Source: an uncultured Ruminococcus sp. (GTDB lineage Bacteria; Bacillota; Clostridia; Oscillospirales; CAG-272). Taken from it: a stretch of 64,000 nucleotides of DNA. How positions within the stretch are numbered: the stretch's first letter is position 1; the number at the start of each line of letters is the position of its first letter. The DNA is taken from positions 12,130 through 76,129 of the forward strand of contig CACYYS010000001.1 of assembly GCA_902778725.1 (NCBI GenBank), given 5' to 3'. Made by a program: the position numbers and the translations under genes. Of the stretch, positions 1 to 64,000 are shown one piece after another. Under the pieces are notes generated by a model. The model worked only from the letters and a program-made list of their open reading frames with translations, was not told the origin of the DNA and made no database searches.

Positions 1-109
1 GGATGACGGCAAAGAGACGGGTTTGTTTCATCGGGGACCTCCTGAAAAGGTTTCTGCCATTAAGATACCACAAAAGCGCCGGAAAAGCAATGCTTTTCCG
101 GCGCATTTT

Positions 110-748
110 TCATTTTTCCAGATAGCGGAGCGCCGCGTCGAGGTAAAGCTCCACCTCCGCGGAGGAGGAGAAGTCGTCCTGCGCGAGGATCTCGCCCCGC
201 AGCAGCTTCTGGCAGAGGGCGGTGATCCCGTGGGTAAAGGTCCGGTAGAAGAGCGCGGGATCCACGCCCGCGCGCAGCGAGCCGTCCGCCACGCCCCGCC
301 GGTAGGCGGCCTCAAAGAGCGGGTAATAGTCCCCGATGCTCCGCTCGTACTCGTAAAGCTCGCTCTTTTTTACCCCCGAGGCGAGGATAAAGCGGTCAAA
401 ATCCTCGAGGAAGAGGAGAAAGCTTTTGTGGTCGCGGCAGAGGGTGCGGTAGACGCCGAGCATTGCGGCGACCTGCTCCCGCCCGGTGCGGGAGGAGTCC
501 GCGTCCTTCAGCACTTCTTCAAAGAGCGCGCGCAGATCGCTCCAGAGGAGGATGCCCGCGCGGATCAGGATCGCCTCCTTTGTGCCGAAGTAACGGTAGA
601 GGGAGGCGACGCCGATCTCCGCCGCCTCGGCGATGTCGGTCATCTTCACCGCTTCCACTCCCCGCGAGAGGAAAAGCTGCGCAGCGGCGAAAACCGCTTC
701 GTTTTCCCTTGTTTTTCTCAGGTTTTCCTGATATTTTTCGTATTTCAT
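110..748 (-). CDS. TetR/AcrR-family transcriptional regulator
   Basis: ORF 110..871 trimmed to the ATG at 748 (MKYEKYQENL). N-terminal HTH AAAQLFLSRGVEAVKMTDIAEAAEIGVASLYRYFGTKEAIL is typical of TetR_N. Divergent from the 843..2291 gene. Confidence 0.85.
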   Translation of the reverse strand: MKYEKYQENLRKTRENEAVFAAAQLFLSRGVEAVKMTDIAEAAEIGVASLYRYFGTKEAILIRAGILLWSDLRALFEEVLKDADSSRTGREQVAAMLGVYRTLCRDHKSFLLFLEDFDRFILASGVKKSELYEYERSIGDYYPLFEAAYRRGVADGSLRAGVDPALFYRTFTHGITALCQKLLRGEILAQDDFSSSAEVELYLDAALRYLEK

Positions 749-769
749 CTTGACTTTCCGTTTCCGCTG

Positions 770-806
770 TGATATTCTTAATATCAGCTTGATAGTTATA
801 CTATCA
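770..806. promoter_or_regulatory. Two tandem 17-bp palindromes, candidate TetR operators
   Basis: TGATATTcttAATATCA (770-786) and TGATAGTtatACTATCA (790-806) read directly. The second contains the -10 (TAGTAT, minus strand, 798-803) of a TTGACA(821-826)-17-TAGTAT promoter for the TetR gene. Confidence 0.6.
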
Positions 807-842
807 CAAAATCGCTTTCTTGTCAAGCGGAAAAGAGGAAAT

Positions 843-2291
843 ATGGAACGCTCCAAGGTCATTTTCGGCAACGAGATCCGCGCAAAGGACTACCGCAAGG
901 CGGTAAAAAGCAAGAAAAAGTATGAAAAAAAGTTCGGCAGCGACGAGGGGAAGACCTTTGTCTTCTCGGCGGAGGAGAACCCGGTGATCGGAGAGCCGCT
1001 CGGGGTAAAGAACCTGACGCTCTCCGGCGGCGAGCCCGTCTCCTTTGAGGAGAACGCGCTGATCGTCGGCAACATCCGCATGGGCTACGGGCATTACCGC
1101 ATCTCGATGGCGATCGCCTCGGCGGCGCACGCGCTCGGGTACGTTCCCTACTGGCTCGATCTCAACTCCTTCCCCGGCACGGCGGCGACCGGCATCATCT
1201 CCCATCAGAACGACCTCTACTCCCTCGGCTCCCGCCTCTCGCAGAAGTTTTCGCTTTTCAACAAGCTCGTCTGGGAGCCGATCAACTCGGAGGGCTTCCG
1301 CAAGCTCAGCTACAACGCCGCGGACCAGAAAAACGCGGAGCTGATGGCGCCGCTGCTTGCCGGACTGCCGAAGGGGATCCCCTACGTCGCCACCCACGCG
1401 TGGCCCGCGCAGGCGGCGATCCACGCGGGGCTCACGCGCGTCGTCAACGCGATCCCGGATAACTGGCCGATGGCGCTGCACCTCGCGGAGGGGAGCGTCC
1501 ATACGGTCCAGACCCCTTCCGCCTATCTCGGATACCTCACCCTGCGCGGGATGGACGAAAAGCGCGCCCTCTCCCCGATGCCGGCGGAGGCGATCCGCGA
1601 GGTCGGGCATTATGTGGACGACGAATTCGTGAAAAACATCGCCGCGGACAACGCCCGGCGCCTGGCGCGGGCGGAGGCGGGGGAGCCCCGCCGGTTCCTT
1701 CTCACCGTCGGCGGCGCCGGCGCGCAGCAGAAGCTCTTTGAGGAGATCGCCGCGCACCTGCTCCCGAAGGTAAAGGAGGGGAAGGTCACGCTGCTTGTCA
1801 ACGTCGGCGACCACAAAAACGTCTGGGAGGAGATCGCCGCGCACGTCCCGGGGCTCGCCGGGGCGGCCGAATTCCACGAAGACGACTACGAAACGGTGAA
1901 AAACACCCTCGCCCCGGACGCAAAGCTCTCCGGCGTGCAGGTCTACTGCAACAAAGAGATCTTCGCCGCCGTCTACCTGACCAACCTTCTGATGCGGGTG
2001 ACGGACTTCCTTGTCACCAAGCCGAGCGAGCTTGCCTTCTACCCGGTCCCCAAGCTGATGATGCGCCGCGTGGGCGGCCACGAGGCCTGGGGCGCGATCA
2101 CCGCCGCCGAGCTCGGCGACGGGACGTTTGAGTGCGACCGTACCGACGAGATCCTGGCGATGCTCGACCGGATGACGGAGACCCCGGACATCCTGCGGTA
2201 TATGTGCGGGAGGATCGAAAAAGCCGACCGCATCGGCGCCTACAACGGCGCGTACGAGGTCGTCCGGCTTGCCGCCGGCGCCGCCCGCTGA
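843..2291 (+). CDS. Hypothetical protein, possibly a GT-B fold glycosyltransferase (MGDG-synthase/UgtP-like); product uncertain
   Basis: ORF 750..2291 trimmed to the ATG at 843 (MERSKVIF) after AAGAGGAAAT. GNIRMGYGHYRISMAIASAAHALG and LLTVGGAGAQQKLFEEI resemble the N- and C-lobe motifs of MGDG-synthase-type enzymes. This is similarity by eye only. Confidence 0.5.
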   Translation: MERSKVIFGNEIRAKDYRKAVKSKKKYEKKFGSDEGKTFVFSAEENPVIGEPLGVKNLTLSGGEPVSFEENALIVGNIRMGYGHYRISMAIASAAHALGYVPYWLDLNSFPGTAATGIISHQNDLYSLGSRLSQKFSLFNKLVWEPINSEGFRKLSYNAADQKNAELMAPLLAGLPKGIPYVATHAWPAQAAIHAGLTRVVNAIPDNWPMALHLAEGSVHTVQTPSAYLGYLTLRGMDEKRALSPMPAEAIREVGHYVDDEFVKNIAADNARRLARAEAGEPRRFLLTVGGAGAQQKLFEEIAAHLLPKVKEGKVTLLVNVGDHKNVWEEIAAHVPGLAGAAEFHEDDYETVKNTLAPDAKLSGVQVYCNKEIFAAVYLTNLLMRVTDFLVTKPSELAFYPVPKLMMRRVGGHEAWGAITAAELGDGTFECDRTDEILAMLDRMTETPDILRYMCGRIEKADRIGAYNGAYEVVRLAAGAAR

Positions 2292-2333
2292 CAAAAAAGA
2301 AAACCCTGAAAATATATTTGACGGAGGAACATC

Positions 2334-4148
2334 ATGCAAAAGAAACCGGAAGCTCTCTATATTGACGAGGTATTTCCTGTTAACAAAAGGAACATCGGCA
2401 TCTGTATTCTCTTATCGATTATTACATGTGGAATTTACGGAATATATTGGCAGTATTTGCTCGTAAAAAACACAAAAATAATCAAAAAAGAAGAATCAAG
2501 CTGCACAGGGGAAATGCTGTGCCTGATATTCGTTCCTTTTTACTTTCTTTATTGGTTTTTTACCAGAGGTAAAATCATAAAGGATGAATTTGCAAAATAC
2601 GGTTATTCTGCTACCGGAAACGAGATTGCCTACTTAGTTCTCAACATTTTCGGTTTGGGCATTGTCTCTATGGCAATCATGCAAAACGATTTCAACTCGT
2701 TGCCGTCTGAGTTTACCCAATCAATTCAGCGAAACTACAGGAAACCGATCAAACCGATCACAAACAAGGTACTCTGGATCTTCGCCGTCGGGCAGCTCGG
2801 CTGGAGCCTGCTCTCCGGCATCATCTCCACCTGGCTCGTCCACCTGTACGCGGGCAACGTCGGGCTCGGCGGGACCAACGGCATTTTCAGCACGCTGATC
2901 ACCCAGGCGCCGATCCTCGCGTCCCTCACCCTTTTCGGGGTGATCACCGCGGTCGGCCGTCTCTTTGACGCGGTCACCGACCCGCTGATCGCCAGCTGGT
3001 CCGACCGTTCGGATTTCAAGGGCGGACGCCGCATCCCGTTCATGAAGGCGATCGCCGTCCCCTTCGCCGCGATCACCGTCGCCGTCTTCTGCGTCCCCGT
3101 GACCTCCTCGGTCGCCTTCAACGATACGATGATCTTCATTCTGCTGATGCTTTTCTACCTTTTCATGACGATCTACTGCACCCCCTATAACGCCCTGATC
3201 GCCGAGCTCGGAGACACGCAGGAGCACCGCATCAACGTTTCCACCTACATTTCCTTTACCTATATCGCCGGCTTCTCGCTTGCGACCTTCATGCCCAACC
3301 TCGCCGGGATGCTCGAGGGGATCGCCGGCAGCCAGGCGGCGTCCATCCGCCTCGCCATCGGCGTGATGTGCGCGATCGCCGCGATCGCGATGATGATCCC
3401 CGCCTTCTATATCAAGGAGCGCGACTATATCGACTCCAAACCGGTGAAGACCCCGGCGTTCAAGTCGCTGGTCGCCACCTTCGGCAACGGGCAGTTCCGC
3501 CGTTTCGTTTACGCGGACGTGATCTACTTCTTCGCCGTCACCCTCTTCCAGACGGGCCTTGCGGATTTTGAGACCAATCTGATGGGGATCGGCTCCGACC
3601 AGACCTTCCTTCTGACCGTCCTTATGACGGTCGTCAGCCTTGCGCTTTATCCCGTCGTCAACCGCCTCGCGCCGAAAGCGGGGAAGAAGACGCTGATCGT
3701 CGTCGGCTTCTTCAGCTATGCCGCCGTCTTTTTCATCACCTCGATCTCGAACGCGCCCTTCTTCGGCTATCTGATCGCGGTGCTGGCCGGCGTCCCGATG
3801 GCGATCCTCGGGATCCTGCCGCAGGCGTGCGTCGCCGACGTCTCGGAGCTGAGCACTCTGGAGACCGGCGAGGACCGCAGCGGGATGTTCTTTGCCGCCC
3901 GGACCTTCGCGATGAAGATGGGGCAGGCGCTCTCGATGCTGATCTATACCTCTCTCACCGTCTCCCGTCTGACGGAGAGCGGGACAAAGGTCGTCAGCGA
4001 GGGGCAGTACCGCACCGTCGCCGTCGTCGCCACCGTCGCCTGCCTGATCGGCGCCTTCCTCTTCTTCCTCTACGGGGAGAAGCGGATCCTCTCCCGCATC
4101 CGGGAGCTGCGCGCCGCGAAAAAGGCGGAAGCGACGGAGGAGAACTGA
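2334..4148 (+). CDS. DUF4234-like two-TM module fused to a GPH-family (MelB/YicJ-type) glycoside:cation symporter
   Basis: ATG at 2334 is preceded by GGAGGA. The N-terminus ILLSIITCGIYGIYWQYLLVKN matches the DUF4234 hallmark. From about aa 145, GQLGWSLLSG...FDAVTDPLIASWSDRSDFKGGRRIPFM is GPH-family. It is one continuous ORF with no RBS at the internal Met codons. Confidence 0.8.
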   Translation: MQKKPEALYIDEVFPVNKRNIGICILLSIITCGIYGIYWQYLLVKNTKIIKKEESSCTGEMLCLIFVPFYFLYWFFTRGKIIKDEFAKYGYSATGNEIAYLVLNIFGLGIVSMAIMQNDFNSLPSEFTQSIQRNYRKPIKPITNKVLWIFAVGQLGWSLLSGIISTWLVHLYAGNVGLGGTNGIFSTLITQAPILASLTLFGVITAVGRLFDAVTDPLIASWSDRSDFKGGRRIPFMKAIAVPFAAITVAVFCVPVTSSVAFNDTMIFILLMLFYLFMTIYCTPYNALIAELGDTQEHRINVSTYISFTYIAGFSLATFMPNLAGMLEGIAGSQAASIRLAIGVMCAIAAIAMMIPAFYIKERDYIDSKPVKTPAFKSLVATFGNGQFRRFVYADVIYFFAVTLFQTGLADFETNLMGIGSDQTFLLTVLMTVVSLALYPVVNRLAPKAGKKTLIVVGFFSYAAVFFITSISNAPFFGYLIAVLAGVPMAILGILPQACVADVSELSTLETGEDRSGMFFAARTFAMKMGQALSMLIYTSLTVSRLTESGTKVVSEGQYRTVAVVATVACLIGAFLFFLYGEKRILSRIRELRAAKKAEATEEN

Positions 4149-4151
4149 CGG

Positions 4152-5780
4152 ATGGGAGACTTCCGGTTTTCCTCACTCCGGCTCCGGTTCCGGGACGGGG
4201 AGCGGCGGGACGCCGTCCTGCGTGAGAGCGGGCGCGTCGGCGCGCTCTCGGCCGATCTGCGGGCGGACGGAGAGGGGATCGGCCTCACCCTCGCGCCCGA
4301 GGGGGAGGCGACGCTGGAGAGCGTTTCGGCGCTCTTCGATTTCACCTTCCGGCCGGACGACCGCCTCTTCTTAAACGGCTACCAGAGCTGGACCGACAGT
4401 TATGAGCATACCGCGGGGGAGCGGATCCGTCCCCTCGGAGCGCTGCCCCGGATGCTCGACGGACGTTTCGGCTTTTCCGCCTACGGAGATTACCGCTTCA
4501 CAAAGACCGAGCGCAGGCGCGGACGGCTGCACGGCTTTTCCTACGCCTACGTCCGGCGGGGCGCGGAGTGGATCCTCTTCGGCTCCCTCGCGGAGGACAG
4601 CGGCTTTACCGTGATCCGCTTCCACACCGACCGGAACTGCATCCTGTTTGAAAAAGAGTGCGCCGGCCGCCGCCTGACCGCTCCCTACCGCGCGCTCTCC
4701 GTGCGCGTCTACCGCGGCGCGGAGGACGAGGTGTTCGACGCGTACTTTGCCGACCTCGGGATAGAAAAGACCGGCAAACGGCGCGTGGACGGCTACACGA
4801 GCTGGTACAACCGTTATCAGAACATCAGCGAGGAGAGCGTCACGGAGGATCTCGCCGGCTTTGCCGCGCAGAGCGAAAAGCCGGACTTCTTCCAGATCGA
4901 CGACGGCTATCAGACCGCCGTCGGCGACTGGCTCTCCGTCGATGAAAAAAAGTTCCCCCGCGGGATGGCGCCGATCGCGGAGAGGATCCGCGCGGCGGGC
5001 ATGACGCCGGGGATCTGGCTCGCGCCCTTTGCGGCGGAGCGCACCTCACGGCTGGTCGCCGAGCATCCCGACTGGCTGCTTCGCGGGGAGGACGGCAAGC
5101 CCGTCTTCGCCGGCGGCAACTGGTCCGGCTTCTATGCGCTCGATCTCGACCGCCCGGAGGTCGTCTCCTATCTCGAGCGGGTCTTTTCCGCCGTGATACG
5201 CGAATGGGGCTACCGGCTCCTCAAGCTCGATTTCCTCTACGCCGCCTGCCTTGTTCCGACCCCGGACGCCACGCGCGGCGAGCGGATGGCAAAGGCGGTC
5301 GACCTCCTCCTCCGGCTCACCGAGGGCGCGGAGATCCTTGCGTGCGGCGTGCCGCTCGCCTCCGTCTTCGGCAAGGTCGCCTACTGCCGGATCGGCTGCG
5401 ACGTGGCGCTCTCCTTCGACGGAGATTTCTACCTCCGTCCGATGCACCGGGAGCGCCCCTCGACCAAGTTCTCGCTCCTCAATACCCTTTACCGCCGGCA
5501 GCTGAACGGCCGCGCCTTCCTCTCGGATCCGGACGTCTTCCTTTTGCGGGACGACAATATGGAGATGACCCCGGAGGAGCGGAAGACCCTGCTCACCCTC
5601 AACGCTCTCTGCGGCGGCGTGCTCTTTACCTCCGACAACGTCGGCGCCTATTCCGACGAAAAAAAGCGCCTGCTCCGGGAGGCGAAAAAGCTTACCCCCG
5701 CCGATCTCCTCTCGGTGGAGAGGGAGAAGAAGACCGTTACCGTCTCCTATACTGGCGGAACGCTGACGCTCAAGCTCTGA
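4152..5780 (+). CDS. Alpha-galactosidase-like glycoside hydrolase (GH36/clan GH-D type)
   Basis: DGYTSWYNRYQNI...FFQIDDGYQTAVGDWLSVDEKKFPRGMAPIAERIRAAGMTPGIWLAPF and GYRLLKLDFLY are melibiase-type motifs. It starts 3 nt after the sugar symporter. Confidence 0.75.
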   Translation: MGDFRFSSLRLRFRDGERRDAVLRESGRVGALSADLRADGEGIGLTLAPEGEATLESVSALFDFTFRPDDRLFLNGYQSWTDSYEHTAGERIRPLGALPRMLDGRFGFSAYGDYRFTKTERRRGRLHGFSYAYVRRGAEWILFGSLAEDSGFTVIRFHTDRNCILFEKECAGRRLTAPYRALSVRVYRGAEDEVFDAYFADLGIEKTGKRRVDGYTSWYNRYQNISEESVTEDLAGFAAQSEKPDFFQIDDGYQTAVGDWLSVDEKKFPRGMAPIAERIRAAGMTPGIWLAPFAAERTSRLVAEHPDWLLRGEDGKPVFAGGNWSGFYALDLDRPEVVSYLERVFSAVIREWGYRLLKLDFLYAACLVPTPDATRGERMAKAVDLLLRLTEGAEILACGVPLASVFGKVAYCRIGCDVALSFDGDFYLRPMHRERPSTKFSLLNTLYRRQLNGRAFLSDPDVFLLRDDNMEMTPEERKTLLTLNALCGGVLFTSDNVGAYSDEKKRLLREAKKLTPADLLSVEREKKTVTVSYTGGTLTLKL

Positions 5781-5793
5781 AAAAAAGGAAAAA

Positions 5794-5830
5794 AGCCGTC
5801 TCACGGTTCCGTGAGACGGCTTTTCTGCGT
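5794..5830. terminator. Bidirectional intrinsic terminator
   Basis: AAGCCGTCTCACGG-ttc-CGTGAGACGGCTT, with an A-run upstream and a T-run downstream. Lies between convergent genes. Confidence 0.75.
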
Positions 5831-5854
5831 TTTTTTGCCGCATGGCGAGACGCT

Positions 5855-6157
5855 TCAGCCGACGTTTTTCATGAACGAGGTCCCGAGCCAGATCAAAAGG
5901 ACCATCGAGACGGGCAGCAGGATCAGCGCGGCGGTCATGCTCCACAGCCCCGCGAGCGCGCTGAGCGCGGGGGAGAGCGAAACGAGCGCGATCACCTTTG
6001 CAAGCTGCGCCGCGTACCGCCGGGGATCCTTCGGCTTTACCGACTGTCTCGCGCGGATCGGGAGCATCTTATAGTCCTTTGTCAGCGCCAAAAGTCCGGC
6101 GTAGAGCAGGATCGCCCCCGCAAAGATCCCCATCAGGATCGAATAGCCGTATTCCAT
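5855..6157 (-). CDS. Small membrane protein (about 3 TM), probable last gene of the zinc-ribbon operon
   Basis: 100-aa ORF with a GGAGG 6 nt before the ATG at 6157. Hydrophobic segments ILMGIFAGAILLYAGLLAL, VIALVSLSPALSALAGLW and AALILLPVSMVLLIWL. No convincing terminator in the 71-nt gap after 6229. Confidence 0.6.
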   Translation of the reverse strand: MEYGYSILMGIFAGAILLYAGLLALTKDYKMLPIRARQSVKPKDPRRYAAQLAKVIALVSLSPALSALAGLWSMTAALILLPVSMVLLIWLGTSFMKNVG

Positions 6158-6228
6158 AACAGACCTCCGGAATAAGGGAAAACCGTACCGGCGCCGCGGA
6201 TCAAAGCCCGAGCCTTGCCGTGATCCGG

Positions 6229-8568
6229 TCAGTCGTCGTCTTCCAGGGAGTTTTTGATTTCGTCCGCCGCAAACGCGCCCGCGGCTTCCTTGACGCCCTC
6301 TTTTGTCACTTCGGAATCGAGCAGGTGACCGACGACCTCTCCGCCGCCTTCGCCTATGACCGCGTCTCCGACTTTCCCGCCGACCAAATCAACGGTTTTG
6401 TCGACAGCGAAGTTCAGCGCGCCCTGCTTGGCGGCCTTGTTGCCTTCTTTAAGGGCTTTTTCCAGGCTTTTGCCTCTTGCGAGAGAATCCGTTGTTGCGG
6501 CGATACCGTCGCCGGTCACGTTGGCGGTCCCTTCCGCGGCGAAGCCGACAACGCCTCCGCCCGCCCAGTCGCTCGCGTGATTCTTGGCGATCTCGGCGCT
6601 GGTTTTAACGGTCGCGGCCGACATCGCGCCCGAGAAGGATTTTTCGCCCGTGGCGACTTCCATCAACCCCTGACCGTAAGCCTTGCCGGCTTGGTAACCG
6701 TCCTTGACCAGCTTTGCGGTGCCGGTCTTATCGAACTTTTCGAGCACGTCAAGCGCAACGTCGGCGGCTTTTTCGGTCTGCTTTGCGGTCTTATAACCCG
6801 CGTCCATGTATTCCGCCCGGCCCTCGGCTTCGGCGCCTTTCTGATAATCGTCCATCTGATCTCTTATCACGGCTTTTCTGACGTCTTTTTCATCGCCGAC
6901 GAATACGCCGTGATTGGCGCCGACCTTCTTCACATAAGCGTCGTGTTCGGCGTTTTCTCTTTCCTTTTTCTCCGCGGCCTCCCGTTCGGCGCGCGCCTCG
7001 GTGCTGTAGAAGGACTCGTCCTGATTTGCGGCGCGCTGCTCCTCGGCGGCTTTTTTCGCCTGCGCCGCGTCTTTACGGATCAGGCCCGCGTTTTCGGCGC
7101 GGCTGTCAAGCGCGTCCTTCAGCTCCGTTTCGGTATAAGTCGCACCGGTCAGCGGGTTCGTATAGGTACCGTCTCCGTTTGAGACGTAGGTATTCTGTTC
7201 TCCGGTGGCGGGGTCGCGCGTTACAAGATCGCCGTCGCCGTCGCGTGTGATATAGGGCCCCAGATCGCTGTGATCCGCCGGCGCGGGCGCGTCAAGGTCC
7301 TCCGCCGCGGTCCCGGCAGCCTCCACAGCGGAGCTGCCCGCCGCGGACGCCGCGCTGCCGGCGGCTCCGCCGAGCGCGGAGCCGGCGATGCCTCCTCCCG
7401 CTCCGACGAGGACGGTCGTGACACTTACCACAACAACACCGATCGCGGATCCCGGCTGATCAAGATAATCCGGATTATGCACCAGCTTTTGCCGTATCAC
7501 ACGGTCGGCGTAGTCGATATCGCCGTCTCTGTCGAAATCCATCATATCGGGAAACGGCTGACCGTATTTGTTCGTCTGACCGTTGTGGTAGGTGAGACGG
7601 CCGTTGTACATGACGTAGGCATCGTCATCCCCTTCCTCCGCGGCGACGGGCAGCGAGAAAAACGGCGCCAGAGTCAAGCCGAACATCAGCACAAGCGCAG
7701 CGATCGCGGCGGCTTTTTTGCCCTTCCCGTTTATCAGGATCGAAGATACGATCCCGGCCGCGAGCAGTAAGGCGCCGACGGAGAAAATGATGATCGGATA
7801 TCTGGCGAAGGTGATCGGGAAAGAAACGGCGAAACCGGCCGACACACCCGTAAGGAGTCGGCTTACGGCGGTTCTCGACGGCGCTTTTCCCTTTGAAAGC
7901 TTGCCGACAAGCGTAAAAACAAGGGAGAAGAGGACGCCGCTCTGGCTGCCCGCCGCGCGTATCGCGGCGACGGCGCCGACGATCGCCGCCGCGCTGTTGA
8001 TCGGCGCGGACGTGATATTGAAGAACCAGTACAGAAGGATCCCGGCGCCGCCTCCGATCAGATACGGCGATACGGCGGAAACCCCTGTTACGGCCGCTCC
8101 CTTGAAGCCTTTTTTCATTCCCTTGAACGGATTTTGCTTATTGACGAGCGCAAGCACGAACGAGTTTACGACAGCGACGAACAGCGCTTTGCCGAAAATG
8201 CCGCCGATCGCGCCGAAGAGACCGCCGTACATCCCGCCGTTTGAATAGGTGAGCGTATAGAGGAACCTGAGCGCCGGGATATTGGCGCCGAGCCCGGACA
8301 TCAGCGAGAAAACCGTCCATATTACCGACAGCACGATGGCGGGGATCAGCTTTTTGGGGTGCTTGAAGAAATCGATGATCTGCTCCTTCCATTCGGCGAA
8401 AAATCCGGTTTTCGTCTGATTGGCGGACCCTCCTTCCCGTTTCGGTTTCTGCTGAGGCTGCCGCGTCTGCGCCTGCGGCGCGGCCGGCGCGGCCTGCGTG
8501 CCGCATACGGGGCAGAATCTTGCGCCTTCCTCCAATTCCTTGCCGCATTTTTGACAGAATTTTGCCAT
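6229..8568 (-). CDS. Zinc-ribbon / polytopic membrane / long C-terminal coiled, Ala-Gly-rich protein (779 aa), function unknown
   Basis: ORF 6229..8694 trimmed to the ATG at 8568 (MAKFCQKCGKELEEGARFCPVCG) with an AAGGAGAG RBS. It has a Q/P linker, a glycine-rich multi-TM domain, a DFDRDGDIDYAD loop, a further TM, and then about 370 aa rich in A/E/K/G. Confidence 0.8.
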   Translation of the reverse strand: MAKFCQKCGKELEEGARFCPVCGTQAAPAAPQAQTRQPQQKPKREGGSANQTKTGFFAEWKEQIIDFFKHPKKLIPAIVLSVIWTVFSLMSGLGANIPALRFLYTLTYSNGGMYGGLFGAIGGIFGKALFVAVVNSFVLALVNKQNPFKGMKKGFKGAAVTGVSAVSPYLIGGGAGILLYWFFNITSAPINSAAAIVGAVAAIRAAGSQSGVLFSLVFTLVGKLSKGKAPSRTAVSRLLTGVSAGFAVSFPITFARYPIIIFSVGALLLAAGIVSSILINGKGKKAAAIAALVLMFGLTLAPFFSLPVAAEEGDDDAYVMYNGRLTYHNGQTNKYGQPFPDMMDFDRDGDIDYADRVIRQKLVHNPDYLDQPGSAIGVVVVSVTTVLVGAGGGIAGSALGGAAGSAASAAGSSAVEAAGTAAEDLDAPAPADHSDLGPYITRDGDGDLVTRDPATGEQNTYVSNGDGTYTNPLTGATYTETELKDALDSRAENAGLIRKDAAQAKKAAEEQRAANQDESFYSTEARAEREAAEKKERENAEHDAYVKKVGANHGVFVGDEKDVRKAVIRDQMDDYQKGAEAEGRAEYMDAGYKTAKQTEKAADVALDVLEKFDKTGTAKLVKDGYQAGKAYGQGLMEVATGEKSFSGAMSAATVKTSAEIAKNHASDWAGGGVVGFAAEGTANVTGDGIAATTDSLARGKSLEKALKEGNKAAKQGALNFAVDKTVDLVGGKVGDAVIGEGGGEVVGHLLDSEVTKEGVKEAAGAFAADEIKNSLEDDD

Positions 8569-8669
8569 GATCGATCTCTCCTTTATCGGTTGTTTTTCAG
8601 GTTGCCCAATGCGAGGCGGCGTTTTTCCGGGAGAAAAGTCTTCCTTTCCGGCCGCTTCTTCCGCCCGCT

Positions 8670-9404
8670 TTACTTCAGCAGGGGCAGATCGCATTTTTTA
8701 CACCGGTCGGCCTCAACGGGATTTTTTGTTCCGCAGTTCACGCAGGCGAGATACGGCGCACGGGATTTATCGTACAGCTCATACGGGAAAGGGAACTGCG
8801 GATGATATCGGAAGCGGTCGCCGATCTCCAGGTAGTTGTACGCCCAGAGCTGCGATCCCTCGTATTCGACGATCTTCTTTTTCTTTCCGTCGGCCGTTCT
8901 CACGACGGTGATATATTCGGTGATACGCTCACGGGAATCCGAGGTTCCGTGACGGTAGGTATCGCGGGAGCTCTTGTCGATCACCGTCGCTTCGTAGGTG
9001 TTCTTTGCGCGTTCCCTGATGAAACTGAAAAGCGCGAAAACAAGGAACACCGCCGAAACGATCCCGCCGATCATCGCCGCCTGAGCGATCTCCATCTGAT
9101 CGCTGACGACGCTGTAGATCACAAAGCCGATCAGCGGTAGCGGAACGAGGAAGAAGGCGAAGACGCCCGCCGCCTTGCGGTTTTTCTTGACGGCGGCGAG
9201 GATCTCCGGGTGGTTCACCCGGTCCGAGAACCCCGGCGCGGGGATCCCCTGCCGTACGGCGCCGGTCCCGGCGCAGGCGGGCGCTCCGTACGCGGGAGCG
9301 CCGTTCGGCTGCGCCGGCGCGGCGTTTTGCGCCGCGCCGCAGTTCGGGCAGAATTTAGTGTTTTCCTCTGTTGGCGCTCCGCAGTTCTGACAGAATTTTG
9401 ACAT
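8670..9404 (-). CDS. Double zinc-ribbon membrane protein (244 aa), function unknown
   Basis: MSKFCQNCGAPTEENTKFCPNCG at the N-terminus and CVNCGTKNPVEADRCKKCD at the C-terminus. Two TM segments lie between them. AAGGAGGGA RBS before the ATG at 9404. Confidence 0.8.
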   Translation of the reverse strand: MSKFCQNCGAPTEENTKFCPNCGAAQNAAPAQPNGAPAYGAPACAGTGAVRQGIPAPGFSDRVNHPEILAAVKKNRKAAGVFAFFLVPLPLIGFVIYSVVSDQMEIAQAAMIGGIVSAVFLVFALFSFIRERAKNTYEATVIDKSSRDTYRHGTSDSRERITEYITVVRTADGKKKKIVEYEGSQLWAYNYLEIGDRFRYHPQFPFPYELYDKSRAPYLACVNCGTKNPVEADRCKKCDLPLLK

Positions 9405-9440
9405 ATCGTTCCCTCCTTGGTTCTTTCATTCTTTGGTTCC

Positions 9441-12400
9441 TTAATTCTTTGCCGGCGGGAGCGGGGGGTCCTTTGGCACATCGATTACGGATGCTGAGAA
9501 TGGCACGCTTCCGTATAACTCATTGAAAAGATATGCGAAGAAGCCGCCTTCGGCTATGATCTGTCCCGTTTTCGATATCGCGTCGGACAGCGCTTTGTTC
9601 ACGTCGACCGCGCACTCGTAGTTTTTATTGTTTACTTCAAAGTAGAACGTAACGATCAGATGACCGTCTGAGTTGAATTCAAATCCGTTCTGCGACGAAA
9701 TAAACTTGTCGTGGATCTTGGTGTCGAGTTCCACAAGTTTGTCGATCCCCATACCGAACAGACCGTCGAGGTACTTGCGAAGTATTTCCGATCTCGTCAG
9801 TCCGTCGACCGCGCGCAGATCGAGCAGCGTCGCCGACGAACCGAGATGCTTGCTGACGAACGAGCCGCACCACGCGCTCAGTTTGGCGCGGAAGCCGGGG
9901 CATTTTTTTAGCGCGGCGTCGAACAGATGACCCGCTGCAGCTTTCAGACCCGTTGCCGTCGTATCCGCGAAACCGTGGACTATCGCTCCGTAAAGATCGA
10001 ACTTGTTCTCCTCGCGCAGCGTCATATAAAAGTTCTTTATCGAAGCGAATGCGAAATACGCGCCGAGCGTATACGCCGCCTGCTTCCAGTTTGCGAAGCT
10101 GATATTGCCGGATACGAAGTTGTCGAATATCGCGAACACGTTTTTGCTGAAGTTGAAATTATCGGGGTTTACGGATTGGCCGCGCATCCAGCACGCCACT
10201 GTCTCGCCAATCGCCTCGGCGAGAAAGTCCTTCGTCGGCGATATTATCGCGTCCGCGACGGGACCGGCGTACATATTCACGAGTATCGAAAAGGCGCAGT
10301 CGCCGAAGAATTTTGCCCATTCAAGGTAATCTATGATGACGTCGTATACCTTGGCTTCGTCCTGGCTCTTCATACTCTGGATCGTCCAGTAGGTCATATA
10401 CTGGCGTACGATCCATTTGCTCGTGAGCCTCAGCTCTTCGGTCGTACAGCGCGGATCCTCGGCAAGACTTGCGAGACGTTTGAGCAGATCGTCCTTGTTT
10501 TCCGGCAGGGAGAATTTTTCGATGCGTCCTTTCAGCTTATCGTATTCCTCTTCCCATCCCGCCATCGGGTCGAAATCTTTGCCGCGCAGTCTCAGCGGTA
10601 TATCGGCTTTATATTCTTCGCCGTCATATTCTGCGGTGCAGGGAAGCAATACGATGAAGAACTTCCCGTCGTCCGGCTCGCAGAGCGTTGAATTCGGCTC
10701 GAAATCGTAGGTGAACTTTTCGTTCAGAATACCGTACGACTCTTTATATTCAAATTTCTCCGCGATCGACTGTTCCTTGTCGGCGCGCATTCCGAGCCCG
10801 CCCGCGCCCTTGAGCTTTTCAAACTTGTATTCGGCTTCCTTCGGGTCGATGATCGCCTTGTCCTTGCCGGTGTGGGCGAGCGTGAATTTGATCTCGGAAA
10901 CCTGCCACTTTTTGTCGAGATCGCCGGCGTATTCCTTTTCGTACGCCTGCACGCGGACGTATTTGACGCTGTTCTTCTTGCCCTCCTGCGTGGAGGAGAC
11001 CGTGATCCCCTCGGGATAGAGAGTCACCGTGACGTAGCCCTTGACCGGCTCCTTTTCGCCCTCGACCGCGACGCGGATCTCGAAGTTCCTGTCCTTCGGC
11101 TTCTCGAAGATATCGTGATCCGGCTCGGGCTTGGTGTTGTTCTTTACGTTCATCCGGTAGACCGCCGGCCGGTCGGTCAACTCGAACTCCACGTCAAACT
11201 CGCCCGGGTTGACGGCGGTGATGTCGGAGAGCTTGGGTGCCGTCGGCGCGTCCACTATCGCAAAGCGCTCCGTATAGGTAAATCCGTCGCCGGGGATCGC
11301 GTCGATGCCGCATCCGCTGCCGTACAGCGTCCCGTCGGATTCGTCGATGAATTTGAGCTGAGGACCGTCGACCACCCGGAAAACGACGGTGTTGGTAAAG
11401 CTGCCGCCCTCTCCCGTAAAGGTAAAGGTGATGCTCGCCGTGTCCTTATCGTATTCTTTCGGCACGCTGACCGTCGCCTCGCAGTAGCGTCCGGCGAGCG
11501 CGGCGCCGTGCACGGTCATGCCGTCGGCGGAGACTGCGATCAGCGCGGTCAGATCGCCGCGGTCCCGCTCGGCCGTCCCCTCGACCTCCGCCATCCTCGC
11601 GCGGATCACCACGGGCTTGTCGCCGCCGCGTCTTATCGCGTCGCCGAAGTCCTTCTGCACGTACATCTTGTACGTTTTCTGCGTTCTCTTTTTATCGTCG
11701 GCGCCGCCGGACGCCGCCGCCGCGCCCGCGACCGCCGCGCCGCCGCCCAAGACGCCGATCACGATCGCCGCGGGGACGGATACGCCGCCGTCCTCGCCGG
11801 GGTCCGTCTCGGCGTGCTTGGTAACGCCCGCGATATTGAAGCCCTCGTAAGTGATCGGTTCGTCCGCTTTGACCTCCGGCATCATACTGTACAGAGTCGG
11901 CGCCATGGCGACAGTCGCCTTCCATTTTTCCATCATATCGTTGTACAGATCCACCGCTTCTTTTTTGGGGCTTACCAGGCCGATCTTGTGGCCGGTCAGC
12001 CGGTTAAGCAGCACATGATTTACGGTATATGCGTCAGAGATCCCGGGAATGCGGGTATAGTAGTAGTATTCGTAGGTTTCCTGAGTCGATTCGTACTTCA
12101 ATTCCTCGATCAGCGTAGAACCGCCTTCGTGGTACTTGAGTCTTTTATAGGTTTCCTTGGGTGAATCGTCCCATAAGCTGTGGTAGGCGACAAGGATACT
12201 GTCTCCGCCGCCCTGGCGCTCCACGGTTATGGTATTTCTCTCGTCTGTATTAGCCTCTTTTTCCTTATTCCATTCTTCGTACTGATTCTGCGCCGCATCC
12301 TCCATTGTGGGGGTGTTGCCGTATTTCATATGATAGAGGGTGATATGCGGCTGATTCGCCACCACGTAGCCGTAACAATACGCTTCCGTTTCCCCCGGCT

Positions 12401-12881
12401 GAAGACCCTTGTTCTCCCTGCTGAAATCCTCGTAGTAGTATTGATACTGATATTCGTTGATATAGTCGTCGACCATATTGTCCTTGACGTCATTGCGCCC
12501 GGCCGAGAAGTCCGCAACGTAATATCTGTACTTGCGGCCCGGCGTATACAGGCTCGTATATGCGGAGGGGAGTTTATAGGTGAGATGGACCTTCTGCTCA
12601 AACAGGCGGTACCCCGGTTTCTCCTTGGCGTCCCGGGCGTTGAACAGATAGTAAAGCAAAAGCTTCTCGCCTGTATCCGTAACCTTGTCCGGGTACGTGT
12701 CGCCCCAGTAGAAGTCCAGTTCAAAATTGTTCCGCGTTTCCGCCCTGACTTCATAATTGGGATTGTTGATGAATTTGTCATAATTGAAGAGGTCCGCCGC
12801 AAGCGAGGGGAATGCGAGATACGGGACGGTCAGGAACGCCGCGAACGCGCCGCACAACAGTTTCAGCAGGATCTTTTTCAT
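9441..12881 (-). CDS. Large exported/membrane protein (1146 aa), no recognisable domain
   Basis: ORF 9441..13244 trimmed to the ATG at 12881, which gives a signal peptide MKKILLKLLCGAFAAFLTVPYLAFPSLAADL. Mid-chain TM VPAAIVIGVLGGGAAVAGAAAA is followed by DDKKRTQK. The ATGA start/stop overlap with the upstream gene supports this start. Confidence 0.8.
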   Translation of the reverse strand: MKKILLKLLCGAFAAFLTVPYLAFPSLAADLFNYDKFINNPNYEVRAETRNNFELDFYWGDTYPDKVTDTGEKLLLYYLFNARDAKEKPGYRLFEQKVHLTYKLPSAYTSLYTPGRKYRYYVADFSAGRNDVKDNMVDDYINEYQYQYYYEDFSRENKGLQPGETEAYCYGYVVANQPHITLYHMKYGNTPTMEDAAQNQYEEWNKEKEANTDERNTITVERQGGGDSILVAYHSLWDDSPKETYKRLKYHEGGSTLIEELKYESTQETYEYYYYTRIPGISDAYTVNHVLLNRLTGHKIGLVSPKKEAVDLYNDMMEKWKATVAMAPTLYSMMPEVKADEPITYEGFNIAGVTKHAETDPGEDGGVSVPAAIVIGVLGGGAAVAGAAAASGGADDKKRTQKTYKMYVQKDFGDAIRRGGDKPVVIRARMAEVEGTAERDRGDLTALIAVSADGMTVHGAALAGRYCEATVSVPKEYDKDTASITFTFTGEGGSFTNTVVFRVVDGPQLKFIDESDGTLYGSGCGIDAIPGDGFTYTERFAIVDAPTAPKLSDITAVNPGEFDVEFELTDRPAVYRMNVKNNTKPEPDHDIFEKPKDRNFEIRVAVEGEKEPVKGYVTVTLYPEGITVSSTQEGKKNSVKYVRVQAYEKEYAGDLDKKWQVSEIKFTLAHTGKDKAIIDPKEAEYKFEKLKGAGGLGMRADKEQSIAEKFEYKESYGILNEKFTYDFEPNSTLCEPDDGKFFIVLLPCTAEYDGEEYKADIPLRLRGKDFDPMAGWEEEYDKLKGRIEKFSLPENKDDLLKRLASLAEDPRCTTEELRLTSKWIVRQYMTYWTIQSMKSQDEAKVYDVIIDYLEWAKFFGDCAFSILVNMYAGPVADAIISPTKDFLAEAIGETVACWMRGQSVNPDNFNFSKNVFAIFDNFVSGNISFANWKQAAYTLGAYFAFASIKNFYMTLREENKFDLYGAIVHGFADTTATGLKAAAGHLFDAALKKCPGFRAKLSAWCGSFVSKHLGSSATLLDLRAVDGLTRSEILRKYLDGLFGMGIDKLVELDTKIHDKFISSQNGFEFNSDGHLIVTFYFEVNNKNYECAVDVNKALSDAISKTGQIIAEGGFFAYLFNELYGSVPFSASVIDVPKDPPLPPAKN

Positions 12882-13810
12882 GCTTTCGCCCCCTTTCCGA
12901 ATTTGACGACGCCCGTCGCCTGCAGGATCATTATCACGCCGCCGCCGGCAAACAGCAGACCGCCGAAAATGAGCAGAATAAGCTTGACGCCGGTCATTCC
13001 GAGCAAAGCCGCCGCCGCAAAACCGGCGGCAAGCCCGCGGACGATCCCCGAAACGTTCGGGTGCGACGCGTTTTTGCTCTTTGTGAACGATCCGAGCAGC
13101 TGCCGTAAAAATCCGCCGGACAGCGCCGCTCTCGCCGCGAGGAACGCCGCCGCGATCCCGCCCATAAAAGAGGCGCGGGTCGCCCCGCCGGAGATGAATA
13201 AGTAGAGAAGCATTGCCGCGCCGATCCCGCAGAGATACGCCCACAGCGTATCAAGCGAGACGCCGAAGGCGCCCTTGACCGTCTCCCCGAAGGACCGCTT
13301 CACGCCGCCCTTGCGGGTAAAGAGCCCGATCAGCGAGACGAGCGCGCCGGCGAAGATCCCTTTGCCGACGATCCCGCCGACGGCGCCGATGACGCCGCCC
13401 GACGTCCCGCCGCCCGCAAAGGTGAGGAAGGAGAGGATCCGCGTCGGAAACGGGTTTACTCCGCACGCCTGCAGAACGTTCAAAACGAGCCACACGAGAG
13501 CCAGCGCGAGCGCGGGGATCAGACGCTTCGGGTCCTTTACCGCCGCGCCGACAGAGGAGAAGAACGATTTCAGACCCGCTCCGATCACTCCGCCCGGTTC
13601 CGAAATCGCGTTCGATACGGCTCTCGCCGCGGTATCGGCGACCGCGCCGCACGCCGCCTCGCCCGAAAAAGCCGGAGCGGTAAAGTTGAATTTCTGCGGC
13701 TCCGGCGGCTGCTGCGCCGGGCCGTCCGGTACGCCGCCGATCGCGCTCCCGCATTTGCCGCAGAAGCGCGCGGTATCCGCCAGCTCGTTTCCGCATTTCG
13801 GACAGAACAT
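12878..13810 (-). CDS. Zinc-ribbon / glycine-rich polytopic membrane protein (310 aa), function unknown
   Basis: MFCPKCGNELADTARFCGKCG, then a Pro-rich linker and a multi-TM domain paralogous to aa 68-300 of the 6229..8568 product. GGAGG RBS before the ATG at 13810. Confidence 0.85.
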   Translation of the reverse strand: MFCPKCGNELADTARFCGKCGSAIGGVPDGPAQQPPEPQKFNFTAPAFSGEAACGAVADTAARAVSNAISEPGGVIGAGLKSFFSSVGAAVKDPKRLIPALALALVWLVLNVLQACGVNPFPTRILSFLTFAGGGTSGGVIGAVGGIVGKGIFAGALVSLIGLFTRKGGVKRSFGETVKGAFGVSLDTLWAYLCGIGAAMLLYLFISGGATRASFMGGIAAAFLAARAALSGGFLRQLLGSFTKSKNASHPNVSGIVRGLAAGFAAAALLGMTGVKLILLIFGGLLFAGGGVIMILQATGVVKFGKGAKA

Positions 13811-13847
13811 AAAACGCCTCCTCTATGATCAGACAGATTATAAAAAT

Positions 13848-13876
13848 ATTATACTAAAGGGAACGGAACGTCTCAA
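13848..13876 (-). promoter_or_regulatory. Candidate SigA-type promoter of the zinc-ribbon operon
   Basis: Minus strand reads TTGAGA (13871-13876), a 17-nt spacer, then TATAAT (13848-13853), about 40 nt upstream of the ATG at 13810. Confidence 0.55.
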
Positions 13877-13889
13877 GGATTGCCTCGGC

Positions 13890-13904
13890 ATTGTCATTGA
13901 CAAT
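13890..13904. promoter_or_regulatory. Perfect 15-bp palindrome ATTGTCAtTGACAAT in the divergent control region
   Basis: Read directly. It lies between the two divergent promoters, so it is a candidate operator. Confidence 0.5.
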
Positions 13905-13920
13905 TTTTCAGGCAAAACCC

Positions 13921-13949
13921 TTGATTTCCGGAAGGATCCGGGCTATACT
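13921..13949 (+). promoter_or_regulatory. Candidate promoter of the double-HTH regulator
   Basis: TTGATT (13921-13926), 17 nt, TATACT (13944-13949). The ATG at 13984 follows a GGAGAAGGGG RBS. Confidence 0.55.
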
Positions 13950-13983
13950 GGACGTGACCGACAGAAACGGAAAGGAGAAGGGG

Positions 13984-15795
13984 ATGTTCCGGCAAAGGAT
14001 AAAAGAGTTACTCTCTCTGCTCGGGGTCGGCTCGGCCGACCTTGCGCGCCTCGCGGGGTGCGACCAGTCGCATATCAGCCGGATGGTCAGCGGCGCCCGC
14101 GTACCGAAAAACGGCGGCGCCGGCGCGTGGCGCCTGGTGCAGGGCGTCTATCTCTGCGCCGACGAAAAGGGGATGGTCAACGCGCTCTGCGACCTTGTTT
14201 CCTGCGGCGACCGGGGAGACGCCGACGCCGTCCGGCGGGCGGTGATGCTTTATCTCTACAAGGGGGAGGCGCCGCGCGGGGCGGGAGCGCCGAGGGAGAA
14301 GACGCCCTACCGCGCCTTCGGGGAGAGGCTCGGCGCCGTCATGGATCTGACCGGGCTCTCGAACATCCGCCTCGGCAAAGCCCTCAATCTCGATCCCTCC
14401 TACGTCAGCCGCTTCCGCAACGGCTTCCGCTCGCCGAAAGCGAATCCGAAGACGATGAGCGATCTCTGCCTCTTTCTGCTCGACCGGACCTTTGAACAGG
14501 GCAAGGAGGGGGAGCTGGCGCGCCTGACGGGCGAGCCGGTCGAAGAGTTTTCCGACCGGGAGAAGGCGGCGGAGATCCTCTATCTCTGGCTTTACAGCAA
14601 CGACGGAGGGGACAGCGGCCCCCTCGTGGAAAGGTTGATCGACCAGATCGGCTTCTTCTCCGCAAAGGTCAAAAAGCCGCCGCTCTCCTTTGAGGCGGCG
14701 GCGGACACGGAGATCCTCGCGGATACGGCGGAGACCTATTACGGAAGGGAGGGACTGCGGCGCGCGGTCATCCGCTTCCTCGGCAGCGTCATCCGGCGGG
14801 GGGAGCGGGAGCTCTTCCTCTATTCCGACCAGAATATGGACTGGATGGTCTCCGATCCTCTTTTCCGCGCAAAATGGGCGACGCTGATGGCGCTCTCCGT
14901 CGCCGGAGGCGTGAAGATCACCATCATCCACAACATCAACCGCGATCTCTCCGAGATGGCGTCGGCGATCGAGAGCTGGCTGCCGCTCTATCCCTCCGGC
15001 AGGATCCGTTCCTACTACTGCAAAACGCCGCACCGGCCGCGTTTTTCCGCCACGCTTTTCCTCTGCCCGGGCTGCGCCTGCATCTTTGGCTGCAACGTGA
15101 TCGGCGCGGAGGACGGGACGGGGATGTACCGCTACGATACCGACCCCGCGCAGCTTGCGGCGCACGGGGCGGCGTACCGCGAGCTGCTCTCCCGCTCCGG
15201 GGAACTGGTCAGGGTGTACCGGACGTCGGATCTCACGTATCCGGAACGGCGGGACGGTTCCGCGTTCGCCGTTTTCGGCGGCGCGCTCTCCCTCGCCACG
15301 ATGCCGGAGGAGGTCCTGCGTTCCGCGCTCGGGCGCAGCGGAGCGGACGAAGAGAGGAAAAAATACCTTCTCCGGCTCCGGGAGGAACGCTTCGCTTTTC
15401 TGAAGCGGAGCGCGGAGCGGGGCGGTTTTCACGAATACGCGCCCGTGGCGGCGGCGGAGGCGCTCCCGGGCGGCTCGGTCCGGATGGATCTGCCGGAGCT
15501 TTCCGTTTCCTACACGCCGCGGGAGTACGCGGCGCACGTCCGCCGCGTCATCGGGATCTCGGAGGAGCTGGTCGGCTACCGGTTCTATATTCTGCCGGAA
15601 GCGCCGTTCGAGGACGTGAAGGTCCTTATTTCCGACAGCGCCGTCGCCGTTTCCCGCCTGCGGGAGCCCTACCTCACCTTCCTCTTCGAGCATCCGGATC
15701 TCTGCCGCGCCTTTCTCGCTTACGCCGCGCGGATCCGGGATCAGTACAGCCAGGACAAGCTGACGACAAAGCGTATCCTCGAACGCTTCCTTTGA
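13984..15795 (+). CDS. Transcriptional regulator with two XRE-type HTH modules and a large unassigned C-terminal domain (603 aa)
   Basis: ORF 13891..15795 trimmed to the ATG at 13984 (MFRQRIKELL). HTH1 is LGVGSADLARLAGCDQSHISRMVSGARVP and HTH2 is TGLSNIRLGKALNLDPSYVSRFRNGFRSP. Confidence 0.75.
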   Translation: MFRQRIKELLSLLGVGSADLARLAGCDQSHISRMVSGARVPKNGGAGAWRLVQGVYLCADEKGMVNALCDLVSCGDRGDADAVRRAVMLYLYKGEAPRGAGAPREKTPYRAFGERLGAVMDLTGLSNIRLGKALNLDPSYVSRFRNGFRSPKANPKTMSDLCLFLLDRTFEQGKEGELARLTGEPVEEFSDREKAAEILYLWLYSNDGGDSGPLVERLIDQIGFFSAKVKKPPLSFEAAADTEILADTAETYYGREGLRRAVIRFLGSVIRRGERELFLYSDQNMDWMVSDPLFRAKWATLMALSVAGGVKITIIHNINRDLSEMASAIESWLPLYPSGRIRSYYCKTPHRPRFSATLFLCPGCACIFGCNVIGAEDGTGMYRYDTDPAQLAAHGAAYRELLSRSGELVRVYRTSDLTYPERRDGSAFAVFGGALSLATMPEEVLRSALGRSGADEERKKYLLRLREERFAFLKRSAERGGFHEYAPVAAAEALPGGSVRMDLPELSVSYTPREYAAHVRRVIGISEELVGYRFYILPEAPFEDVKVLISDSAVAVSRLREPYLTFLFEHPDLCRAFLAYAARIRDQYSQDKLTTKRILERFL

Positions 15796-15811
15796 AAAAT
15801 GCGAAAAAAAG

Positions 15812-15848
15812 AAAAGGGACAGGAGAAATATCCTGTCCTTTTCTGTTT
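15812..15848. terminator. Bidirectional intrinsic terminator
   Basis: AAAGGGACAGGA-gaaata-TCCTGTCCTTTT between convergent genes. Confidence 0.7.
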
Positions 15849-15857
15849 TCCGGAGCG

Positions 15858-17510
15858 TTATCTCCGCCCGGTCTTGACCAGCTGCGCCGAGAGCGCGGCA
15901 AAGACGGCGCCGAGCGCGAGGGAGAGGAGGGCGGAGCCGAGCGCCGCGGGGAGCATCGCCTCAAAGACGATCCCGAGGATCGCGGGGATCGCGATCGGCG
16001 CGAGACCGAAGTAGAGGAAGGAGACGGTGACGACCGATTTGAAGGTCTTGGCGACTCCCTCCGGGATCGCAAAATCGAGGAAAACGCCGACCGACGACGC
16101 GTAAAAGTTGACGCCGAGGGAGAGGAGGAGCCAGACGAGCGCCTCGGCGGGGAAGCCGAGCGCCGCCGCCGTGACGAGATAGGCGGGGAGGAGGTCGAGC
16201 AGGTTCTTCACGAATCCGGCGCAGAGCGACCAGGCGATCTTGGAGAGGGGGGAGGCGGGGACGAGGAAGAACCAGTCCTTCCGGCTGTCCTCGGCAAAGG
16301 GATTGCCGAGGGAGGTGTAGAAGGAGACGAAGGAGACGAGCAGTCCGAAGGGGAGGAAGCTGCCCGAGCGGATTACGGTCTTTTCGAGGAAGATCGCCCC
16401 GGCGGCGATCACGAGATAGGTGATCGCGGATTTGGTGAAAAAGCCGAGCGTCGCAAAGCGGCGGCGGTTGTAGAGGGCTTTGGCAAAGTAGGCGCGCGCC
16501 CCCTCGCCGGCGGGCAGCCTGTCGCGCAGGATCCTGTCGCCCCGGTCCGGTTTTTTGCGTTTGACGATGCCGCCCTCCGCCGCGGAAGCGAGCGCGGCGG
16601 CCGTCTCCTCGCTTTTCGCCTGCGCGTCCTCGTAGAAATCCGCCTTGATCCGCCAGATGAAGAAACAGACGGCGGGGAGGAAGAGGACGAGCGCTGCCAA
16701 AAAGAGGAGCGCGGGGAGGGTCTCTCCGGCGGCGGCGTGATAGCAGAGCCCCTTCAGCCATCCGGCGACGGGGATCAGCCGCGCCGGCAGCGTGCAGAAG
16801 AAGCGGCCGCCCGCCTCGAGCAGCCCGGCCATCTCAAACGGGATGCCGGAAGTCTTCCACCAGAGGAGGAAGGGGAAGAGGACGAGCGCGATCACGCCGT
16901 AGACGGTCCAGCGGACGTACTTTTTGACGCGGGGGTAGGTGGAGGCGAGGGTGTAGATGAAGACGCCGAGCAGTTTGGAATAAAAGAGGAGGAAGAGCCA
17001 CGCGCCGAAGAGCGCGACCCCCGCCATGGGCGGGAGATCCATCCCCCGGACGATGTTCGGGATCTGGAACGCCATATAGCCGCTGGCAAAGACCGCGGCG
17101 CCGAGCTGCAGCAGGAGCCGGAACATCAGGACCGACTGCGGCTTTGCGGGCGCGGGGAAGAGGAGCGTGGTATCGGCGGGCAGGAAGATCTGGCTCCCGC
17201 TCTTGTCTCCGGTGAGGGCGTCGATCACAAGGACGACGAGCGCGATCCCGCCGACGGCGAGCTCAAGGAGGATCAGCCCCTCCTCGCGCGAGAGGCCGGA
17301 AGGATCCTCCGGCTCCGGCTCGGTCTCGACTTCCTCCGGGGGCTCGCCGATCCCTTCTTCGACCGCCCCGCCGAGGAAGGAGAGCCCCACCCCGAGCAGG
17401 ATGCCGAAGAGGAAGCAGGCGAGGATGAAGACGATCACCCACGTCTTGAAAAGCTTTTTCAGCTGATTTTTGAAGGAATGGAGCGCGTAGAAAAAGAAGA
17501 GACGCGTCAT
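15858..17510 (-). CDS. Putative ABC exporter membrane component (multi-TM, 550 aa)
   Basis: MTRLFFFYALHSFKNQLKKLFKTWVIVFIL... with many TM segments. ATGA overlap with the upstream ATPase gene. Confidence 0.7.
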   Translation of the reverse strand: MTRLFFFYALHSFKNQLKKLFKTWVIVFILACFLFGILLGVGLSFLGGAVEEGIGEPPEEVETEPEPEDPSGLSREEGLILLELAVGGIALVVLVIDALTGDKSGSQIFLPADTTLLFPAPAKPQSVLMFRLLLQLGAAVFASGYMAFQIPNIVRGMDLPPMAGVALFGAWLFLLFYSKLLGVFIYTLASTYPRVKKYVRWTVYGVIALVLFPFLLWWKTSGIPFEMAGLLEAGGRFFCTLPARLIPVAGWLKGLCYHAAAGETLPALLFLAALVLFLPAVCFFIWRIKADFYEDAQAKSEETAAALASAAEGGIVKRKKPDRGDRILRDRLPAGEGARAYFAKALYNRRRFATLGFFTKSAITYLVIAAGAIFLEKTVIRSGSFLPFGLLVSFVSFYTSLGNPFAEDSRKDWFFLVPASPLSKIAWSLCAGFVKNLLDLLPAYLVTAAALGFPAEALVWLLLSLGVNFYASSVGVFLDFAIPEGVAKTFKSVVTVSFLYFGLAPIAIPAILGIVFEAMLPAALGSALLSLALGAVFAALSAQLVKTGRR

Positions 17511-18271
17511 GACGGGGCACCCTCTCCGGCGTCGGGGCCTTCCGGCGCGTCAAAAACGACCTCTCCGTTCTCGGAGCGGTGCTCGGTGATCGCAAAGAAG
17601 AGCTCCTCCAGCGTGCGCCCCTCCGCGTCGAGCTCGGCTTTGGTCACGTTGGCGCGGATCCGGCCGGTCTGCATGATCAGCGCCCGGTCCCAGAGCTCGG
17701 TGACGCTGTCGATGATATGGGTGCTGACAAGCAGCGTGCTGCCGGCGGCGCGCAGCTCGGAGATCACGTTTTTCAGCTCCTTGATCGCGTGCGGGTCGAG
17801 CCCGATCATCGGCTCATCCATGATGAGGAGCTGCGGCCGGGTCACGAGCCCGAGGATCAGGTTCAGCTTCTGCTGCATCCCCTTGGAGAGCTCGTCCCCG
17901 AATTTCTTTTTCTTGTCCGCGAGCTCAAAGCGCTCAAAGAGCTCGTCGGCGTATCCCTGATAGTCCTTCAGCCTGTAGGCGCGGGCGATGAACTCCACGT
18001 GCTCGGAGACGGTGAGGTTGGGATAGAGGGAGGGGATCTCCGGGACGTAGCCGAAGAGGCGCTTCGCCTCGACCGACTTGTTGTAGAGCCCGTCGATCGC
18101 GATCTCGCCCGTGTAGCGCAGGACGCCGATCACCGATTTGAGGACCGTGCTTTTCCCGGCGCCGTTCGGCCCGAGCAGGACGGTCACCGATCCCCGGTCG
18201 AGGGAAAAGGTGACGTCGTCGCAGGCAAAGACCTTGCCGTATTTTTTGGTAATGTGAGAAACTTGCAGCAT
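17507..18271 (-). CDS. ABC transporter ATP-binding protein
   Basis: ORF trimmed to the ATG at 18271 (MLQVSHITKKYG) with an AAGGAG RBS. Walker A GPNGAGKST, signature LSKGMQQK, Walker B LLIMDEP. Confidence 0.9.
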   Translation of the reverse strand: MLQVSHITKKYGKVFACDDVTFSLDRGSVTVLLGPNGAGKSTVLKSVIGVLRYTGEIAIDGLYNKSVEAKRLFGYVPEIPSLYPNLTVSEHVEFIARAYRLKDYQGYADELFERFELADKKKKFGDELSKGMQQKLNLILGLVTRPQLLIMDEPMIGLDPHAIKELKNVISELRAAGSTLLVSTHIIDSVTELWDRALIMQTGRIRANVTKAELDAEGRTLEELFFAITEHRSENGEVVFDAPEGPDAGEGAPS

Positions 18272-18281
18272 AAAAACTCCT

Positions 18282-19304
18282 TCAAACTTGCTGTTCATCA
18301 TCTGCCGTATCGTTTTCAATCGCCAGATCCGCCAACTCTTTCAATTTGCTTTGCAACAGCTTTTTATCCGGCAGATTGAGTTTATAATCCGAAACCAGCG
18401 TCGGCGACAAGCTTCTGCTCAAGGCGTATTCCACAACCGCATCGTCCTTACTTGCGCAGAGGATCAATCCTACGCTCGGGTTTTCGTTCGGCTTTTTTAC
18501 ATCTCTGTCAAGCGCTTCCAGATAAAAGTTTATTTGTCCGATATGCTCCGGTTTGAATTTTCCTATCTTCAGTTCGATGGGCACCAGACAGGAAAGCGCG
18601 CGGTTGTAGAACAGCAGGTCAATATAAAAATCCTGTCCGCCGACTTGTACCCGGTATTCTTCGCCGATAAAGGTAAAGTCTTTGCCAAACTCCAAAATAA
18701 ACTGTTTCAGATTCCGGATGATCGCTTTTTTGAAATTCTGCTCCGAATACTGCTCCGGCAGATCAAGAAATTCCAATACGTAAGTATCCAGGATCCTGTT
18801 ACGGACGTTTTTCGGGACCGATTCCGGCGGTTGTTTTCCGGAGGATAGCAGATACCGCTCATAATAAGCGCTGTCGAGCTGCCGCTCCAGTTCGCGCGAG
18901 GAATAGCGTTCTTTTGCCGCCAATGCCACATAAAAGTCCCGCTCTTCCTTGCTTTTCGCTTTCGACAGAATCATCAAATGATTCGTCCAGCTGATTTGTG
19001 TCAGCAGTGCGGACACAATTTCATCGCCGCGATACGTTTCATAGAATTGCTTCATCCTGTACAGTCCGCGGCGCGTAAACCCTTTCACGGTCGGCGCGAT
19101 CCTGGAAATGTAGTCGGCAACTTCATCGATTGTTTTGTCGCCGAAAGAGGATTTGGCACAAAGCTCCGAAAGGTAGTTGCCGACCTCCCAGTACATGCGG
19201 ATCAGTTCCGCGTTGACGGCATTCAGCGCCCGGCCTTTTGCGTTTTCAATGATAGAGATGATCGCGCCGAAATCACGGCTGTTTGAGATCGGCTCCTTTG
19301 ACAT
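18282..19304 (-). CDS. YhcG/DUF1016-type PD-(D/E)xK nuclease-domain protein
   Basis: MYWEVGNYL...ISWTNHLMILSKAKSKEERDFY...RELERQL...YIDLLFYNRALSCLVPIELKIGKF. Visibly lower GC (28/60 in a sampled line) than its neighbours. Confidence 0.75.
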   Translation of the reverse strand: MSKEPISNSRDFGAIISIIENAKGRALNAVNAELIRMYWEVGNYLSELCAKSSFGDKTIDEVADYISRIAPTVKGFTRRGLYRMKQFYETYRGDEIVSALLTQISWTNHLMILSKAKSKEERDFYVALAAKERYSSRELERQLDSAYYERYLLSSGKQPPESVPKNVRNRILDTYVLEFLDLPEQYSEQNFKKAIIRNLKQFILEFGKDFTFIGEEYRVQVGGQDFYIDLLFYNRALSCLVPIELKIGKFKPEHIGQINFYLEALDRDVKKPNENPSVGLILCASKDDAVVEYALSRSLSPTLVSDYKLNLPDKKLLQSKLKELADLAIENDTADDEQQV

Positions 19305-19367
19305 GGAATCACTCCTTTGGATTCACGATGGCCCGTTCGTTATCCGCCCGTTTATCGCAGGCGTCCG

Positions 19368-20030
19368 TCAGAAAAGCTTTTTGACCTCGCTGTAGATCTC
19401 GTCGGCGAGGACGCCGACCGGGAGGGAGGCGGGAAGGACGCGGATGTTCTGCGCGGGGTCGAGACGCTTCACGGCGTCGAAGACGGAGAGATATTTTTCC
19501 CTTGCGGCGGCGAGCATATCGGCGCCCCGCTCGTAGATCTCGGTCTCCCCTTTGCGCTTTCTGATCCGGGCGAGGGACTCCTCGGGGGAGAGATCGAGGA
19601 AGACGCAGAGATCCGGCCGGACGATATCGGGGCAGGAGAGGTGGGCGGAGAGGATCCAGTCAAGGTTCCCGGGGTTGCCCTGATAGACGGCGGTGGAATA
19701 GTAGTAGCGCGCGCAGATGACGTCGGTCCCCCCGTCGAGGAACCGCCGGATCCCGAGCGCGGGGTCGGTGTTATGGGCGACGCGGTCGGCGAGGAAGAGC
19801 GCGGCGAGCGCGGTGTCGGAGTAGACGGTCTTCCCGCGCAGCGCGTCCCCGATCAGACGCCCCGCCGGCGTGGGGACGTGGTCCGCCTTGCAGGTCGGCT
19901 CGCTCGTGACGAAGGCGCGGCGGCCGTCCGCCTCCAGCCGCGCCCGGAGGAGGGAGAGCTGGGTCGTTTTCCCGCAGCCGTCGATCCCCTCGAAGACGAT
20001 CAGCCTGCCGCGGCGGTTTTCTTCTTTCAT
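19368..20030 (-). CDS. tmk: Thymidylate kinase
   Basis: GRLIVFEGIDGCGKTTQLSLL P-loop. ATGA overlap with the cysS stop. Confidence 0.85.
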   Translation of the reverse strand: MKEENRRGRLIVFEGIDGCGKTTQLSLLRARLEADGRRAFVTSEPTCKADHVPTPAGRLIGDALRGKTVYSDTALAALFLADRVAHNTDPALGIRRFLDGGTDVICARYYYSTAVYQGNPGNLDWILSAHLSCPDIVRPDLCVFLDLSPEESLARIRKRKGETEIYERGADMLAAAREKYLSVFDAVKRLDPAQNIRVLPASLPVGVLADEIYSEVKKLF

Positions 20031-21463
20031 TTTGTTTCCCCTACCGTGAACTTCGTTCCCTGCGGGGTGTCGGTCAGCGTGACGCCCTCGGCGGCGAGCG
20101 CGGCGCGGATGGCGTCCGCCTCGGCGTAGTTTTTTGCCGCTTTGGCGGCCTTGCGCGCCTCGATCCGTTCGAGGATATGCAGGATGAAGGGATCCGCCGC
20201 GTCGGCGGCCGGGTCGGCGTTTTTCTTTTCCTTTTCCGCGCGGGCGGCGTCGAGCAGCCCGAGGGAGAGCACTTCGTCAAACTCCGCGATAAGCTCGCGC
20301 TTCGCCCGGCCGGAGAGGTCGGCTTTGAGGGTGTCGTAGAGCGCGGTCAGCGCAAGGGAGGTGTTGAGGTCGTTTGAGAGCGCCTCGCGGAAGGCGGCGC
20401 GGCAGCGCTCCGCCTCCTCGCCGCCCGGCGCGCCGTCCTCCGGCAGCGCCGCGATGCGGGAGACGAGCCGGTCGTAGGTCGCCTGCGCGTTGTCGAGATT
20501 CTCAAAGGAGAAGGTCAGCGTGCGGCGGTAGTGCGAGCCGAGGCAGAAGAGCCGGTAGGCGAGCGGCGCGTAGCCCTTTTCCTCGAGCAGGGAGACGGTG
20601 AGGAACGCTCCCTTCGACTTGCTCATCTTGCCGGACTGATCGTTGAGATGCAGGACGTGGAACCACCAGTTGCACCATTTGTGCCCGAGGTAGGCCTCGC
20701 TCTGCGCGATCTCGTTCGTGTGATGGGGGAAGGCGTTGTCGATCCCGCCGCAGTGGATGTCGATCCGCTCGCCGAGATATTTGGTCGAGATGGCGGAGCA
20801 CTCGATGTGCCAGCCGGGATAGCCGACGCCCCAGGGAGAGTCCCATTTCAGCTCCTGGTCTTCAAACTTGGATTTTGTGAACCAGAGGACAAAGTCGGTC
20901 TTGTTGCGCTTGGCGAGGTCCTTTTCCACTCCCTCGCGCACGCCCTCGGCCAGATCCTCCTCCTTGAAGTCGTGGAAAACGTAATAGCGCTCCAGCTTCG
21001 AGGTGTCGAAATAGACGTTCCCCTCCGAGAGGTAGGCGTAGCCCTTCTCGATCAGCCCCTCCACCATCCGGATAAAGTCGGGGATGCAGGAGGTCGCGGG
21101 GACGACGGTGTCGGGCCGGCGGATGTTGAGCTTTTCGCAGTCGGCGAAGAAGGCGTCGGTGTAATAGCGCGCGATCTCCATCACCGTTTTGTGCTCGCGT
21201 TTTGCGCCCTTGAGCATCTTGTCCTCTCCGGTGTCGGCGTCGCTTGTGAGATGCCCGACGTCGGTGATGTTCATCACCCGGTTTACCTCGTAGCCGAAGT
21301 ACCGGAGGGTTTTTTCCAGCACGTCCTCCATAATGTAGGAGCGGAGGTTGCCGATATGGGCAAAGTGATAGACGGTCGGGCCGCAGGTGTACATGGCGAC
21401 CCTGCCCGGCGTGTTGGGGACGAATTCTTCCTTTTGTCTGGTCAGAGAGTTGTAGAGCTGCAT
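20027..21463 (-). CDS. cysS: Cysteine--tRNA ligase
   Basis: ORF trimmed to the ATG at 21463 ([14 protein letters not shown]). [20 protein letters not shown] (HIGH-type motif) and KMSKSKG (KMSKS). Confidence 0.95.
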
Positions 21464-21464
21464 A

Positions 21465-22550
21465 TCATTCTTCTTCCTTGTTTTTGCATTCGGGAACGTC
21501 GGTTCCCGTGTTCCGTGCGTTTTCCAGGCGGGCGACGCGTTCTTCCAGCCGGGCAAGCTCCGCCGCGACCGGGTCGGGGACGTGGATCTGGTCGAGATCG
21601 CTCTGCTCGACGCGGTGATTGGCGACCGAAACGACCTTGGCGGGGATGCCGACGCAGGTGCTGTCCGGCGGGACCTCCTTGAGGACCACGGCGCCGGCGG
21701 CGATCTTGGAGTTGTCCCCGACGGTGAAGGGGCCGAGGACCTTCGCCCCCGCCCCGACCATCACGTTCCGGCCGAGGGTGGGATGGCGCTTGCCGGTGTC
21801 CTTGCCGGTGCCGCCGAGGGTCACGCCCTGATAGATCGTGCAGTCGTCGCCGATCTCGGCGGTCTCCCCGATCACAACGCCGCTGCCGTGGTCGATCACC
21901 AGCCCCCGTCCGATCTTCGCGGCGGGATGGATCTCGATCCCGGTGAAGAATTTTGCGGTCTGGCTCAGCGCCCGCGCTGAGAAGGAAAAGCCCCGCGTGT
22001 GCAGCGCGTGCGCGGCGCGGTGCGCCAGCAGCGCGTGAAAGCCCGAGTAGAGCAGCGCCACCTCAAGGTCGGAGGACGCCGCGGGGTCCCTGTCGCGGAA
22101 GGCTTTGATGTCGTAGCGGATCCGGGAGAGTACGTCCTCCGCCTTCCCGCGGGCGGCGTTCGCCTTTTCTCCGGCGGCCCTCGCCGCCCGAAGCGCCGTC
22201 TCCCGCAGGGCGTCGGCGTCGCGTTCTTTTGCCGCTTTCAGCGTCCGGTCGAGCGCTCCGGCGGCGGCTCGGGCCCGTGCCGCCGCCGCTTTTTTCATCG
22301 CGGCAAGGCGCGGCTGCGCCTGCGCGGCGAGGGTCTCCGCGCGCTGCGCGGCGGCGTTGGCGGCCCGCCGCAGCTCCGGCGCCTTTTCGGACGCGAACGC
22401 GCGCGCGGCGGAAAGGAGCTTTTCCGCTCCTTCGCGGATCTCCTTGCCGGGGGAAACGGCGGAGGGTCCCTTTTCCGCGGTCCCGGTTTTTTCTTCTTCT
22501 TTTGCTTCGGAGATCTCCTCCGGGCGGGGGTCCGGGCGTGTGTTTTCCAT
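21465..22550 (-). CDS. cysE: Serine O-acetyltransferase with an N-terminal extension of about 141 aa (A/E/K/R-rich)
   Basis: From aa ~142, RIRYDIKAFRDRDPAA...FTGIEIHPAAKIGRGLVIDHGSGVVIGETAEIGDDCTIYQGVTLGG (hexapeptide repeats). ATG at 22550 has a GGAGAAAG RBS. Confidence 0.85.
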   Translation of the reverse strand: MENTRPDPRPEEISEAKEEEKTGTAEKGPSAVSPGKEIREGAEKLLSAARAFASEKAPELRRAANAAAQRAETLAAQAQPRLAAMKKAAAARARAAAGALDRTLKAAKERDADALRETALRAARAAGEKANAARGKAEDVLSRIRYDIKAFRDRDPAASSDLEVALLYSGFHALLAHRAAHALHTRGFSFSARALSQTAKFFTGIEIHPAAKIGRGLVIDHGSGVVIGETAEIGDDCTIYQGVTLGGTGKDTGKRHPTLGRNVMVGAGAKVLGPFTVGDNSKIAAGAVVLKEVPPDSTCVGIPAKVVSVANHRVEQSDLDQIHVPDPVAAELARLEERVARLENARNTGTDVPECKNKEEE

Positions 22551-22605
22551 ATCGTGTTCTCTTTCTCCGTAACGGATCGAAAAGTTTCAGTCTCTTTATC
22601 AATCT

Positions 22606-22635
22606 ATTATATATCAGTCCCTCTGTTTTTGTCAA
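22606..22635 (-). promoter_or_regulatory. Candidate promoter of cysE-cysS-tmk
   Basis: Minus strand reads TTGACA (22630-22635), 18 nt, TATAAT (22606-22611). The leader is about 50 nt with no riboswitch-sized structure. Confidence 0.5.
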
Positions 22636-22691
22636 TATCAAGCGTTCGGGGCGTTTTTTGCAAGTTCGACAAACAAAAAATGCAAAAACCC

Positions 22692-22720
22692 TTGACAAAC
22701 CGCCCGGCCGGTGCTATACT
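22692..22720 (+). promoter_or_regulatory. Promoter of the T-box leader
   Basis: TTGACA (22692-22697), exactly 17 nt, TATACT (22715-22720). Confidence 0.7.
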
Positions 22721-22736
22721 GCAAAAAAAGAACAAA

Positions 22737-22990
22737 CCGATGATCGGGAAGAGTAGCAGCGCAGAGAGCCTCCAGAGAGCCGCGGCGGGTGGGATGCGGC
22801 AGGTGTACGGCGTTGTGAATGGACCCGTGAGGGCGTCCGAAAGCGCAAGCGAGTAGCAGACGACGGCTGGCGGCCGTGATCCCGCCGTGCATATCGTGGG
22901 TATGCGTAAGAGGGCGCGCAAGCGCCAAGCAGGGTGGCACCGCAGAAGCAGCGCTTCTGTCCCGGCAGACGGGACGGATGCGCTTTTTTT
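22737..22990 (+). promoter_or_regulatory. T-box riboswitch leader, probable Trp (UGG) specifier
   Basis: Stem I elements GAUGAUCGGGAAGAGUAG and AGAGAG. Specifier-loop context GAA-UGG-A (UGG at 22820-22822). T-box sequence AGGGUGGCACCGC (22931-22943). Terminator 22951-22983 plus a T-run to 22990. A competing hairpin CAGAAGC/GCTTCTG spans 22943-22959. Confidence 0.75.
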
Positions 22991-23113
22991 CGTCCTGAAG
23001 GAAAGGAGAACAAAATGGAACGCAACGAAAAACGATGGCGGCGCGGGAATCTGTTTTTTCCCGCCGCGCACACACGCATAAAATAAAAAAAGAAAAAAGA
23101 AAGGGCACACGCC

Positions 23114-24088
23114 ATGAAAAACCAAATGAAAAAAATCTTCTCTCTCCTTGCAGCCGCGATCCTCCTCCTCTCCTCTCTCGCGCTTTTCTCCTGCGAGAAG
23201 ACCCTCCCCGTGATCGGGATCAACCAGTACGCCCAGCACCCCTCGCTCGATAACTGCCGCACCGGCTTCCTCGCCGGGCTCGCGGAAGCGGGGCTGACCG
23301 AAGGCAAGGACTTCTCCGTCGACGTGCAGAACGCCGGCGCCGACGATAATCTCAACGCCCAGATCGCCTCGACCTTCGCGTCGAAGAACGCCGCGCTGAT
23401 GGTCGGCATCGCCACGCCCTCCGCGATGGCGTGCTTCAACGCCGCCGAAGAGAAGGACATCCCCGTCGTCTTCATCGCCGTCACCGATCCCGCTGCCGCT
23501 TCCCTCACCGAAGGGAACGTCACCGGCACCTCCGACCGTCTCCCCGTCACGGCGCAGCTCGAGCTGATCCGCAAACTCCAGCCGGACGCAAAGACGATCG
23601 GCATCCTCTATACCCTCAGCGAGCCGAACTCCGTTTCCGCGATCGCGGAATATAAGGAAAAAGCCCCCTCCTACGGTTTCACCATCGAGGCCGTCGGCGT
23701 CGCCGCCCAGTCCGAGGTCCCGCTGGCGACCGACAGCCTGATCGCCAAAAAGGTCGACTGCTTCTCCAACCTGACCGATAACGGCGTCGTCGACGTGCTC
23801 GACTCCATCCTCGAAAAGACCAACGCCGCCGGCATCCCCGTTTACGGCAGCGAGGTGGAGCAGGTCAAAAAGGGCTGCGTCGCCTCCGCCGGCATCGACT
23901 ACTACAAGCTCGGGATCCAGACGGGCAAGCTCGCCGCAAGGATCCTCCGGAGAGAGGCGAAGGCCGCCGACATCCCCTTTGAGGCGGTCACCGAGTACGA
24001 GATCTATCTCAACGAAACGGCCTGCGGCGAGCTGGACGTCTCCGTCCCCGCCGACGTCGCCGCCTCCGCCGTGAAGGCGGACGCCTGA
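23114..24088 (+). CDS. ABC transporter substrate-binding lipoprotein (COG2984 / ABC_sub_bind family; putative Trp/Tyr uptake system)
   Basis: Lipobox LALFSC. GINQYAQHPSLDNCRTGFLAGL...MVGIATPSAMA...PVVFIAVTDP is typical of this family. Confidence 0.8.
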   Translation: MKNQMKKIFSLLAAAILLLSSLALFSCEKTLPVIGINQYAQHPSLDNCRTGFLAGLAEAGLTEGKDFSVDVQNAGADDNLNAQIASTFASKNAALMVGIATPSAMACFNAAEEKDIPVVFIAVTDPAAASLTEGNVTGTSDRLPVTAQLELIRKLQPDAKTIGILYTLSEPNSVSAIAEYKEKAPSYGFTIEAVGVAAQSEVPLATDSLIAKKVDCFSNLTDNGVVDVLDSILEKTNAAGIPVYGSEVEQVKKGCVASAGIDYYKLGIQTGKLAARILRREAKAADIPFEAVTEYEIYLNETACGELDVSVPADVAASAVKADA

Positions 24089-24106
24089 TCCCGAGGGAAA
24101 ACGCTC

Positions 24107-25000
24107 ATGCTTGACGTTCTCATATCGGCCCTGACGCAGGGACTCATCTACGCGCTCCTCTGCTACGGGCTCCTGATCTCCTATAAGATCCTCGACTTCC
24201 CGGATCTGACGGTGGACGGCAGCTTCCCGCTCGGCGCCGCCGTCACCGCCCTCCTGATCACAAACGGCGTCCATCCCCTCCTCACCCTCCCCGTCGCCAT
24301 GCTGGCGGGGGCGCTCGCCGGGCTCGCGACCGGGCTGATCCACGTCTGCCTGAAGGTGCGGGATCTGCTCGCCGGCATCATTACGATGACCGCCCTCTTC
24401 TCGATCGACCTCAAGATCGCCGGCTCCAACCTCCCCATCCCCCGCGGCGTCGACACGCTCTTCACCCTCCCCGCTCTCGACGCGCTGCTCGGCTCCGTCT
24501 CCCTCTCGGGCAAAAAGCTGATCGTCTCCTTTGTGATCGCGCTGCTCTTCAAATTCCTGCTCGATCTCTACTTTCGCACCGGCAGCGGGATGCTCCTGCG
24601 CGCGGCGGGCGATAACCCGGTCCTCGTCACCTCCCTCGCTAAAAGCGAGGGAAAAGCCAAGATCCTCGGGCTCGTCCTCTCCAACTCCCTCGTCGCCCTC
24701 TGCGGCGCCGTCGTCTGCCAGGAGCAGCGCTCCTTTTCCAGCACGATGGGCACGGGACAGATGGTCCTCGGGCTTGCCTCGGTCATCATCGGGCTCACCG
24801 TCTTCAAAAAGCTCTCCTTCGTCAAGCTGACCACCGCCGCCCTCGTCGGCAGTATCCTCTATAAATTCTGCATCCAGGCGGCGATCCTCGCGGGGCTCGA
24901 CCCGAGCCTTCTCAAACTGATCACGGCGGTCCTCTTCCTCGCGATCCTCGCCGTCGGCTCGTTTGAGAGACGCAGGAAGGGAGGCGGCGCCCGTGCTTGA
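24107..25000 (+). CDS. ABC transporter permease (COG4120-type)
   Basis: 297-aa polytopic protein (LTQGLIYALLCYGLLISYKILDFPDLTVDGSFPLGAA) immediately after the binding protein. Confidence 0.8.
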   Translation: MLDVLISALTQGLIYALLCYGLLISYKILDFPDLTVDGSFPLGAAVTALLITNGVHPLLTLPVAMLAGALAGLATGLIHVCLKVRDLLAGIITMTALFSIDLKIAGSNLPIPRGVDTLFTLPALDALLGSVSLSGKKLIVSFVIALLFKFLLDLYFRTGSGMLLRAAGDNPVLVTSLAKSEGKAKILGLVLSNSLVALCGAVVCQEQRSFSSTMGTGQMVLGLASVIIGLTVFKKLSFVKLTTAALVGSILYKFCIQAAILAGLDPSLLKLITAVLFLAILAVGSFERRRKGGGARA

Positions 25001-25766
25001 AGTACGCGATATCCGCAAGATCTATAATCCCGGAGACGTCACCGAGATCTGCGTCTTCGACGGCTTTTCCCTCACCGTGCCGGACGGGGAGTTCCTCTCC
25101 ATCGTCGGCAGCAACGGCAGCGGGAAGACCTCGCTTCTCAATCTGATCTGCGGCAGCATCCGCCAGGACGCCGGCAGCATCCTCGTCGGCGGGGAGTCCG
25201 TCGACCGGGAGAAGGACTACGTCCGCGCCCGCCGCATCGGCCGCGTCTACCAGAACCCCGCCCTCGGCACCTGCCCGCAGATGACCATCCTCGAGAACCT
25301 CTCCCTCGCCGACGGCAAGGGAGGACGCTTCGGGCTCGCCTTCGGCGTCCGGAAGAACCGGATCGCGGCTTACCGCGAGATGCTCCGCGATCTCGGCCTC
25401 GGCCTCGAGGATAAGCTCTCGGTCAAGGTCGGCTCCCTCTCGGGCGGCCAGCGCCAGGCGCTCGCCCTCCTCATGGCGACGATGACCCCCATCGATTTTC
25501 TCATCCTCGACGAGCATACCGCCGCCCTCGACCCCCGCACCGCCGAGACGATCATGCTCCTCACCGACCGCCTCGTGCGGGAAAAACGCCTCACCGCCAT
25601 GATGGTCACCCATAACCTCCGATACGCCGTCGAGTACGGCTCCCGCCTCATCATGCTCGACCGCGGAAAGATCGTCTTCGACTGCGCCGGCGAGGAGAAG
25701 AAAAACCTCAGGACCGAGGACGTCCTCGACCTCTTCAACCGCATCAGCGTCGAATGCGGGAATTAG
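24993..25766 (+). CDS. ABC transporter ATP-binding protein (COG1101-type)
   Basis: The track ORF starts at TTG 24963. GTG at 24993 has a GGAGG 8 nt upstream and overlaps the permease stop, so it is preferred. Walker A GSNGSGKTS, LSGGQRQ, Walker B FLILDEH. Confidence 0.85.
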   Translation: MLEVRDIRKIYNPGDVTEICVFDGFSLTVPDGEFLSIVGSNGSGKTSLLNLICGSIRQDAGSILVGGESVDREKDYVRARRIGRVYQNPALGTCPQMTILENLSLADGKGGRFGLAFGVRKNRIAAYREMLRDLGLGLEDKLSVKVGSLSGGQRQALALLMATMTPIDFLILDEHTAALDPRTAETIMLLTDRLVREKRLTAMMVTHNLRYAVEYGSRLIMLDRGKIVFDCAGEEKKNLRTEDVLDLFNRISVECGN

Positions 25767-25780
25767 AAGGAAAAAGAAAC

Positions 25781-26008
25781 CTACTTTTCTGAAGAAAAGT
25801 AGGCAAAAGACTTCCTTTTCTGAAGAAAAGGAAGCAAAAGACTTTTTGAAGGGACAGGGAGCAGAAGGGAGTGCGAACACAGACGCTCCTTTCCCAAAAG
25901 CCGCCCATAAGGATGGGCGGCTTTTTCGTTTCGCTCGGGGGAGCGTGTTCATTTCCTCCCTCGGATCAAAAAACGCCCGATACGGCCCGGGCGTTTTTTG
26001 GGTTGAGC
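25781..26008 (+). repeat. Modular hairpin intergenic repeat, copy A (forward arm)
   Basis: CTACTTTTCtgaaGAAAAGTAG, CTTCCTTTTCtgaaGAAAAGGAAG, AAAAGCCGCCCataaggatGGGCGGCTTTTT and AAAAAACGCCCgatacggcccGGGCGTTTTTT modules. Near-identical to 29150-29345. Confidence 0.85.
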
Positions 26009-26336
26009 GACCCGCTGCGGATGGAGTCCTGTCTGCCTCCCTCCCGAGGGCCCGAATCCCCAAAAGGTCCTCCGGACCTTTCCGGGGACCCCGACGGGCC
26101 GGGGGACCGCTTGCGGTGGAAGGAGTTTTTCCTCTCTGTCGTTTCTCCTGTGTTTCTCCCTCCTTCCCTAACTCCTTCAGTCGCCTACGGCGACAGCTCC
26201 CTCAAGAGGGAGCCTTCTCCCGCTCCTTTTCTCTTTGTAGGTCGGGAACCGCCGCTTGCCTCCGGCGAGCGGCATCGAATACCGCCGCGTGGCGAAGACG
26301 CGCGGCATAAAAAATCCCCCGCCGTTTTGTCAAAAC

Positions 26337-26455
26337 AAAAAGCCGCCCCATCCTTACCGGGGCGGCTTTTGGGGGAGGAGCGTCTGTGTTCGCGCTTTCT
26401 CTGCTCCCTGCCCCTTCAAAAAGTCTTTTGCCTACTTTTCTTCAGAAAAGTAGGT
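26337..26455 (-). repeat. Modular hairpin intergenic repeat, copy A' (inverted arm)
   Basis: Reverse complement of the 25781-25925 modules (AAAAGCCGCCCC...GGGGCGGCTTTTGG...CCCCTTCAAAAAGTCTTTTGCCTACTTTTCTTCAGAAAAGTAG). Confidence 0.85.
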
Positions 26456-26532
26456 CTTTCCTTTTTCTTAACCTTTTTCCTGCTTGTTTCTTTCGTGAAA
26501 AAAGAGTACAATAAAGAAAAAAGGAGGCGGAC

Positions 26533-27237
26533 ATGGCAAACATTCTGATCTGTGACGACGAGCCCTCGATCGTCAAGGCGCTGCGCATTTATCTTTCTTC
26601 CGAGGGGTATCGCCTCTTTGAGGCGCCGGACGGCAAAAAAGCGCTGGAGATCCTGCGGCGGGAGGAGATCCATCTTGTGCTGCTGGACATCATGATGCCG
26701 GAGATGGACGGGATCTCGGCGCTTGCGGCTCTGCGCGAGGAGAGCAACGTACCGGTGATCCTGCTGACCGCCAAGAGCGAGGACGCGGACGTGATCCTCG
26801 GGCTGACCGTCGGCGCCGACGACTACGTCACCAAACCCTTCAACCCGGCGGAGCTGATCGCGCGGGTGCGCTCCTGTCTGCGCCGCTATCTGCAGCTTGG
26901 CGGCGGCGGGGAGCGGGAGGGGGTGCTTTCCTGCGGCGGGCTGGAGCTGGACGACCGCTCCAAGCGCGTCACGCTGGACGGGACGCAGCTCTCTCTCACG
27001 CCGACCGAGTACGGGATCCTGAAGCTCCTTCTGGAGCATCCGGGGCGGGTCTTCTCCCCGGAGGAGATCTACCGCCGCGTCTGGGGCGGCGACCCGCTCG
27101 GCGGGGAAAAGACCGTTGCCGTCCATATCCGCAATCTCCGTACCAAGATCGAGATCGACCCCTCCCGGCCCCGGATGCTGAAGGTCGTTTGGGGGCAGGG
27201 CTACAAAATGGAAAAGGAGCCTACCCATGGATCGTGA
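26533..27237 (+). CDS. OmpR-family response regulator
   Basis: MANILICDDEPSIVKAL...LVLLDIMMPEMDG receiver domain plus a winged-helix C-terminus (LTPTEYGILKLLLEHPGRVFS...VWGQGY). AAGGAGG RBS. Confidence 0.9.
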   Translation: MANILICDDEPSIVKALRIYLSSEGYRLFEAPDGKKALEILRREEIHLVLLDIMMPEMDGISALAALREESNVPVILLTAKSEDADVILGLTVGADDYVTKPFNPAELIARVRSCLRRYLQLGGGGEREGVLSCGGLELDDRSKRVTLDGTQLSLTPTEYGILKLLLEHPGRVFSPEEIYRRVWGGDPLGGEKTVAVHIRNLRTKIEIDPSRPRMLKVVWGQGYKMEKEPTHGS

Positions 27238-29128
27238 CCAAGCAAAAAAAGAAAGGAAAGGATATCCCTTTTTCCTCAAAGCCGCGGCGTTTTTCTTTGC
27301 GCTGCTCTTTCTCTTCACCGCGGCGCTCTCAGCGCTGGCCGCCGCCTTCTGCTTTGCGGCGGACCTGTACGGCGAGCCGTCCGCCGACGCGGCGGAGGAG
27401 AAGCTCCTCGCCGAGCTCGGAGAGCGGGACCTCAACCGTGCGATCGAAAACTATCTTGCGGCGTACGGGGCTTCCTCGGTGATGGCTGCCGACGCCCGCA
27501 TCAATCCCCGGCCGGGCAGCCGCCTCGCCTACGCCGTGACCGACGTCCACGGCGGCGTCCTCTCCGGCGACCTGGAGGGGAGGGAAGGGACGGAGCTCGC
27601 CCGCCGGAGCTTCTACGTTACGCTCCCGCGGGGTGCGATGCAGACGCGCTGGATGGTCCTCTTCCTTTTGGACGGACCTGCGATGCTCGATCCGTACGCC
27701 GTGTTCGGCTTCGGCGTGCGCGCGGCGTATACCCTCCGCTACGCCGTCTACGCGATCTTCCTCCTCTCCCTCCTCTTCGCCGTCCTCCTGCATCTCTTCC
27801 TTTTGCGGGCGGCGGGCAGGAGACGTGCGGGTGGGGAGCCGCAGACCGGCTTCTGGCAGCGGATCCCTTTCGATCTCCTCACCGCTGTTGCCGTCCTCGC
27901 CGTTCTTTTTGTTCTCTACGGCGCCTCCCGCCTCCCGCGAAACGCTGAGGCGATCCCCTTCCCGCTCCTGCTTGCGCTCCCGGCCGTGCTTTTCCTCTTT
28001 TTCGCCGCGCTGTGGCTTTTGTGGACGGTCGACCTCGCCCTGCGGATCAAAACGCACACCCTCCTCGCCCGCACGCTCCTTTATCTGATCTTTGTGCGGG
28101 GGATCTGGGGCGGCCTGCACGCGATCGCTCTTGTGCCGCGCACCGTCCTTCTCTTTCTCCTCTTTTCCGCGGCGGAGCTCGTTCTGGTGTGGAAGGAGTT
28201 TTCCTACCGCTCCTACGTCCTGCCCGCGTGGTTTTTCCTGCATTTGATCGCCTTTCTGTATATCCTCTGGTGGGCCGTCTCGATGAAAAAACTGAAACAG
28301 AGCGGGGAGGCGCTCGCCTCGGGCGATCTCTCCTACCGTACGGCCGTTTCCCGGATGCCGCGGGATCTCGCCCGCCACGGAGAAAAGCTCAACAGCATCT
28401 CCGCCGGCGTCGCGGACGCGGTGGAGCGGCAGTTAAAAAGCGAGAGGATGAAGACCGAGCTGATCACCAACGTCTCCCACGATCTGAAAACGCCGCTCAC
28501 CTCCCTCGTCTCCTACGCAGACCTGATCGCCGCCGAACCGACCGAAAATCCGAAGATCACCGAATACGCCGGGGAACTGACCCGTCAGTCCGCCCGGATG
28601 AAAAAACTGATCGAGGATCTCGTCGAGGCGTCAAAGGCGTCCTCCGGCAATCTGGAGGTCGTCCTCGCGCCGACCGACCTGTCCGTCCTGATCGCGCAGA
28701 GCGCCGCCGAGTACGAGGAGCGCTTTGCCGCGCGGGGGCTCTCCCTCCTGGTGCGGGAGCCGGAGGAGCCGCTCTCCGTCCTCGCGGACGGACGGCGCCT
28801 GTGGCGCGTCTTTGACAACCTCCTCGGCAACGCCGCCAAGCACGCGGCGCCGGACTCCCGCGTCTACCTCGACGTGAAGAGAGAGGAGAACTACGCCGTC
28901 CTCACCTTCAAGAACGTCTCGGAGGCGCCGCTGAATATCCCCGCCGAGGAGCTGACCGAACGCTTTGTGCGCGGGGACAGCGCCCGCTCCGGCGAGGGCA
29001 GCGGCCTCGGACTCGCGATCGCCAAAAGCCTCACCGAACTGCAGAACGGCTTTTTCCGCGTCGAGATCGACGGGGACCTCTTCAAAGCCGTCGTCTCCCT
29101 CCCCCTCGCTCTCTACTTTTCTGAATAA
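27227..29128 (+). CDS. Sensor histidine kinase with a multi-TM N-terminal region
   Basis: H-box ELITNVSHDLKTPLTSL, N box DNLLGNAAKHA, G box GSGLGLAIAKSL. Overlaps the regulator gene by 11 nt. Confidence 0.9.
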   Translation: MDRDQAKKERKGYPFFLKAAAFFFALLFLFTAALSALAAAFCFAADLYGEPSADAAEEKLLAELGERDLNRAIENYLAAYGASSVMAADARINPRPGSRLAYAVTDVHGGVLSGDLEGREGTELARRSFYVTLPRGAMQTRWMVLFLLDGPAMLDPYAVFGFGVRAAYTLRYAVYAIFLLSLLFAVLLHLFLLRAAGRRRAGGEPQTGFWQRIPFDLLTAVAVLAVLFVLYGASRLPRNAEAIPFPLLLALPAVLFLFFAALWLLWTVDLALRIKTHTLLARTLLYLIFVRGIWGGLHAIALVPRTVLLFLLFSAAELVLVWKEFSYRSYVLPAWFFLHLIAFLYILWWAVSMKKLKQSGEALASGDLSYRTAVSRMPRDLARHGEKLNSISAGVADAVERQLKSERMKTELITNVSHDLKTPLTSLVSYADLIAAEPTENPKITEYAGELTRQSARMKKLIEDLVEASKASSGNLEVVLAPTDLSVLIAQSAAEYEERFAARGLSLLVREPEEPLSVLADGRRLWRVFDNLLGNAAKHAAPDSRVYLDVKREENYAVLTFKNVSEAPLNIPAEELTERFVRGDSARSGEGSGLGLAIAKSLTELQNGFFRVEIDGDLFKAVVSLPLALYFSE

Positions 29129-29466
29129 AAGCCGTACTTTTCTGAAGACTTCCTTTTCTGAAGAAAAGGAAGCAAAAGACTTTTTGAAGGGGCAGGGAGC
29201 AGAGGGAGCGCGAACACAGACGCTCCTTCCCCAAAAGCCGGGCGATACGGATGCCCGGCTTTTTCCTTTCGCTCGGGTAAGCGCGTTCATATCCTCCCTC
29301 GGGTCAAAAAACGCCCGATACGGCCAGGGCGTTTTTCGGTTTGAGAGTTTTTGCGTAGGCGGCGGGAGATGTTCGATGCCTCTCGCCGCGCGGCGAAGAC
29401 GCGCGCATAAATAATCTCCCGCCGTTTTGTCAAAACAAAAAGCCGCCCATCCTTATGGGCGGCTTT
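29113..29466 (+). repeat. Modular hairpin intergenic repeat, copy B
   Basis: Same module order as copy A, plus the GGCGAAGACGCGCGCATAAATAATCTCCCGCCGTTTTGTCAAAACAAAAAGCCGCCC module also found at 26290-26350. Its first hairpin overlaps the kinase stop codon (29126-29128). Confidence 0.85.
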
Positions 29467-29517
29467 TGCTTAGATCCACCGGGAAAAAGGCGGGGAAGCG
29501 GTCTTCTGTGAGGGACT

Positions 29518-30684
29518 CTAACGGGGAGCTGCCGCGTCGAGCGAATCGCGGAGGCGGGAGAAGAGAAGAGAGCTTTTCTCGCCGGCGGCTTTTTCTGCGG
29601 CGGCTTGGCAGGATCGGCGAAGAGAGGAAAGCTCCTGCTCCCGGAGCTTCCGGTCCCGGGAGGCGGCCCGCGTTAAAACGGAAAGATAGGAGAGGCGCAG
29701 CTCCGGGGAGGGCTCTTTTGCGATCCCTTTTTCGGCAAGTTCCTCAAAGAGAGAAGCAAGGACGGGGGAAAGATCCTCGCGCTCCCAAAGCGCCTGCAAG
29801 CCGTTGAAGTAGGTTTTGACGGCGTTAAACCCCGCCAGATCGCCTCCGTAAGCCATAAGATCGCCGAAAAGCGGATAGTCGAGACAGGTGAGCAGGAGCT
29901 CTTTGGTGGAGAGGCGCGGGAGGACGTCCTCGGGGATCCGGCAGGCAAGCTCGATCTCGCCGTGATCCAGCTGCTTCCAGCGCTCCGGCGTTTTTTGCGG
30001 AGTGACCGGGTACTCGTACCGGCCGTCCGCGGCGCTGTGCGCGAGCGGAGAGACTGCGGTTTTATCCGGCGCGGAGAGCCGTTGAACGAGAGAGAAAAAA
30101 GCAACGGCGTCGTTATGGCTCGCCCGGCTGTCGGCTGCGAGCGCGCGGCAGGAGGAGAGGATTGAAGCAAGGTCGGCGTCGGTGATCTTTCCGTCTTCGG
30201 CCGCCGAGCAGACCAGCGCGGAGAGAAAGCGCGGATACAGTTCTCTCAGACTTTCCTCCTCCGGGCGTTTTTCGGAGAAGAAGTCGGCAAAAAAATCAGC
30301 GAGAGCAGGAGAAAGATCCTCGCGCTCCCAAAGCGCCTGCAAGCCGTTGAAGTAGGTTTTGACGGCGTCAAACCCCGCCAGATCGCCTCCGTAAGCCATA
30401 AGATCGCCGAAAAGCGGATAGTCAAGACAAGTGAGCAGGAGCTCTTTGGTGGAGAGGCGCGGGAGGACGTCCTCGGGGATCTGATTGGCGAGCTCGATCT
30501 CGCCGTGATCCAGCTGCTTCCAGCGCTCCGGCGTCTTTTGCGGAGTGACCGGGTACTCGTATCGGCCGCTCGCAGAAGAAACATCTTTCCGCCCGAGAGA
30601 AAAGGCGCCGACGGCGAGCCCTATGGGGATCAAAAGATCAAAGACGAGGATCAAACAAAAAAGGCGGTTTGTTTTCTCTTTCAC
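29518..30684 (-). CDS. Membrane-anchored protein with an internally duplicated ~88-aa module, function unknown
   Basis: GTG start at 30684. N-terminal TM LFCLILVFDLLIPIGLAVGAF. GRYEYPVTPQKTPERWKQLDHGEIEL...LQALWEREDLSP occurs twice (aa 40-127 and 221-308). Confidence 0.7.
   Translation of the reverse strand: MKEKTNRLFCLILVFDLLIPIGLAVGAFSLGRKDVSSASGRYEYPVTPQKTPERWKQLDHGEIELANQIPEDVLPRLSTKELLLTCLDYPLFGDLMAYGGDLAGFDAVKTYFNGLQALWEREDLSPALADFFADFFSEKRPEEESLRELYPRFLSALVCSAAEDGKITDADLASILSSCRALAADSRASHNDAVAFFSLVQRLSAPDKTAVSPLAHSAADGRYEYPVTPQKTPERWKQLDHGEIELACRIPEDVLPRLSTKELLLTCLDYPLFGDLMAYGGDLAGFNAVKTYFNGLQALWEREDLSPVLASLFEELAEKGIAKEPSPELRLSYLSVLTRAASRDRKLREQELSSLRRSCQAAAEKAAGEKSSLLFSRLRDSLDAAAPR
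29761..30567 (-). repeat. Intragenic direct repeat, two ~264-bp near-identical copies with a 543-bp period
   Basis: 29761-30024 versus 30304-30567. For example CGCCGTGATCCAGCTGCTTCCAGCGCTCCGGCG is present at 29958 and at 30501. Confidence 0.85.
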
Positions 30685-30867
30685 GGCGCGGCTCCTTTCC
30701 GTTTTTGCTTGTTTACAGATCCAGCATAGCAGAAAAAATCGGGTTTTGCAAGTTTCGGGAGAAATCTTTTGTTTTTCTTAAACTTTCTTTAAATAGTTTC
30801 CTGTTTTTTTTTGCTTTCTCCCGCTTGCCACGGAAAAAACGCGATGCTGAGACGCTGCGGGCCGGGG

Positions 30868-30934
30868 GGAGGATATGAACACGCTCCCCCGAGCGAAAGG
30901 AAAAAGCCGCCCAAGCGTACCGGGCGGCTTTTTT
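30868..30934 (-). repeat. Modular hairpin repeat, partial copy C (left flank of the low-GC island)
   Basis: GGAGGATATGAACACGCTCCCCCGAGCGAAAGGAAAAAGCCGCCCAAGCGTACCGGGCGGCTTTT. Near-identical to 33839-33903. Confidence 0.85.
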
Positions 30935-30990
30935 GCAATGGATAGTGCGTTCGCAGCAAGACAAACAGAAGAAGAAAAAGAGAAAGCGAG

Positions 30991-32124
30991 TTACTGGTTA
31001 TTTCCTTTTGATTCATAATACTTAATCGCGGTTTTGGTTTTCCTTATTTTGGCTATCATGATTGATATGATGGTTGCTGAAACTATAATTCCAAAAATGG
31101 CGAGTAATAAAAACCAATTTTCGAGAGATTTTGTTTCTATATACGCGCCGAGAAGGATAACGGACAAATACATAAGGAATAAACCGCCGGCAAGGCCCCA
31201 TTTTAAATTGGTTTTCTTTGTTTTTAGATTGTTGATTGTTTGCTTGGAAATTATGGCTTCTTCAGAATCATAAAAATCTTTTATAGTTGCGTTTTCAGTT
31301 TTCAGAAGCGGTGCCAGCAGTTTTTTATCGTTTTCCCAAATGGAAGAATTGTCAAAGTTACCAAAGTATCGGAATTTAAAAAACTCGATAAAGGAAGCAA
31401 AAAAACTCTCCGGAGCTTCGTGATAGCTCGTTATTTGCAAGGCAGAGAAGCGATCTATCACTTTATCAGCGAGAAATCGGATCGCCCCTTGCATATTCGC
31501 GTTTGCAGTAGACAGTTCCGTTTTTGACTGGATGGAATACCCGATCGAATCCAATATGCTGTTGCTATATTCTATATTCTGCTGCAACTGAGTTTTTTCC
31601 AAATCGGTCACTTTCTCTATGCGTGCCTGGTAGTTTTCCTGAAGCATATCGCGAATCTTTGAAAAAGCCTCTGCGGAGAATGCAAAGAATTCTGCAGTCT
31701 CTCCTGCCTGCTCGTGCATTGCTTTGAAAGCGTCATCAAAGTATACTATGGTATTATCCAGCGGTTTTCGAGTTGAATCTTTTTGTTTTCCAAGAGACAG
31801 ACCGGCGTAAAGCAGAGCCTTGCTGTTTTGCGGGTCGGCATTCAGAATATCAACAAAAATATCGTATGCTTTCTCTCCGTCTCCGCGTTCGTAAAGCCTT
31901 TTTGCATTAGCGAATTTGTTGTCAATTTCACTCAAATGATCGATTTTTACCGGTCCTTTTATTTCCCCATCCCAAAGCAAAAGATTTTTCGCTTCTTCAG
32001 TGGAATACTTTGTTCCGCAGAAGTCGCATATAAAAAAACCGTTCTCCTTTGTTAAAGAAGAATTACCGCACATTTCGCACTTCAAGGAACCATTGTTTTC
32101 TCCTTCTTTGTTGAAAAAACTCAC
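30991..32124 (-). CDS. Zinc-ribbon / TPR-like / C-terminal 2-TM protein (377 aa), function unknown
   Basis: LKCEMCGNSS...FICDFCGTKY ribbon. AKRLYERGDGEKAYDIFVDILNADPQNSKALLYAGLSL is TPR-like. C-terminal TMs WGLAGGLFLMYLSVILLGAYI and WFLLLAIFGIIVSATIISIMIA. Sampled line is 37% GC. GTG start with no clear RBS. Confidence 0.65.
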   Translation of the reverse strand: MSFFNKEGENNGSLKCEMCGNSSLTKENGFFICDFCGTKYSTEEAKNLLLWDGEIKGPVKIDHLSEIDNKFANAKRLYERGDGEKAYDIFVDILNADPQNSKALLYAGLSLGKQKDSTRKPLDNTIVYFDDAFKAMHEQAGETAEFFAFSAEAFSKIRDMLQENYQARIEKVTDLEKTQLQQNIEYSNSILDSIGYSIQSKTELSTANANMQGAIRFLADKVIDRFSALQITSYHEAPESFFASFIEFFKFRYFGNFDNSSIWENDKKLLAPLLKTENATIKDFYDSEEAIISKQTINNLKTKKTNLKWGLAGGLFLMYLSVILLGAYIETKSLENWFLLLAIFGIIVSATIISIMIAKIRKTKTAIKYYESKGNNQ

Positions 32125-32142
32125 TTTTTTACAAGATAAGAT

Positions 32143-33255
32143 TCATTCGCCCTTAATTTCGTCCAAAAGTTTCCCGATTTTGATTTTTCCCGAATAAGCA
32201 AGCGCGTTTCTGCAATCGTCAAGTCGGTATTTTTCACCGGAGTAATAATCATCCGGTTTGATATAGACCCAGCATTCGTCTTTCCAGATTTCGGAATGGA
32301 CTTCTTCCAGCTTTTCGCATCTTAAATACAGGTTTTTATCGACGCAGACCCATGCGACCGTTTTTGGGTTTTCCCCTTTTGTCCCGATGAATAGCAAGAC
32401 GTGATTGCCCGCTTTTTGTATCACCTCTTGCTCCGGGGTATCAACGAAGATGTATTTGCTTGTGTCAAAATCCAAAAAACGCCGCAAATATGCTTTTTGG
32501 ATGGCTTTTTGGATACTTCCGTTCTTGTCTCCGTTCAGATCCAGCAAGGAGACCAGCGCGCACAGATTATCTGTTACGGCAAAGGTTTTATCCAAGCCAA
32601 TGGCTTCCATGACGGCTTTCTCTTCTTTGCTCGTTTTGCACATTTCGTTCAGCACCTCCTGATATTGCTCGAGGATTCTTTTAAGACCGGGGTCGATATG
32701 TTCGAGCTCGGCTACTTTTTTCAGCCAAAGGGAAATGTGTTTTTCGAAGGAAAGAAGGACAATACACTTTTTATCAAGTCGATTGCCAACGCTTTGCAGA
32801 GAAGGCATCCAGCCAGTCGGGGTGAGGTAGTAAATCTTTTTGTCGGTATACTTTTTTGTTTCAAAGTAATAATGGTAATAGTCCGCTAATTGGACGTTTT
32901 GATCGCCGGCCCATATTTTTACTTCAATGGGATAAACGTGTTCGTCGTTGCGGATTACAATATCAACACGTCGATTGTCTGTTATCACCTCTTCCAAAGT
33001 TACCGTGGCGGTCGGGGAAGGGGATGTATCAAGCCCCAGAACATACCAAAAGAACAGGCAAAGGGGAGCAAGTCCGAGTCCGTGTTTTCCGTTTGGAGAG
33101 AGAAGTGAGGCGATAAAACGGCAGGTGTGCACTTCTTTCCATTCTATTTGTAGCGCCTGAAAGATGTTGTAAGAGGAAGCGCTTTTTTGCGGTGTTTTCG
33201 TCAGCCTTTGTGTGACGGAAATATCATACAGAAGCGACTTTATTTTGTTTAGCAT
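32143..33255 (-). CDS. PD-(D/E)xK nuclease superfamily protein (PDDEXK_4-like), 370 aa
   Basis: YNIFQALQIEWKEVHTCRFIASLLSPNGKHGLG and RRVDIVIRNDEHVYPIEVKIWAGDQ (D...E-x-K core). The ATG at 33255 is preferred because the upstream ATG at 33330 lies inside the -10 box of the predicted promoter. Confidence 0.7.
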   Translation of the reverse strand: MLNKIKSLLYDISVTQRLTKTPQKSASSYNIFQALQIEWKEVHTCRFIASLLSPNGKHGLGLAPLCLFFWYVLGLDTSPSPTATVTLEEVITDNRRVDIVIRNDEHVYPIEVKIWAGDQNVQLADYYHYYFETKKYTDKKIYYLTPTGWMPSLQSVGNRLDKKCIVLLSFEKHISLWLKKVAELEHIDPGLKRILEQYQEVLNEMCKTSKEEKAVMEAIGLDKTFAVTDNLCALVSLLDLNGDKNGSIQKAIQKAYLRRFLDFDTSKYIFVDTPEQEVIQKAGNHVLLFIGTKGENPKTVAWVCVDKNLYLRCEKLEEVHSEIWKDECWVYIKPDDYYSGEKYRLDDCRNALAYSGKIKIGKLLDEIKGE

Positions 33256-33328
33256 ATCCTGCTTTTCTCCGCATTTGTTTTTTTGTCTGCAGATTGCGGT
33301 TTTGTTGTGTTCAAATGAGATCTTTTTC

Positions 33329-33357
33329 ATTATATCTGTATTACAGATAAAAGTCAA
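33329..33357 (-). promoter_or_regulatory. Promoter of the nuclease operon with an embedded palindromic operator
   Basis: Minus strand reads TTGACT (33352-33357), 17 nt, TATAAT (33329-33334). The spacer contains the palindrome TATCTGTAtTACAGATA (33333-33349). A third half-site TACAGATAT is at 33367-33375. Confidence 0.6.
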
Positions 33358-33406
33358 TATCTTTTTTACAGATATTCTAAAATAAAACAAAAAGGAGGCG
33401 AGGTAT

Positions 33407-33622
33407 ATGGTTTTCAAAAATCTCCGGGCGATCCGGGAGGATCGCGACCTCCGGCAGGCGGATCTGGCAAAGGTGCTGAACGTCTCGCAGAACACCTATT
33501 CGCAATATGAAAACGGTGTGATCTCGCTGACGGCGGAAACGTTGATCAAGCTTGCTCGGTTTTACGGGGTCAGCGTGGATTATCTGCTCGATCAGACGTC
33601 GGATCCGACCCCCTATCGCTGA
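33407..33622 (+). CDS. XRE-family HTH transcriptional regulator (71 aa)
   Basis: LRQADLAKVLNVSQNTYSQYENGVISLTAETLIKLARFYGVSVDYLL. AAGGAGG RBS. Divergent from the nuclease gene. Confidence 0.9.
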   Translation: MVFKNLRAIREDRDLRQADLAKVLNVSQNTYSQYENGVISLTAETLIKLARFYGVSVDYLLDQTSDPTPYR

Positions 33623-33689
33623 AAGCCGGCCTGTACGCGGGTCGGCTTTTTCTTTTAAAAAAAACGGCAGGAGCAAGTTCAATGTCGCA

Positions 33690-33987
33690 CATCGGATGCG
33701 GCGGGAGGTAAACCCCCGCCCTACAGCAGATCGGACGGAAAAGGCTTTCCTCTCGGGGGAGGCTGACAGGACTCCTTCCGCCGAGGGGCGCTCAAACCGA
33801 AAAACGCCCTGGCCGTATCGGGCGTTTTTCGACCCTCGGGAGGATATGAACACGCTCCCCCGAGCGAAAGGAAAAAGCCGCCCATCCGTACCGGGCGGCT
33901 TTTGGGGGAGGAGCTTCTTTGAATGCGCTTTTTCTTTTCCCTGCCCCTTCAAAAAGTCTTTTGCTTCCTTTTCTTCAGAAAAGGAAG
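33690..33987 (-). repeat. Modular hairpin intergenic repeat, copy D (right flank of the low-GC island)
   Basis: Reverse-orientation copy of the copy A/B modules. The last hairpin CTTCCTTTTCttcaGAAAAGGAAG (33964-33987) abuts the pyrR stop codon. Confidence 0.85.
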
Positions 33988-34536
33988 TCATTCCAGGATC
34001 GAGACTTTTTCCTCGCCGTCGCGTTCGGCGAGGCGGACGGAGATCTGTTCGCTGTGGCGGGTGGGGACGTTTTTGCCGACGTAATCGGGGCGGATGGGCA
34101 GTTCCCGGAGTCCGCGGTCGATGAGGACGGCGAGCTGGACGGAGTCGGGTCTCCCCTTATCAAAGAGCGCGTCGATGGCGGCGCGGGCGGTCCGGCCGGT
34201 ATAGATGACGTCGTCGACGAGGACGACGTGGAGCCCGTCGGGGGAGAAGGGGAGGTCGGTGCCGGATAGGGTAGGCTGAGGGGAGCGTCTGGAGAGGTCG
34301 TCCCGGTAGAAGGTGATGTCGAGGGTGCCGAAGAGGGGGCGGACGCCCTCGATGGCTTCCACGCGGTCGCAGATGCGGCGGGCGAGGTCGGCGCCCCGGC
34401 GCTGGATGCCGACGACGGCGACGCGGTCGACCCCTTTGTTGCGCTCGAGGATCTCGTGGGAGATACGGGTGACGGAGCGGCCGATGGCGGCCTCGTCCAT
34501 GATCACGGCTTTTTCTCTGCGGTTGTTTTGCTGCAT
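33988..34536 (-). CDS. pyrR: Bifunctional pyr operon regulator / uracil phosphoribosyltransferase PyrR
   Basis: ORF trimmed to the ATG at 34536 (MQQNNRREKAVIMDEAAI). ISHEILERNKG...VVGIQRRGADLA...LDITFYRDD...VVLVDDVIYTGRTARAA (PRPP motif). Confidence 0.9.
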   Translation of the reverse strand: MQQNNRREKAVIMDEAAIGRSVTRISHEILERNKGVDRVAVVGIQRRGADLARRICDRVEAIEGVRPLFGTLDITFYRDDLSRRSPQPTLSGTDLPFSPDGLHVVLVDDVIYTGRTARAAIDALFDKGRPDSVQLAVLIDRGLRELPIRPDYVGKNVPTRHSEQISVRLAERDGEEKVSILE

Positions 34537-34547
34537 GGCGCGTCCTC

Positions 34548-35189
34548 TCAGGCGTTTTCCCCGTCCGGCTCCCGGCGGTTTGCGATCATCACGCCGGCGT
34601 AGGGGAGGGTGAGGATCCAGTCGCAGAAGATGTGCCACTCGGGGAGCTTGTGGGCGCGGCGGGCGTAATAGATATTGGAGAGATTTTCGTAATTGAGGGT
34701 GACGGTGCGGAGCTGGTTGAAGCTGGAGGGCAGGAGCTGGATCAGCTCGTGCCAGAGGGCGCGGTCCTTCGTCTCGTTATATTTCTGCCGGACCTCCTCG
34801 AGATAGGCGAGGAGCGAGTCGAGCTGCGCGAGGCCGGCGGGGGAGAGCCGGTCGCAGGAGAACATCTCACGGGAGAAGGGGTAGGACTGGATCTTGTGCA
34901 TGGTGCTGGTGGAGTTGGCGACGGTGCCGACCTTGTAGGTATCGAACTCCTTCCACCAGTAGAGGGGCGCGGTGATATCGACGGAGACGAAGATCTGGCG
35001 GATGAATTTGCGATGGTCGGTGCCGGCGGAGCAGAGGCGGGCGGCGAGGGAGAGATCGTTTTCTCCGAGGACGTACTCGCCTTTTTCATTGTAGGCGCTG
35101 TCGCTTTTTGCCCAGGAGTTGAGGGGATTGCGCGCGCCGCGCATCGCGTTCTCAAGGTTCATCACGGAGGTGCGTTCGATCAGGATCAT
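34548..35189 (-). CDS. ThyX-fold (flavin-dependent thymidylate synthase-like) protein lacking the RHR / SxRY motifs
   Basis: DHRKFIRQIFVSVDITAPLYWWKEFDTYKVGTVANSTSTMH aligns by eye with ThyX [39 protein letters not shown]. RHR is replaced by TYK and S-x-RY by S-T-MH. ATGA overlap with the AraC stop. Confidence 0.55.
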   Translation of the reverse strand: MILIERTSVMNLENAMRGARNPLNSWAKSDSAYNEKGEYVLGENDLSLAARLCSAGTDHRKFIRQIFVSVDITAPLYWWKEFDTYKVGTVANSTSTMHKIQSYPFSREMFSCDRLSPAGLAQLDSLLAYLEEVRQKYNETKDRALWHELIQLLPSSFNQLRTVTLNYENLSNIYYARRAHKLPEWHIFCDWILTLPYAGVMIANRREPDGENA

Positions 35190-36028
35190 GGCAGTTCCTT
35201 TCCGGCGTGTTCCGCCTGCTTGGGGGTTTTCCCCGTATATTTCTTATAGATGCGGTAGAAGTGTGAGGTATCGTAAAAGCCGAGGGTCTCGGCGATCAGA
35301 TCGGTGGTCCAGAGGGAGGAGGAGAGCAGCTCCTGGGCCTTGCGGACGCGGAGACGGTTGCGGTATTCGGAGGGGGAGAGCCCGCCGGAGAACTGCTTGA
35401 AGCGGGCGCGGAAATAGCTCTCGCTGAGGAAGCACATCCGCGCGAGTTCGGCGACGGAGAGGTCGGCGGCGGGGTTGTCCTCGAGGGCGCGGACGGCGGG
35501 GGTGAGATTCTCGAATCCGAGGCGGGCGCTGTCCGCGGAGAGGGAGGAGAAGAGGCGGGCGAAGACGGAGAAGCAGCAGCTCTTCATCTCCGCGGGGGTG
35601 GAGGAGGGACGGATGAAGCAGTCGAACGCCGCCCGGAAGGCGCGTCCGAGGGAGCCGGAGCGGTCCTCGGAGAAGGCGAGGGGAGAGTCGTTTACTACAA
35701 GGCGGCAGCCGGCGGCGTCGGTGAGGCGGAAGCGGATGCAGAAGGTCTGCCCCGTCCCGCCGCCGGCGTGCGTTTCCGAGAGGTAGGGGGTCTTTTCCGC
35801 GATGAAGACGGCGCCGGGGGAGGAGAGGGAGACGACGGGGTCCTTTTTTCCGGGAACGTAGATGTTTTTCCCGCCCTCCGCGGTATAGGAGAGGATGTTC
35901 TCCCCTCTGCCGCCGGAGAGGTAGTTGTTGCGGTTGCCGTCCTCCCAGCGGCGGGAGACGGCCGCCGCCGCCCCGACGTTGAAGTCGGTGCGCGCCAGCT
36001 CGGCGAAGGTGAGGGCCCGTTCCGTCAT
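35186..36028 (-). CDS. AraC-family transcriptional regulator
   Basis: Only the last 280 aa of the 1224-aa track ORF are credible. ATG at 36028 has a GAGGTG RBS. C-terminal LSVAELARMCFLSESYFRARFKQFSGGLSPSEYRNRLRVRKAQELL...IAETLGFYDTSHFYRIYKKYTGKTP. Confidence 0.85.
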   Translation of the reverse strand: MTERALTFAELARTDFNVGAAAAVSRRWEDGNRNNYLSGGRGENILSYTAEGGKNIYVPGKKDPVVSLSSPGAVFIAEKTPYLSETHAGGGTGQTFCIRFRLTDAAGCRLVVNDSPLAFSEDRSGSLGRAFRAAFDCFIRPSSTPAEMKSCCFSVFARLFSSLSADSARLGFENLTPAVRALEDNPAADLSVAELARMCFLSESYFRARFKQFSGGLSPSEYRNRLRVRKAQELLSSSLWTTDLIAETLGFYDTSHFYRIYKKYTGKTPKQAEHAGKELP

Positions 36029-36145
36029 AGTCACCTCGTGAAAACCGTCGATTTTTACAATCGCATCATCATTTATTACATTGTAAACCATTTTGCGCCG
36101 GATTACAATAGGATTGCTAAATTTTCCTTTCAGGAGGTATATGCT

Positions 36146-37540
36146 TTGCTTTCTTATCGGATCAAGCTCGGCATCGTTCCGGTCAGGCGCGACGTAACGC
36201 CCCGTCCCGGCATCTTCAACTGGGAGGTGGCGGAGCGCCGCGGCCGCGAGCTGACCGAGACGGTCATCGCCCGGTACGGCGACGAACAGACGGAATTTGT
36301 CGATATCAAGGGGATCAACCCGGTCGACGTCATGATCAACGAGGACGACGCGCAGAAGATCATCGAGCGCTTTACGGCGGAGAAGGTGGACGGCGTGTTT
36401 TTCATCAACGCGAACTTCGGCAACGAGGAGGCGATCGGCGTGGTCGCCGCGGCGCTGAAGGTCCCGGTCTGCATCTGGGCGCCGCTCGACGACCGGTTCG
36501 ACGCGGACGGGATGCGCTATACAGACAGCCAGTGCGGCATCTTCGGCGTCAGCCGGATGCTGCAGCGGCGCAACGTCCCCTTCTCTCATATCGAGACCTG
36601 CCGGGTGGATTCCCCGGCGTTCGCGCGGGATCTCACCCGCTTTGAGAACGTCGTATGCATGGTCCGCAACTTCCGCACGCTGAAGGTGGCGCAGGTCGGG
36701 ATGCGTCCGCGTCCCTTCTGCTCGGTCATCTTCAACGAGGGGGAGCTGATGCGCAAGTTCGACATCCGCACCATCCCGATCAACCTCGCCGTCATCATCG
36801 ACAAGTACAACCGGATCCTCGAGACGAGAAAAGAGGAGCTGGAGAAGGGCAAGGAGCTGCTCCTCTCCCGCTACGAGATGGACGATCTCACCCCCCCGCT
36901 GCTCGAGAAGGTCTACGCCTTTGTGCTGCTTTACGAGGAGATCTTTGAGGAGTACGGCGTCGGCGCGATCTCGGCGGAGTGCTGGACGGCGATGCAGCTC
37001 GCGGTTGGCGCGATGCCCTGCACGGCGTACAGCGTGCTGGCGGACAAGGGGTATCTGATCAGCTGCGAGAGCGATATGCACGCGGTGATCACGATGGTTC
37101 TGCTCGCCTCCGCCACGAGAGGGAGGAAGATCCCCTTCCTCGGTGAGTTCACCGTCCGCCATCCGGAGAACGAGAACGCCGAGCTGCTCTGGCACTGCGG
37201 GCCGTTCGCCTATTCCCTGAAGGCGCCGGACAGCAAGGCGAAGAACGTCAATATGCGCCAGTGGTTCCGTGTGAATGACGGCTCCTACACCGTCGCGCGC
37301 TTTGAGGAGGACAACGGCGTTTACCGCATCCTCAACGGCACGGCGAAGGCGACGACCGGCCCCTACACCTTCGGCACCTACCTCTGGGCGGAGTTCGACG
37401 GACTCAAGCGCTGGGAGGACAAGCTGATCGACGGGCCCTACATCCACCACTGTGTGGAGGTGGAGGGGGACGTCACCGCCGAGATCGCGGAGTTTTGCCG
37501 CTACATCCCCATGCTGGAAAACGATCCGATGGATCGCTGA
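36146..37540 (+). CDS. L-fucose/L-arabinose isomerase-family sugar isomerase
   Basis: No ATG in frame. TTG at 36146 lies 8 nt after AGGAGG (36132-36137). YLISCESDMHAVITMVLL and the overall layout resemble FucI-family proteins. A promoter-like TTGTAA-17-TACAAT is at 36081-36109. Confidence 0.65.
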   Translation: MLSYRIKLGIVPVRRDVTPRPGIFNWEVAERRGRELTETVIARYGDEQTEFVDIKGINPVDVMINEDDAQKIIERFTAEKVDGVFFINANFGNEEAIGVVAAALKVPVCIWAPLDDRFDADGMRYTDSQCGIFGVSRMLQRRNVPFSHIETCRVDSPAFARDLTRFENVVCMVRNFRTLKVAQVGMRPRPFCSVIFNEGELMRKFDIRTIPINLAVIIDKYNRILETRKEELEKGKELLLSRYEMDDLTPPLLEKVYAFVLLYEEIFEEYGVGAISAECWTAMQLAVGAMPCTAYSVLADKGYLISCESDMHAVITMVLLASATRGRKIPFLGEFTVRHPENENAELLWHCGPFAYSLKAPDSKAKNVNMRQWFRVNDGSYTVARFEEDNGVYRILNGTAKATTGPYTFGTYLWAEFDGLKRWEDKLIDGPYIHHCVEVEGDVTAEIAEFCRYIPMLENDPMDR

Positions 37541-37561
37541 CAAATAGAAAAGGAGAAAAAA

Positions 37562-38986
37562 ATGACAGATTTCCTCTTTACCCAGGTGCTGACGGAGCTT
37601 GAGGACGCCGTCGGCCGTGAGAACTGTTCCACCCGGGACATCGACAAGCTGACCCACGGGGTAGACTACTTCTGGCTCTCCCGTATGTGGGCGGACCGCG
37701 GGCTGCGGATGCCGGAGGCGGACTACATCGTCTCCCCGAAGAACGCACAGGAGACCTCCGCGGTCCTCAAGATCGCAAACTACTACAAGATCCCCGTCAC
37801 CACCTGGGGCGGCGGCGGCGGAACGCAGGGGGGCGCCATCCCCGTGGCGGGCGGCATCCTGCTCGATACCAAGCGGATGGACGCGATCACCGATTTCAAC
37901 GAAAAGGGGATGTACATCGAGTGCGGCGCCGGCACGATCTACAAGCACCTTGAGTGGAAGGCGAACGAGCGCGGCTACGCGACGATGCACTATCCGTCCT
38001 CCCTCACCTGCTCCACGGTCGGCGGGTTCCTCGCCCACCGCGGCATCGGCGTCGTCTCCACCAAGTACGGCAAGATCGACGATATGGTCCTGCAGATGGA
38101 GGTCGTCCTGCCGGACGGCACGATCATCCACACCTCTCCCGCGCCCAAGCACGCGGCGGGTCCGGACCTCAACCAGATCTTCATCGGCTCCGAGGGCACG
38201 CTCGGCGTGATGACCAAGGCCCAGATGCGCATCTACGATATGCCGGAGGAGCGGCGCTTCCGCGGCTTCCTCTTCCGCAATATGTCCGACGCGTTCGACG
38301 CGGCGCGCGAGCTTCTGCAGAAGTTCAAGCCCAGCGTGATGCGTCTCTACGACCCGGCGGAGACCGCCTCGCTGATCAAAAAGATCGTCGGCGTGGAGCG
38401 CGACGGCGCCTTCATGAACGTGGCGATCGAGGGCGTCTCCGAGATGGTCGAGCTCGAGCAGAAGATCCTGCTCTCCACCTTTGAGAAGTACGGCGCCGAG
38501 GACCTCGGCAGCGAGTACGGGGAAAAATGGTGGAAGGAGAAGATCACCTTCTTCTATCCCGGCCATATGATGGATCTGCCGCAGATGTTCGGCACGATGG
38601 ACACCATCGCCCCCTACGGCAAGATCGAGGAGATCTACTGGGCGATGAAAAAGGCGATCGAAACGAACTTCCCGCAGGCGAAGTTCATCGCGCATTTCTC
38701 CCACTGGTACGAGTGGGGCGCGATGGTCTACGACCGCTTCATCGTGGACGGCAAGGACGTTCCGACCGACCCGAAGGAGGCGATGCGCCTGCACAACGCG
38801 ATCTGGAACTGCGGCGTCCGCACGGCGATCGCGCACGGGGGCGTCGTCAACGACCATCACGGCGTGGGCATCAAGCTCGGCCGCCTAATGAAGGAGCAGT
38901 ACGGCCCCGCGATGAAGGTCTTTGAGGGACTGAAGAGAGAGCTGGATCCGAACGGGATCATGAACCCGTTCAAGCTCGGACTGTAA
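37562..38986 (+). CDS. FAD-binding oxidoreductase (GlcD / FAD-linked oxidase family)
   Basis: IVSPKNAQETSAVLKIANYYKIPVTTWGGGGGTQGG...STVGGFLAHRGIGVVSTKYG...HHGVGIKLGRLM. Confidence 0.85.
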   Translation: MTDFLFTQVLTELEDAVGRENCSTRDIDKLTHGVDYFWLSRMWADRGLRMPEADYIVSPKNAQETSAVLKIANYYKIPVTTWGGGGGTQGGAIPVAGGILLDTKRMDAITDFNEKGMYIECGAGTIYKHLEWKANERGYATMHYPSSLTCSTVGGFLAHRGIGVVSTKYGKIDDMVLQMEVVLPDGTIIHTSPAPKHAAGPDLNQIFIGSEGTLGVMTKAQMRIYDMPEERRFRGFLFRNMSDAFDAARELLQKFKPSVMRLYDPAETASLIKKIVGVERDGAFMNVAIEGVSEMVELEQKILLSTFEKYGAEDLGSEYGEKWWKEKITFFYPGHMMDLPQMFGTMDTIAPYGKIEEIYWAMKKAIETNFPQAKFIAHFSHWYEWGAMVYDRFIVDGKDVPTDPKEAMRLHNAIWNCGVRTAIAHGGVVNDHHGVGIKLGRLMKEQYGPAMKVFEGLKRELDPNGIMNPFKLGL

Positions 38987-38998
38987 GGAGGAACGAGA

Positions 38999-40090
38999 AT
39001 GTCATTTTCAAGTAAATGCCGCGAAACGGCGGACGCCTGCCGTTTCTGCTGGATGTGCCGCCATATCTGCCCGATCGGCAACACGACGGGGCAGGAGAGG
39101 AACACCGCCCGCGCCCGCGCCCTTTCCCTCTCGCTTGTCGGGAGAGGGGCGGCGGAGCTGAAGGGCGACCTTGTGCAGAACGTCTATGAGTGCGCGCTCT
39201 GCCGCGCCTGCACCGAGGACTGCAAGACCGGATGGGATCCGGTGATCTTCACCCGGGAGGCGCGCCGCGAGGCGGTGCTCGCGGGCGAGGAGCCGGAGGC
39301 CGTCCGTCTCCTGCTGGAGACCTACGGGAAGACCGGCCATATCTACGGCGCGGAGCCGAAGAACAAGGCGTTTTCCGACGCCGCGCGCCGTCACGCCGCA
39401 AAGACCGACACCCTCCTTTACCTCGGCAGCGACGTCCGGCATTTCGCCAAGGACAAGGCCCTCGGCGCGATCGCGCTCCTCGAGCGGGCAAAGGTCTCCT
39501 TCACCGTGCTTGAGAAGGAGCCGGAGAGCGGACGGCAGCTTTCCTTCCTCTGCGGGGACACCAAGGAGACCCGCGACGCGATGCAGGCGGCGGCGGAGCT
39601 GTACTCCGGCTATAAGACCGTCGTCTTCTACGATCCGGAGGATGCCCGCACCGCAAAGCAGGACGCGCCGGAGCTCGGGATCACCGCTAAGGCGAAGCTT
39701 GTGACCTTCCCCGCGTATCTCGAGACCCTGATCGGCAAAAAGCTGAAGGTCAAAAAGAGCGAAAACGTCTACACCTTCCAGGATCCGGCGGCGCTTGCCC
39801 GCGCGCTGGAGGACGTTTCCTCCGCCCGGGCGGTCCTCGCCGCCTGCGGAGAACTGAAAGAGATGCTCCTCGCGGGCAAAGAGACGGTGCTGGCGGGCGA
39901 TCTGATCCTGGATCGCTACCTGCACGAGGTCGTGCTCGGGATGGCGAGGAGGAGATGGGACGAGGCCGTCAACATGGGCGCAAGGACCCTCGTTACGGCG
40001 GACACCGCCGAATATCTCGCCCTCTCGGCGACAAAGCCGAAGGGCGTGCGCGTCATCACGCTGGAGGAGGCTGTTGCGGAATGCTTGTAA
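38999..40090 (+). CDS. (Fe-S)-binding protein with two ferredoxin-type cluster motifs
   Basis: CRFCWMCRHICP and CALCRACTEDC (CxxCxxCxxxC). Sits beside the FAD oxidase, as in GlcD/GlcF-like pairs. Confidence 0.7.
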   Translation: MSFSSKCRETADACRFCWMCRHICPIGNTTGQERNTARARALSLSLVGRGAAELKGDLVQNVYECALCRACTEDCKTGWDPVIFTREARREAVLAGEEPEAVRLLLETYGKTGHIYGAEPKNKAFSDAARRHAAKTDTLLYLGSDVRHFAKDKALGAIALLERAKVSFTVLEKEPESGRQLSFLCGDTKETRDAMQAAAELYSGYKTVVFYDPEDARTAKQDAPELGITAKAKLVTFPAYLETLIGKKLKVKKSENVYTFQDPAALARALEDVSSARAVLAACGELKEMLLAGKETVLAGDLILDRYLHEVVLGMARRRWDEAVNMGARTLVTADTAEYLALSATKPKGVRVITLEEAVAECL

Positions 40091-40914
40091 GTCTGAGAGA
40101 GATCCTTTGCGAAGCGGAAAAGGGCGGCTACGCCGTCCCCGCCTTCAACGTCTATAATATGGAAACGGTCATGGGGGTCCTGCACGCCGCGGAGGCGGCC
40201 CGCTCCCCCGTGATCATGCAGATCTATTCCCGTCTCTTCGATTCGGAGAACGGGAAATTCGCGGGCGCGAACATCCTCGCCGCCGCAAAGTACGCGACCG
40301 TCCCCGTCGCCTTCCACCTCGACCACGGCGCCACCGAGGCGCAGGTCATCGGCGCGCTGGACGCCGGCGCGACCGGCATCATGATCGACGCGTCCAAACT
40401 GGAGTTTGACGACAACGTCGCTGTGACGCGAAAGATCGTCGCGCGCTGCAAGGCGGCGGGCGATATCGCCGTCGAGGGGGAGCTCGGCCACGTCGGGACC
40501 ACCAAGGAGGAGATCGGCGACAACTATACCGAGCCGGAGGCCGCCCGCCGCTTTGTGGAAAAGACGGGGGTCGAAGCGCTCGCCGTCGCCGTCGGAACGG
40601 CGCACGGCCGGTACAAAAAGGCGCCCAAGCTGGCGATCGAGCGGACCCGCGAGATCAAAAAAGCGGCCGGCGTCCCGCTTGTGCTGCACGGCGGCAGCGG
40701 CGTGCCGGACGAGGAGATCCGCGCCGCGATCGGAGCGGGGATCCGGAAGGTGAACTTCTCCACCGACCTCTGCTACTCCTTCCTCGATACCGTCTTTGCG
40801 ACCAGCCGCGAGTGGGTCGGCATCGACCTCTTCATGCGGGACGCCGTCAAGGCGGTCGAGGATTTTGCGCTCTCGAAGATCGCGGTTCTCGGCTCCGCCG
40901 GACAGGCAAAATAA
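40081..40914 (+). CDS. Class II ketose-bisphosphate aldolase family protein (IolJ/GatY-like)
   Basis: ORF trimmed to the ATG at 40081 (MLVSLREILCEAEKGGYAVPAFNVYN). LDHG, GELGHVG, VGTAHG and VLHGGSG motifs. Confidence 0.85.
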   Translation: MLVSLREILCEAEKGGYAVPAFNVYNMETVMGVLHAAEAARSPVIMQIYSRLFDSENGKFAGANILAAAKYATVPVAFHLDHGATEAQVIGALDAGATGIMIDASKLEFDDNVAVTRKIVARCKAAGDIAVEGELGHVGTTKEEIGDNYTEPEAARRFVEKTGVEALAVAVGTAHGRYKKAPKLAIERTREIKKAAGVPLVLHGGSGVPDEEIRAAIGAGIRKVNFSTDLCYSFLDTVFATSREWVGIDLFMRDAVKAVEDFALSKIAVLGSAGQAK

Positions 40915-40924
40915 GGAGAGGGAT

Positions 40925-41833
40925 ATGGCAAGGATCGTCGGCATCGGCGCAAACGTACACGACACCCTGATCACCCTGCCCGCCTACCCCGCGGAGGATA
41001 CCAAGCTCCGCGCGGAGAGGAGCATGGAGGTCGGGGGCGGCCCCTGCGGCACCGCGCTCGTCGCGGCGGCCAAGCTCGGCGCGGACTGCGCCAGGCTCGG
41101 GCAGCTCGCGCTCGACCGGGGCGGGGATTTTCTCGCCGCGGATATGGCGCGCTGGGGCGTGGACGTCTCCCTGGCAAAGAGGAGGGAAGGGACCTCCTTC
41201 TCCTCCTGGATCTGGCTCTCGGCGGCGTCGGCGACGCGCACCTGCGTCTTTGACCGCGGCACCCTCCCGCCGCTCATCCTCGACCCCGCGCAGAAGGAGG
41301 CGATCGCCTCGGCGGATCTCCTGCTGCTCGACGGCAACGAGATGGCGGCGGCGATCGAGGGGGCGAAGATCGCCCGGGAAAACGGCGTCAAGGTCCTGCT
41401 CGACGCGGGCGGCCGCTACGCGGGGATCGAAGAGCTGCTCCCGCTCGTCGACCTTCTGATCCCGAGCGAGGAGTTCGCCCTCGGGATCACGGGGAAAACC
41501 TCGGTGCGCGAGGCGGCGAGTGAGCTTCTTCGCCGTTTTGCGCCCGAGACGCTCGTGATCACCTGCGGCAAGGAGGGCGGCGTCATCCTCGATAAAAAGG
41601 GATACCGCTCCTACCGGGCGTACAAGGTCAAGGCGGCGGATACCAACGGCGCGGGCGACGTTTTCCACGGCGCGTACGCCTACGCCTTTACCGCGGGCAG
41701 AGGAGGAGCGGACGAGTGCGCCGCCTTCGCCTCCGCCTGCTCGGCTCTCAAATGCACCGGCGCGGGCGGCGCCCGGCAAAGCACGCCGACCCTGCCCGAG
41801 CTGGAAAAATTTATCAAGGAGAATGAAAGATGA
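40925..41833 (+). CDS. PfkB-family carbohydrate kinase (IolC-like)
   Basis: ORF trimmed to the ATG at 40925 (MARIVGIG) after AAGGAGAGGG. DTNGAGDVFHGAY motif. Confidence 0.85.
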   Translation: MARIVGIGANVHDTLITLPAYPAEDTKLRAERSMEVGGGPCGTALVAAAKLGADCARLGQLALDRGGDFLAADMARWGVDVSLAKRREGTSFSSWIWLSAASATRTCVFDRGTLPPLILDPAQKEAIASADLLLLDGNEMAAAIEGAKIARENGVKVLLDAGGRYAGIEELLPLVDLLIPSEEFALGITGKTSVREAASELLRRFAPETLVITCGKEGGVILDKKGYRSYRAYKVKAADTNGAGDVFHGAYAYAFTAGRGGADECAAFASACSALKCTGAGGARQSTPTLPELEKFIKENER

Positions 41834-42618
41834 AACTCAAAAAGCACTGGAACGGTCAGTACGGCAAGTCCGCGTTCATCAAAAACGGCACCCTCGGCAT
41901 GATCGAGCTGGATATGCTCAAGCTCCGCGAGGGCGAGCAGAAGCATTATTATGAAACGGATAACAAGGAGTACGGTCTGATCATCCTCGGCGGCAAATGC
42001 TCGGTCGTCGGAGAGGGATTCGCCTTTGAGCATATCGGCAAGCGGAAAAACGTCTTCGACGGGCCCGCCGCCTCCGTCTATCTGCCGAGAAACTGCGACT
42101 TCACCGTGACGGCGGAGGAGGGCGAGGTCGAGATCGCCGTCGCCAAATGCCCGGCGGAAAAGGATTTCCCGCCCAAACTCGTCAACCCCGAGGACGTCAT
42201 CATCAAGCACCTCGGCAAGGACGGCTGGAAGAGGGAAGCGCACTTCAACATCGACGAACGGCTCGACGCCAACCTGATCTATATCGGAGAGGCGTGGACC
42301 GAGGGCGGGATGTGGTCCTCCTATCCGCCGCATAAGCACGACGACAACAATATGCCGGAGGAGTCCTTCATGGAGGAGCTGTACTTCTACCGCTTCGACA
42401 AGCCCACCGGCTTCGGCATCCAGCGCGTCTACACCAAGGAGGGGGACATCGACGAGACCTACACCGTCAAAAACGACGACGCCGTCGAGATCCCGCGCGG
42501 TTATCACCCCTGCACCTGCGCGCCGGGCTATAAGCTCTACTACCTCTGGATCATGGCGGGCAAGATCCGCGGCTTCAACATGACCACGGACGAAGACCAC
42601 AAGTGGCTGAACAAGTAA
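41830..42618 (+). CDS. 5-deoxy-glucuronate isomerase (IolB) family cupin
   Basis: GMWSSYPPHKHDDNNMPEESFMEELYFYRF...GYHPCTCAPGYKLYYLWIMAG. ATGA overlap with the kinase gene. Confidence 0.75.
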   Translation: MKLKKHWNGQYGKSAFIKNGTLGMIELDMLKLREGEQKHYYETDNKEYGLIILGGKCSVVGEGFAFEHIGKRKNVFDGPAASVYLPRNCDFTVTAEEGEVEIAVAKCPAEKDFPPKLVNPEDVIIKHLGKDGWKREAHFNIDERLDANLIYIGEAWTEGGMWSSYPPHKHDDNNMPEESFMEELYFYRFDKPTGFGIQRVYTKEGDIDETYTVKNDDAVEIPRGYHPCTCAPGYKLYYLWIMAGKIRGFNMTTDEDHKWLNK

Positions 42619-42637
42619 AAGACGAAAGGGCGTTTCG

Positions 42638-44116
42638 ATGAAATACCTTCTCGGCGTTGACTTCGGCGGCGGGTCGTCGAAGGCGACGCTTCTCGCGGAG
42701 GACGGGACGGTCGCGGCGGAGAACGCCGTCGAGTATCCGACCCGCTACCCCGCTCCCGGACAGGTGGAGCAGGACCCGGACGACTGGTACGCCGCCACGG
42801 CGGAGAACGTCCGCGCCCTCATGGAGAAGAGCGGCGTCTCCCCCTCGGAGATCGCCGCGCTCTCCCTCGACGCCGCCACCCATACCGCCGTGCTCTGCGG
42901 GGAGGACTGCCGTCCCCTCCGCCCGGCGATCTATTGGACGGACACCCGCTCCGCGCCGATCGCGGCGCGCCTGCGGGAGGAGTGCGGCGAGCGGATCTTC
43001 TCCCTCGCGCTCTCCCGTCCCGATCCGATCTGGACCCTCCCGCAGCTGATCTGGGTGCGGGAGAACGAGCCGGAGATCTTTTCCGGGATCCGGCACATCT
43101 TCTTTGCAAAGGACTACGTCCGCCACCGCATCACGGGCGACTTTCTTACCGACAGCATCGAGGCGCAGGGCTCCATGCTCTGGGATAACGGCGCCGGCCG
43201 CTGGTCGGAGTTCCTCTGCTCGCTCGCCGGCGTCCCGGCGGCGGTCCTGCCGCGCGTCGTCCGTCCGACCGATCTTGCCGGGACCGTCACGGCGGAGGCG
43301 GCGCGGGAGCTGGGTCTTCCGCAGGGGCTCCCCGTCCTTGCCGGGATGACCGACACGGCGGCGGAGGTCTTTGCTTCCGGCGCCGTCGAACGCGGGAATA
43401 TGACGGTCAAGCTGGCGACCGCCGGCCGGATCTGCGTCATCACCGACCGCGCTTATCCCTCCGATTACCTCATCAACTACTCGCATATCTCCGACGGGCT
43501 CTGGTATCCCGGCACGGCGACCAAGGCATGCGCCTCCTCGCTTCGCTGGTTCCGCGATACCTTCGGGGACGGGACGGACTACCCGGCGCTCGACCGCCTT
43601 GCGGCGGAGACCCCTGCCGGAGCGGACGGTCTGCTCTATCACCCCTATCTCAACGGCGAGCTCACCCCCTACGCCGACCCGCAGCTCTGCGCCTCTTTCA
43701 CCGGCTTCCGCGCCGGGCACACGAAGGGGCACTTTGTGCGCGCGGTGATGGAGGGCGTGGCGCTCTCGCTCCTCGACTGTCTCCGGGCGCTCGACTCCCT
43801 CGGTCTGCCGCGGGACGGCAGGGCCGCCCTGATCGGCGGCGGGGCAAAGAGCCCCCTCTGGCGGCAGATCGTCGCCGACGCGCTCGGGATGGAGCTGGAG
43901 GTCCGCCGCTCAAGCGACTCCTCCCTCGGCTCCGCGATGCTCGCGGGCGTCGCCGCCGGGGTCTGGAACACGCCCGCGGACGCGGCGCGCGCCTGCTCCG
44001 TTACCGTCGCGGCCGCCTCCCCGGATCCCGCCCGCACCGAGCTTTACGCAAGCCTCTTTGAAAAGTATAAGGTCATCCACGACGCGCTCGCGCCCGTTTA
44101 CCGCGGCGCAAGATAA
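42638..44116 (+). CDS. FGGY-family sugar kinase (xylulokinase-like)
   Basis: MKYLLGVDFGGGSSKATL...QDPDDWY...HPYLNGELTPY...GGGAKSPLWRQIVADALG. Confidence 0.85.
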   Translation: MKYLLGVDFGGGSSKATLLAEDGTVAAENAVEYPTRYPAPGQVEQDPDDWYAATAENVRALMEKSGVSPSEIAALSLDAATHTAVLCGEDCRPLRPAIYWTDTRSAPIAARLREECGERIFSLALSRPDPIWTLPQLIWVRENEPEIFSGIRHIFFAKDYVRHRITGDFLTDSIEAQGSMLWDNGAGRWSEFLCSLAGVPAAVLPRVVRPTDLAGTVTAEAARELGLPQGLPVLAGMTDTAAEVFASGAVERGNMTVKLATAGRICVITDRAYPSDYLINYSHISDGLWYPGTATKACASSLRWFRDTFGDGTDYPALDRLAAETPAGADGLLYHPYLNGELTPYADPQLCASFTGFRAGHTKGHFVRAVMEGVALSLLDCLRALDSLGLPRDGRAALIGGGAKSPLWRQIVADALGMELEVRRSSDSSLGSAMLAGVAAGVWNTPADAARACSVTVAAASPDPARTELYASLFEKYKVIHDALAPVYRGAR

Positions 44117-44125
44117 GGAGACGGA

Positions 44126-45493
44126 ATGAAAAAACGGAAGGTCCTCGTCCTTGTCAAGCCGGTCGGCGGAGAGATCACACCCTTTGACGGGGCGGCTCTG
44201 GAAGCCGCCCTTTCCCTTGAGGGGGCGGAGGTCACCGTCCTCTCGATGGCGCCTCCCGCCTCCCGTGACGCGCTTACCGCGCTCACCCGCCTCGGCGATC
44301 TGCGCGTGATCCTCCTCTCCGACCCTCTCTACGCCGGCTCGGACACGCTGGCGACCGCGCGGATCCTCTGCGCGGCGCTCGACCGGATCCCCCATGATCT
44401 GATCTTCTGCGGCCGCCAGTCCACCGACGGGGATACCGCCCAGGTCGGTCCCTGCCTCGCCGCGCTCCGCGGCGTCCCGGCTCTGACCAACGCGATGGAG
44501 ACGCCCGTCCTCACCGGAAAAACGGTCTCGGTCCGCACCCGCTTCGGCAGGGAGAAGGCGCCTTTGCCCGCTCTCCTGACCTTCGAGCGGTTCACGGTGC
44601 TCCGCGCTCCCTCCATCTTCTCCCGCGCGCGGGAGATCGAGCTCTGGGACAACAAAACGGTCGGCGCGGATCCCGCCCTCTGCGGGCTGGAGGGCTCTCC
44701 CACCCGCGTCCTCGAGGCAAAGGAAAACGAGGGAGGAAGACGCTCCTGCCGCTTCATCGCCCCGGAGGAGCTGCCCGCTCTCCTCAAAGAGCTTTCGGGG
44801 AGAGGGGCAAAAGAGGAGATCTGGCCCGAGGCGGAGCGCAAGCTCCCCCATATCGCCGTGGTCGGCGAGCGGCCGTACCGCCGCGCCGCCGCCGTCGCGG
44901 AGCGTGTTTCGGTGATCCGGGAGACGGAGCCCGAGGCGATTTTGCGGGAGGTGGAGCGCCTCGCTCCCTCCGCCGTCCTCTTTCCCGCCGATCTCTGGGG
45001 CAGGCGCACCGCGCCCGCTCTGCAGGCGCGCCTCGGCTGCGGCCTCTGCGCCGACTGCACCGACCTGAAAACCGACGGCAGGACTCTCTTCCTTTACCGC
45101 CCTGCCCGCTCCGGCAACGTGATCGCAAAGATCGTCTCCGCCGGGCTCCCGCTCGCTACCGTCCGCTGCCCGGAGGCCTCCGGCGACCTGATCGTCGCCG
45201 CCGGCCGGGGTGTTTCCGGGGAGCTTGACCGCGTCCAGGCCTTTTCCGACTCGCTCGGCGCCGAGCTCTGCTGCTCCCGCCCCCTCGTCGACGACGGGCT
45301 CCTTCCTTACGAGCGGCAGGTCGGGCTCACCGGCCGCACCGTTACCCCCTCCGTTTACCTCGCCATCGGGATCTCCGGCGCCGTCCGCCATACCTGCGCG
45401 ATCGAGAACGCGGGAACGGTCGTCGCCTGGAACCCCGACCGCTCCGCCCGCATCTTCGACTGCGCCGACTACGGGATCGCCGCGCCGTTTTGA
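44126..45493 (+). CDS. Fused electron-transfer flavoprotein: EtfB-like N-half plus EtfA-like C-half in one 455-aa polypeptide
   Basis: N-half VLVKPV...AALEAAL...LLSDPLYAGSDTLATARIL...CGRQSTDGDTAQVGPCLA is EtfB-like. C-terminus QVGLTGRTVTPSVYLAIGISGAVRHTCAIENAGTVVAWNPDRSARIFDCADYGI is the EtfA FAD-domain signature. Confidence 0.75.
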   Translation: MKKRKVLVLVKPVGGEITPFDGAALEAALSLEGAEVTVLSMAPPASRDALTALTRLGDLRVILLSDPLYAGSDTLATARILCAALDRIPHDLIFCGRQSTDGDTAQVGPCLAALRGVPALTNAMETPVLTGKTVSVRTRFGREKAPLPALLTFERFTVLRAPSIFSRAREIELWDNKTVGADPALCGLEGSPTRVLEAKENEGGRRSCRFIAPEELPALLKELSGRGAKEEIWPEAERKLPHIAVVGERPYRRAAAVAERVSVIRETEPEAILREVERLAPSAVLFPADLWGRRTAPALQARLGCGLCADCTDLKTDGRTLFLYRPARSGNVIAKIVSAGLPLATVRCPEASGDLIVAAGRGVSGELDRVQAFSDSLGAELCCSRPLVDDGLLPYERQVGLTGRTVTPSVYLAIGISGAVRHTCAIENAGTVVAWNPDRSARIFDCADYGIAAPF

Positions 45494-45509
45494 AGGAAAC
45501 GGGGGAACG

Positions 45510-45750
45510 CCTTCTTTTCTGAAGAAAAGCAGGCACCTGCTTTTCTAAAGAAAAGTAGGCAAAAGACTTTTTGAAAAGGAAGACAGAGAGCGAACAAACA
45601 GAACAGAGGCCAAAACGCCGGTCGGTAAGTCTGACCGGCGTTTTGTTATGGCAAAAGTCAAAACCCGCAAAGAGAAGGCGTCTCAAACGCGCCGATCCGC
45701 CGCCCCGCGAAAGGAAAAGCCGGCCCGCTTGTGCGGGTCGGCTTTTTTTC
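45510..45750 (+). repeat. Modular hairpin intergenic repeat, diverged copy E
   Basis: CTTCTTTTCTGAAGAAAAGCAGG, GCTTTTCTAAAGAAAAGTAGGCAAAAGACTTTTTGAA, AAAACGCCGGTCggtaagtctGACCGGCGTTTT and AAAGCCGGCCCGCttgtGCGGGTCGGCTTTTTTT. The last hairpin serves as a bidirectional terminator. Confidence 0.75.
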
Positions 45751-47670
45751 TCAGATCTGATTTCCGGCAAACTGGGTCATGTAGAGCTCGTAGTATTTTC
45801 CCTTCTTTTCGAGCAGCTCCTCGTGGTTTCCGGTCTCGATGACGCGGCCGTGATCCATCACGACGATCTTGTCTGCGTCCCGCACGGTGGAGAGCCGGTG
45901 CGCGATGATCAGGCTCGTGCGGTTTGCCATCAGCCGGACCATCGCGTCCTGGATCCGCTTTTCCGTCCGGGTATCGACGGAGGAGGTCGCCTCGTCGAGG
46001 ATCAGGATCTTCGGGTCGGCGAGGACGGCGCGGGCGATGGCGAGCAGCTGCCGCTCGCCCTGCGAGAGGGAGGCGCCGGCGTGCTTGAGGTAGGTGGCGT
46101 ACTGCTCCGGCAGCCGCTCGATGAAGTAGGCGGAGTTGCTCGCTTCCGCCGCCCGGCGCATCTCCTCCTCGCTCGCTTCCGTGTTCGCGTAGCGGATGTT
46201 CTGCTCGACCGTATCGGAGAAGAGGACGGTATCCTGCAGGACGATCGCGGTGTTTTTGCGCAGGGAGTCGCGGGTGTAGTCGTAGATATCGACGCCGTCG
46301 ATATAGATGTGTCCGGAGTCCGGCGGATAGAAGCGCATGAGGAGGTTGACGACGGTGGTCTTGCCGCTGCCGGTCGCGCCGACGAGGGCGATCTTCTCTC
46401 CCGGGCGGACGTCGAGATCGAAGTCAAAGAGGACCTGCTTGCCGGGGATGTAGGAGAAGTTGACCTTCTCAAAGCGGATGTCGCCGCGGATCTTTTCCAT
46501 CGGTTTTTCCCCGCGGTTATCCTCGTCCGGCTGATCCATCAGCTCGAACACGCGCTCCGCGCCGGCGATCGCCGTCTGGACCGAGCCGTAGAGCTGGGCG
46601 ATCTCGTTGATCGGGCGGGAGAACTGCTTTGCGTAGATGATGAAGGCGGAGATCGTGCCGATCGTGATCATCCCCTTGAGGGCGAAGAACCCGCCGAACG
46701 CCGCCACGATGACAAAGCCGATGTTGGAGATGCAGTTCATCACGGGGCCCATCGAGCCGCCGAGGATGTCCGCCTTGATCCCGACGGTGCGCAGCTCGTC
46801 GGAGGCGGCGTTGAATTCCGCGATCACGTCGTCTTCCTTGTTATAGGCGACGGTGGAGCGGAACCCGGTGATCATCTCCTCCGCGTGGCCGTTGAGGGCG
46901 CCGAGGGCGCCGCTGCGGCGGCGGTAGAGCTTGCGCATCACGCCGGAGAGCTTTTTTGTGACAAGGACGGTCAGCACCACCGTCACGAGAGAGATCAGGG
47001 TGAGCTGCCAGCAGTGCCAGAGCATCACGGCGACCGTGCCGACCACGGTCAGCACGCCCGAGACGAGCGAGCCGAGGCTCTGGGAGACCGTGTCGCTGAC
47101 GTTTTCCACGTCGTTGGTCATCCGGCTCATCACGTCGCCGTTCGAGTGGGTGTCGAGATAGGCGATGGGGAGCCGGTCGATCTTTTCAAACAGATCGTGC
47201 CGCATCCGCTTGACGGTCCGTTGGCTGAGATGGGCGGCGGTGAGGGTCTGCGAGAGGGTGAAGAGGACCCGCACGCCGTAGACGGCGGCGAGCAGGATCA
47301 GCGTGCGCGGGAGGGAGTCAAAACTCTTTTCGGAGATGCGGTCGATCGCCGAGCCCTGCAGGGAGGGGGCGATCAGCGCCGTGACGGTCACGGCGATCAC
47401 CGAGAAAAAGAGGAGCAGGATCAGCCCGGACTCGCGCCCGAAGTAGCGCAGCAGCCGCCGGAGCGTCTTTTTGAGATCCTTCGGCTTTTCCACCGCGGCC
47501 GCCATCCGCGCGCCGGGACCGCCGCGGCCTCCGCCCGGCCGACCGCGCAGGTCGACGGTGTTCGTCTTCTGCGGCGCGGCGTCCTTTTTTGCGTAGGAGA
47601 CCTCCTGAGTCGCGCGCCCGGTCTCAAAGCCGCGCGGGAGCGCGGTCTTGTTTTCTCCGTTTTGCGTCAT
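45751..47670 (-). CDS. ABC transporter ATP-binding/permease fusion (type I exporter half-transporter)
   Basis: Six-TM domain plus GATGSGKTT, LSQGERQ and ILILDEATS. ATGA overlap with the upstream paralogue. Confidence 0.9.
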   Translation of the reverse strand: MTQNGENKTALPRGFETGRATQEVSYAKKDAAPQKTNTVDLRGRPGGGRGGPGARMAAAVEKPKDLKKTLRRLLRYFGRESGLILLLFFSVIAVTVTALIAPSLQGSAIDRISEKSFDSLPRTLILLAAVYGVRVLFTLSQTLTAAHLSQRTVKRMRHDLFEKIDRLPIAYLDTHSNGDVMSRMTNDVENVSDTVSQSLGSLVSGVLTVVGTVAVMLWHCWQLTLISLVTVVLTVLVTKKLSGVMRKLYRRRSGALGALNGHAEEMITGFRSTVAYNKEDDVIAEFNAASDELRTVGIKADILGGSMGPVMNCISNIGFVIVAAFGGFFALKGMITIGTISAFIIYAKQFSRPINEIAQLYGSVQTAIAGAERVFELMDQPDEDNRGEKPMEKIRGDIRFEKVNFSYIPGKQVLFDFDLDVRPGEKIALVGATGSGKTTVVNLLMRFYPPDSGHIYIDGVDIYDYTRDSLRKNTAIVLQDTVLFSDTVEQNIRYANTEASEEEMRRAAEASNSAYFIERLPEQYATYLKHAGASLSQGERQLLAIARAVLADPKILILDEATSSVDTRTEKRIQDAMVRLMANRTSLIIAHRLSTVRDADKIVVMDHGRVIETGNHEELLEKKGKYYELYMTQFAGNQI

Positions 47671-49388
47671 TGTTCGTCCTCCTTGAGCTGAGAGAAGCAG
47701 ATATCCCGGTAAACGGGGGAAGACTGCATCAGTTCTTCATGCGTGCCGCAGGCGGCGATCCTGCCGTTGTCGAGCACGGCGATCCGGTCGGCGCCGCGCA
47801 CGGAGGCGATCCGCTGCGCGATGATGATCTTGGTCGTGTCCGGCCTCGTCTCCTCCAGCGCGCGGTAGAGCTTCGCTTCCGTCGAGAGGTCGAGGGCGGA
47901 GGTGGAGTCGTCAAAGATCATGATCTCCGCGTCCTTGAGCACGGCGCGGGAGAGCGCGATGCGCTGCTTCTGCCCGCCCGAGAGGGAGTGGCCGCCCTCC
48001 GTCACCTGTGTGTAGTAGCCTTCCGGCGTCGCACAGATGAAGTCGTCCGCCTGGGCGATTTCGGCGGCGCGTTTGATCTCCCACGGATCGGCGCCGTCCT
48101 TGCCCCAGCGGATGTTCGCCTCGATCGGGCGGCAGTAGAGCTCCGCCTTCTGCGGGACCATCGCGATCTTTGCGCGCAGGGCCCCCAGGTCGTAGTCGCG
48201 GACGTTCACTCCGTCGACCAGCACCTCCCCCTCCGTCGCGTCGTAAAAGCGGGGGATCAGATCGATCAGCGTGCTTTTCCCGCTGCCGGTGGAGCCGAGG
48301 ATGGCGACCGTCTCGCCTTTGTTTACCTTCAGATCCACTCCCTCCAGTACCTTTTTCCCGCCGGAGGAGGGATAGGAGAAGCTGACGTTTTTGAATTCGA
48401 TCTCGCCGGTCCTCCCGCCCGTATCGCCGGCAAACCCGCCGTCCCGGATCAGCTCCGGCTCGTCGAGGACCTCGCGGATCCGCTTGGCGGAGGCGAGGGC
48501 GCGGGTGAAGGTCTGGAAGACCATGATCATCGACATCAGACCCATGAGCAGCATCGAAAGATAGGTGATCGCCGCCATGATCGCGCCGGGACGGAGCGGA
48601 AGACCTTCCTCCACGGTGCGTCCGCCGATCCAGATCACCGCGACCACGCAGGCGTTGAGGATGATATTGATGATCGGGGAGAGGAAGGCGAGGATCGTCG
48701 CCACGCGCAGGTTGGTGGAGCAGAGCAGGTCGTTGGCAAGGTCGAAGCGGGAGAGCTCGTGCTCCTCCTTGACGTAGGCTTTGACCACCCGCGCGCCCGC
48801 CACGTTCTCCTGCATGACGTTGTTCACCCCGTCCAGCCGCGCCTGCACGACCCCGAAGAGCGGGGTCGCCATCCGGAGGAAGATCGCGGCGGCGCCGACG
48901 ATCAGCGGCAGGGCGACCGCGGCGACGAGCGCAAAGCGGGGAGACTGCTGATAGAGCATGACGATCCCGCCGAGGAACATCAGCCCGGAGCGCACCACCA
49001 TCCGGATGGACATATGGACCATCTGCTGGACCTGGGTCACGTCGTTGGTAAGGCGGGTGACGAGGGATCCGGTGGAGATCTTGTCGATCTGCCGGAAGGA
49101 GAGGTGCATGATCTTCGAGAAGAGATCCTTGCGCAGGTCGTTTGCATAGTTCTGGGCGGCGAGATTGGCGAACACGCCCGAGAGGATCCCGCAAAGCCCG
49201 CCGAAGAGGACGAGCAGGATCATCCGGATGCCGACGGTCAGGATCAGCTGCATGTTGCCCTCGAGGACGCCGTCGTCGACGATCTTTGCCATCAGGTGGG
49301 GCTGCAGGAGGTCCATAAAGATCTCGCCCATCATCATGATCGGGGCGAGGATGCACCATTTGCGGTATTTTTTGAGGTATTTCAGCAT
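47667..49388 (-). CDS. ABC transporter ATP-binding/permease fusion (partner half-transporter)
   Basis: MLKYLKKYRKWCILAPIMM..., GSTGSGKST, LSGGQKQR, IMIFDDSTS. Confidence 0.9.
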   Translation of the reverse strand: MLKYLKKYRKWCILAPIMMMGEIFMDLLQPHLMAKIVDDGVLEGNMQLILTVGIRMILLVLFGGLCGILSGVFANLAAQNYANDLRKDLFSKIMHLSFRQIDKISTGSLVTRLTNDVTQVQQMVHMSIRMVVRSGLMFLGGIVMLYQQSPRFALVAAVALPLIVGAAAIFLRMATPLFGVVQARLDGVNNVMQENVAGARVVKAYVKEEHELSRFDLANDLLCSTNLRVATILAFLSPIINIILNACVVAVIWIGGRTVEEGLPLRPGAIMAAITYLSMLLMGLMSMIMVFQTFTRALASAKRIREVLDEPELIRDGGFAGDTGGRTGEIEFKNVSFSYPSSGGKKVLEGVDLKVNKGETVAILGSTGSGKSTLIDLIPRFYDATEGEVLVDGVNVRDYDLGALRAKIAMVPQKAELYCRPIEANIRWGKDGADPWEIKRAAEIAQADDFICATPEGYYTQVTEGGHSLSGGQKQRIALSRAVLKDAEIMIFDDSTSALDLSTEAKLYRALEETRPDTTKIIIAQRIASVRGADRIAVLDNGRIAACGTHEELMQSSPVYRDICFSQLKEDEQ

Positions 49389-49389
49389 A

Positions 49390-49839
49390 TCAGAGAAGTT
49401 CCCCCTCTCTCTTCTTTTCTTCGCGGATCACGGCGCGGACCGTCCCCAGGGCGGCGCGCAGCTCCGCCTCTTTTCCCGGGGTGAGCGCCTCCGTGATCAG
49501 CGCGTCCGTCCCGTGCAGGATATCCCGCACGTAGGCGGAGGCGGCGAGCCCCCGGTCGGTGAGGTAGAGGCGGGCGCAGCGCCCGTCCTCCGCGTCCGTC
49601 TCCCGCCGCAGATAGCCGTCCCGCAGCATATCCTTGACCGTGCGGGAGATCGCCGCGCCGGACACGCCGTGGAAATCCGCGATCTCCTTCTGCCCGGCGC
49701 CCGGGTGGCGGGAGAGATAGATGACGACCGGCCGGTACGCGTCGGAAATGCCAACGCGGCCCGCCACGCTCTGCGTGTACTCGCGCCACTCGCGGAAGAC
49801 CGCGCCGACAAGCATCATCAGCGTTTTTTCCTCTTTCAC
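49390..49839 (-). CDS. MarR-family transcriptional regulator
   Basis: YRPVVIYLSRHPGAGQKEIADFHGVSGAAISRTVKDMLRDGYLRRETDAEDGRCARLYLTDRG winged helix. The start is uncertain: GTG at 49839, or ATG at 49818 or 49815. Confidence 0.85.
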   Translation of the reverse strand: MKEEKTLMMLVGAVFREWREYTQSVAGRVGISDAYRPVVIYLSRHPGAGQKEIADFHGVSGAAISRTVKDMLRDGYLRRETDAEDGRCARLYLTDRGLAASAYVRDILHGTDALITEALTPGKEAELRAALGTVRAVIREEKKREGELL

Positions 49840-49863
49840 TCTTTCATAATGCTCCTTTCAAAA

Positions 49864-49916
49864 TAATTAACTAATTAACTATCCGGCATTATAGCACGCC
49901 CCGCCGCGCCTGTCAA
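49864..49916 (-). promoter_or_regulatory. Consensus promoter plus AT-rich repeat (candidate MarR operator)
   Basis: Minus strand reads TTGACA (49911-49916), 17 nt, TATAAT (49888-49893), followed by AGTTAATTAGTTAATTA (49864-49881, tandem TAATTAAC units on the + strand). Confidence 0.65.
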
Positions 49917-49969
49917 CCTTTTTGAGGGAAAACCCGGTTTTCTTCAAAAAAGACCGCGTTTTTCCGGAA

Positions 49970-50040
49970 AAAGAAGAAAAAGCCGGGCAAAACGACGCCC
50001 GGCTGCGGAGAAAGGCGCGTCCGGGAACGCGCCTTTCTCC
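49970..50040 (-). terminator. Two tandem intrinsic terminators after the GH4 gene
   Basis: GGAGAAAGGCGCG...CGCGCCTTTCTCC (50007-50040) and AGCCGGGC...GCCCGGCT (49981-50004), followed by a T-run on the minus strand. Confidence 0.7.
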
Positions 50041-50071
50041 GTGTTGAATTCCGATTTTTTCTTTCAGGGGG

Positions 50072-51400
50072 TCACCGGTACTCCGGCAGATAGTCGCCGT
50101 GGGCGGCGATCAGGTCGTCGCAGAGCGCTACGATCTCGTCGACGGTCAGTTCGGCGGCGGCGTGCGGATCCATCATCGCCGCCTGGTAGATCGCGTCCTT
50201 TTTCCGGGTGACGGCGGCCTCGATTGTCAGCAGCTGCACGTTGATCTGCTGCAGATTGAGCGCGGCGAGCTGGAGCGGGAGCCTGCCGACGACGGTGGGG
50301 TGGATCCCCGCCCGGTCTACCATACAGGGTACCTCTACGCACGCTTCGCGCGGGAGGTTTTCGATCAGTCCGTCGTTTAAGACGTTGCCGCCGATGCGGA
50401 AGGGAGTGTCGGTCACGACGGCGTCCATGATATAGGAGGCGTACTCTCTTGTGCGCTTATGGGAGACGTTGTTGTCAAGGTAGCTGCTGCGCGCTTCCTT
50501 CCAGCGTTCGATCTGCCGGACGCAGCGGCGGGGATACTCGTCGAGGGGGATGCGGTAGCGGTCGATCAGCTCCGGGTGAGCCTTTTTGATAAAGAAGCTG
50601 TTGTACTCCGCGTTATGCTCGGAGGATTCGGTGCAGTAGTACCCGAGACGGCGGATATACTCAAAGCGCACGAGATCCTTTTCGGTCTTTTCGTTGGTAT
50701 CGCCCTCCAGCGCGGCGATCGCGCGGCGGCGGACCTCCGGATAAAGATCGGTCCCGTCCGCGTCCTCCAGTTCAAGCAGCCACGCCATATGGTTGATGCC
50801 CGCGATCTTCTCGCGGATCGGCTCCGTGTAGGGGATCTCCAGTTTGCCGAGCAGTCCGCGGGAGCAGACCTGGACCGAGTGACAAAGCCCGACCGAGGCG
50901 ATCGGAGTATACCGCAGGAGGAACCCGGTGAGAGACGCCATCGGATTGGTGTAGTTGAGGAAGAGGGCGCGCGGGCAGACCGCCTCCATATCCTCCGCGA
51001 AATCGGCGAGCACCGGGATGGTGCGCAGCGCGCGGAAGATCCCGCCGATCCCGTGCGTGTCGCCGATCGTCTGCCGGAGGCCGTACTTCTTCGGGATCTC
51101 AAAGTCGATCACGGTGGAAGGCTCGTAACCGCCCACCTGGATCGCATTGACGACAAAGTCCGCCCCGCGCAGCGCGTCCCGCCGGTTTTCCGTTCCCAGG
51201 TATTTTGCCACACGGGCGCGGTTTTCGTTTATGTTGCGGTTGAGGGAGGAAACCATGATATAGGACTCCTCCAGACGCTCGGGGTCGATGTCGTAAAGAG
51301 CAATGTCAAAATCGCGGAGAGAGGGCGTCATCATCAGATCGCCGAGGACGTTTTTGGCGAATACGGTGCTCCCCGCGCCCATAAAGGTCACTTTGCTCAC
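50072..51400 (-). CDS. melA: GH4 family alpha-galactosidase
   Basis: GTG at 51400 follows AAAGGAGA (VSKVTFMGAGSTVFAKNVLGD). By eye it follows the E. coli MelA pattern along most of its length (QVGGYEPSTVIDFEIPKKYGLRQTIGDTHGIGG, GLCHSVQ, GINHMAW, ESSEHNAEY). Confidence 0.85.
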   Translation of the reverse strand: MSKVTFMGAGSTVFAKNVLGDLMMTPSLRDFDIALYDIDPERLEESYIMVSSLNRNINENRARVAKYLGTENRRDALRGADFVVNAIQVGGYEPSTVIDFEIPKKYGLRQTIGDTHGIGGIFRALRTIPVLADFAEDMEAVCPRALFLNYTNPMASLTGFLLRYTPIASVGLCHSVQVCSRGLLGKLEIPYTEPIREKIAGINHMAWLLELEDADGTDLYPEVRRRAIAALEGDTNEKTEKDLVRFEYIRRLGYYCTESSEHNAEYNSFFIKKAHPELIDRYRIPLDEYPRRCVRQIERWKEARSSYLDNNVSHKRTREYASYIMDAVVTDTPFRIGGNVLNDGLIENLPREACVEVPCMVDRAGIHPTVVGRLPLQLAALNLQQINVQLLTIEAAVTRKKDAIYQAAMMDPHAAAELTVDEIVALCDDLIAAHGDYLPEYR

Positions 51401-51485
51401 GTTCGGTCTCCTTTCGATCTTCTTTTTCTGTTTATCATTATATATACGGCCGGGGAAAAAAGCAATATCAAATCCGGCTTTCCCC

Positions 51486-51514
51486 TTGACAAACGGGAAA
51501 AAAGGTTTTATAAT
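51486..51514 (+). promoter_or_regulatory. Consensus promoter upstream of lexA
   Basis: TTGACA (51486-51491), 17 nt, TATAAT (51509-51514). Confidence 0.7.
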
Positions 51515-51545
51515 AAAACCACAAGTTTCGTTATAGGAGGATGCC

Positions 51546-52157
51546 ATGCGGACGATGCGGGAGGAAAATCTCCGGAAGCTGAAGGAGTATCTCGAACGGT
51601 ACGTGGCGGAGCACAACGGCGTCTCCCCCGCGCTCGGGGAGATCTCCGCCTATATGGGGATGGTGAAGTCGACGGCTTACCGCCACGTTCTGGAGCTGGA
51701 GCGGCGGGGCGAGATCCGCTACGCCGGGAAGAACACGCTGGAGCTGCGCGGCCAAAAGACGATGCGCGTCGCCTTCCGGCGGGTGCCGGTGATCGGCGAG
51801 ATCGTCTGCGGCTCGCCGGACGAGCAGGAGGAAAAAGTCGAGGGCTATCTCGCCGTGCCGGAGGAGTGGACCGGGGGGGAGTGCTTCCTTTTGCGCGCGT
51901 ACGGGGATTCGATGACCGGCGTCGGGATCGACGAGGGGGATCTTGTGCTCGTCCGGCGCGCGGAGACCGCGCAGAGCGGACAGATCGTCGTCGCCCTGAC
52001 CGAAAACGGCACGACCCTCAAGCGTATCTTTTTCGATCGCGGCAAGCCCCGTCTGCACGCGGAAAACGCCGCATATCCCCCGGAGCGGGCGGACTTTTTC
52101 CCCGCGCGTCTCTCGGTCCAGGGGATCGCTCTCAAGGTCATCAAGGACGTTACGTAA
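51546..52157 (+). CDS. lexA: LexA repressor (S24 peptidase)
   Basis: N-terminal winged helix (EISAYMGMVKSTAYRHVLELERRGEIRY). VPVIGEIVCGSP cleavage-region context. GDSM (catalytic Ser) and VVALTENGTTLKR (Lys). Confidence 0.9.
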   Translation: MRTMREENLRKLKEYLERYVAEHNGVSPALGEISAYMGMVKSTAYRHVLELERRGEIRYAGKNTLELRGQKTMRVAFRRVPVIGEIVCGSPDEQEEKVEGYLAVPEEWTGGECFLLRAYGDSMTGVGIDEGDLVLVRRAETAQSGQIVVALTENGTTLKRIFFDRGKPRLHAENAAYPPERADFFPARLSVQGIALKVIKDVT

Positions 52158-52175
52158 GGCGGTGAGAAAGAAAAA

Positions 52176-52400
52176 ATGGAAAAGACCTCAACGCGCTGTC
52201 AGACCCCGCGGAAGATCCCCGTGGCGCGCTGCCCCGTCTGCCGCCGCAGCATCGTCTACTCGGACGACGGGCGGGACAGGATCCGCGTCTCCGTCGCCGC
52301 CGCCCCGCCGGACTACCACGGCCGGACGGTAATGTGCGCCAAATGCAAGACCATGCTGGTCATCTCGGAAAAAGAGAAAGAGAACGCCCCGCTTTTCTGA
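52176..52400 (+). CDS. Small four-Cys zinc-ribbon protein (74 aa), co-oriented 18 nt after lexA
   Basis: CPVCRRS...x37...CAKCKT. Followed by a terminator. The RBS is weak, so coding status is moderate. Confidence 0.5.
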   Translation: MEKTSTRCQTPRKIPVARCPVCRRSIVYSDDGRDRIRVSVAAAPPDYHGRTVMCAKCKTMLVISEKEKENAPLF

Positions 52401-52425
52401 AAAGCGGGGCGCTTTCGCCCTTTTT
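52385..52425 (+). terminator. Intrinsic terminator
   Basis: CGCCCCGCTTTT-ctga-AAAAGCGGGGCG, followed by T-rich sequence. Confidence 0.7.
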
Positions 52426-52482
52426 GCGGCGCCGGACGGCGGGTCGGAGAACGGAAAAAACAGGAAAAGTTTGTTTTTTCTA

Positions 52483-52511
52483 TTGACAGTATTCCTTTTT
52501 GGGAATATAAT
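52483..52511 (+). promoter_or_regulatory. Consensus promoter of the toxin-antitoxin pair
   Basis: TTGACA (52483-52488), 17 nt, TATAAT (52506-52511). Confidence 0.7.
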
Positions 52512-52522
52512 AGGAACGGAGA

Positions 52523-52888
52523 ATGCGGGGTGAAAACTTGTTTGACATTATATTTTACAGACTGCCGAACGGAAAACAGCCGGTCAGAGAGTTCCTTGAC
52601 TCACTTGATATAAAAATGAGAGTCAGCGCACTTGACGAACTCAAATTATTGGAAGAATTCGGAAATCAGTTGAAGTCGCCGCACTCAAAACCCATCGGCG
52701 ACGGGTTGTTTGAACTCAGAATAAAATTCTCAAGCAATATATCGAGGATCTTCTACTTTTTCCAATCCGGCAAAAAGATCGTCGTGACCAACGGCTTTGT
52801 CAAAAAAACAAACAAAACGCCGCCAGGCGAAATCGAAAAAGCGAAAAAATACAAAACCGATTATGAAAAGAGAAAAACCGATGAATGA
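52523..52888 (+). CDS. Type II toxin, RelE/ParE superfamily (Gp49/HigB-like)
   Basis: IIFYRLPNGKQPVREFLDSL...KPIGDGLFELRIKFSSNISRIFYFFQSGKKIVVTNGFVKKTNKTP. An alternative TTG start is at 52538. Confidence 0.8.
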   Translation: MRGENLFDIIFYRLPNGKQPVREFLDSLDIKMRVSALDELKLLEEFGNQLKSPHSKPIGDGLFELRIKFSSNISRIFYFFQSGKKIVVTNGFVKKTNKTPPGEIEKAKKYKTDYEKRKTDE

Positions 52889-53153
52889 TCTCAAAGAATA
52901 TCTCAACGAACAACTGAAGAATGAAGAATTCAAAAAAGAATACGAGGCTTCACGCGCGGCTTATGAAGTCAAAAGAGCTCTGGTCGCGGCGAGGATCGGG
53001 CAGAACATGACCCAGAAAGATCTGTCCGAGCGGTCCGGCATTCGTCAATCGAACATCAGCAGGATCGAAAGCGGCAAAACAAGCCCGACGCTGGATACGC
53101 TTCAGGCTCTGGCGGAGGGAATGGGGAAAAAACTCGTGGTGCTGTTTGAATGA
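52881..53153 (+). CDS. Type II antitoxin, XRE-HTH (HigA-like)
   Basis: ATG at 52881 overlaps the toxin stop by 8 nt. MTQKDLSERSGIRQSNISRIESGKTSPTLDTLQALAEGMG. Confidence 0.85.
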   Translation: MNDLKEYLNEQLKNEEFKKEYEASRAAYEVKRALVAARIGQNMTQKDLSERSGIRQSNISRIESGKTSPTLDTLQALAEGMGKKLVVLFE

Positions 53154-53187
53154 TCAGCGGATGGAAAGCCGATCCTTGCCAAAACGC

Positions 53188-53223
53188 AAAAACGCCGGTC
53201 GGGCGTCGCCCGACCGGCGTTTT
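53188..53223. terminator. Bidirectional intrinsic terminator
   Basis: AAAACGCCGGTCGGGC-gtc-GCCCGACCGGCGTTTT between convergent genes. Confidence 0.75.
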
Positions 53224-53239
53224 GTCTGTCCGGAAAGGA

Positions 53240-54646
53240 TCAGTCTTTCTTCTTGCCGGAGAGGATGATGTTGGTAAGGATACCGAGGATCAGCGCGCAG
53301 GCGACTTCGGTGATGGTGACCTTGCCGAAGCTGAGGGTCATTCCGCCGACGCCGGCGATCAGGATGACCGAGACCGGGAAGAGGTTGCGGTTGTCGCCCA
53401 GATCCACGTTCTGGATCATCTTGAGACCGGAGACCGCGATGAAGCCGTAAAGGGCTATGCAGACGCCGCCCATCACGCAGGAGGGGATGGTGGCGAGCAG
53501 GGTGGTGAAGGGGGCGATGAAAGCGGAGGCTATGGCGAGGATCGCGGTCGTGAGGATGGTCACGACGGAGGCGTTGCCGGAGATGGCGACGCAGCCGACC
53601 GATTCCCCGTAGGTGGTGTTCGGGCAGCCGCCGAAGAAGGCGCCCGCGATCGATCCTACGCCGTCTCCGAGGAGCGTGCGGGAAAGACCGGGATCGGTGA
53701 GAAGGTCGGACTCAATGATGGAGGAGAGGTTCTTGTGGTCGGCGATATGCTCGGCAAAGACCACGAACGCCACGGGGATGTAGGCGACGGCGATCGTGCC
53801 GATGTACGCGGGATTTTCCTTCAGGGCGGCAAGGCTCTCTTTGCTGAAGGCTTTGAGGAAGGAGAAGTCGGGGAGCCATTCCATGGCGGCGAACTTCGAA
53901 AAATCGATGATCTGGAGCGCGGGGATGTCGGCGGAGTTGCCGATGGCGGTGAGGATCGCCGCGACGGCGTAGCCGGCGGCTATCCCGATGATGAAGGGGA
54001 TGAGCTTCATCATTTTCTTGCCGTAGACCGACGAGATCATGGTGACGGCGAGGGTCACGAGTCCGCAGATCAGGCAAAGATAGATGTTGGCGTTCTGTAC
54101 CTGGGAGGTGACCTCCTCGACGACAGCGGTACCTTCTTCGGTGAGCGTCGCGACTTTTTCGACCACCGGAGAGGTGACGGCGCCTTTGAAGAGATCGCCG
54201 ACGGCGTTGCCGGCGAGAGAAAGTCCGATGATGGCGACGGTGGGACCGATCACGACGGCGGGCATGATTTTGTTGATCCAGTTGACGCCGGCGAATTTAA
54301 CGATGATCGCGATGACCACGTAGACGAGACCGGCAAAGGCGGCGCCGACGATCAGGCCGAGGTAACCGAGAGCGGTGACCGACGCAGCGCCGGCGAACGC
54401 CGCGAACATCGAGCCGAGGAAAGCGAAGGACGAGCCGAGGAAGACGGGGCTTTTGAACTTGGTGAAGAGCAGGTAGACAAGGGTGCCGACGCCCGCGCCG
54501 AAGAGGGCGGCGGACTGGGACATCCCGTTGCCGACGATGGAGGGGACCGCGATGGTCGCCGCGAGGATGGCGAGCAGCTGCTGGAACGCGAAGACGATGG
54601 TTTTGCCGAGCGAGGGTTTGTCTTTGACGCCGTAGATCAGTTTCAT
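53240..54646 (-). CDS. uraA: Uracil permease (NCS2 family)
   Basis: FAEHIADHKNL...LLTDPGLSRTLLGDGVGSIAGAFFGGCPNTTYGESVGCVAIS parallels E. coli UraA AEHVGHL...LLRDPGLHRS...GFFGSTPNTTYGENIGVMAIT. AGGAGGA RBS. Confidence 0.85.
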   Translation of the reverse strand: MKLIYGVKDKPSLGKTIVFAFQQLLAILAATIAVPSIVGNGMSQSAALFGAGVGTLVYLLFTKFKSPVFLGSSFAFLGSMFAAFAGAASVTALGYLGLIVGAAFAGLVYVVIAIIVKFAGVNWINKIMPAVVIGPTVAIIGLSLAGNAVGDLFKGAVTSPVVEKVATLTEEGTAVVEEVTSQVQNANIYLCLICGLVTLAVTMISSVYGKKMMKLIPFIIGIAAGYAVAAILTAIGNSADIPALQIIDFSKFAAMEWLPDFSFLKAFSKESLAALKENPAYIGTIAVAYIPVAFVVFAEHIADHKNLSSIIESDLLTDPGLSRTLLGDGVGSIAGAFFGGCPNTTYGESVGCVAISGNASVVTILTTAILAIASAFIAPFTTLLATIPSCVMGGVCIALYGFIAVSGLKMIQNVDLGDNRNLFPVSVILIAGVGGMTLSFGKVTITEVACALILGILTNIILSGKKKD

Positions 54647-54684
54647 AAATCCTCCTGTTTTTCATCTTCTCGCACGCCGGACGT

Positions 54685-54717
54685 AAAAAACCGTCCCGCC
54701 GCAAACCGGCAAGACGG
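54685..54717 (-). terminator. Leader-region intrinsic terminator (attenuator) about 40 nt upstream of the uracil permease start
   Basis: Minus strand reads CCGTCTTGCCG-gtttg-CGGCGGGACGG (11 bp including 2 G-U pairs) followed by TTTTTT. It lies downstream of a TTTACA(54828-54833)-17-TACAAT(54805-54810) promoter. Confidence 0.6.
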
Positions 54718-54890
54718 CGTACTCCCGCAAAAAACAGGGGAAACGGAAGATATGGGCATCTTGCGTGCATCGCGGTGCATGCTTAAAGATTGATTTCGTT
54801 TGTTATTGTAGCACTCTTTTGTCGGCTTGTAAAGGAATTTCGGGAAAAAAGTCAAATTCAGCCTTTTGCACAAAAGGAGGGGAAAAGAAA

Positions 54891-54925
54891 ACGGCTTTTT
54901 GAGGGCGCAGCCGTCAAAAAGCCGT
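54891..54925 (-). terminator. Intrinsic terminator after thiI
   Basis: ACGGCTTTTTGA...TCAAAAAGCCGT with a T-rich tail on the minus strand. Confidence 0.65.
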
Positions 54926-54930
54926 AAGGA

Positions 54931-56100
54931 TCAGAAGAGGGAGACCGTCTCGAGCGCGGCGTAGGCGCGCGCGGCGAGAGCGGGGAAGTCGAGCTTTCCC
55001 TCCTCCGCGAGGAGTTTCGCGAGCTCCGGGCGGGTCTTGGGGTGGCGGGGGGTGAAGACGGTGCAGCAGTCCTCGTACGGTTCGATCGAGGTGTCGAAGG
55101 TCCCGATCCGGCGCGAGACGGTGACGATCTCCTCCTTGTCAAGCCCGATGCAGGGACGGAAGACGGGGAGGGTGACGATCCCGCCGGTCGCGGCGAGGGC
55201 GGGGGTCGTCTGGCTCGCGACCTGGCCGAGGCTCTCTCCGGTGATCAGGGCGCCGGCGTCGTTCTCGCGGGCGTAGCGCTCCGCGAGATGCATCATAAAG
55301 CGCCGCAGCAGCAGCGTGAAGTAGTCCTCGTCGCAGGTATCGCGGATCGCCTCCTGGATCTCCGTGAGGGAGAGAACGGCGGCGCGGCGCGCGCAGGTGT
55401 AGGGAGAGATCAGGCGGGCGAGGCGCATCACCTTTTCCCGCGCCCGCTCGCTGGTGTAGGGGAAGCTGTCAAAGTGCAGGGGCAGGATCTGCATCCCGCG
55501 CTTCGCCATCATATAGCCGGCGACGGGGCTGTCGATCCCGCCGGAGAGCAGCAGCACGCCCCGCCCGCTCGAGCCGACGGGGATGCCGCCGGCGGCCTTT
55601 TCCTGCGGGCCGTGCAGGCAGGCGTAGCGGTCGCGCACCTCGACCCGGATCATCACATCCGGCCGCTCGAGGTCGACCTTCAGGCGCGGGAGCGCCTCGA
55701 GGATCACGCCGCCGACGCGGGCGGCGATCTCCGGGCTCTTCCAGGGGAAGGACTTGTCCGAGCGCTTCGCCTCCACGCCGAAGGTGCGGCAGCCGGCGAG
55801 CCGCTCCGGCAGGTATTCCCGCGCGGCGGCGAGGATCGCCTCCGGGGTCTTGTCACAGACGACCGCGCGCACGGCGGCGTTGATGCCGAACACGGTCAGG
55901 ACCGAGGAAAACATCCCCTCAAGGTCGGAGGCGTCGCTCTGCGGCTCGAGGGAGACGGTGCTCTGCGAGACGCGGACGTCAAAGCCGCCGTGCCGGGCGG
56001 CGCGGCGCCGGAGCTCCCGCGAGAGCAGCGCTTCAAAATGCGGACGGTTCGCGCCCTTTAAGATGATCTCGCCGTATTTGCAGAGGATGATCTCTTTCAT
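54931..56100 (-). CDS. thiI: tRNA 4-thiouridine synthase ThiI
   Basis: MKEIILCKYGEIILKGANR (ferredoxin-like/THUMP N-terminus) and LLLSGGIDSPVAGYMMAKRG PP-loop. Confidence 0.9.
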   Translation of the reverse strand: MKEIILCKYGEIILKGANRPHFEALLSRELRRRAARHGGFDVRVSQSTVSLEPQSDASDLEGMFSSVLTVFGINAAVRAVVCDKTPEAILAAAREYLPERLAGCRTFGVEAKRSDKSFPWKSPEIAARVGGVILEALPRLKVDLERPDVMIRVEVRDRYACLHGPQEKAAGGIPVGSSGRGVLLLSGGIDSPVAGYMMAKRGMQILPLHFDSFPYTSERAREKVMRLARLISPYTCARRAAVLSLTEIQEAIRDTCDEDYFTLLLRRFMMHLAERYARENDAGALITGESLGQVASQTTPALAATGGIVTLPVFRPCIGLDKEEIVTVSRRIGTFDTSIEPYEDCCTVFTPRHPKTRPELAKLLAEEGKLDFPALAARAYAALETVSLF

Positions 56101-56101
56101 C

Positions 56102-56917
56102 TCAGACGTCCCTTTCCGGTGTGAAGTAGGTCCCCCGGGCGCTCCCGTCGAGGACGGAATAGAGCACGTCGGGATCGCTGCCGCGGGTCAGGACCATCGG
56201 GATGCCGGCGGAGAGGGCGATCTCCGCCGCCTCCAGCTTGCTCTTCATCCCGCCGGTCCCGCCGGCGGTGCCGGCGCCGCCCGCAAAGGACAGCAGCTCC
56301 GGGGTGATCTCGCTCACCCGTTCGATCAGGCGGGCGGACGGGTCCTTGCGGGGGTCGGCGGTGTAAAAACCGTCGCTGTCGCTGAGGTTGACGAGCAGGT
56401 CGGCGTCCACGAGCGCCGCGACGTAGGCGGAGAGGGTGTCGTTATCGCCGAAGGAGAGCTTGTCCCCGCCCGAGAGCTCGAGCTGGGCGCTGGAGACGGG
56501 GTCGTTTTCGTTGACGATGGGCAGGCAGCCGAGCTCAAAGAGCAGACGGAAGGTCTGCTCGGCGGAGGCGCGGCGCTCGGGATTGTCGATCACGTCCTTG
56601 GTGAGCAGCAGCTGCGCGACCGTCTGTCCGTAGTCGGAGAAGAAGCTTTCGTAGATCTTCATCAGCTCCCCCTGACCGATCGCGGCGAGCGCCTGCTTTT
56701 CGGCGACGCCGGAAGGACGGCGGTCGAGGCCGAGCCGGGCGATCCCGGCGCCGACGGCGCCGGAAGAGACGAGCACGATCTCGCGCCCTTCGTTTTTGAG
56801 GTCGGAGAGGACGCGGGCGAGCGCCTCGATCCGGCGGAGGTTGAGGCGGCCGGTGTCGTGGGAGAGGGTGGAGGTCCCCACTTTGACGACCAGCCGGGAG
56901 AGTTCGGGATGTTTCAC
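56102..56917 (-). CDS. proB: Glutamate 5-kinase (short form without a PUA domain)
   Basis: GTG start. LVVKVGTSTLSHDTGRLNLRRI...VLVSSGAVGAG...FGDNDTLSA. Confidence 0.9.
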   Translation of the reverse strand: MKHPELSRLVVKVGTSTLSHDTGRLNLRRIEALARVLSDLKNEGREIVLVSSGAVGAGIARLGLDRRPSGVAEKQALAAIGQGELMKIYESFFSDYGQTVAQLLLTKDVIDNPERRASAEQTFRLLFELGCLPIVNENDPVSSAQLELSGGDKLSFGDNDTLSAYVAALVDADLLVNLSDSDGFYTADPRKDPSARLIERVSEITPELLSFAGGAGTAGGTGGMKSKLEAAEIALSAGIPMVLTRGSDPDVLYSVLDGSARGTYFTPERDV

Positions 56918-57098
56918 GGCGGCACCCTTTCTTTCAGCAAAAAAACGCAGAATTTTTCGGAAAGCTATTTTCTTTTCCTTTTTTATCGTGTATAATAGAT
57001 TTCACACGGAAAAAAGGGGAAAGGCTCCTCTTTTTTATCCTTATTATAGCCGTCGGACGGACAAAATGCAAGACCTTTGCGGAGATCGGAGGAGCAAA

Positions 57099-59210
57099 AT
57101 GGCGGAAACGGGCAAAAAAAACGCGCGTTTGCCGGAGTTGCTTGCTCCCGCCGGCTCCTTTGAGGCGCTCCGCGCCGCGGTCGCGGCGGGAGCGGACGCC
57201 GTCTATTTCGGCGGCAGGGAGTTTTCCGCCCGCGCGGGCGCGGAAAATTTTGACCGCGAGGGCCTGATCCGCGCGATCGCCTATTGCCGCGAGCGCGGCG
57301 TGAAGACCCACGTCACCGCCAACACCGTCGTCCTCGACCGGGAGCTCGACGACTGGCTCTCCTTCGGGGAGTTTCTCTGGCAGGCGGGAGCGGACGCCCT
57401 GATCTGCGCCGATCCCGGCGCGGCGGCGGAACTGGCGCGCAGACTGCCGGACCTTCCCCTGCACGCAAGCACGCAGGCGGGCGTCTCCGATACCGGCGCC
57501 GCCTCGCTCCTCGCCTCTCTCGGTTTTTCCCGCGTCGTGCTCGCGCGCGAGCTGCCGCTCTCCGACATCCGCCGGATCACGGCGGACGCGGGGATAGAGA
57601 CCGAGATCTTCATCCACGGGGCGCTCTGCGTCTCGGTATCGGGACAGTGTCTCTTTTCCTCCCTCGTCGGCGGACGGAGCGGCAACCGCGGGCGCTGCGC
57701 CCAGCCCTGCCGGCTCCCGTACGGGGATTCCTACCCCCTCTCGCTCAAGGATCACTGTCTCGCCGCCTTTATCCCGGAGATCATCGCCTCGGGCGTCGCC
57801 TCCCTCAAGATCGAGGGCAGGATGCGCTCGCCCGATTACGTTTACGGCGTCGTTTCCGTCTATCGCCGCCTGCTCGACGAGGGCAGGGGAGCCGACCGGC
57901 GGGAGCTGGACGAGCTGGCGCGCTGCTTTTCCCGCAGCGGCTTTACTTCCGCTTATTTTACCGGCGCCGACCGCGGCGATATGCTCGGCGTGCGCACGGA
58001 GGAGGACAAGGCGAAGACCGCCTCCCTCCGCCGCCCCGGGCGGGAAGAGGAAGCGCCGGAGATCCCCGTTTTTCCCCTTCGGCCTTTGCCGGAGACGGCG
58101 GGAGGACCGCTTGTCCTCCCCGCGCCGGAAACGCGCCGGGAGCGCCGCGTTTCTCTCTGCTTTACCTCGCCGGAACAGGCGGAGAGCGTCCTTCCCCTGA
58201 GCGACCCGGCCGGGCGGGTCTTCTCCTACCTGCCGGTAAAAGAGTACCTGCGCGCCGCCGGGGAGCGGGGCGTCAAGCCCTGCGGCGTCTCCGGCGTGTC
58301 GCTGCCCGCCGTCTTCTCCGAGGGGGAGCGGGAGGAGCTGCGCCGGGAGTTGGAGAAGGCGAGGCTCGCCGGCGCCGAACGGGCGCTCGCGCAGAGCCTC
58401 GGCGGTCTCGTTCTCGCGCGTTCCTGCGGCTTTGCGGTCGATACCTCCTTCCGCTTCAACGTGACCAACACCCTCACCGCTCTGCTGCTCCGGCGGCTGG
58501 GCGCCGGGGAGATCACCCTCTCGCCGGAGCTGACCCTGCCCGCGGCGCGGGATATCTGCCGCCGCGTGCCGGCGTCGGTCGTCACCTACGGCAGGATCCC
58601 CCTGATGCTGCTCTCCCGGTGCCTGCTCCGCGACGCGCCGGGCGCCGGATGCGTCGCCTGCGGGAGCGGGCGGGCGCTGACGCGGCCCTATCAGCTCCGC
58701 GACCGGACGGGCGCCCGTTTCCCCGTCCTGCCGGAGTACCGGCACCGCAATCTTCTGCTCAACTCCTGCCCGACCTATCTCGGCGACAGGAAAAAGGACC
58801 TGGCGGAGAACCGCCTTGACGGCGCGGCGCTGCTCTTCTTTTCCGAGAGCGGGGAGGAGTGCGCCGGGATCCTCGCCCGCTATGCGGCGGGGGAGGCGCT
58901 CGACGGCCCGGTGCGCCGCGCGGGCGTGCGTTTTTCACAGACGGAACGCGCCCCCGCGGGAAAAGAAAAAAACAGACCCGAAAGGAACCGTTATGGGAAA
59001 AGTATTCGGAATCGATATGGGGACCTCGAACACCCTCCTCTACGTCAAGGGGAAGGGGATCCGCATCCGGGAGCCGTCCGTCGTGGCGGTCGACCAGCGC
59101 GAGAGCCGGATCCTCGCGGTCGGCGACATGGCAAAGATGATGCTCGGCAAAACGCCGGGAGACAAGCGCGCCTGCCGTCCGATCCGCGGCGGGGTCGTGG
59201 CGGATTTTGA
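57099..59210 (+). CDS. Peptidase U32 family protein (with a DUF3656-like C-terminal region); the 3' end is questionable
   Basis: ATG at 57099 follows GGAGGAGC. PELLAPAGSFEALRAAVAAGADAVYFGG...HVTANTVV...IFIHGALCVSVSGQC...RGRCAQPCR...LKIEGRM. The ORF has no stop until 59208, 218 nt into mreB. Confidence 0.75.
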   Translation: MAETGKKNARLPELLAPAGSFEALRAAVAAGADAVYFGGREFSARAGAENFDREGLIRAIAYCRERGVKTHVTANTVVLDRELDDWLSFGEFLWQAGADALICADPGAAAELARRLPDLPLHASTQAGVSDTGAASLLASLGFSRVVLARELPLSDIRRITADAGIETEIFIHGALCVSVSGQCLFSSLVGGRSGNRGRCAQPCRLPYGDSYPLSLKDHCLAAFIPEIIASGVASLKIEGRMRSPDYVYGVVSVYRRLLDEGRGADRRELDELARCFSRSGFTSAYFTGADRGDMLGVRTEEDKAKTASLRRPGREEEAPEIPVFPLRPLPETAGGPLVLPAPETRRERRVSLCFTSPEQAESVLPLSDPAGRVFSYLPVKEYLRAAGERGVKPCGVSGVSLPAVFSEGEREELRRELEKARLAGAERALAQSLGGLVLARSCGFAVDTSFRFNVTNTLTALLLRRLGAGEITLSPELTLPAARDICRRVPASVVTYGRIPLMLLSRCLLRDAPGAGCVACGSGRALTRPYQLRDRTGARFPVLPEYRHRNLLLNSCPTYLGDRKKDLAENRLDGAALLFFSESGEECAGILARYAAGEALDGPVRRAGVRFSQTERAPAGKEKNRPERNRYGKSIRNRYGDLEHPPLRQGEGDPHPGAVRRGGRPAREPDPRGRRHGKDDARQNAGRQARLPSDPRRGRGGF

Positions 59211-60003
59211 CATCGCCGCCGGGATGCTGGAGTATTTCTTCCGCAAGGAGGCGGGGGGCGCGATGATCCTCTCCCGTCCCCGCGCGATCGTTTCCGTCCC
59301 CTTCGGCGCCACCAGCACGGAAAAGCTTTCCTTTTACCAGGTCGCCAGCCGCGCGGGCGCAAAAAGCGTCGGATTTGTCCCGGAGCTCCTCGCCGCCGCC
59401 CTCGGCTGCGGGATGCGCATCGAGGAGCCGAAGGGCAAGATGATCGTCAACATCGGCGGCGGGGCCACCGAGGCGGCGGTCCTCTCCTTCGGCGGGGTCG
59501 TCCTCGCCAACTCCGTCCGGGTCGGCGGAGAGACCTTCGACAACGCCATTTCCAATTTCCTGCGCCGCAAATACGGCGTGGCGATCGGGGACGTGACGGC
59601 GGAGCAGCTCAAGATCCAGGTCGGCAGCGTCCTGCCGGGCGGGGAGGAGCGCTCGCTCGAGGTGCGCGGCAGGAATATGCGCAGCTGCGGCCGGCCGATC
59701 AGCATCACGGTGATGACCTCCGAGATCATGGACACCCTGCGCGGACCCGCCTCGCAGATCATCGAGTGCATCCGCACCACCTTCGAGCGCACGCCGCCCG
59801 AGCTGTGCGCCGATATCTATGAAAGCGGTCTCGTCCTGACCGGCGGCGTCTCGATGCTGCGCGGGCTCGGCGAGCTGATCGAAAAGCGCACGGGCATCCG
59901 CACCCTCACCGTCAAAAAGCCGCTGGATTCGGTCGCGGCGGGGCTCGGCGTCATCATCGAAAAGGACGATCCCTACGGCGTGATCGAGAACATCGACCGC
60001 TGA
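58993..60003 (+). CDS. mreB: Rod shape-determining protein MreB
   Basis: ORF trimmed to the ATG at 58993. GIDMGTSNTLLYVKGKGI...EPSVVA...PIRGGVVADFD...VNIGGGATEAAVLS. Confidence 0.9.
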   Translation: MGKVFGIDMGTSNTLLYVKGKGIRIREPSVVAVDQRESRILAVGDMAKMMLGKTPGDKRACRPIRGGVVADFDIAAGMLEYFFRKEAGGAMILSRPRAIVSVPFGATSTEKLSFYQVASRAGAKSVGFVPELLAAALGCGMRIEEPKGKMIVNIGGGATEAAVLSFGGVVLANSVRVGGETFDNAISNFLRRKYGVAIGDVTAEQLKIQVGSVLPGGEERSLEVRGRNMRSCGRPISITVMTSEIMDTLRGPASQIIECIRTTFERTPPELCADIYESGLVLTGGVSMLRGLGELIEKRTGIRTLTVKKPLDSVAAGLGVIIEKDDPYGVIENIDR

Positions 60004-60041
60004 CGGCGGGAGAAAAAGAGAAAAAGAAAAGGAGAGGGAAG

Positions 60042-60920
60042 ATGGCGCAGTTTTTCAAATCGAAGACCTTTATCGTGCTGCTGTGCGTCGCGCTGGTCGC
60101 GGTGATCGTCCCCTCCGTGCTTTCCGCCGTCGGGGCGGGCTTTGCCGTGCGGGACGCCGTCAATACCGTCCTCACCCCCGTCCGGTCGTTTTTTGTCTGG
60201 ATCGGGGACGGGATCGGCGGATTTTTTGAGTATTTCGGCGAGTTCGACCGCATCCGCGCGGAGAACGACGAGCTGCGCATCAAGCTCGAACAGGCGAACG
60301 ATCAGCTCTACGCCGCCCGCGTCGCCGGAGAGGAGAACGAGTGGCTCCGGTCCTTCCTCGGTCTCCGGCGCGAGCATACCGACTACCGCTTCCAGGACGC
60401 GATGATCGTCGGCAGGGAGAGCGGCAACTACATGACCGTCTTTACCCTCAACGCGGGGACTCTGCAGGGGGTCGCCGTCAATATGCCGGTCGTGACCGAG
60501 CGGGGCGTGGTCGGCGCCGTCACCGAGGTGGGGCTGACCTGGAGCAAGGCGACCACCGTGATCGAGTACGGCTCCTCCGTCGGCGTTTACTGTGAGCGCA
60601 GCGGCGCGGTCGGGATCGCGGAGGGGACCTACGAGCTGCGCTCGCGCTCCCTCTGCCGCGTCAACTATCTCGGCGAGACCGCCGACGTCGCCGTCGGAGA
60701 CCGGTTCTTTACCAGCGGGCTCGGCAACGTCTATCCGCGAGGGATGTGCCTTGGGGAGGTCAGCCGCATCTACGCCGACGAGTACGGCCGCGGGATGATC
60801 GCGGAGCTAACCCCGGCGGTGGATCTCAGCTCTCTCTCCCGCGTGATGATCGTCACCTCCTACGAGAGCGTCGCGGACGCGCCGCCGGCGTCCTCCGCGG
60901 AGACGGAGGCGGCGGCATGA
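60042..60920 (+). CDS. mreC: Rod shape-determining protein MreC
   Basis: N-terminal TM, coiled coil RAENDELRIKLEQANDQL, then a beta-rich C-domain (VVTERGVVGAVTEVG). Position is between mreB and mreD. Confidence 0.85.
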   Translation: MAQFFKSKTFIVLLCVALVAVIVPSVLSAVGAGFAVRDAVNTVLTPVRSFFVWIGDGIGGFFEYFGEFDRIRAENDELRIKLEQANDQLYAARVAGEENEWLRSFLGLRREHTDYRFQDAMIVGRESGNYMTVFTLNAGTLQGVAVNMPVVTERGVVGAVTEVGLTWSKATTVIEYGSSVGVYCERSGAVGIAEGTYELRSRSLCRVNYLGETADVAVGDRFFTSGLGNVYPRGMCLGEVSRIYADEYGRGMIAELTPAVDLSSLSRVMIVTSYESVADAPPASSAETEAAA

Positions 60921-61447
60921 TCCGCGCGATCCGCTCCGCCCACCTTTGGCGCGCGCTCCGCTACACGCTGCTCTTTCTCTTCCTCGTGATGACGGAGACG
61001 GTCCTGCTCCCCCGCGTCGTGCCGGATCCGGTCGTGCCGGATCTGATCCTGTGCGCGGTGATCGCCGTCGGCATGGCGGAGGACGAAAAGACCGCGGGGA
61101 TCTGCGGCGTGTGCGCCGGGTTCCTTATCGACGCGGTCGGCACGGTCGGACTCTCCCTCTCCCCCCTTTACTATATGCTCTGCGGGTACGTCACCGGCGT
61201 TTTTGCGCGTACGCTGCTCAACCGCAATTTCCCCTCCTATCTCGTCTATATGCTCGCCGCCTGCGTGACCCGCGCGGGCTATACGCTGCTCCTGATCCAG
61301 TTCGATCAGGCGGACTGCCCGCTCGATCTCGCGTTTGCGGAGATCCTTGCGCCGGAGTTTCTCTGGACGATGCTCGCGTCTCCTCTCCTTTACCTGATCG
61401 TCGCGCTCCCGCTCGCCAAGAGGAACCGCCGGGAGCTGAAGAACTGA
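60917..61447 (+). CDS. mreD: Rod shape-determining protein MreD
   Basis: ORF trimmed to the ATG at 60917 (ATGA overlap with the mreC stop). 176-aa polytopic protein in the canonical position. Confidence 0.75.
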   Translation: MIRAIRSAHLWRALRYTLLFLFLVMTETVLLPRVVPDPVVPDLILCAVIAVGMAEDEKTAGICGVCAGFLIDAVGTVGLSLSPLYYMLCGYVTGVFARTLLNRNFPSYLVYMLAACVTRAGYTLLLIQFDQADCPLDLAFAEILAPEFLWTMLASPLLYLIVALPLAKRNRRELKN

Positions 61448-61454
61448 GGCTGTT

Positions 61455-63554
61455 ATGAAACGCACCAACCCTTTCCGTTATCTTTTCCTCGGCGGACTGT
61501 TTTTCATCGTCTGCCTTGTTTTTGCGGTCAGGCTGGCGCGCTATCAGCTCGCGGGGACCGACCGGTACGACTACGCCCGCATCGGCACCTACACCCGGCG
61601 GGAGACGGTCACGGCGCAGCGCGGCGAGATCCTCGACCGCAACGGCGTGCCGCTGGTCACCAATTCCTACTATTATAACGTCCTGCTCGACTACGGCAGG
61701 ATGCCGGACGACGCCGAGGGCTTCAACCGGGTGATCCTCTCGGTCGTCCGCTCCGCCGCGCGCTGCGGAGAGACGGACAAGCTCACCGGAACGAACTGGC
61801 CCCTCGCGCTTGAAGCGGGGAAGCGGGTCTTTACCGCGGATTATCAGCCGGAAGGGAAGTACCGCGAGCGCCTGATCCGTCTCCTGCGGGATCTCGGCTA
61901 TGAAAAAAAGCAGAAAAAAAGCGACCCCGACCGCCCGGCGGAGGAAGCGACCCCCGACGCGGTCTACGAATTCCTCCTTTCGCGCTACAAGCTGGTCGAC
62001 GGGGACGGGGCGGCGCTCTATACGCCGGAGGAGCAGGAGATCCTGCTCGCCCGCCGGTACGATCTCGGTTTTATCAGTTTTTCCCCCGTCAACAGCTACA
62101 CCTTCGCGGAGCGCGTCAGCGCGCGCTTCATGACCCTTGTCACCGAGGGGGGCGAGACGGGCGTCCTCCTGCAAAAGAAGTTCGAGCGCGTCTACCGTTA
62201 CCCCGGCTACGCCTCGCACATCCTCGGCAGGATGGGCAGCATCACCGAGGAGACGGCGGATTATTATAAGGAAAAAGGCTACGCCCTCGACGAGCCGGTC
62301 GGCGTTTCGGGCGCGGAGAAGGTCTTTGAGGACTATCTGCGCGGCAAGGACGGCGTCCGGGTGATCCGGGAGGACTCCTCCGGCAATATTGTGGATCAGT
62401 ATATGGAGAAGGAGCCGGAGCCGGGGAAGGATATCCGGCTGACGATCGATATCGAACTGCAGAAGATCGCGGAGGACAGTCTCGCCGCGCAGATCGTCTC
62501 CATCGCGGAGAGCGCGCTTGAAAAGCCGGGCGAGCTGGACGGCGAGGACGCGGACGCCGGAGCGTGCGTCGCCCTGTCGCCGAAGACGGGGGAGGTGCTG
62601 GCGATCGCCTCCTGCCCGACCTACGACCTCTCGACCTTTGTCGAGGATCTCCCCGCGCTGCTCGGGGACGGGCGCACCCCCCTCGTCAACCGCGCCCTGA
62701 ACGGTCTCTATCCGCCGGGCTCCACCTTCAAGCCCGCTACGGCGGCGGCGTCCCTCGCCGACGGCGTCATCACCCCCTACACGGTCATCAACGATACCGG
62801 GATCTACGACTACTACGAGGACTATCAGCCCCGCTGCTGGTCCTACTGGATGTACGGTTACGCCCACGGGCAGCAGACGGTCGTCGACGCGATCCACAAC
62901 TCCTGCAACTACTTCTTCTTTGAGTGCGGCAGGCGCCTGACGATCGAGCGGCTCAACTACTACTGCCGCGGCTTCGGCCTCGGGGAGCCGACGGGCGTGG
63001 AATACCCGGAGGCGACGGGGATCCTCGCGGGGCCCGCCTACGTGGAGTCGAGCGGGCTCGGCACCTGGAGCCCGGGCGACACGCTGCAGGCGGCGATCGG
63101 CCAGTCCTACAACACCTTTACCCCCATCCAGATCGCGACCTACCTCGCCACGCTCGTCAACAACGGCACGCGCTACCGCTCCCACCTGCTCTACGGCGTC
63201 TACCGCTACGGCACGGGGGAGGAGCTCTCGCGCACGCAGACGGAGGTCGTCAGCCGCCTCAATATCTCCTCCGACGTCATCGACGTCGTCAAGGAAGCGA
63301 TGAAAAACTCGGAGGAGAACGGCTCCACCGCCGCGATCTTCCGGAATTACCCGATCACGATGGGCGGCAAGACCGGCACGGCGCAGATCACCAAGACCTC
63401 CTCGGATAACGGGGTGTTCGTCGCCTTCGCTCCCCTCGAGGAGCCGGAGGTCGTGATGGCGGCGGTGATCGAGCACGCCGCCTCCGGCACGCCGATCGGC
63501 GCCGTGGCAAAGGACATCTTCGATTTTTACTTCCATTTGAACGGCGGTGAATGA
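61455..63554 (+). CDS. mrdA: Penicillin-binding protein 2 (class B transpeptidase)
   Basis: N-terminal TM. STFK (GSTFKPAT), SCN (HNSCNYFF) and KTGT (GGKTGTAQ) motifs. Follows mreCD. Confidence 0.9.
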   Translation: MKRTNPFRYLFLGGLFFIVCLVFAVRLARYQLAGTDRYDYARIGTYTRRETVTAQRGEILDRNGVPLVTNSYYYNVLLDYGRMPDDAEGFNRVILSVVRSAARCGETDKLTGTNWPLALEAGKRVFTADYQPEGKYRERLIRLLRDLGYEKKQKKSDPDRPAEEATPDAVYEFLLSRYKLVDGDGAALYTPEEQEILLARRYDLGFISFSPVNSYTFAERVSARFMTLVTEGGETGVLLQKKFERVYRYPGYASHILGRMGSITEETADYYKEKGYALDEPVGVSGAEKVFEDYLRGKDGVRVIREDSSGNIVDQYMEKEPEPGKDIRLTIDIELQKIAEDSLAAQIVSIAESALEKPGELDGEDADAGACVALSPKTGEVLAIASCPTYDLSTFVEDLPALLGDGRTPLVNRALNGLYPPGSTFKPATAAASLADGVITPYTVINDTGIYDYYEDYQPRCWSYWMYGYAHGQQTVVDAIHNSCNYFFFECGRRLTIERLNYYCRGFGLGEPTGVEYPEATGILAGPAYVESSGLGTWSPGDTLQAAIGQSYNTFTPIQIATYLATLVNNGTRYRSHLLYGVYRYGTGEELSRTQTEVVSRLNISSDVIDVVKEAMKNSEENGSTAAIFRNYPITMGGKTGTAQITKTSSDNGVFVAFAPLEEPEVVMAAVIEHAASGTPIGAVAKDIFDFYFHLNGGE

Positions 63555-64000
63555 TGAAAAAGGAAACGGAAACAGAAAAAAAGGCGGCGCTCGCCGCCGC
63601 CGTGTCCGCGCGGCTGACGGAGCGCTATCCCGCGGCGGAGTGCGCCCTCCGGTACGGGGGGGATGCGTGGCGGCTGCTTGTGATGGGCAGGCTCTCCGCT
63701 CAGTGCACCGACAAGAGAGTGAACGAAGTCTCCCCTGCGCTTTTCGCGGAGATCCCGACCCCCGCGGCGGCAGCCGCGGCGCCGGTCGGTCGGATCGAGG
63801 AGCTGATCCGCTCCTGCGGGCTTTACCGTACCAAGGCAAGGAACATCCGGGACTGCGGCGCCGTCCTCACCGAACGTTTCGGCGGGCGGGTGCCGGAGAG
63901 CGAGGAGGATCTTCTCTCCCTGCCCGGCGTCGGCCGCAAGATCGCCAATCTCGTGCGGGGGGATCTCTGGCGCCGGGGAGGCGTGGTCGTCGATACGCAT
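63551..64000 (+). CDS. nth: Endonuclease III (partial, runs off the window end)
   Basis: Not in the ORF track because the ORF is open-ended. My translation from the ATG at 63551 gives MMKKETETEKK...WRLLVMGRLSAQCTDKRVNEVSPALF...GLYRTKARNI...LLSLPGVGRKIANLV (HhH-GPD). Confidence 0.8.
   Translation, partial: MMKKETETEKKAALAAAVSARLTERYPAAECALRYGGDAWRLLVMGRLSAQCTDKRVNEVSPALFAEIPTPAAAAAAPVGRIEELIRSCGLYRTKARNIRDCGAVLTERFGGRVPESEEDLLSLPGVGRKIANLVRGDLWRRGGVVVDTH

Follow-up and report, generated by a model that had tools for sequence, protein, structure and literature searches.

The DNA analysed here (the window, 64,000 nucleotides) carries, between positions 35186 and 45493, nine genes organized as an AraC-family regulator and a divergent run of eight co-oriented genes (36146-45493). 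Their products are, in order, a sugar isomerase, a FAD-linked oxidoreductase, an Fe-S protein, a class II aldolase, a PfkB kinase, an IolB-family cupin, an FGGY kinase and a fused electron-transfer flavoprotein (ETF). The original prediction of this tightly packed arrangement was confirmed: the gaps between successive genes are 21, 12, −10, 10, −4, 19 and 9 nt, a Shine-Dalgarno site of the GGAG type is found upstream of each of the eight genes, and an independent gene call on the public record of this same contig (ENA ERZ28614116 scaffold_818) yielded the same eight products. Two weak terminator-like hairpins, identified as consensus matches only, follow the last gene on the same strand (45501-45514 and 45621-45639). 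The regulator (35186..36028, minus strand; 280 aa) scores above the Pfam cut-offs for HTH_AraC and HTH_18 and has no NCBIfam equivalog match. Its preferred initiation codon is the ATG at 36028, which has GAGGTG as its ribosome-binding site; in the public annotation of the contig the start is placed 63 nt further upstream. Orthologues occupy the same position in loci L003-L010 and L075. A 1224-aa ORF on the minus strand (35186..38860) was rejected as a high-GC antisense artefact.

The 117-nt intergenic segment between the regulator and isomerase genes (36029..36145) is a putative divergent promoter/operator region. It contains a TACAAT box (36056-36061), an ATTGTA box (36080-36085) and a second TACAAT box (36104-36109). 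Two TTGTAA-17-TACAAT sites lie face to face (36081-36109 on the plus strand, 36108-36080 on the minus strand), forming the inverted repeat ATTGTAAACC/GGATTACAAT, and a further promoter-like site is found on the plus strand at 36054-36082. These three promoter-like matches are the only ones in 11.7 kb and all fall inside the intergenic region (shuffled sequences average 1.2). The TACAAT/ATTGTA/TACAAT spacing is also kept between the AraC and isomerase genes in eight related loci, where identity of the AraC proteins is only 43-50% or 93-94%, which argues that the overlapping promoter elements predicted on both strands represent more than chance.

Isomerase, kinase and aldolase

The first gene of the operon (36146..37540, plus strand, as are all those that follow) has a TTG start and codes for a 464-aa protein with no Pfam match above cut-off (Fucose_iso_C, E=0.05); its only NCBIfam match is the sulfoquinovose isomerase SftI (114 bits for a cut-off of 700). 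Its AF2 model (pLDDT 83, pTM 0.89) has the L-arabinose/L-fucose-isomerase fold of a putative aldose-ketose isomerase. The protein had been described as FucI-like, but in Foldseek searches the modelled fold is closer to L-arabinose isomerase AraA (TM 0.81, E 6e-24) than to FucI (TM 0.75 by query length and 0.60 by target length, E 2e-15). Sequence identity to AraA is only 14-16%. All four AraA metal/catalytic residues are invariant: E306, E333, H350 and H450 of the E. coli enzyme correspond to E308, E334, H350 and H434/435 here.

The PfkB-family kinase (40925..41833, 302 aa, PfkB Pfam) is of the ribokinase type and probably a ketose 1-kinase. Its best solved relative is the sulfofructose kinase YihV (7ag6; 1e-32, 117 bits, 34% identity), an enzyme that phosphorylates C1 of a 6-substituted fructose (PMC8006165). 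The sulfonate-binding triad of YihV, K27-N109-R138, reads K-F-N here; the pocket positions of the orthologues carry F/W plus N/H, and the sulfonate-binding Arg is present in none of 69 PfkB orthologues. The preceding gene (40081..40914) encodes a 277-aa class II (metal-dependent) ketose-phosphate aldolase of family PF01116 (F_bP_aldolase, 294 bits) that exceeds the cut-off of the ketose-bisphosphate aldolase model TIGR00167 (242.6 against 215.6 bits); among solved structures KbaY, YdjI and AgaY are nearest to it, followed by FBAs. The original assignment of these two proteins as IolC and IolJ was found not to be specific, the kinase scoring 85.6 bits against the NCBIfam IolC model (cut-off 300) and only 63 bits against putative IolC among solved relatives. 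To our knowledge, SftI-like, YihV-like, FBA/TBA-like, IolB and XylB-like enzymes all act on 3S-configured 2-ketoses, and by analogy the substrate of the operon may share this configuration.

Redox proteins and accessory enzymes

The oxidase (37562..38986, 474 aa; FAD_binding_4 and FAD-oxidase_C) belongs to the VAO/GlcD family. It was originally taken as GlcD-like, but its best solved relative is alkyl-DHAP synthase (AGPS 2uuu, 1e-40), LDHD ranking second. An AH.SH.Y..G tyrosine motif and a DHHGVG loop are AGPS-like; of the AGPS residues, the oxidase retains the catalytic Tyr and all but one of the three loop His. LDHD-type enzymes have a GEHG Glu and H-x6-H metal ligands, and both are lacking here. 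Judged by these motifs the protein is AGPS-like rather than a 2-hydroxyacid enzyme of the GlcD/D-lactate-dehydrogenase type. A region of roughly 130 residues at the N-terminus of AGPS is missing from the oxidase. AGPS itself works without an electron acceptor. The oxidase is 80-83% identical among loci of Planctomycetia, Paenibacillaceae and Clostridia, in which neighbouring proteins are 44-66% identical.

The oxidase gene is adjoined, wherever the contig continues, by the gene of a soluble Fe-S protein (38999..40090, Fer4_8) with the EtfD/HdrD/GlcF/GlpC architecture. It combines an N-terminal 2x[4Fe-4S] ferredoxin domain with two CCG-fold domains from which the cysteines have been lost; C14, 17, 20, 24, 65, 68, 71 and 75 are its sole invariant Cys. 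Foldseek matches its AF2 model (pLDDT 91) to M. smegmatis EtfD (TMq 0.76, E 5e-13) and also to LutA and HdrB. Mycobacterial EtfD is an ETF partner. The last gene (44126..45493, 455 aa; ETF twice and ETF_alpha) encodes a single-chain ETF in which EtfB is fused to EtfA, covering residues 33-249 of EtfB and 67-296 of EtfA of the split pair present in locus L001; the fusion is kept in L004, L005, L090 and L091. Among solved structures, those nearest to it are bifurcating ETFs (5ol2, LctC/LctB 7qh2, CarDE). Because of the EtfD-like fold of the Fe-S protein and the proximity of the ETF to bifurcating ETFs including LctBC, it is plausible that oxidase, Fe-S protein and ETF form one electron-transfer unit, as originally proposed. 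The association of a VAO/GlcD-family flavoprotein, Fe-S centres and a bifurcating-type ETF is also found in Acetobacterium woodii LctBCD and in GlcDEF/GlpABC. The operon differs from these by the AGPS-type active-site residues of its flavoprotein and by the location of its Fe-S centres in a separate soluble EtfD-like protein with cysteine-free CCG domains, and by its shortened single-chain ETF.

The cupin (41830..42618, 262 aa; KduI/IolB Pfam, 264 bits) is encoded by a gene translationally coupled to that of the PfkB kinase through a 4-nt overlap. Its assignment as IolB stands as regards family membership (253.5 bits against TIGR04378, cut-off 205; 2e-49 to the IolB-like protein 2qjv), but not as part of the conserved unit. 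In 13 or more loci whose flanks are largely complete, the isomerase, PfkB kinase and aldolase are retained without IolB. The protein, a putative aldose-ketose isomerase, truly belongs to this family but has an accessory place in the gene set. The FGGY carbohydrate kinase (42638..44116, 492 aa; FGGY_N and FGGY_C) scores 358 bits against the XylB model TIGR01312, slightly below its cut-off of 380, and its best solved relatives are xylulokinases.

Conservation of the gene set

The synteny search suggested with the original prediction retrieved the same gene set, in several gene orders, from more than 80 loci of uncultured Clostridia as well as from Planctomycetia and Paenibacillaceae. The AraC-controlled eight-gene sugar-breakdown operon is real and conserved among many bacteria of the gut and rumen, and neither literature searches nor the NCBIfam equivalog cut-offs revealed a characterised pathway that matches it gene-for-gene, in line with the non-canonical route that had been proposed. 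Among 82 fetched loci, many of them interrupted by contig ends, the aldolase and PfkB kinase are found in 69, the oxidase in 56, the Fe-S protein in 48, FGGY in 35, the ETF in 33, IolB in 31 and DUF4867 in 29. The isomerase, PfkB kinase and aldolase occur together in 69/82 loci; this trio, and not IolB/IolC/IolJ, is the most conserved unit. It is also found without the accessory genes in two architectures. One has DUF4867 only. The other adds an aldehyde dehydrogenase, glycerate kinase, enolase paralogue and Ldh_2, which argues that a C3 aldehyde is produced. In some loci the Fe-S and FGGY genes are separated by a bona fide lactate racemase (586 bits, cut-off 460) or by Ldh_2 and, in six, a split EtfBA pair is followed by an LctD-like oxidase; both fit a lactaldehyde/lactate branch. 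DUF4867, mutarotase and GH31 genes are carried by sister loci. Co-occurrence shows that the accessory genes behave as a unit.

Candidate pathway

We tentatively favour, for this AraC-linked carbohydrate operon, the catabolism of a neutral aldose through an EMP-like core route to which an ETF-linked module of dehydrogenase and kinase is attached. The best candidate for the substrate would be a D-gluco- or D-galacto-configured hexose that carries a small, uncharged group at C6, such as a 6-deoxyhexose. From family chemistry, the AraA-fold isomerase would convert the aldose to a 2-ketose, the YihV-like kinase would phosphorylate its C1, and the aldolase would cleave the ketose-1-phosphate to DHAP and a three-carbon aldehyde, either lactaldehyde or glyceraldehyde. 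An isomerase-kinase-aldolase logic is common to the fucose, rhamnose, sulfo-EMP and lower-inositol routes. The E. coli L-fucose, L-rhamnose and L-arabinose operons (FucIKA, RhaABD, AraBAD) likewise have a divergent AraC-type regulator and combine an isomerase of the AraA/FucI fold with an FGGY kinase and with an aldolase releasing DHAP and an aldehyde, but their aldolase is of the FucA/RhaD type instead of the FBA/TBA type (PF01116), and the operon analysed here has a PfkB kinase and a further isomerase in addition.

IolB may be this further aldose-ketose isomerase, its substrate being either a related aldose (C2 epimer) or the aldehyde released by the aldolase. The AGPS-like flavoprotein and the EtfD-like 2x[4Fe-4S] protein would constitute a two-subunit dehydrogenase cooperating with the XylB-like kinase much as GlpK works with GlpD or EryA with EryB: after phosphorylation of a hydroxyl compound, the carbinol beside the phosphate ester would be oxidized to a DHAP-type ketone, electrons passing from flavin to Fe-S centres to the fused ETF and possibly, as in LctBCD, on to NAD+ with ferredoxin. 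If this is true, a larger share of the sugar carbon ends in triose phosphate.

Several observations fit this proposal less well. Oxidations of sugar-phosphate carbinols are usually NAD+-dependent, which leaves the use of flavin and ETF without explanation. The FGGY kinase is XylB-like and not GlpK-like, and the occasional fusion of DUF4867 to FGGY kinases (PMC11968277) hints that the kinase may act directly on a ketose. The pairing of kinase and dehydrogenase is not obligatory, since Candidatus Limiplasma loci have the oxidase and Fe-S genes with no FGGY or ETF within 10 kb, and another locus has isomerase, DUF4867, FGGY and IolB without aldolase, PfkB or oxidase. A Paenibacillaceae oxidase-FeS-aldolase-PfkB-IolB-FGGY-ETF block is devoid of an AraA-like gene, favouring IolB as the feeder there. 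No transporter or glycosidase adjoins the operon within the window.

The lower myo-inositol branch of the original reading, with the PfkB kinase as IolC, the aldolase as IolJ, and the isomerase, FGGY kinase and flavoprotein/ETF replacing IolG/E/D, is rather unlikely. This branch leads from 5-deoxy-glucuronate through 2-deoxy-5-keto-gluconate and its 6-phosphate to DHAP and malonate semialdehyde. The IolB score above its equivalog cut-off and the adjacency of aldolase, PfkB and IolB genes, as in Bacillus subtilis, agree with it, as does the conservation of their order in Planctomycetia and Paenibacillaceae, the Paenibacillaceae block lacking the AraA-like gene. However, the kinase fails the IolC model and is nearer to YihV and ribokinases than to a putative IolC, the trio dispenses with IolB in the loci mentioned above, and no known chemistry leads to 5-deoxy-glucuronate with the remaining genes. 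The cluster had originally been noted to lack iolG and iolA, and the whole window has no GFO (iolG-like) or aldehyde dehydrogenase (iolA-like) gene, nor any other enzyme for malonate semialdehyde.

The redox proteins could instead be an LctBCD/GlcDF-type lactate (or glycolate/glycerate) dehydrogenase that oxidizes to pyruvate a 2-hydroxy acid formed from the aldehyde which the aldolase releases, the ETF confurcating electrons with ferredoxin onto NAD+. The lactate racemase, Ldh_2 and LctD-like genes within or beside the cluster in several loci, the LctBC-like ETF, the GlcF/GlpC/EtfD architecture and the second rank of LDHD would suit this function, which is nevertheless unlikely given the AGPS-type Tyr/His motifs in place of the LDHD-type residues. 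The LctD-like oxidase of the six loci is additional and separate (26-31% identity), so that the two oxidases are not equivalent, and the window has no acid-forming aldehyde dehydrogenase.

It is improbable that two independent pathways share the operon, one in which isomerase and FGGY (with DUF4867) convert an aldose to a ketose and its 5/6-phosphate and another formed by IolB, PfkB and aldolase, beside an unrelated dehydrogenase. The isomerase-DUF4867-FGGY-IolB locus and the block without an AraA-like gene do exist by themselves, and genes of the FucI family and for FGGY kinases accompany the largest DUF4867 group (PMC11968277). Yet the genes of the trio lie side by side and are found together far more commonly than those of isomerase and FGGY, and the full set travels together between phyla in two gene orders.

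Sulfo-EMP and sulfo-EMP2 (YihS or SftI-type isomerase, YihV kinase, YihT or class II aldolase) share the three-step logic and include the nearest named relatives of the isomerase (SftI) and kinase (YihV), and sulfo-EMP2 uses a PF01116 aldolase; DUF4867 (SftX/SqvB; PMC11968277), mutarotase and GH31 in sister loci, and the best matches of the aldehyde dehydrogenase (to SSADH) and the Ldh_2 protein (to sulfolactate dehydrogenase) of the alternative architecture, point the same way. Conversion of sulfoquinovose via sulfofructose and its 1-phosphate to DHAP and sulfolactaldehyde, the sulfonate fragment being handled by the redox module, is nonetheless very improbable: the kinase lacks the Asn and Arg of the sulfonate triad, the isomerase is far below the SftI cut-off, the sister-locus GH31 lacks the YihQ RxxW motif, the window has no YihQ, YihS, YihT, YihU, YihO or YihP homologue and no sulfolactaldehyde reductase/dehydrogenase or exporter, the neighbourhoods show no sulfonate exporter or sulfite-handling gene, and sulfoglycolysis has no counterpart to IolB, the FGGY kinase or the flavoprotein/Fe-S/ETF proteins.

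The kinase/dehydrogenase module of the favoured route has a distant parallel. Although the E. coli ygc cluster, itself uncharacterised, has no genes for an isomerase, aldolase or PfkB kinase and shows only 25-29% identity, it likewise unites an FGGY kinase (YgcE), an AGPS-like flavoprotein (YgcU, 29% identical to the oxidase) and ETF genes (YgcQR).

Gene organization and the divergent regulatory region

The operon is composed of eight co-oriented genes (36146 to 45493, + strand) that encode, in order, an isomerase, a FAD-linked oxidase, an Fe-S protein, a class II aldolase, a PfkB-family kinase, an IolB-family cupin, an FGGY kinase and a single-chain fusion of the electron-transfer flavoprotein (ETF) subunits EtfB and EtfA. 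The intergenic gaps are, in the same order, 21, 12, −10, 10, −4, 19 and 9 nt, a GGAG-type ribosome-binding site is found before each of the eight start codons, and the IolB gene is translationally coupled to the PfkB gene. The gene of an AraC-family regulator (35186-36028, − strand) is separated from the isomerase gene by a 117 nt spacer. The eight product names are identical in the public gene call of the same contig (ENA ERZ28614116 scaffold_818). Both the genes of the window and this public call bear out the layout of closely spaced, co-oriented genes divergent from an AraC regulator that had been proposed in the original prediction. An ORF on the minus strand (35186..38860) was discarded as a high-GC artefact and is not considered a gene.

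Two TTGTAA-17-TACAAT sites lie face to face in the spacer (36081-36109 on the + strand and 36108-36080 on the − strand) and originate from the inverted repeat ATTGTAAACC/GGATTACAAT. A scan of 11.7 kb found only three promoter-like matches, all of them inside the AraC/isomerase spacer, the third being located at 36054-36082 (+ strand); the overlapping TTGTAA-17-TACAAT sites noted on both strands in the original prediction are real. An extra TACAAT copy is present 24 nt upstream. Eight related loci, with AraC proteins 43-50% or 93-94% identical, keep the spacing of the TACAAT / ATTGTA / TACAAT boxes. At the sequence level this triple arrangement is a phylogenetic footprint, and it would fit divergent −10 boxes that double as putative AraC operator half-sites.

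No transporter or glycosidase gene adjoins the operon in the window. An MFS_2/GPH-type transporter gene (604 aa) followed by a GH36 melibiase-family glycosidase gene (542 aa) is found at 2334-5780, about 30 kb from the operon. Convergent with the 3′ end of the operon are two neighbouring ABC exporter genes (45751-49388, − strand; 639 and 573 aa) with fused membrane and ATPase domains. On the other side, pyrR and the AraC gene flank a 213-aa gene (34548-35189, − strand) with no Pfam match on record, and a 4-nt overlap joins its start to the AraC stop codon; judged by eye, its product resembles a ThyX-type thymidylate synthase. The segment 30000-34000, just upstream of pyrR, has a low GC content (0.46-0.47 versus about 0.62 elsewhere), codes for a PDDEXK_4 nuclease-family protein, an unannotated 360-aa protein and a small HTH protein, and is possibly foreign DNA. 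A contig look-up gave no match for the ORF at 53150-54793.

Distribution of the cluster and its conserved isomerase-PfkB-aldolase core

A pattern scan using one genome per species identified at least 591 relatives of the isomerase, and 80 loci were retained. Their gene content was established by tblastn and clustering of all ORFs. Among 82 loci, many of them cut by contig ends, aldolase and PfkB genes were found in 69, the oxidase in 56, the Fe-S protein in 48, the FGGY kinase in 35, ETF in 33, IolB in 31, DUF4867 in 29 and an aldose 1-epimerase in 14. The synteny search that the original prediction had called for thus found the same gene set recurring together in most loci. Two gene orders are observed. 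The first, that of the window, is isomerase, oxidase, Fe-S protein, aldolase, PfkB, IolB, (epimerase, DUF4867), FGGY and fused ETF; the second is isomerase, aldolase, PfkB, (epimerase, DUF4867), oxidase, Fe-S protein, FGGY, split EtfB/EtfA and IolB. A Planctomycetia genome shares the order of the window, as does a Paenibacillaceae genome but without the AraA-like isomerase gene.

The hosts are chiefly uncultured Clostridia of gut and rumen, and the closest locus belongs to a goat-rumen MAG whose isomerase is 97% identical. Other carriers are bacterium 1xD8-48 (QZDS01000018.1, locus L053), a cultured isolate, and MAGs of Acetatifactor, Eisenbergiella and Herbinix. Neighbours recurring at other loci are a CUT1 ABC transporter with a histidine kinase/AraC-type response regulator, a GFO/ThuA pair, RpiR regulators and a GH4 α-galactosidase-like enzyme. 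In three clusters (loci L045, L048 and L043) a GH31 gene, a metallophosphoesterase gene and genes of two large Pfam-less proteins are inserted among the oxidase, Fe-S and aldolase genes. A full-text literature search found neither a description of the cluster nor a characterised pathway matching it gene for gene. The largest group of DUF4867 proteins was reported to adjoin FucI-family and FGGY genes, its function being left open (PMC11968277). The cluster is common and its matches are mostly in never-cultured gut and rumen Clostridia; therefore a whole sugar or glycoside niche is presently unannotated in these communities.

Isomerase, PfkB and aldolase form the most conserved unit across the 82 loci. 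This trio also occurs in two architectures devoid of oxidase, Fe-S protein, FGGY, ETF and IolB. In the first it is accompanied by DUF4867 only. The second (L046, L050, L060, L063, L065, L066, L069, L071, L073, L074 and L077) has the genes of an Ldh_2 dehydrogenase, a KDPG-type aldolase, an aldo-keto reductase, (an SDR), a glycerate 2-kinase (MOFRL), an enolase paralogue (279 bits, just below the eno cut-off of 300) and an aldehyde dehydrogenase, followed by PfkB, isomerase and aldolase. It matches no recognised pathway. Its gene set is what conversion of a C3 aldehyde to phosphoenolpyruvate or pyruvate would need, which argues that the trio releases dihydroxyacetone phosphate (DHAP) and such an aldehyde.

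Pfam gives no significant match for the isomerase (Fucose_iso_C PF02952 scores 13.7 bits, below the cut-off of 29.3), and its sole NCBIfam match is the sulfoquinovose isomerase SftI, at 114 bits against a cut-off of 700. Comparison of its profile with E. coli FucI and AraA by hhalign gave no significant score because the diversity of the profile is low, and the fold was settled instead by structure prediction and Foldseek. The AlphaFold (AF2) model (pLDDT 83, pTM 0.89) has the three-domain AraA/FucI fold and is closest to L-arabinose isomerases (TM 0.81, E 6e-24), ahead of FucI (E 2e-15). The FucI-like designation of the original prediction is accordingly correct for the superfamily fold and is to be replaced by AraA as the nearest relative. 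Residues E308, E334, H350 and H434/435, invariant in 16 sequences, align with E306, E333, H350 and H450 of E. coli AraA in the hhalign comparison, whose score is itself not significant. We take these AraA residues to be the Mn-binding/catalytic Glu-Glu-His-His set.

The PfkB kinase is closest to the sulfofructose kinase YihV (117 bits, 34% identity), followed by ribokinases (87 bits) and a putative IolC (2qcv; 63 bits). YihV contacts the sulfonate through K27, N109 and R138 (PMC8006165). The corresponding positions in the window protein are K-F-N. Among 69 PfkB orthologues R is absent from the third position, where H, N, M, L and F are found; at the Asn position all oxidase-bearing clusters have F or W and the architecture with aldehyde dehydrogenase has S. 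This gives a pocket without charge and with some aromatic character, which at the sequence level would suit a C6 group that is small and neutral, perhaps methyl. The class II aldolase exceeds the cut-off of the ketose-bisphosphate aldolase family and is equally near to KbaY, YdjI, AgaY and FBAs; the models it matched are generic class II FBA/TBA ones, none being specific for IolJ.

The flavoprotein, its Fe-S partner and ETF

The oxidase (37562-38986; 474 aa) belongs to the VAO/GlcD superfamily, and its best solved relative is alkyl-DHAP synthase (AGPS; 1e-40), with D-lactate dehydrogenase (LDHD) and LctD ranked behind it. The AGPS motif AH.SH.Y..G is kept (AHFSHWYEWG against AHISHTYTNG), its Tyr being presumably the AGPS catalytic residue, and a DHHGVG loop occupies the place of HHHGVG (DHH, not HHH). 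Alignment to the LDHD structure 8jdc leaves a gap at the second His of H-x6-H and shows DHHG replacing GEHG; we take this His and the GEHG Glu to be metal ligands of the His-His-Glu site of LDHD-type enzymes. The score against the GlcD model TIGR00387 is 184 bits, below its cut-off of 568, and the candidate assignment as a GlcD/LctD-type lactate dehydrogenase was downgraded on the active-site motifs. The alignment to AGPS is limited to its residues 138-583. Unlike AGPS, which has an N-terminal extension and a lipid tunnel and no redox partner, the oxidase lacks the extension and is always paired with the Fe-S protein in the fetched loci where the contig continues.

The Fe-S protein has exactly eight invariant Cys arranged in two CxxCxxCxxxC motifs (a 2x[4Fe-4S] ferredoxin domain), and its model (pLDDT 91) is most similar to Mycobacterium smegmatis EtfD (TMq 0.76), then to LutA and HdrB. 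It therefore has the architecture of a ferredoxin domain joined to a double CCG fold found in EtfD, HdrD, GlcF and GlpC. The cysteines by which CCG motifs bind non-cubane clusters are lost, since there is no Pfam CCG match and no conserved Cys past residue 75. EtfD is the partner that receives electrons from ETF; it is a 742-aa protein with a membrane anchor, whereas the Fe-S protein has 363 aa, covers about 40% of EtfD and has no membrane part. The fused ETF, about 110 residues shorter than a split EtfB/EtfA pair, has its nearest solved relatives among bifurcating ETFs (Bcd-Etf, LctBC, CarDE; 103 bits versus 77 for non-bifurcating ones), a class that is NADH-dependent and has two FAD sites. 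The EtfD-like fold and the ETF relatives support the original prediction of one electron-transferring complex made of oxidase, Fe-S protein and ETF, while the AGPS motifs speak against its GlcD-like 2-hydroxyacid type. In view of these results the substrate is less likely to be a free 2-hydroxy acid and more likely to be AGPS-like, probably a ketone or carbinol adjoining a phosphate ester as judged from the active-site motifs. The genuinely new component of the cluster is this combination of AGPS-like flavoprotein, EtfD-like partner and ETF.

Searches with the oxidase returned thousands of matches. The protein is 80-83% identical across Clostridia, Planctomycetia and Paenibacillaceae (comparison loci L089, L090 and L091), whereas the other proteins of these blocks are 44-66% identical. 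The excess has two possible explanations, exceptionally strong constraint or a recent spread of this gene alone; identity of at least 80% across phyla, with neighbours at 44-66%, points to unusually constrained chemistry. The 90% protein cluster of the oxidase (P0169) includes members of 263-264 aa, one of them named 5-deoxy-glucuronate isomerase. These short members are probably a clustering or gene-call artefact from neighbouring genes.

A candidate route and its alternatives

From the operon, protein families, folds, motifs and gene co-occurrence we infer an EMP-like route acting on a neutral, probably C6-modified hexose, in which an aldose would be converted to a ketose, then to a ketose-1-phosphate, and cleaved to DHAP and a C3 aldehyde. 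The FGGY kinase and the flavoprotein/Fe-S/ETF dehydrogenase would form an accessory module that handles a second hydroxyl compound in the way GlpK/GlpD or EryA/EryB do; candidates for this compound are the corresponding alditol and a metabolite derived from the C3 fragment. The IolB protein would be a second isomerase. It is treated as accessory because the trio occurs without it, and it could either feed a related aldose into the route or isomerize the aldehyde product.

Several observations speak against this model. FGGY and oxidase are separated in Limiplasma loci, which hold one without the other and weaken the idea that FGGY obligatorily feeds the flavoprotein, and DUF4867-FGGY fusions are described in the literature (PMC11968277). 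The kinase is XylB-like rather than GlpK-like (358 bits against XylB TIGR01312, under its cut-off of 380; 230 versus 912 for PRK15027), and there is no obvious reason for using flavin/ETF instead of NAD+ chemistry. Other neighbours fit a lactaldehyde/lactate branch and hence a 6-deoxyhexose, a circumstantial case. In several loci of the second order the Fe-S and FGGY genes are separated by a lactate racemase gene (586 bits; LarA equivalog cut-off 460), an Ldh_2 dehydrogenase occupies the same slot at other loci, and a second, LctD-like oxidase, 26-31% identical to that of the window, follows the split ETF genes in L014, L020, L031, L032, L035 and L061, some of these loci also having lactate racemase. 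The arrangement resembles an lctBCD-type lactate module (LctD-like oxidase with EtfB/EtfA). Five loci have it attached to the cluster, and in the sixth, L061, it is upstream on the opposite strand.

The route would follow the same working logic as the fucose, rhamnose, sulfo-EMP and lower-inositol routes, and in membership tests the operon falls outside the latter two. The earlier reading of IolB, kinase and aldolase as the lower myo-inositol branch is kept alive as a less probable alternative. The cupin is a member of the IolB family (TIGR04378, 253.5 bits, above the equivalog cut-off of 205), and the Paenibacillaceae block does without the AraA-like gene. The IolB assignment of the original prediction stands at the family level; its kinase assignment does not, the PfkB protein scoring 85.6 bits against the IolC model TIGR04382 (cut-off 300) and being closer to YihV. 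The canonical IolC/IolJ assignment was downgraded on model scores and co-occurrence. No enzyme for malonate semialdehyde was found in the window, and tblastn across its 64 kb gave no match with aldehyde dehydrogenase (IolA-type) or GFO-family queries, in agreement with the predicted absence of iolA-like and iolG-like genes.

It is improbable, though worth stating, that the flavoprotein, EtfD-like partner and fused ETF run a sugar-phosphate redox reaction of undescribed kind, in which a DHAP-like ketone phosphate would undergo AGPS-type enolate/flavin-N5 chemistry. A version using all genes would take a 6-deoxyhexose through the 6-deoxyketose and its 1-phosphate to DHAP and lactaldehyde; IolB would turn lactaldehyde into hydroxyacetone, FGGY would phosphorylate the latter, and the flavoprotein would make DHAP from hydroxyacetone phosphate by dehydrogenation and water addition, as p-cresol methylhydroxylase does on its own substrate. 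The yield would be two triose phosphates per deoxy sugar without oxygen. By our own estimate from analogous couples, the potential of this hydroxylation would be about −20 to +40 mV, which would make anaerobic oxidation of hydroxyacetone phosphate unfavourable in a fermenter; run in reverse, the step would provide a high-potential acceptor for flavin-based electron bifurcation.

Sulfoglycolysis, taken seriously in view of the resemblance of the isomerase to SftI and of the kinase to YihV, is rejected: the YihV sulfonate triad is missing, the isomerase stays far under the SftI cut-off, no YihS, YihT, YihQ, YihU, YihO or YihP homologue was found in the window, and the sulfoquinovosidase (YihQ) RxxW motif is missing from the GH31 proteins of sister loci.

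If the ETF unit bifurcates or confurcates electrons, a sugar pathway would be tied directly to ferredoxin-based energy conservation. The cluster offers a defined entry to DUF4867/FucI-family/FGGY associations and likewise to the function of bacterial AGPS-like flavoproteins, including E. coli YgcU. This uncharacterised protein is 29% identical to the window oxidase and, like it, has an FGGY kinase (YgcE) and ETF (YgcQR) encoded nearby, the uncharacterised E. coli ygc cluster being a distant parallel of the accessory module. In E. coli K-12 (NC_000913.3 2892657-2903374) the ygc cluster also encodes FixCX-like YgcNO, a KduD-like SDR and a GlpP-like antiterminator.
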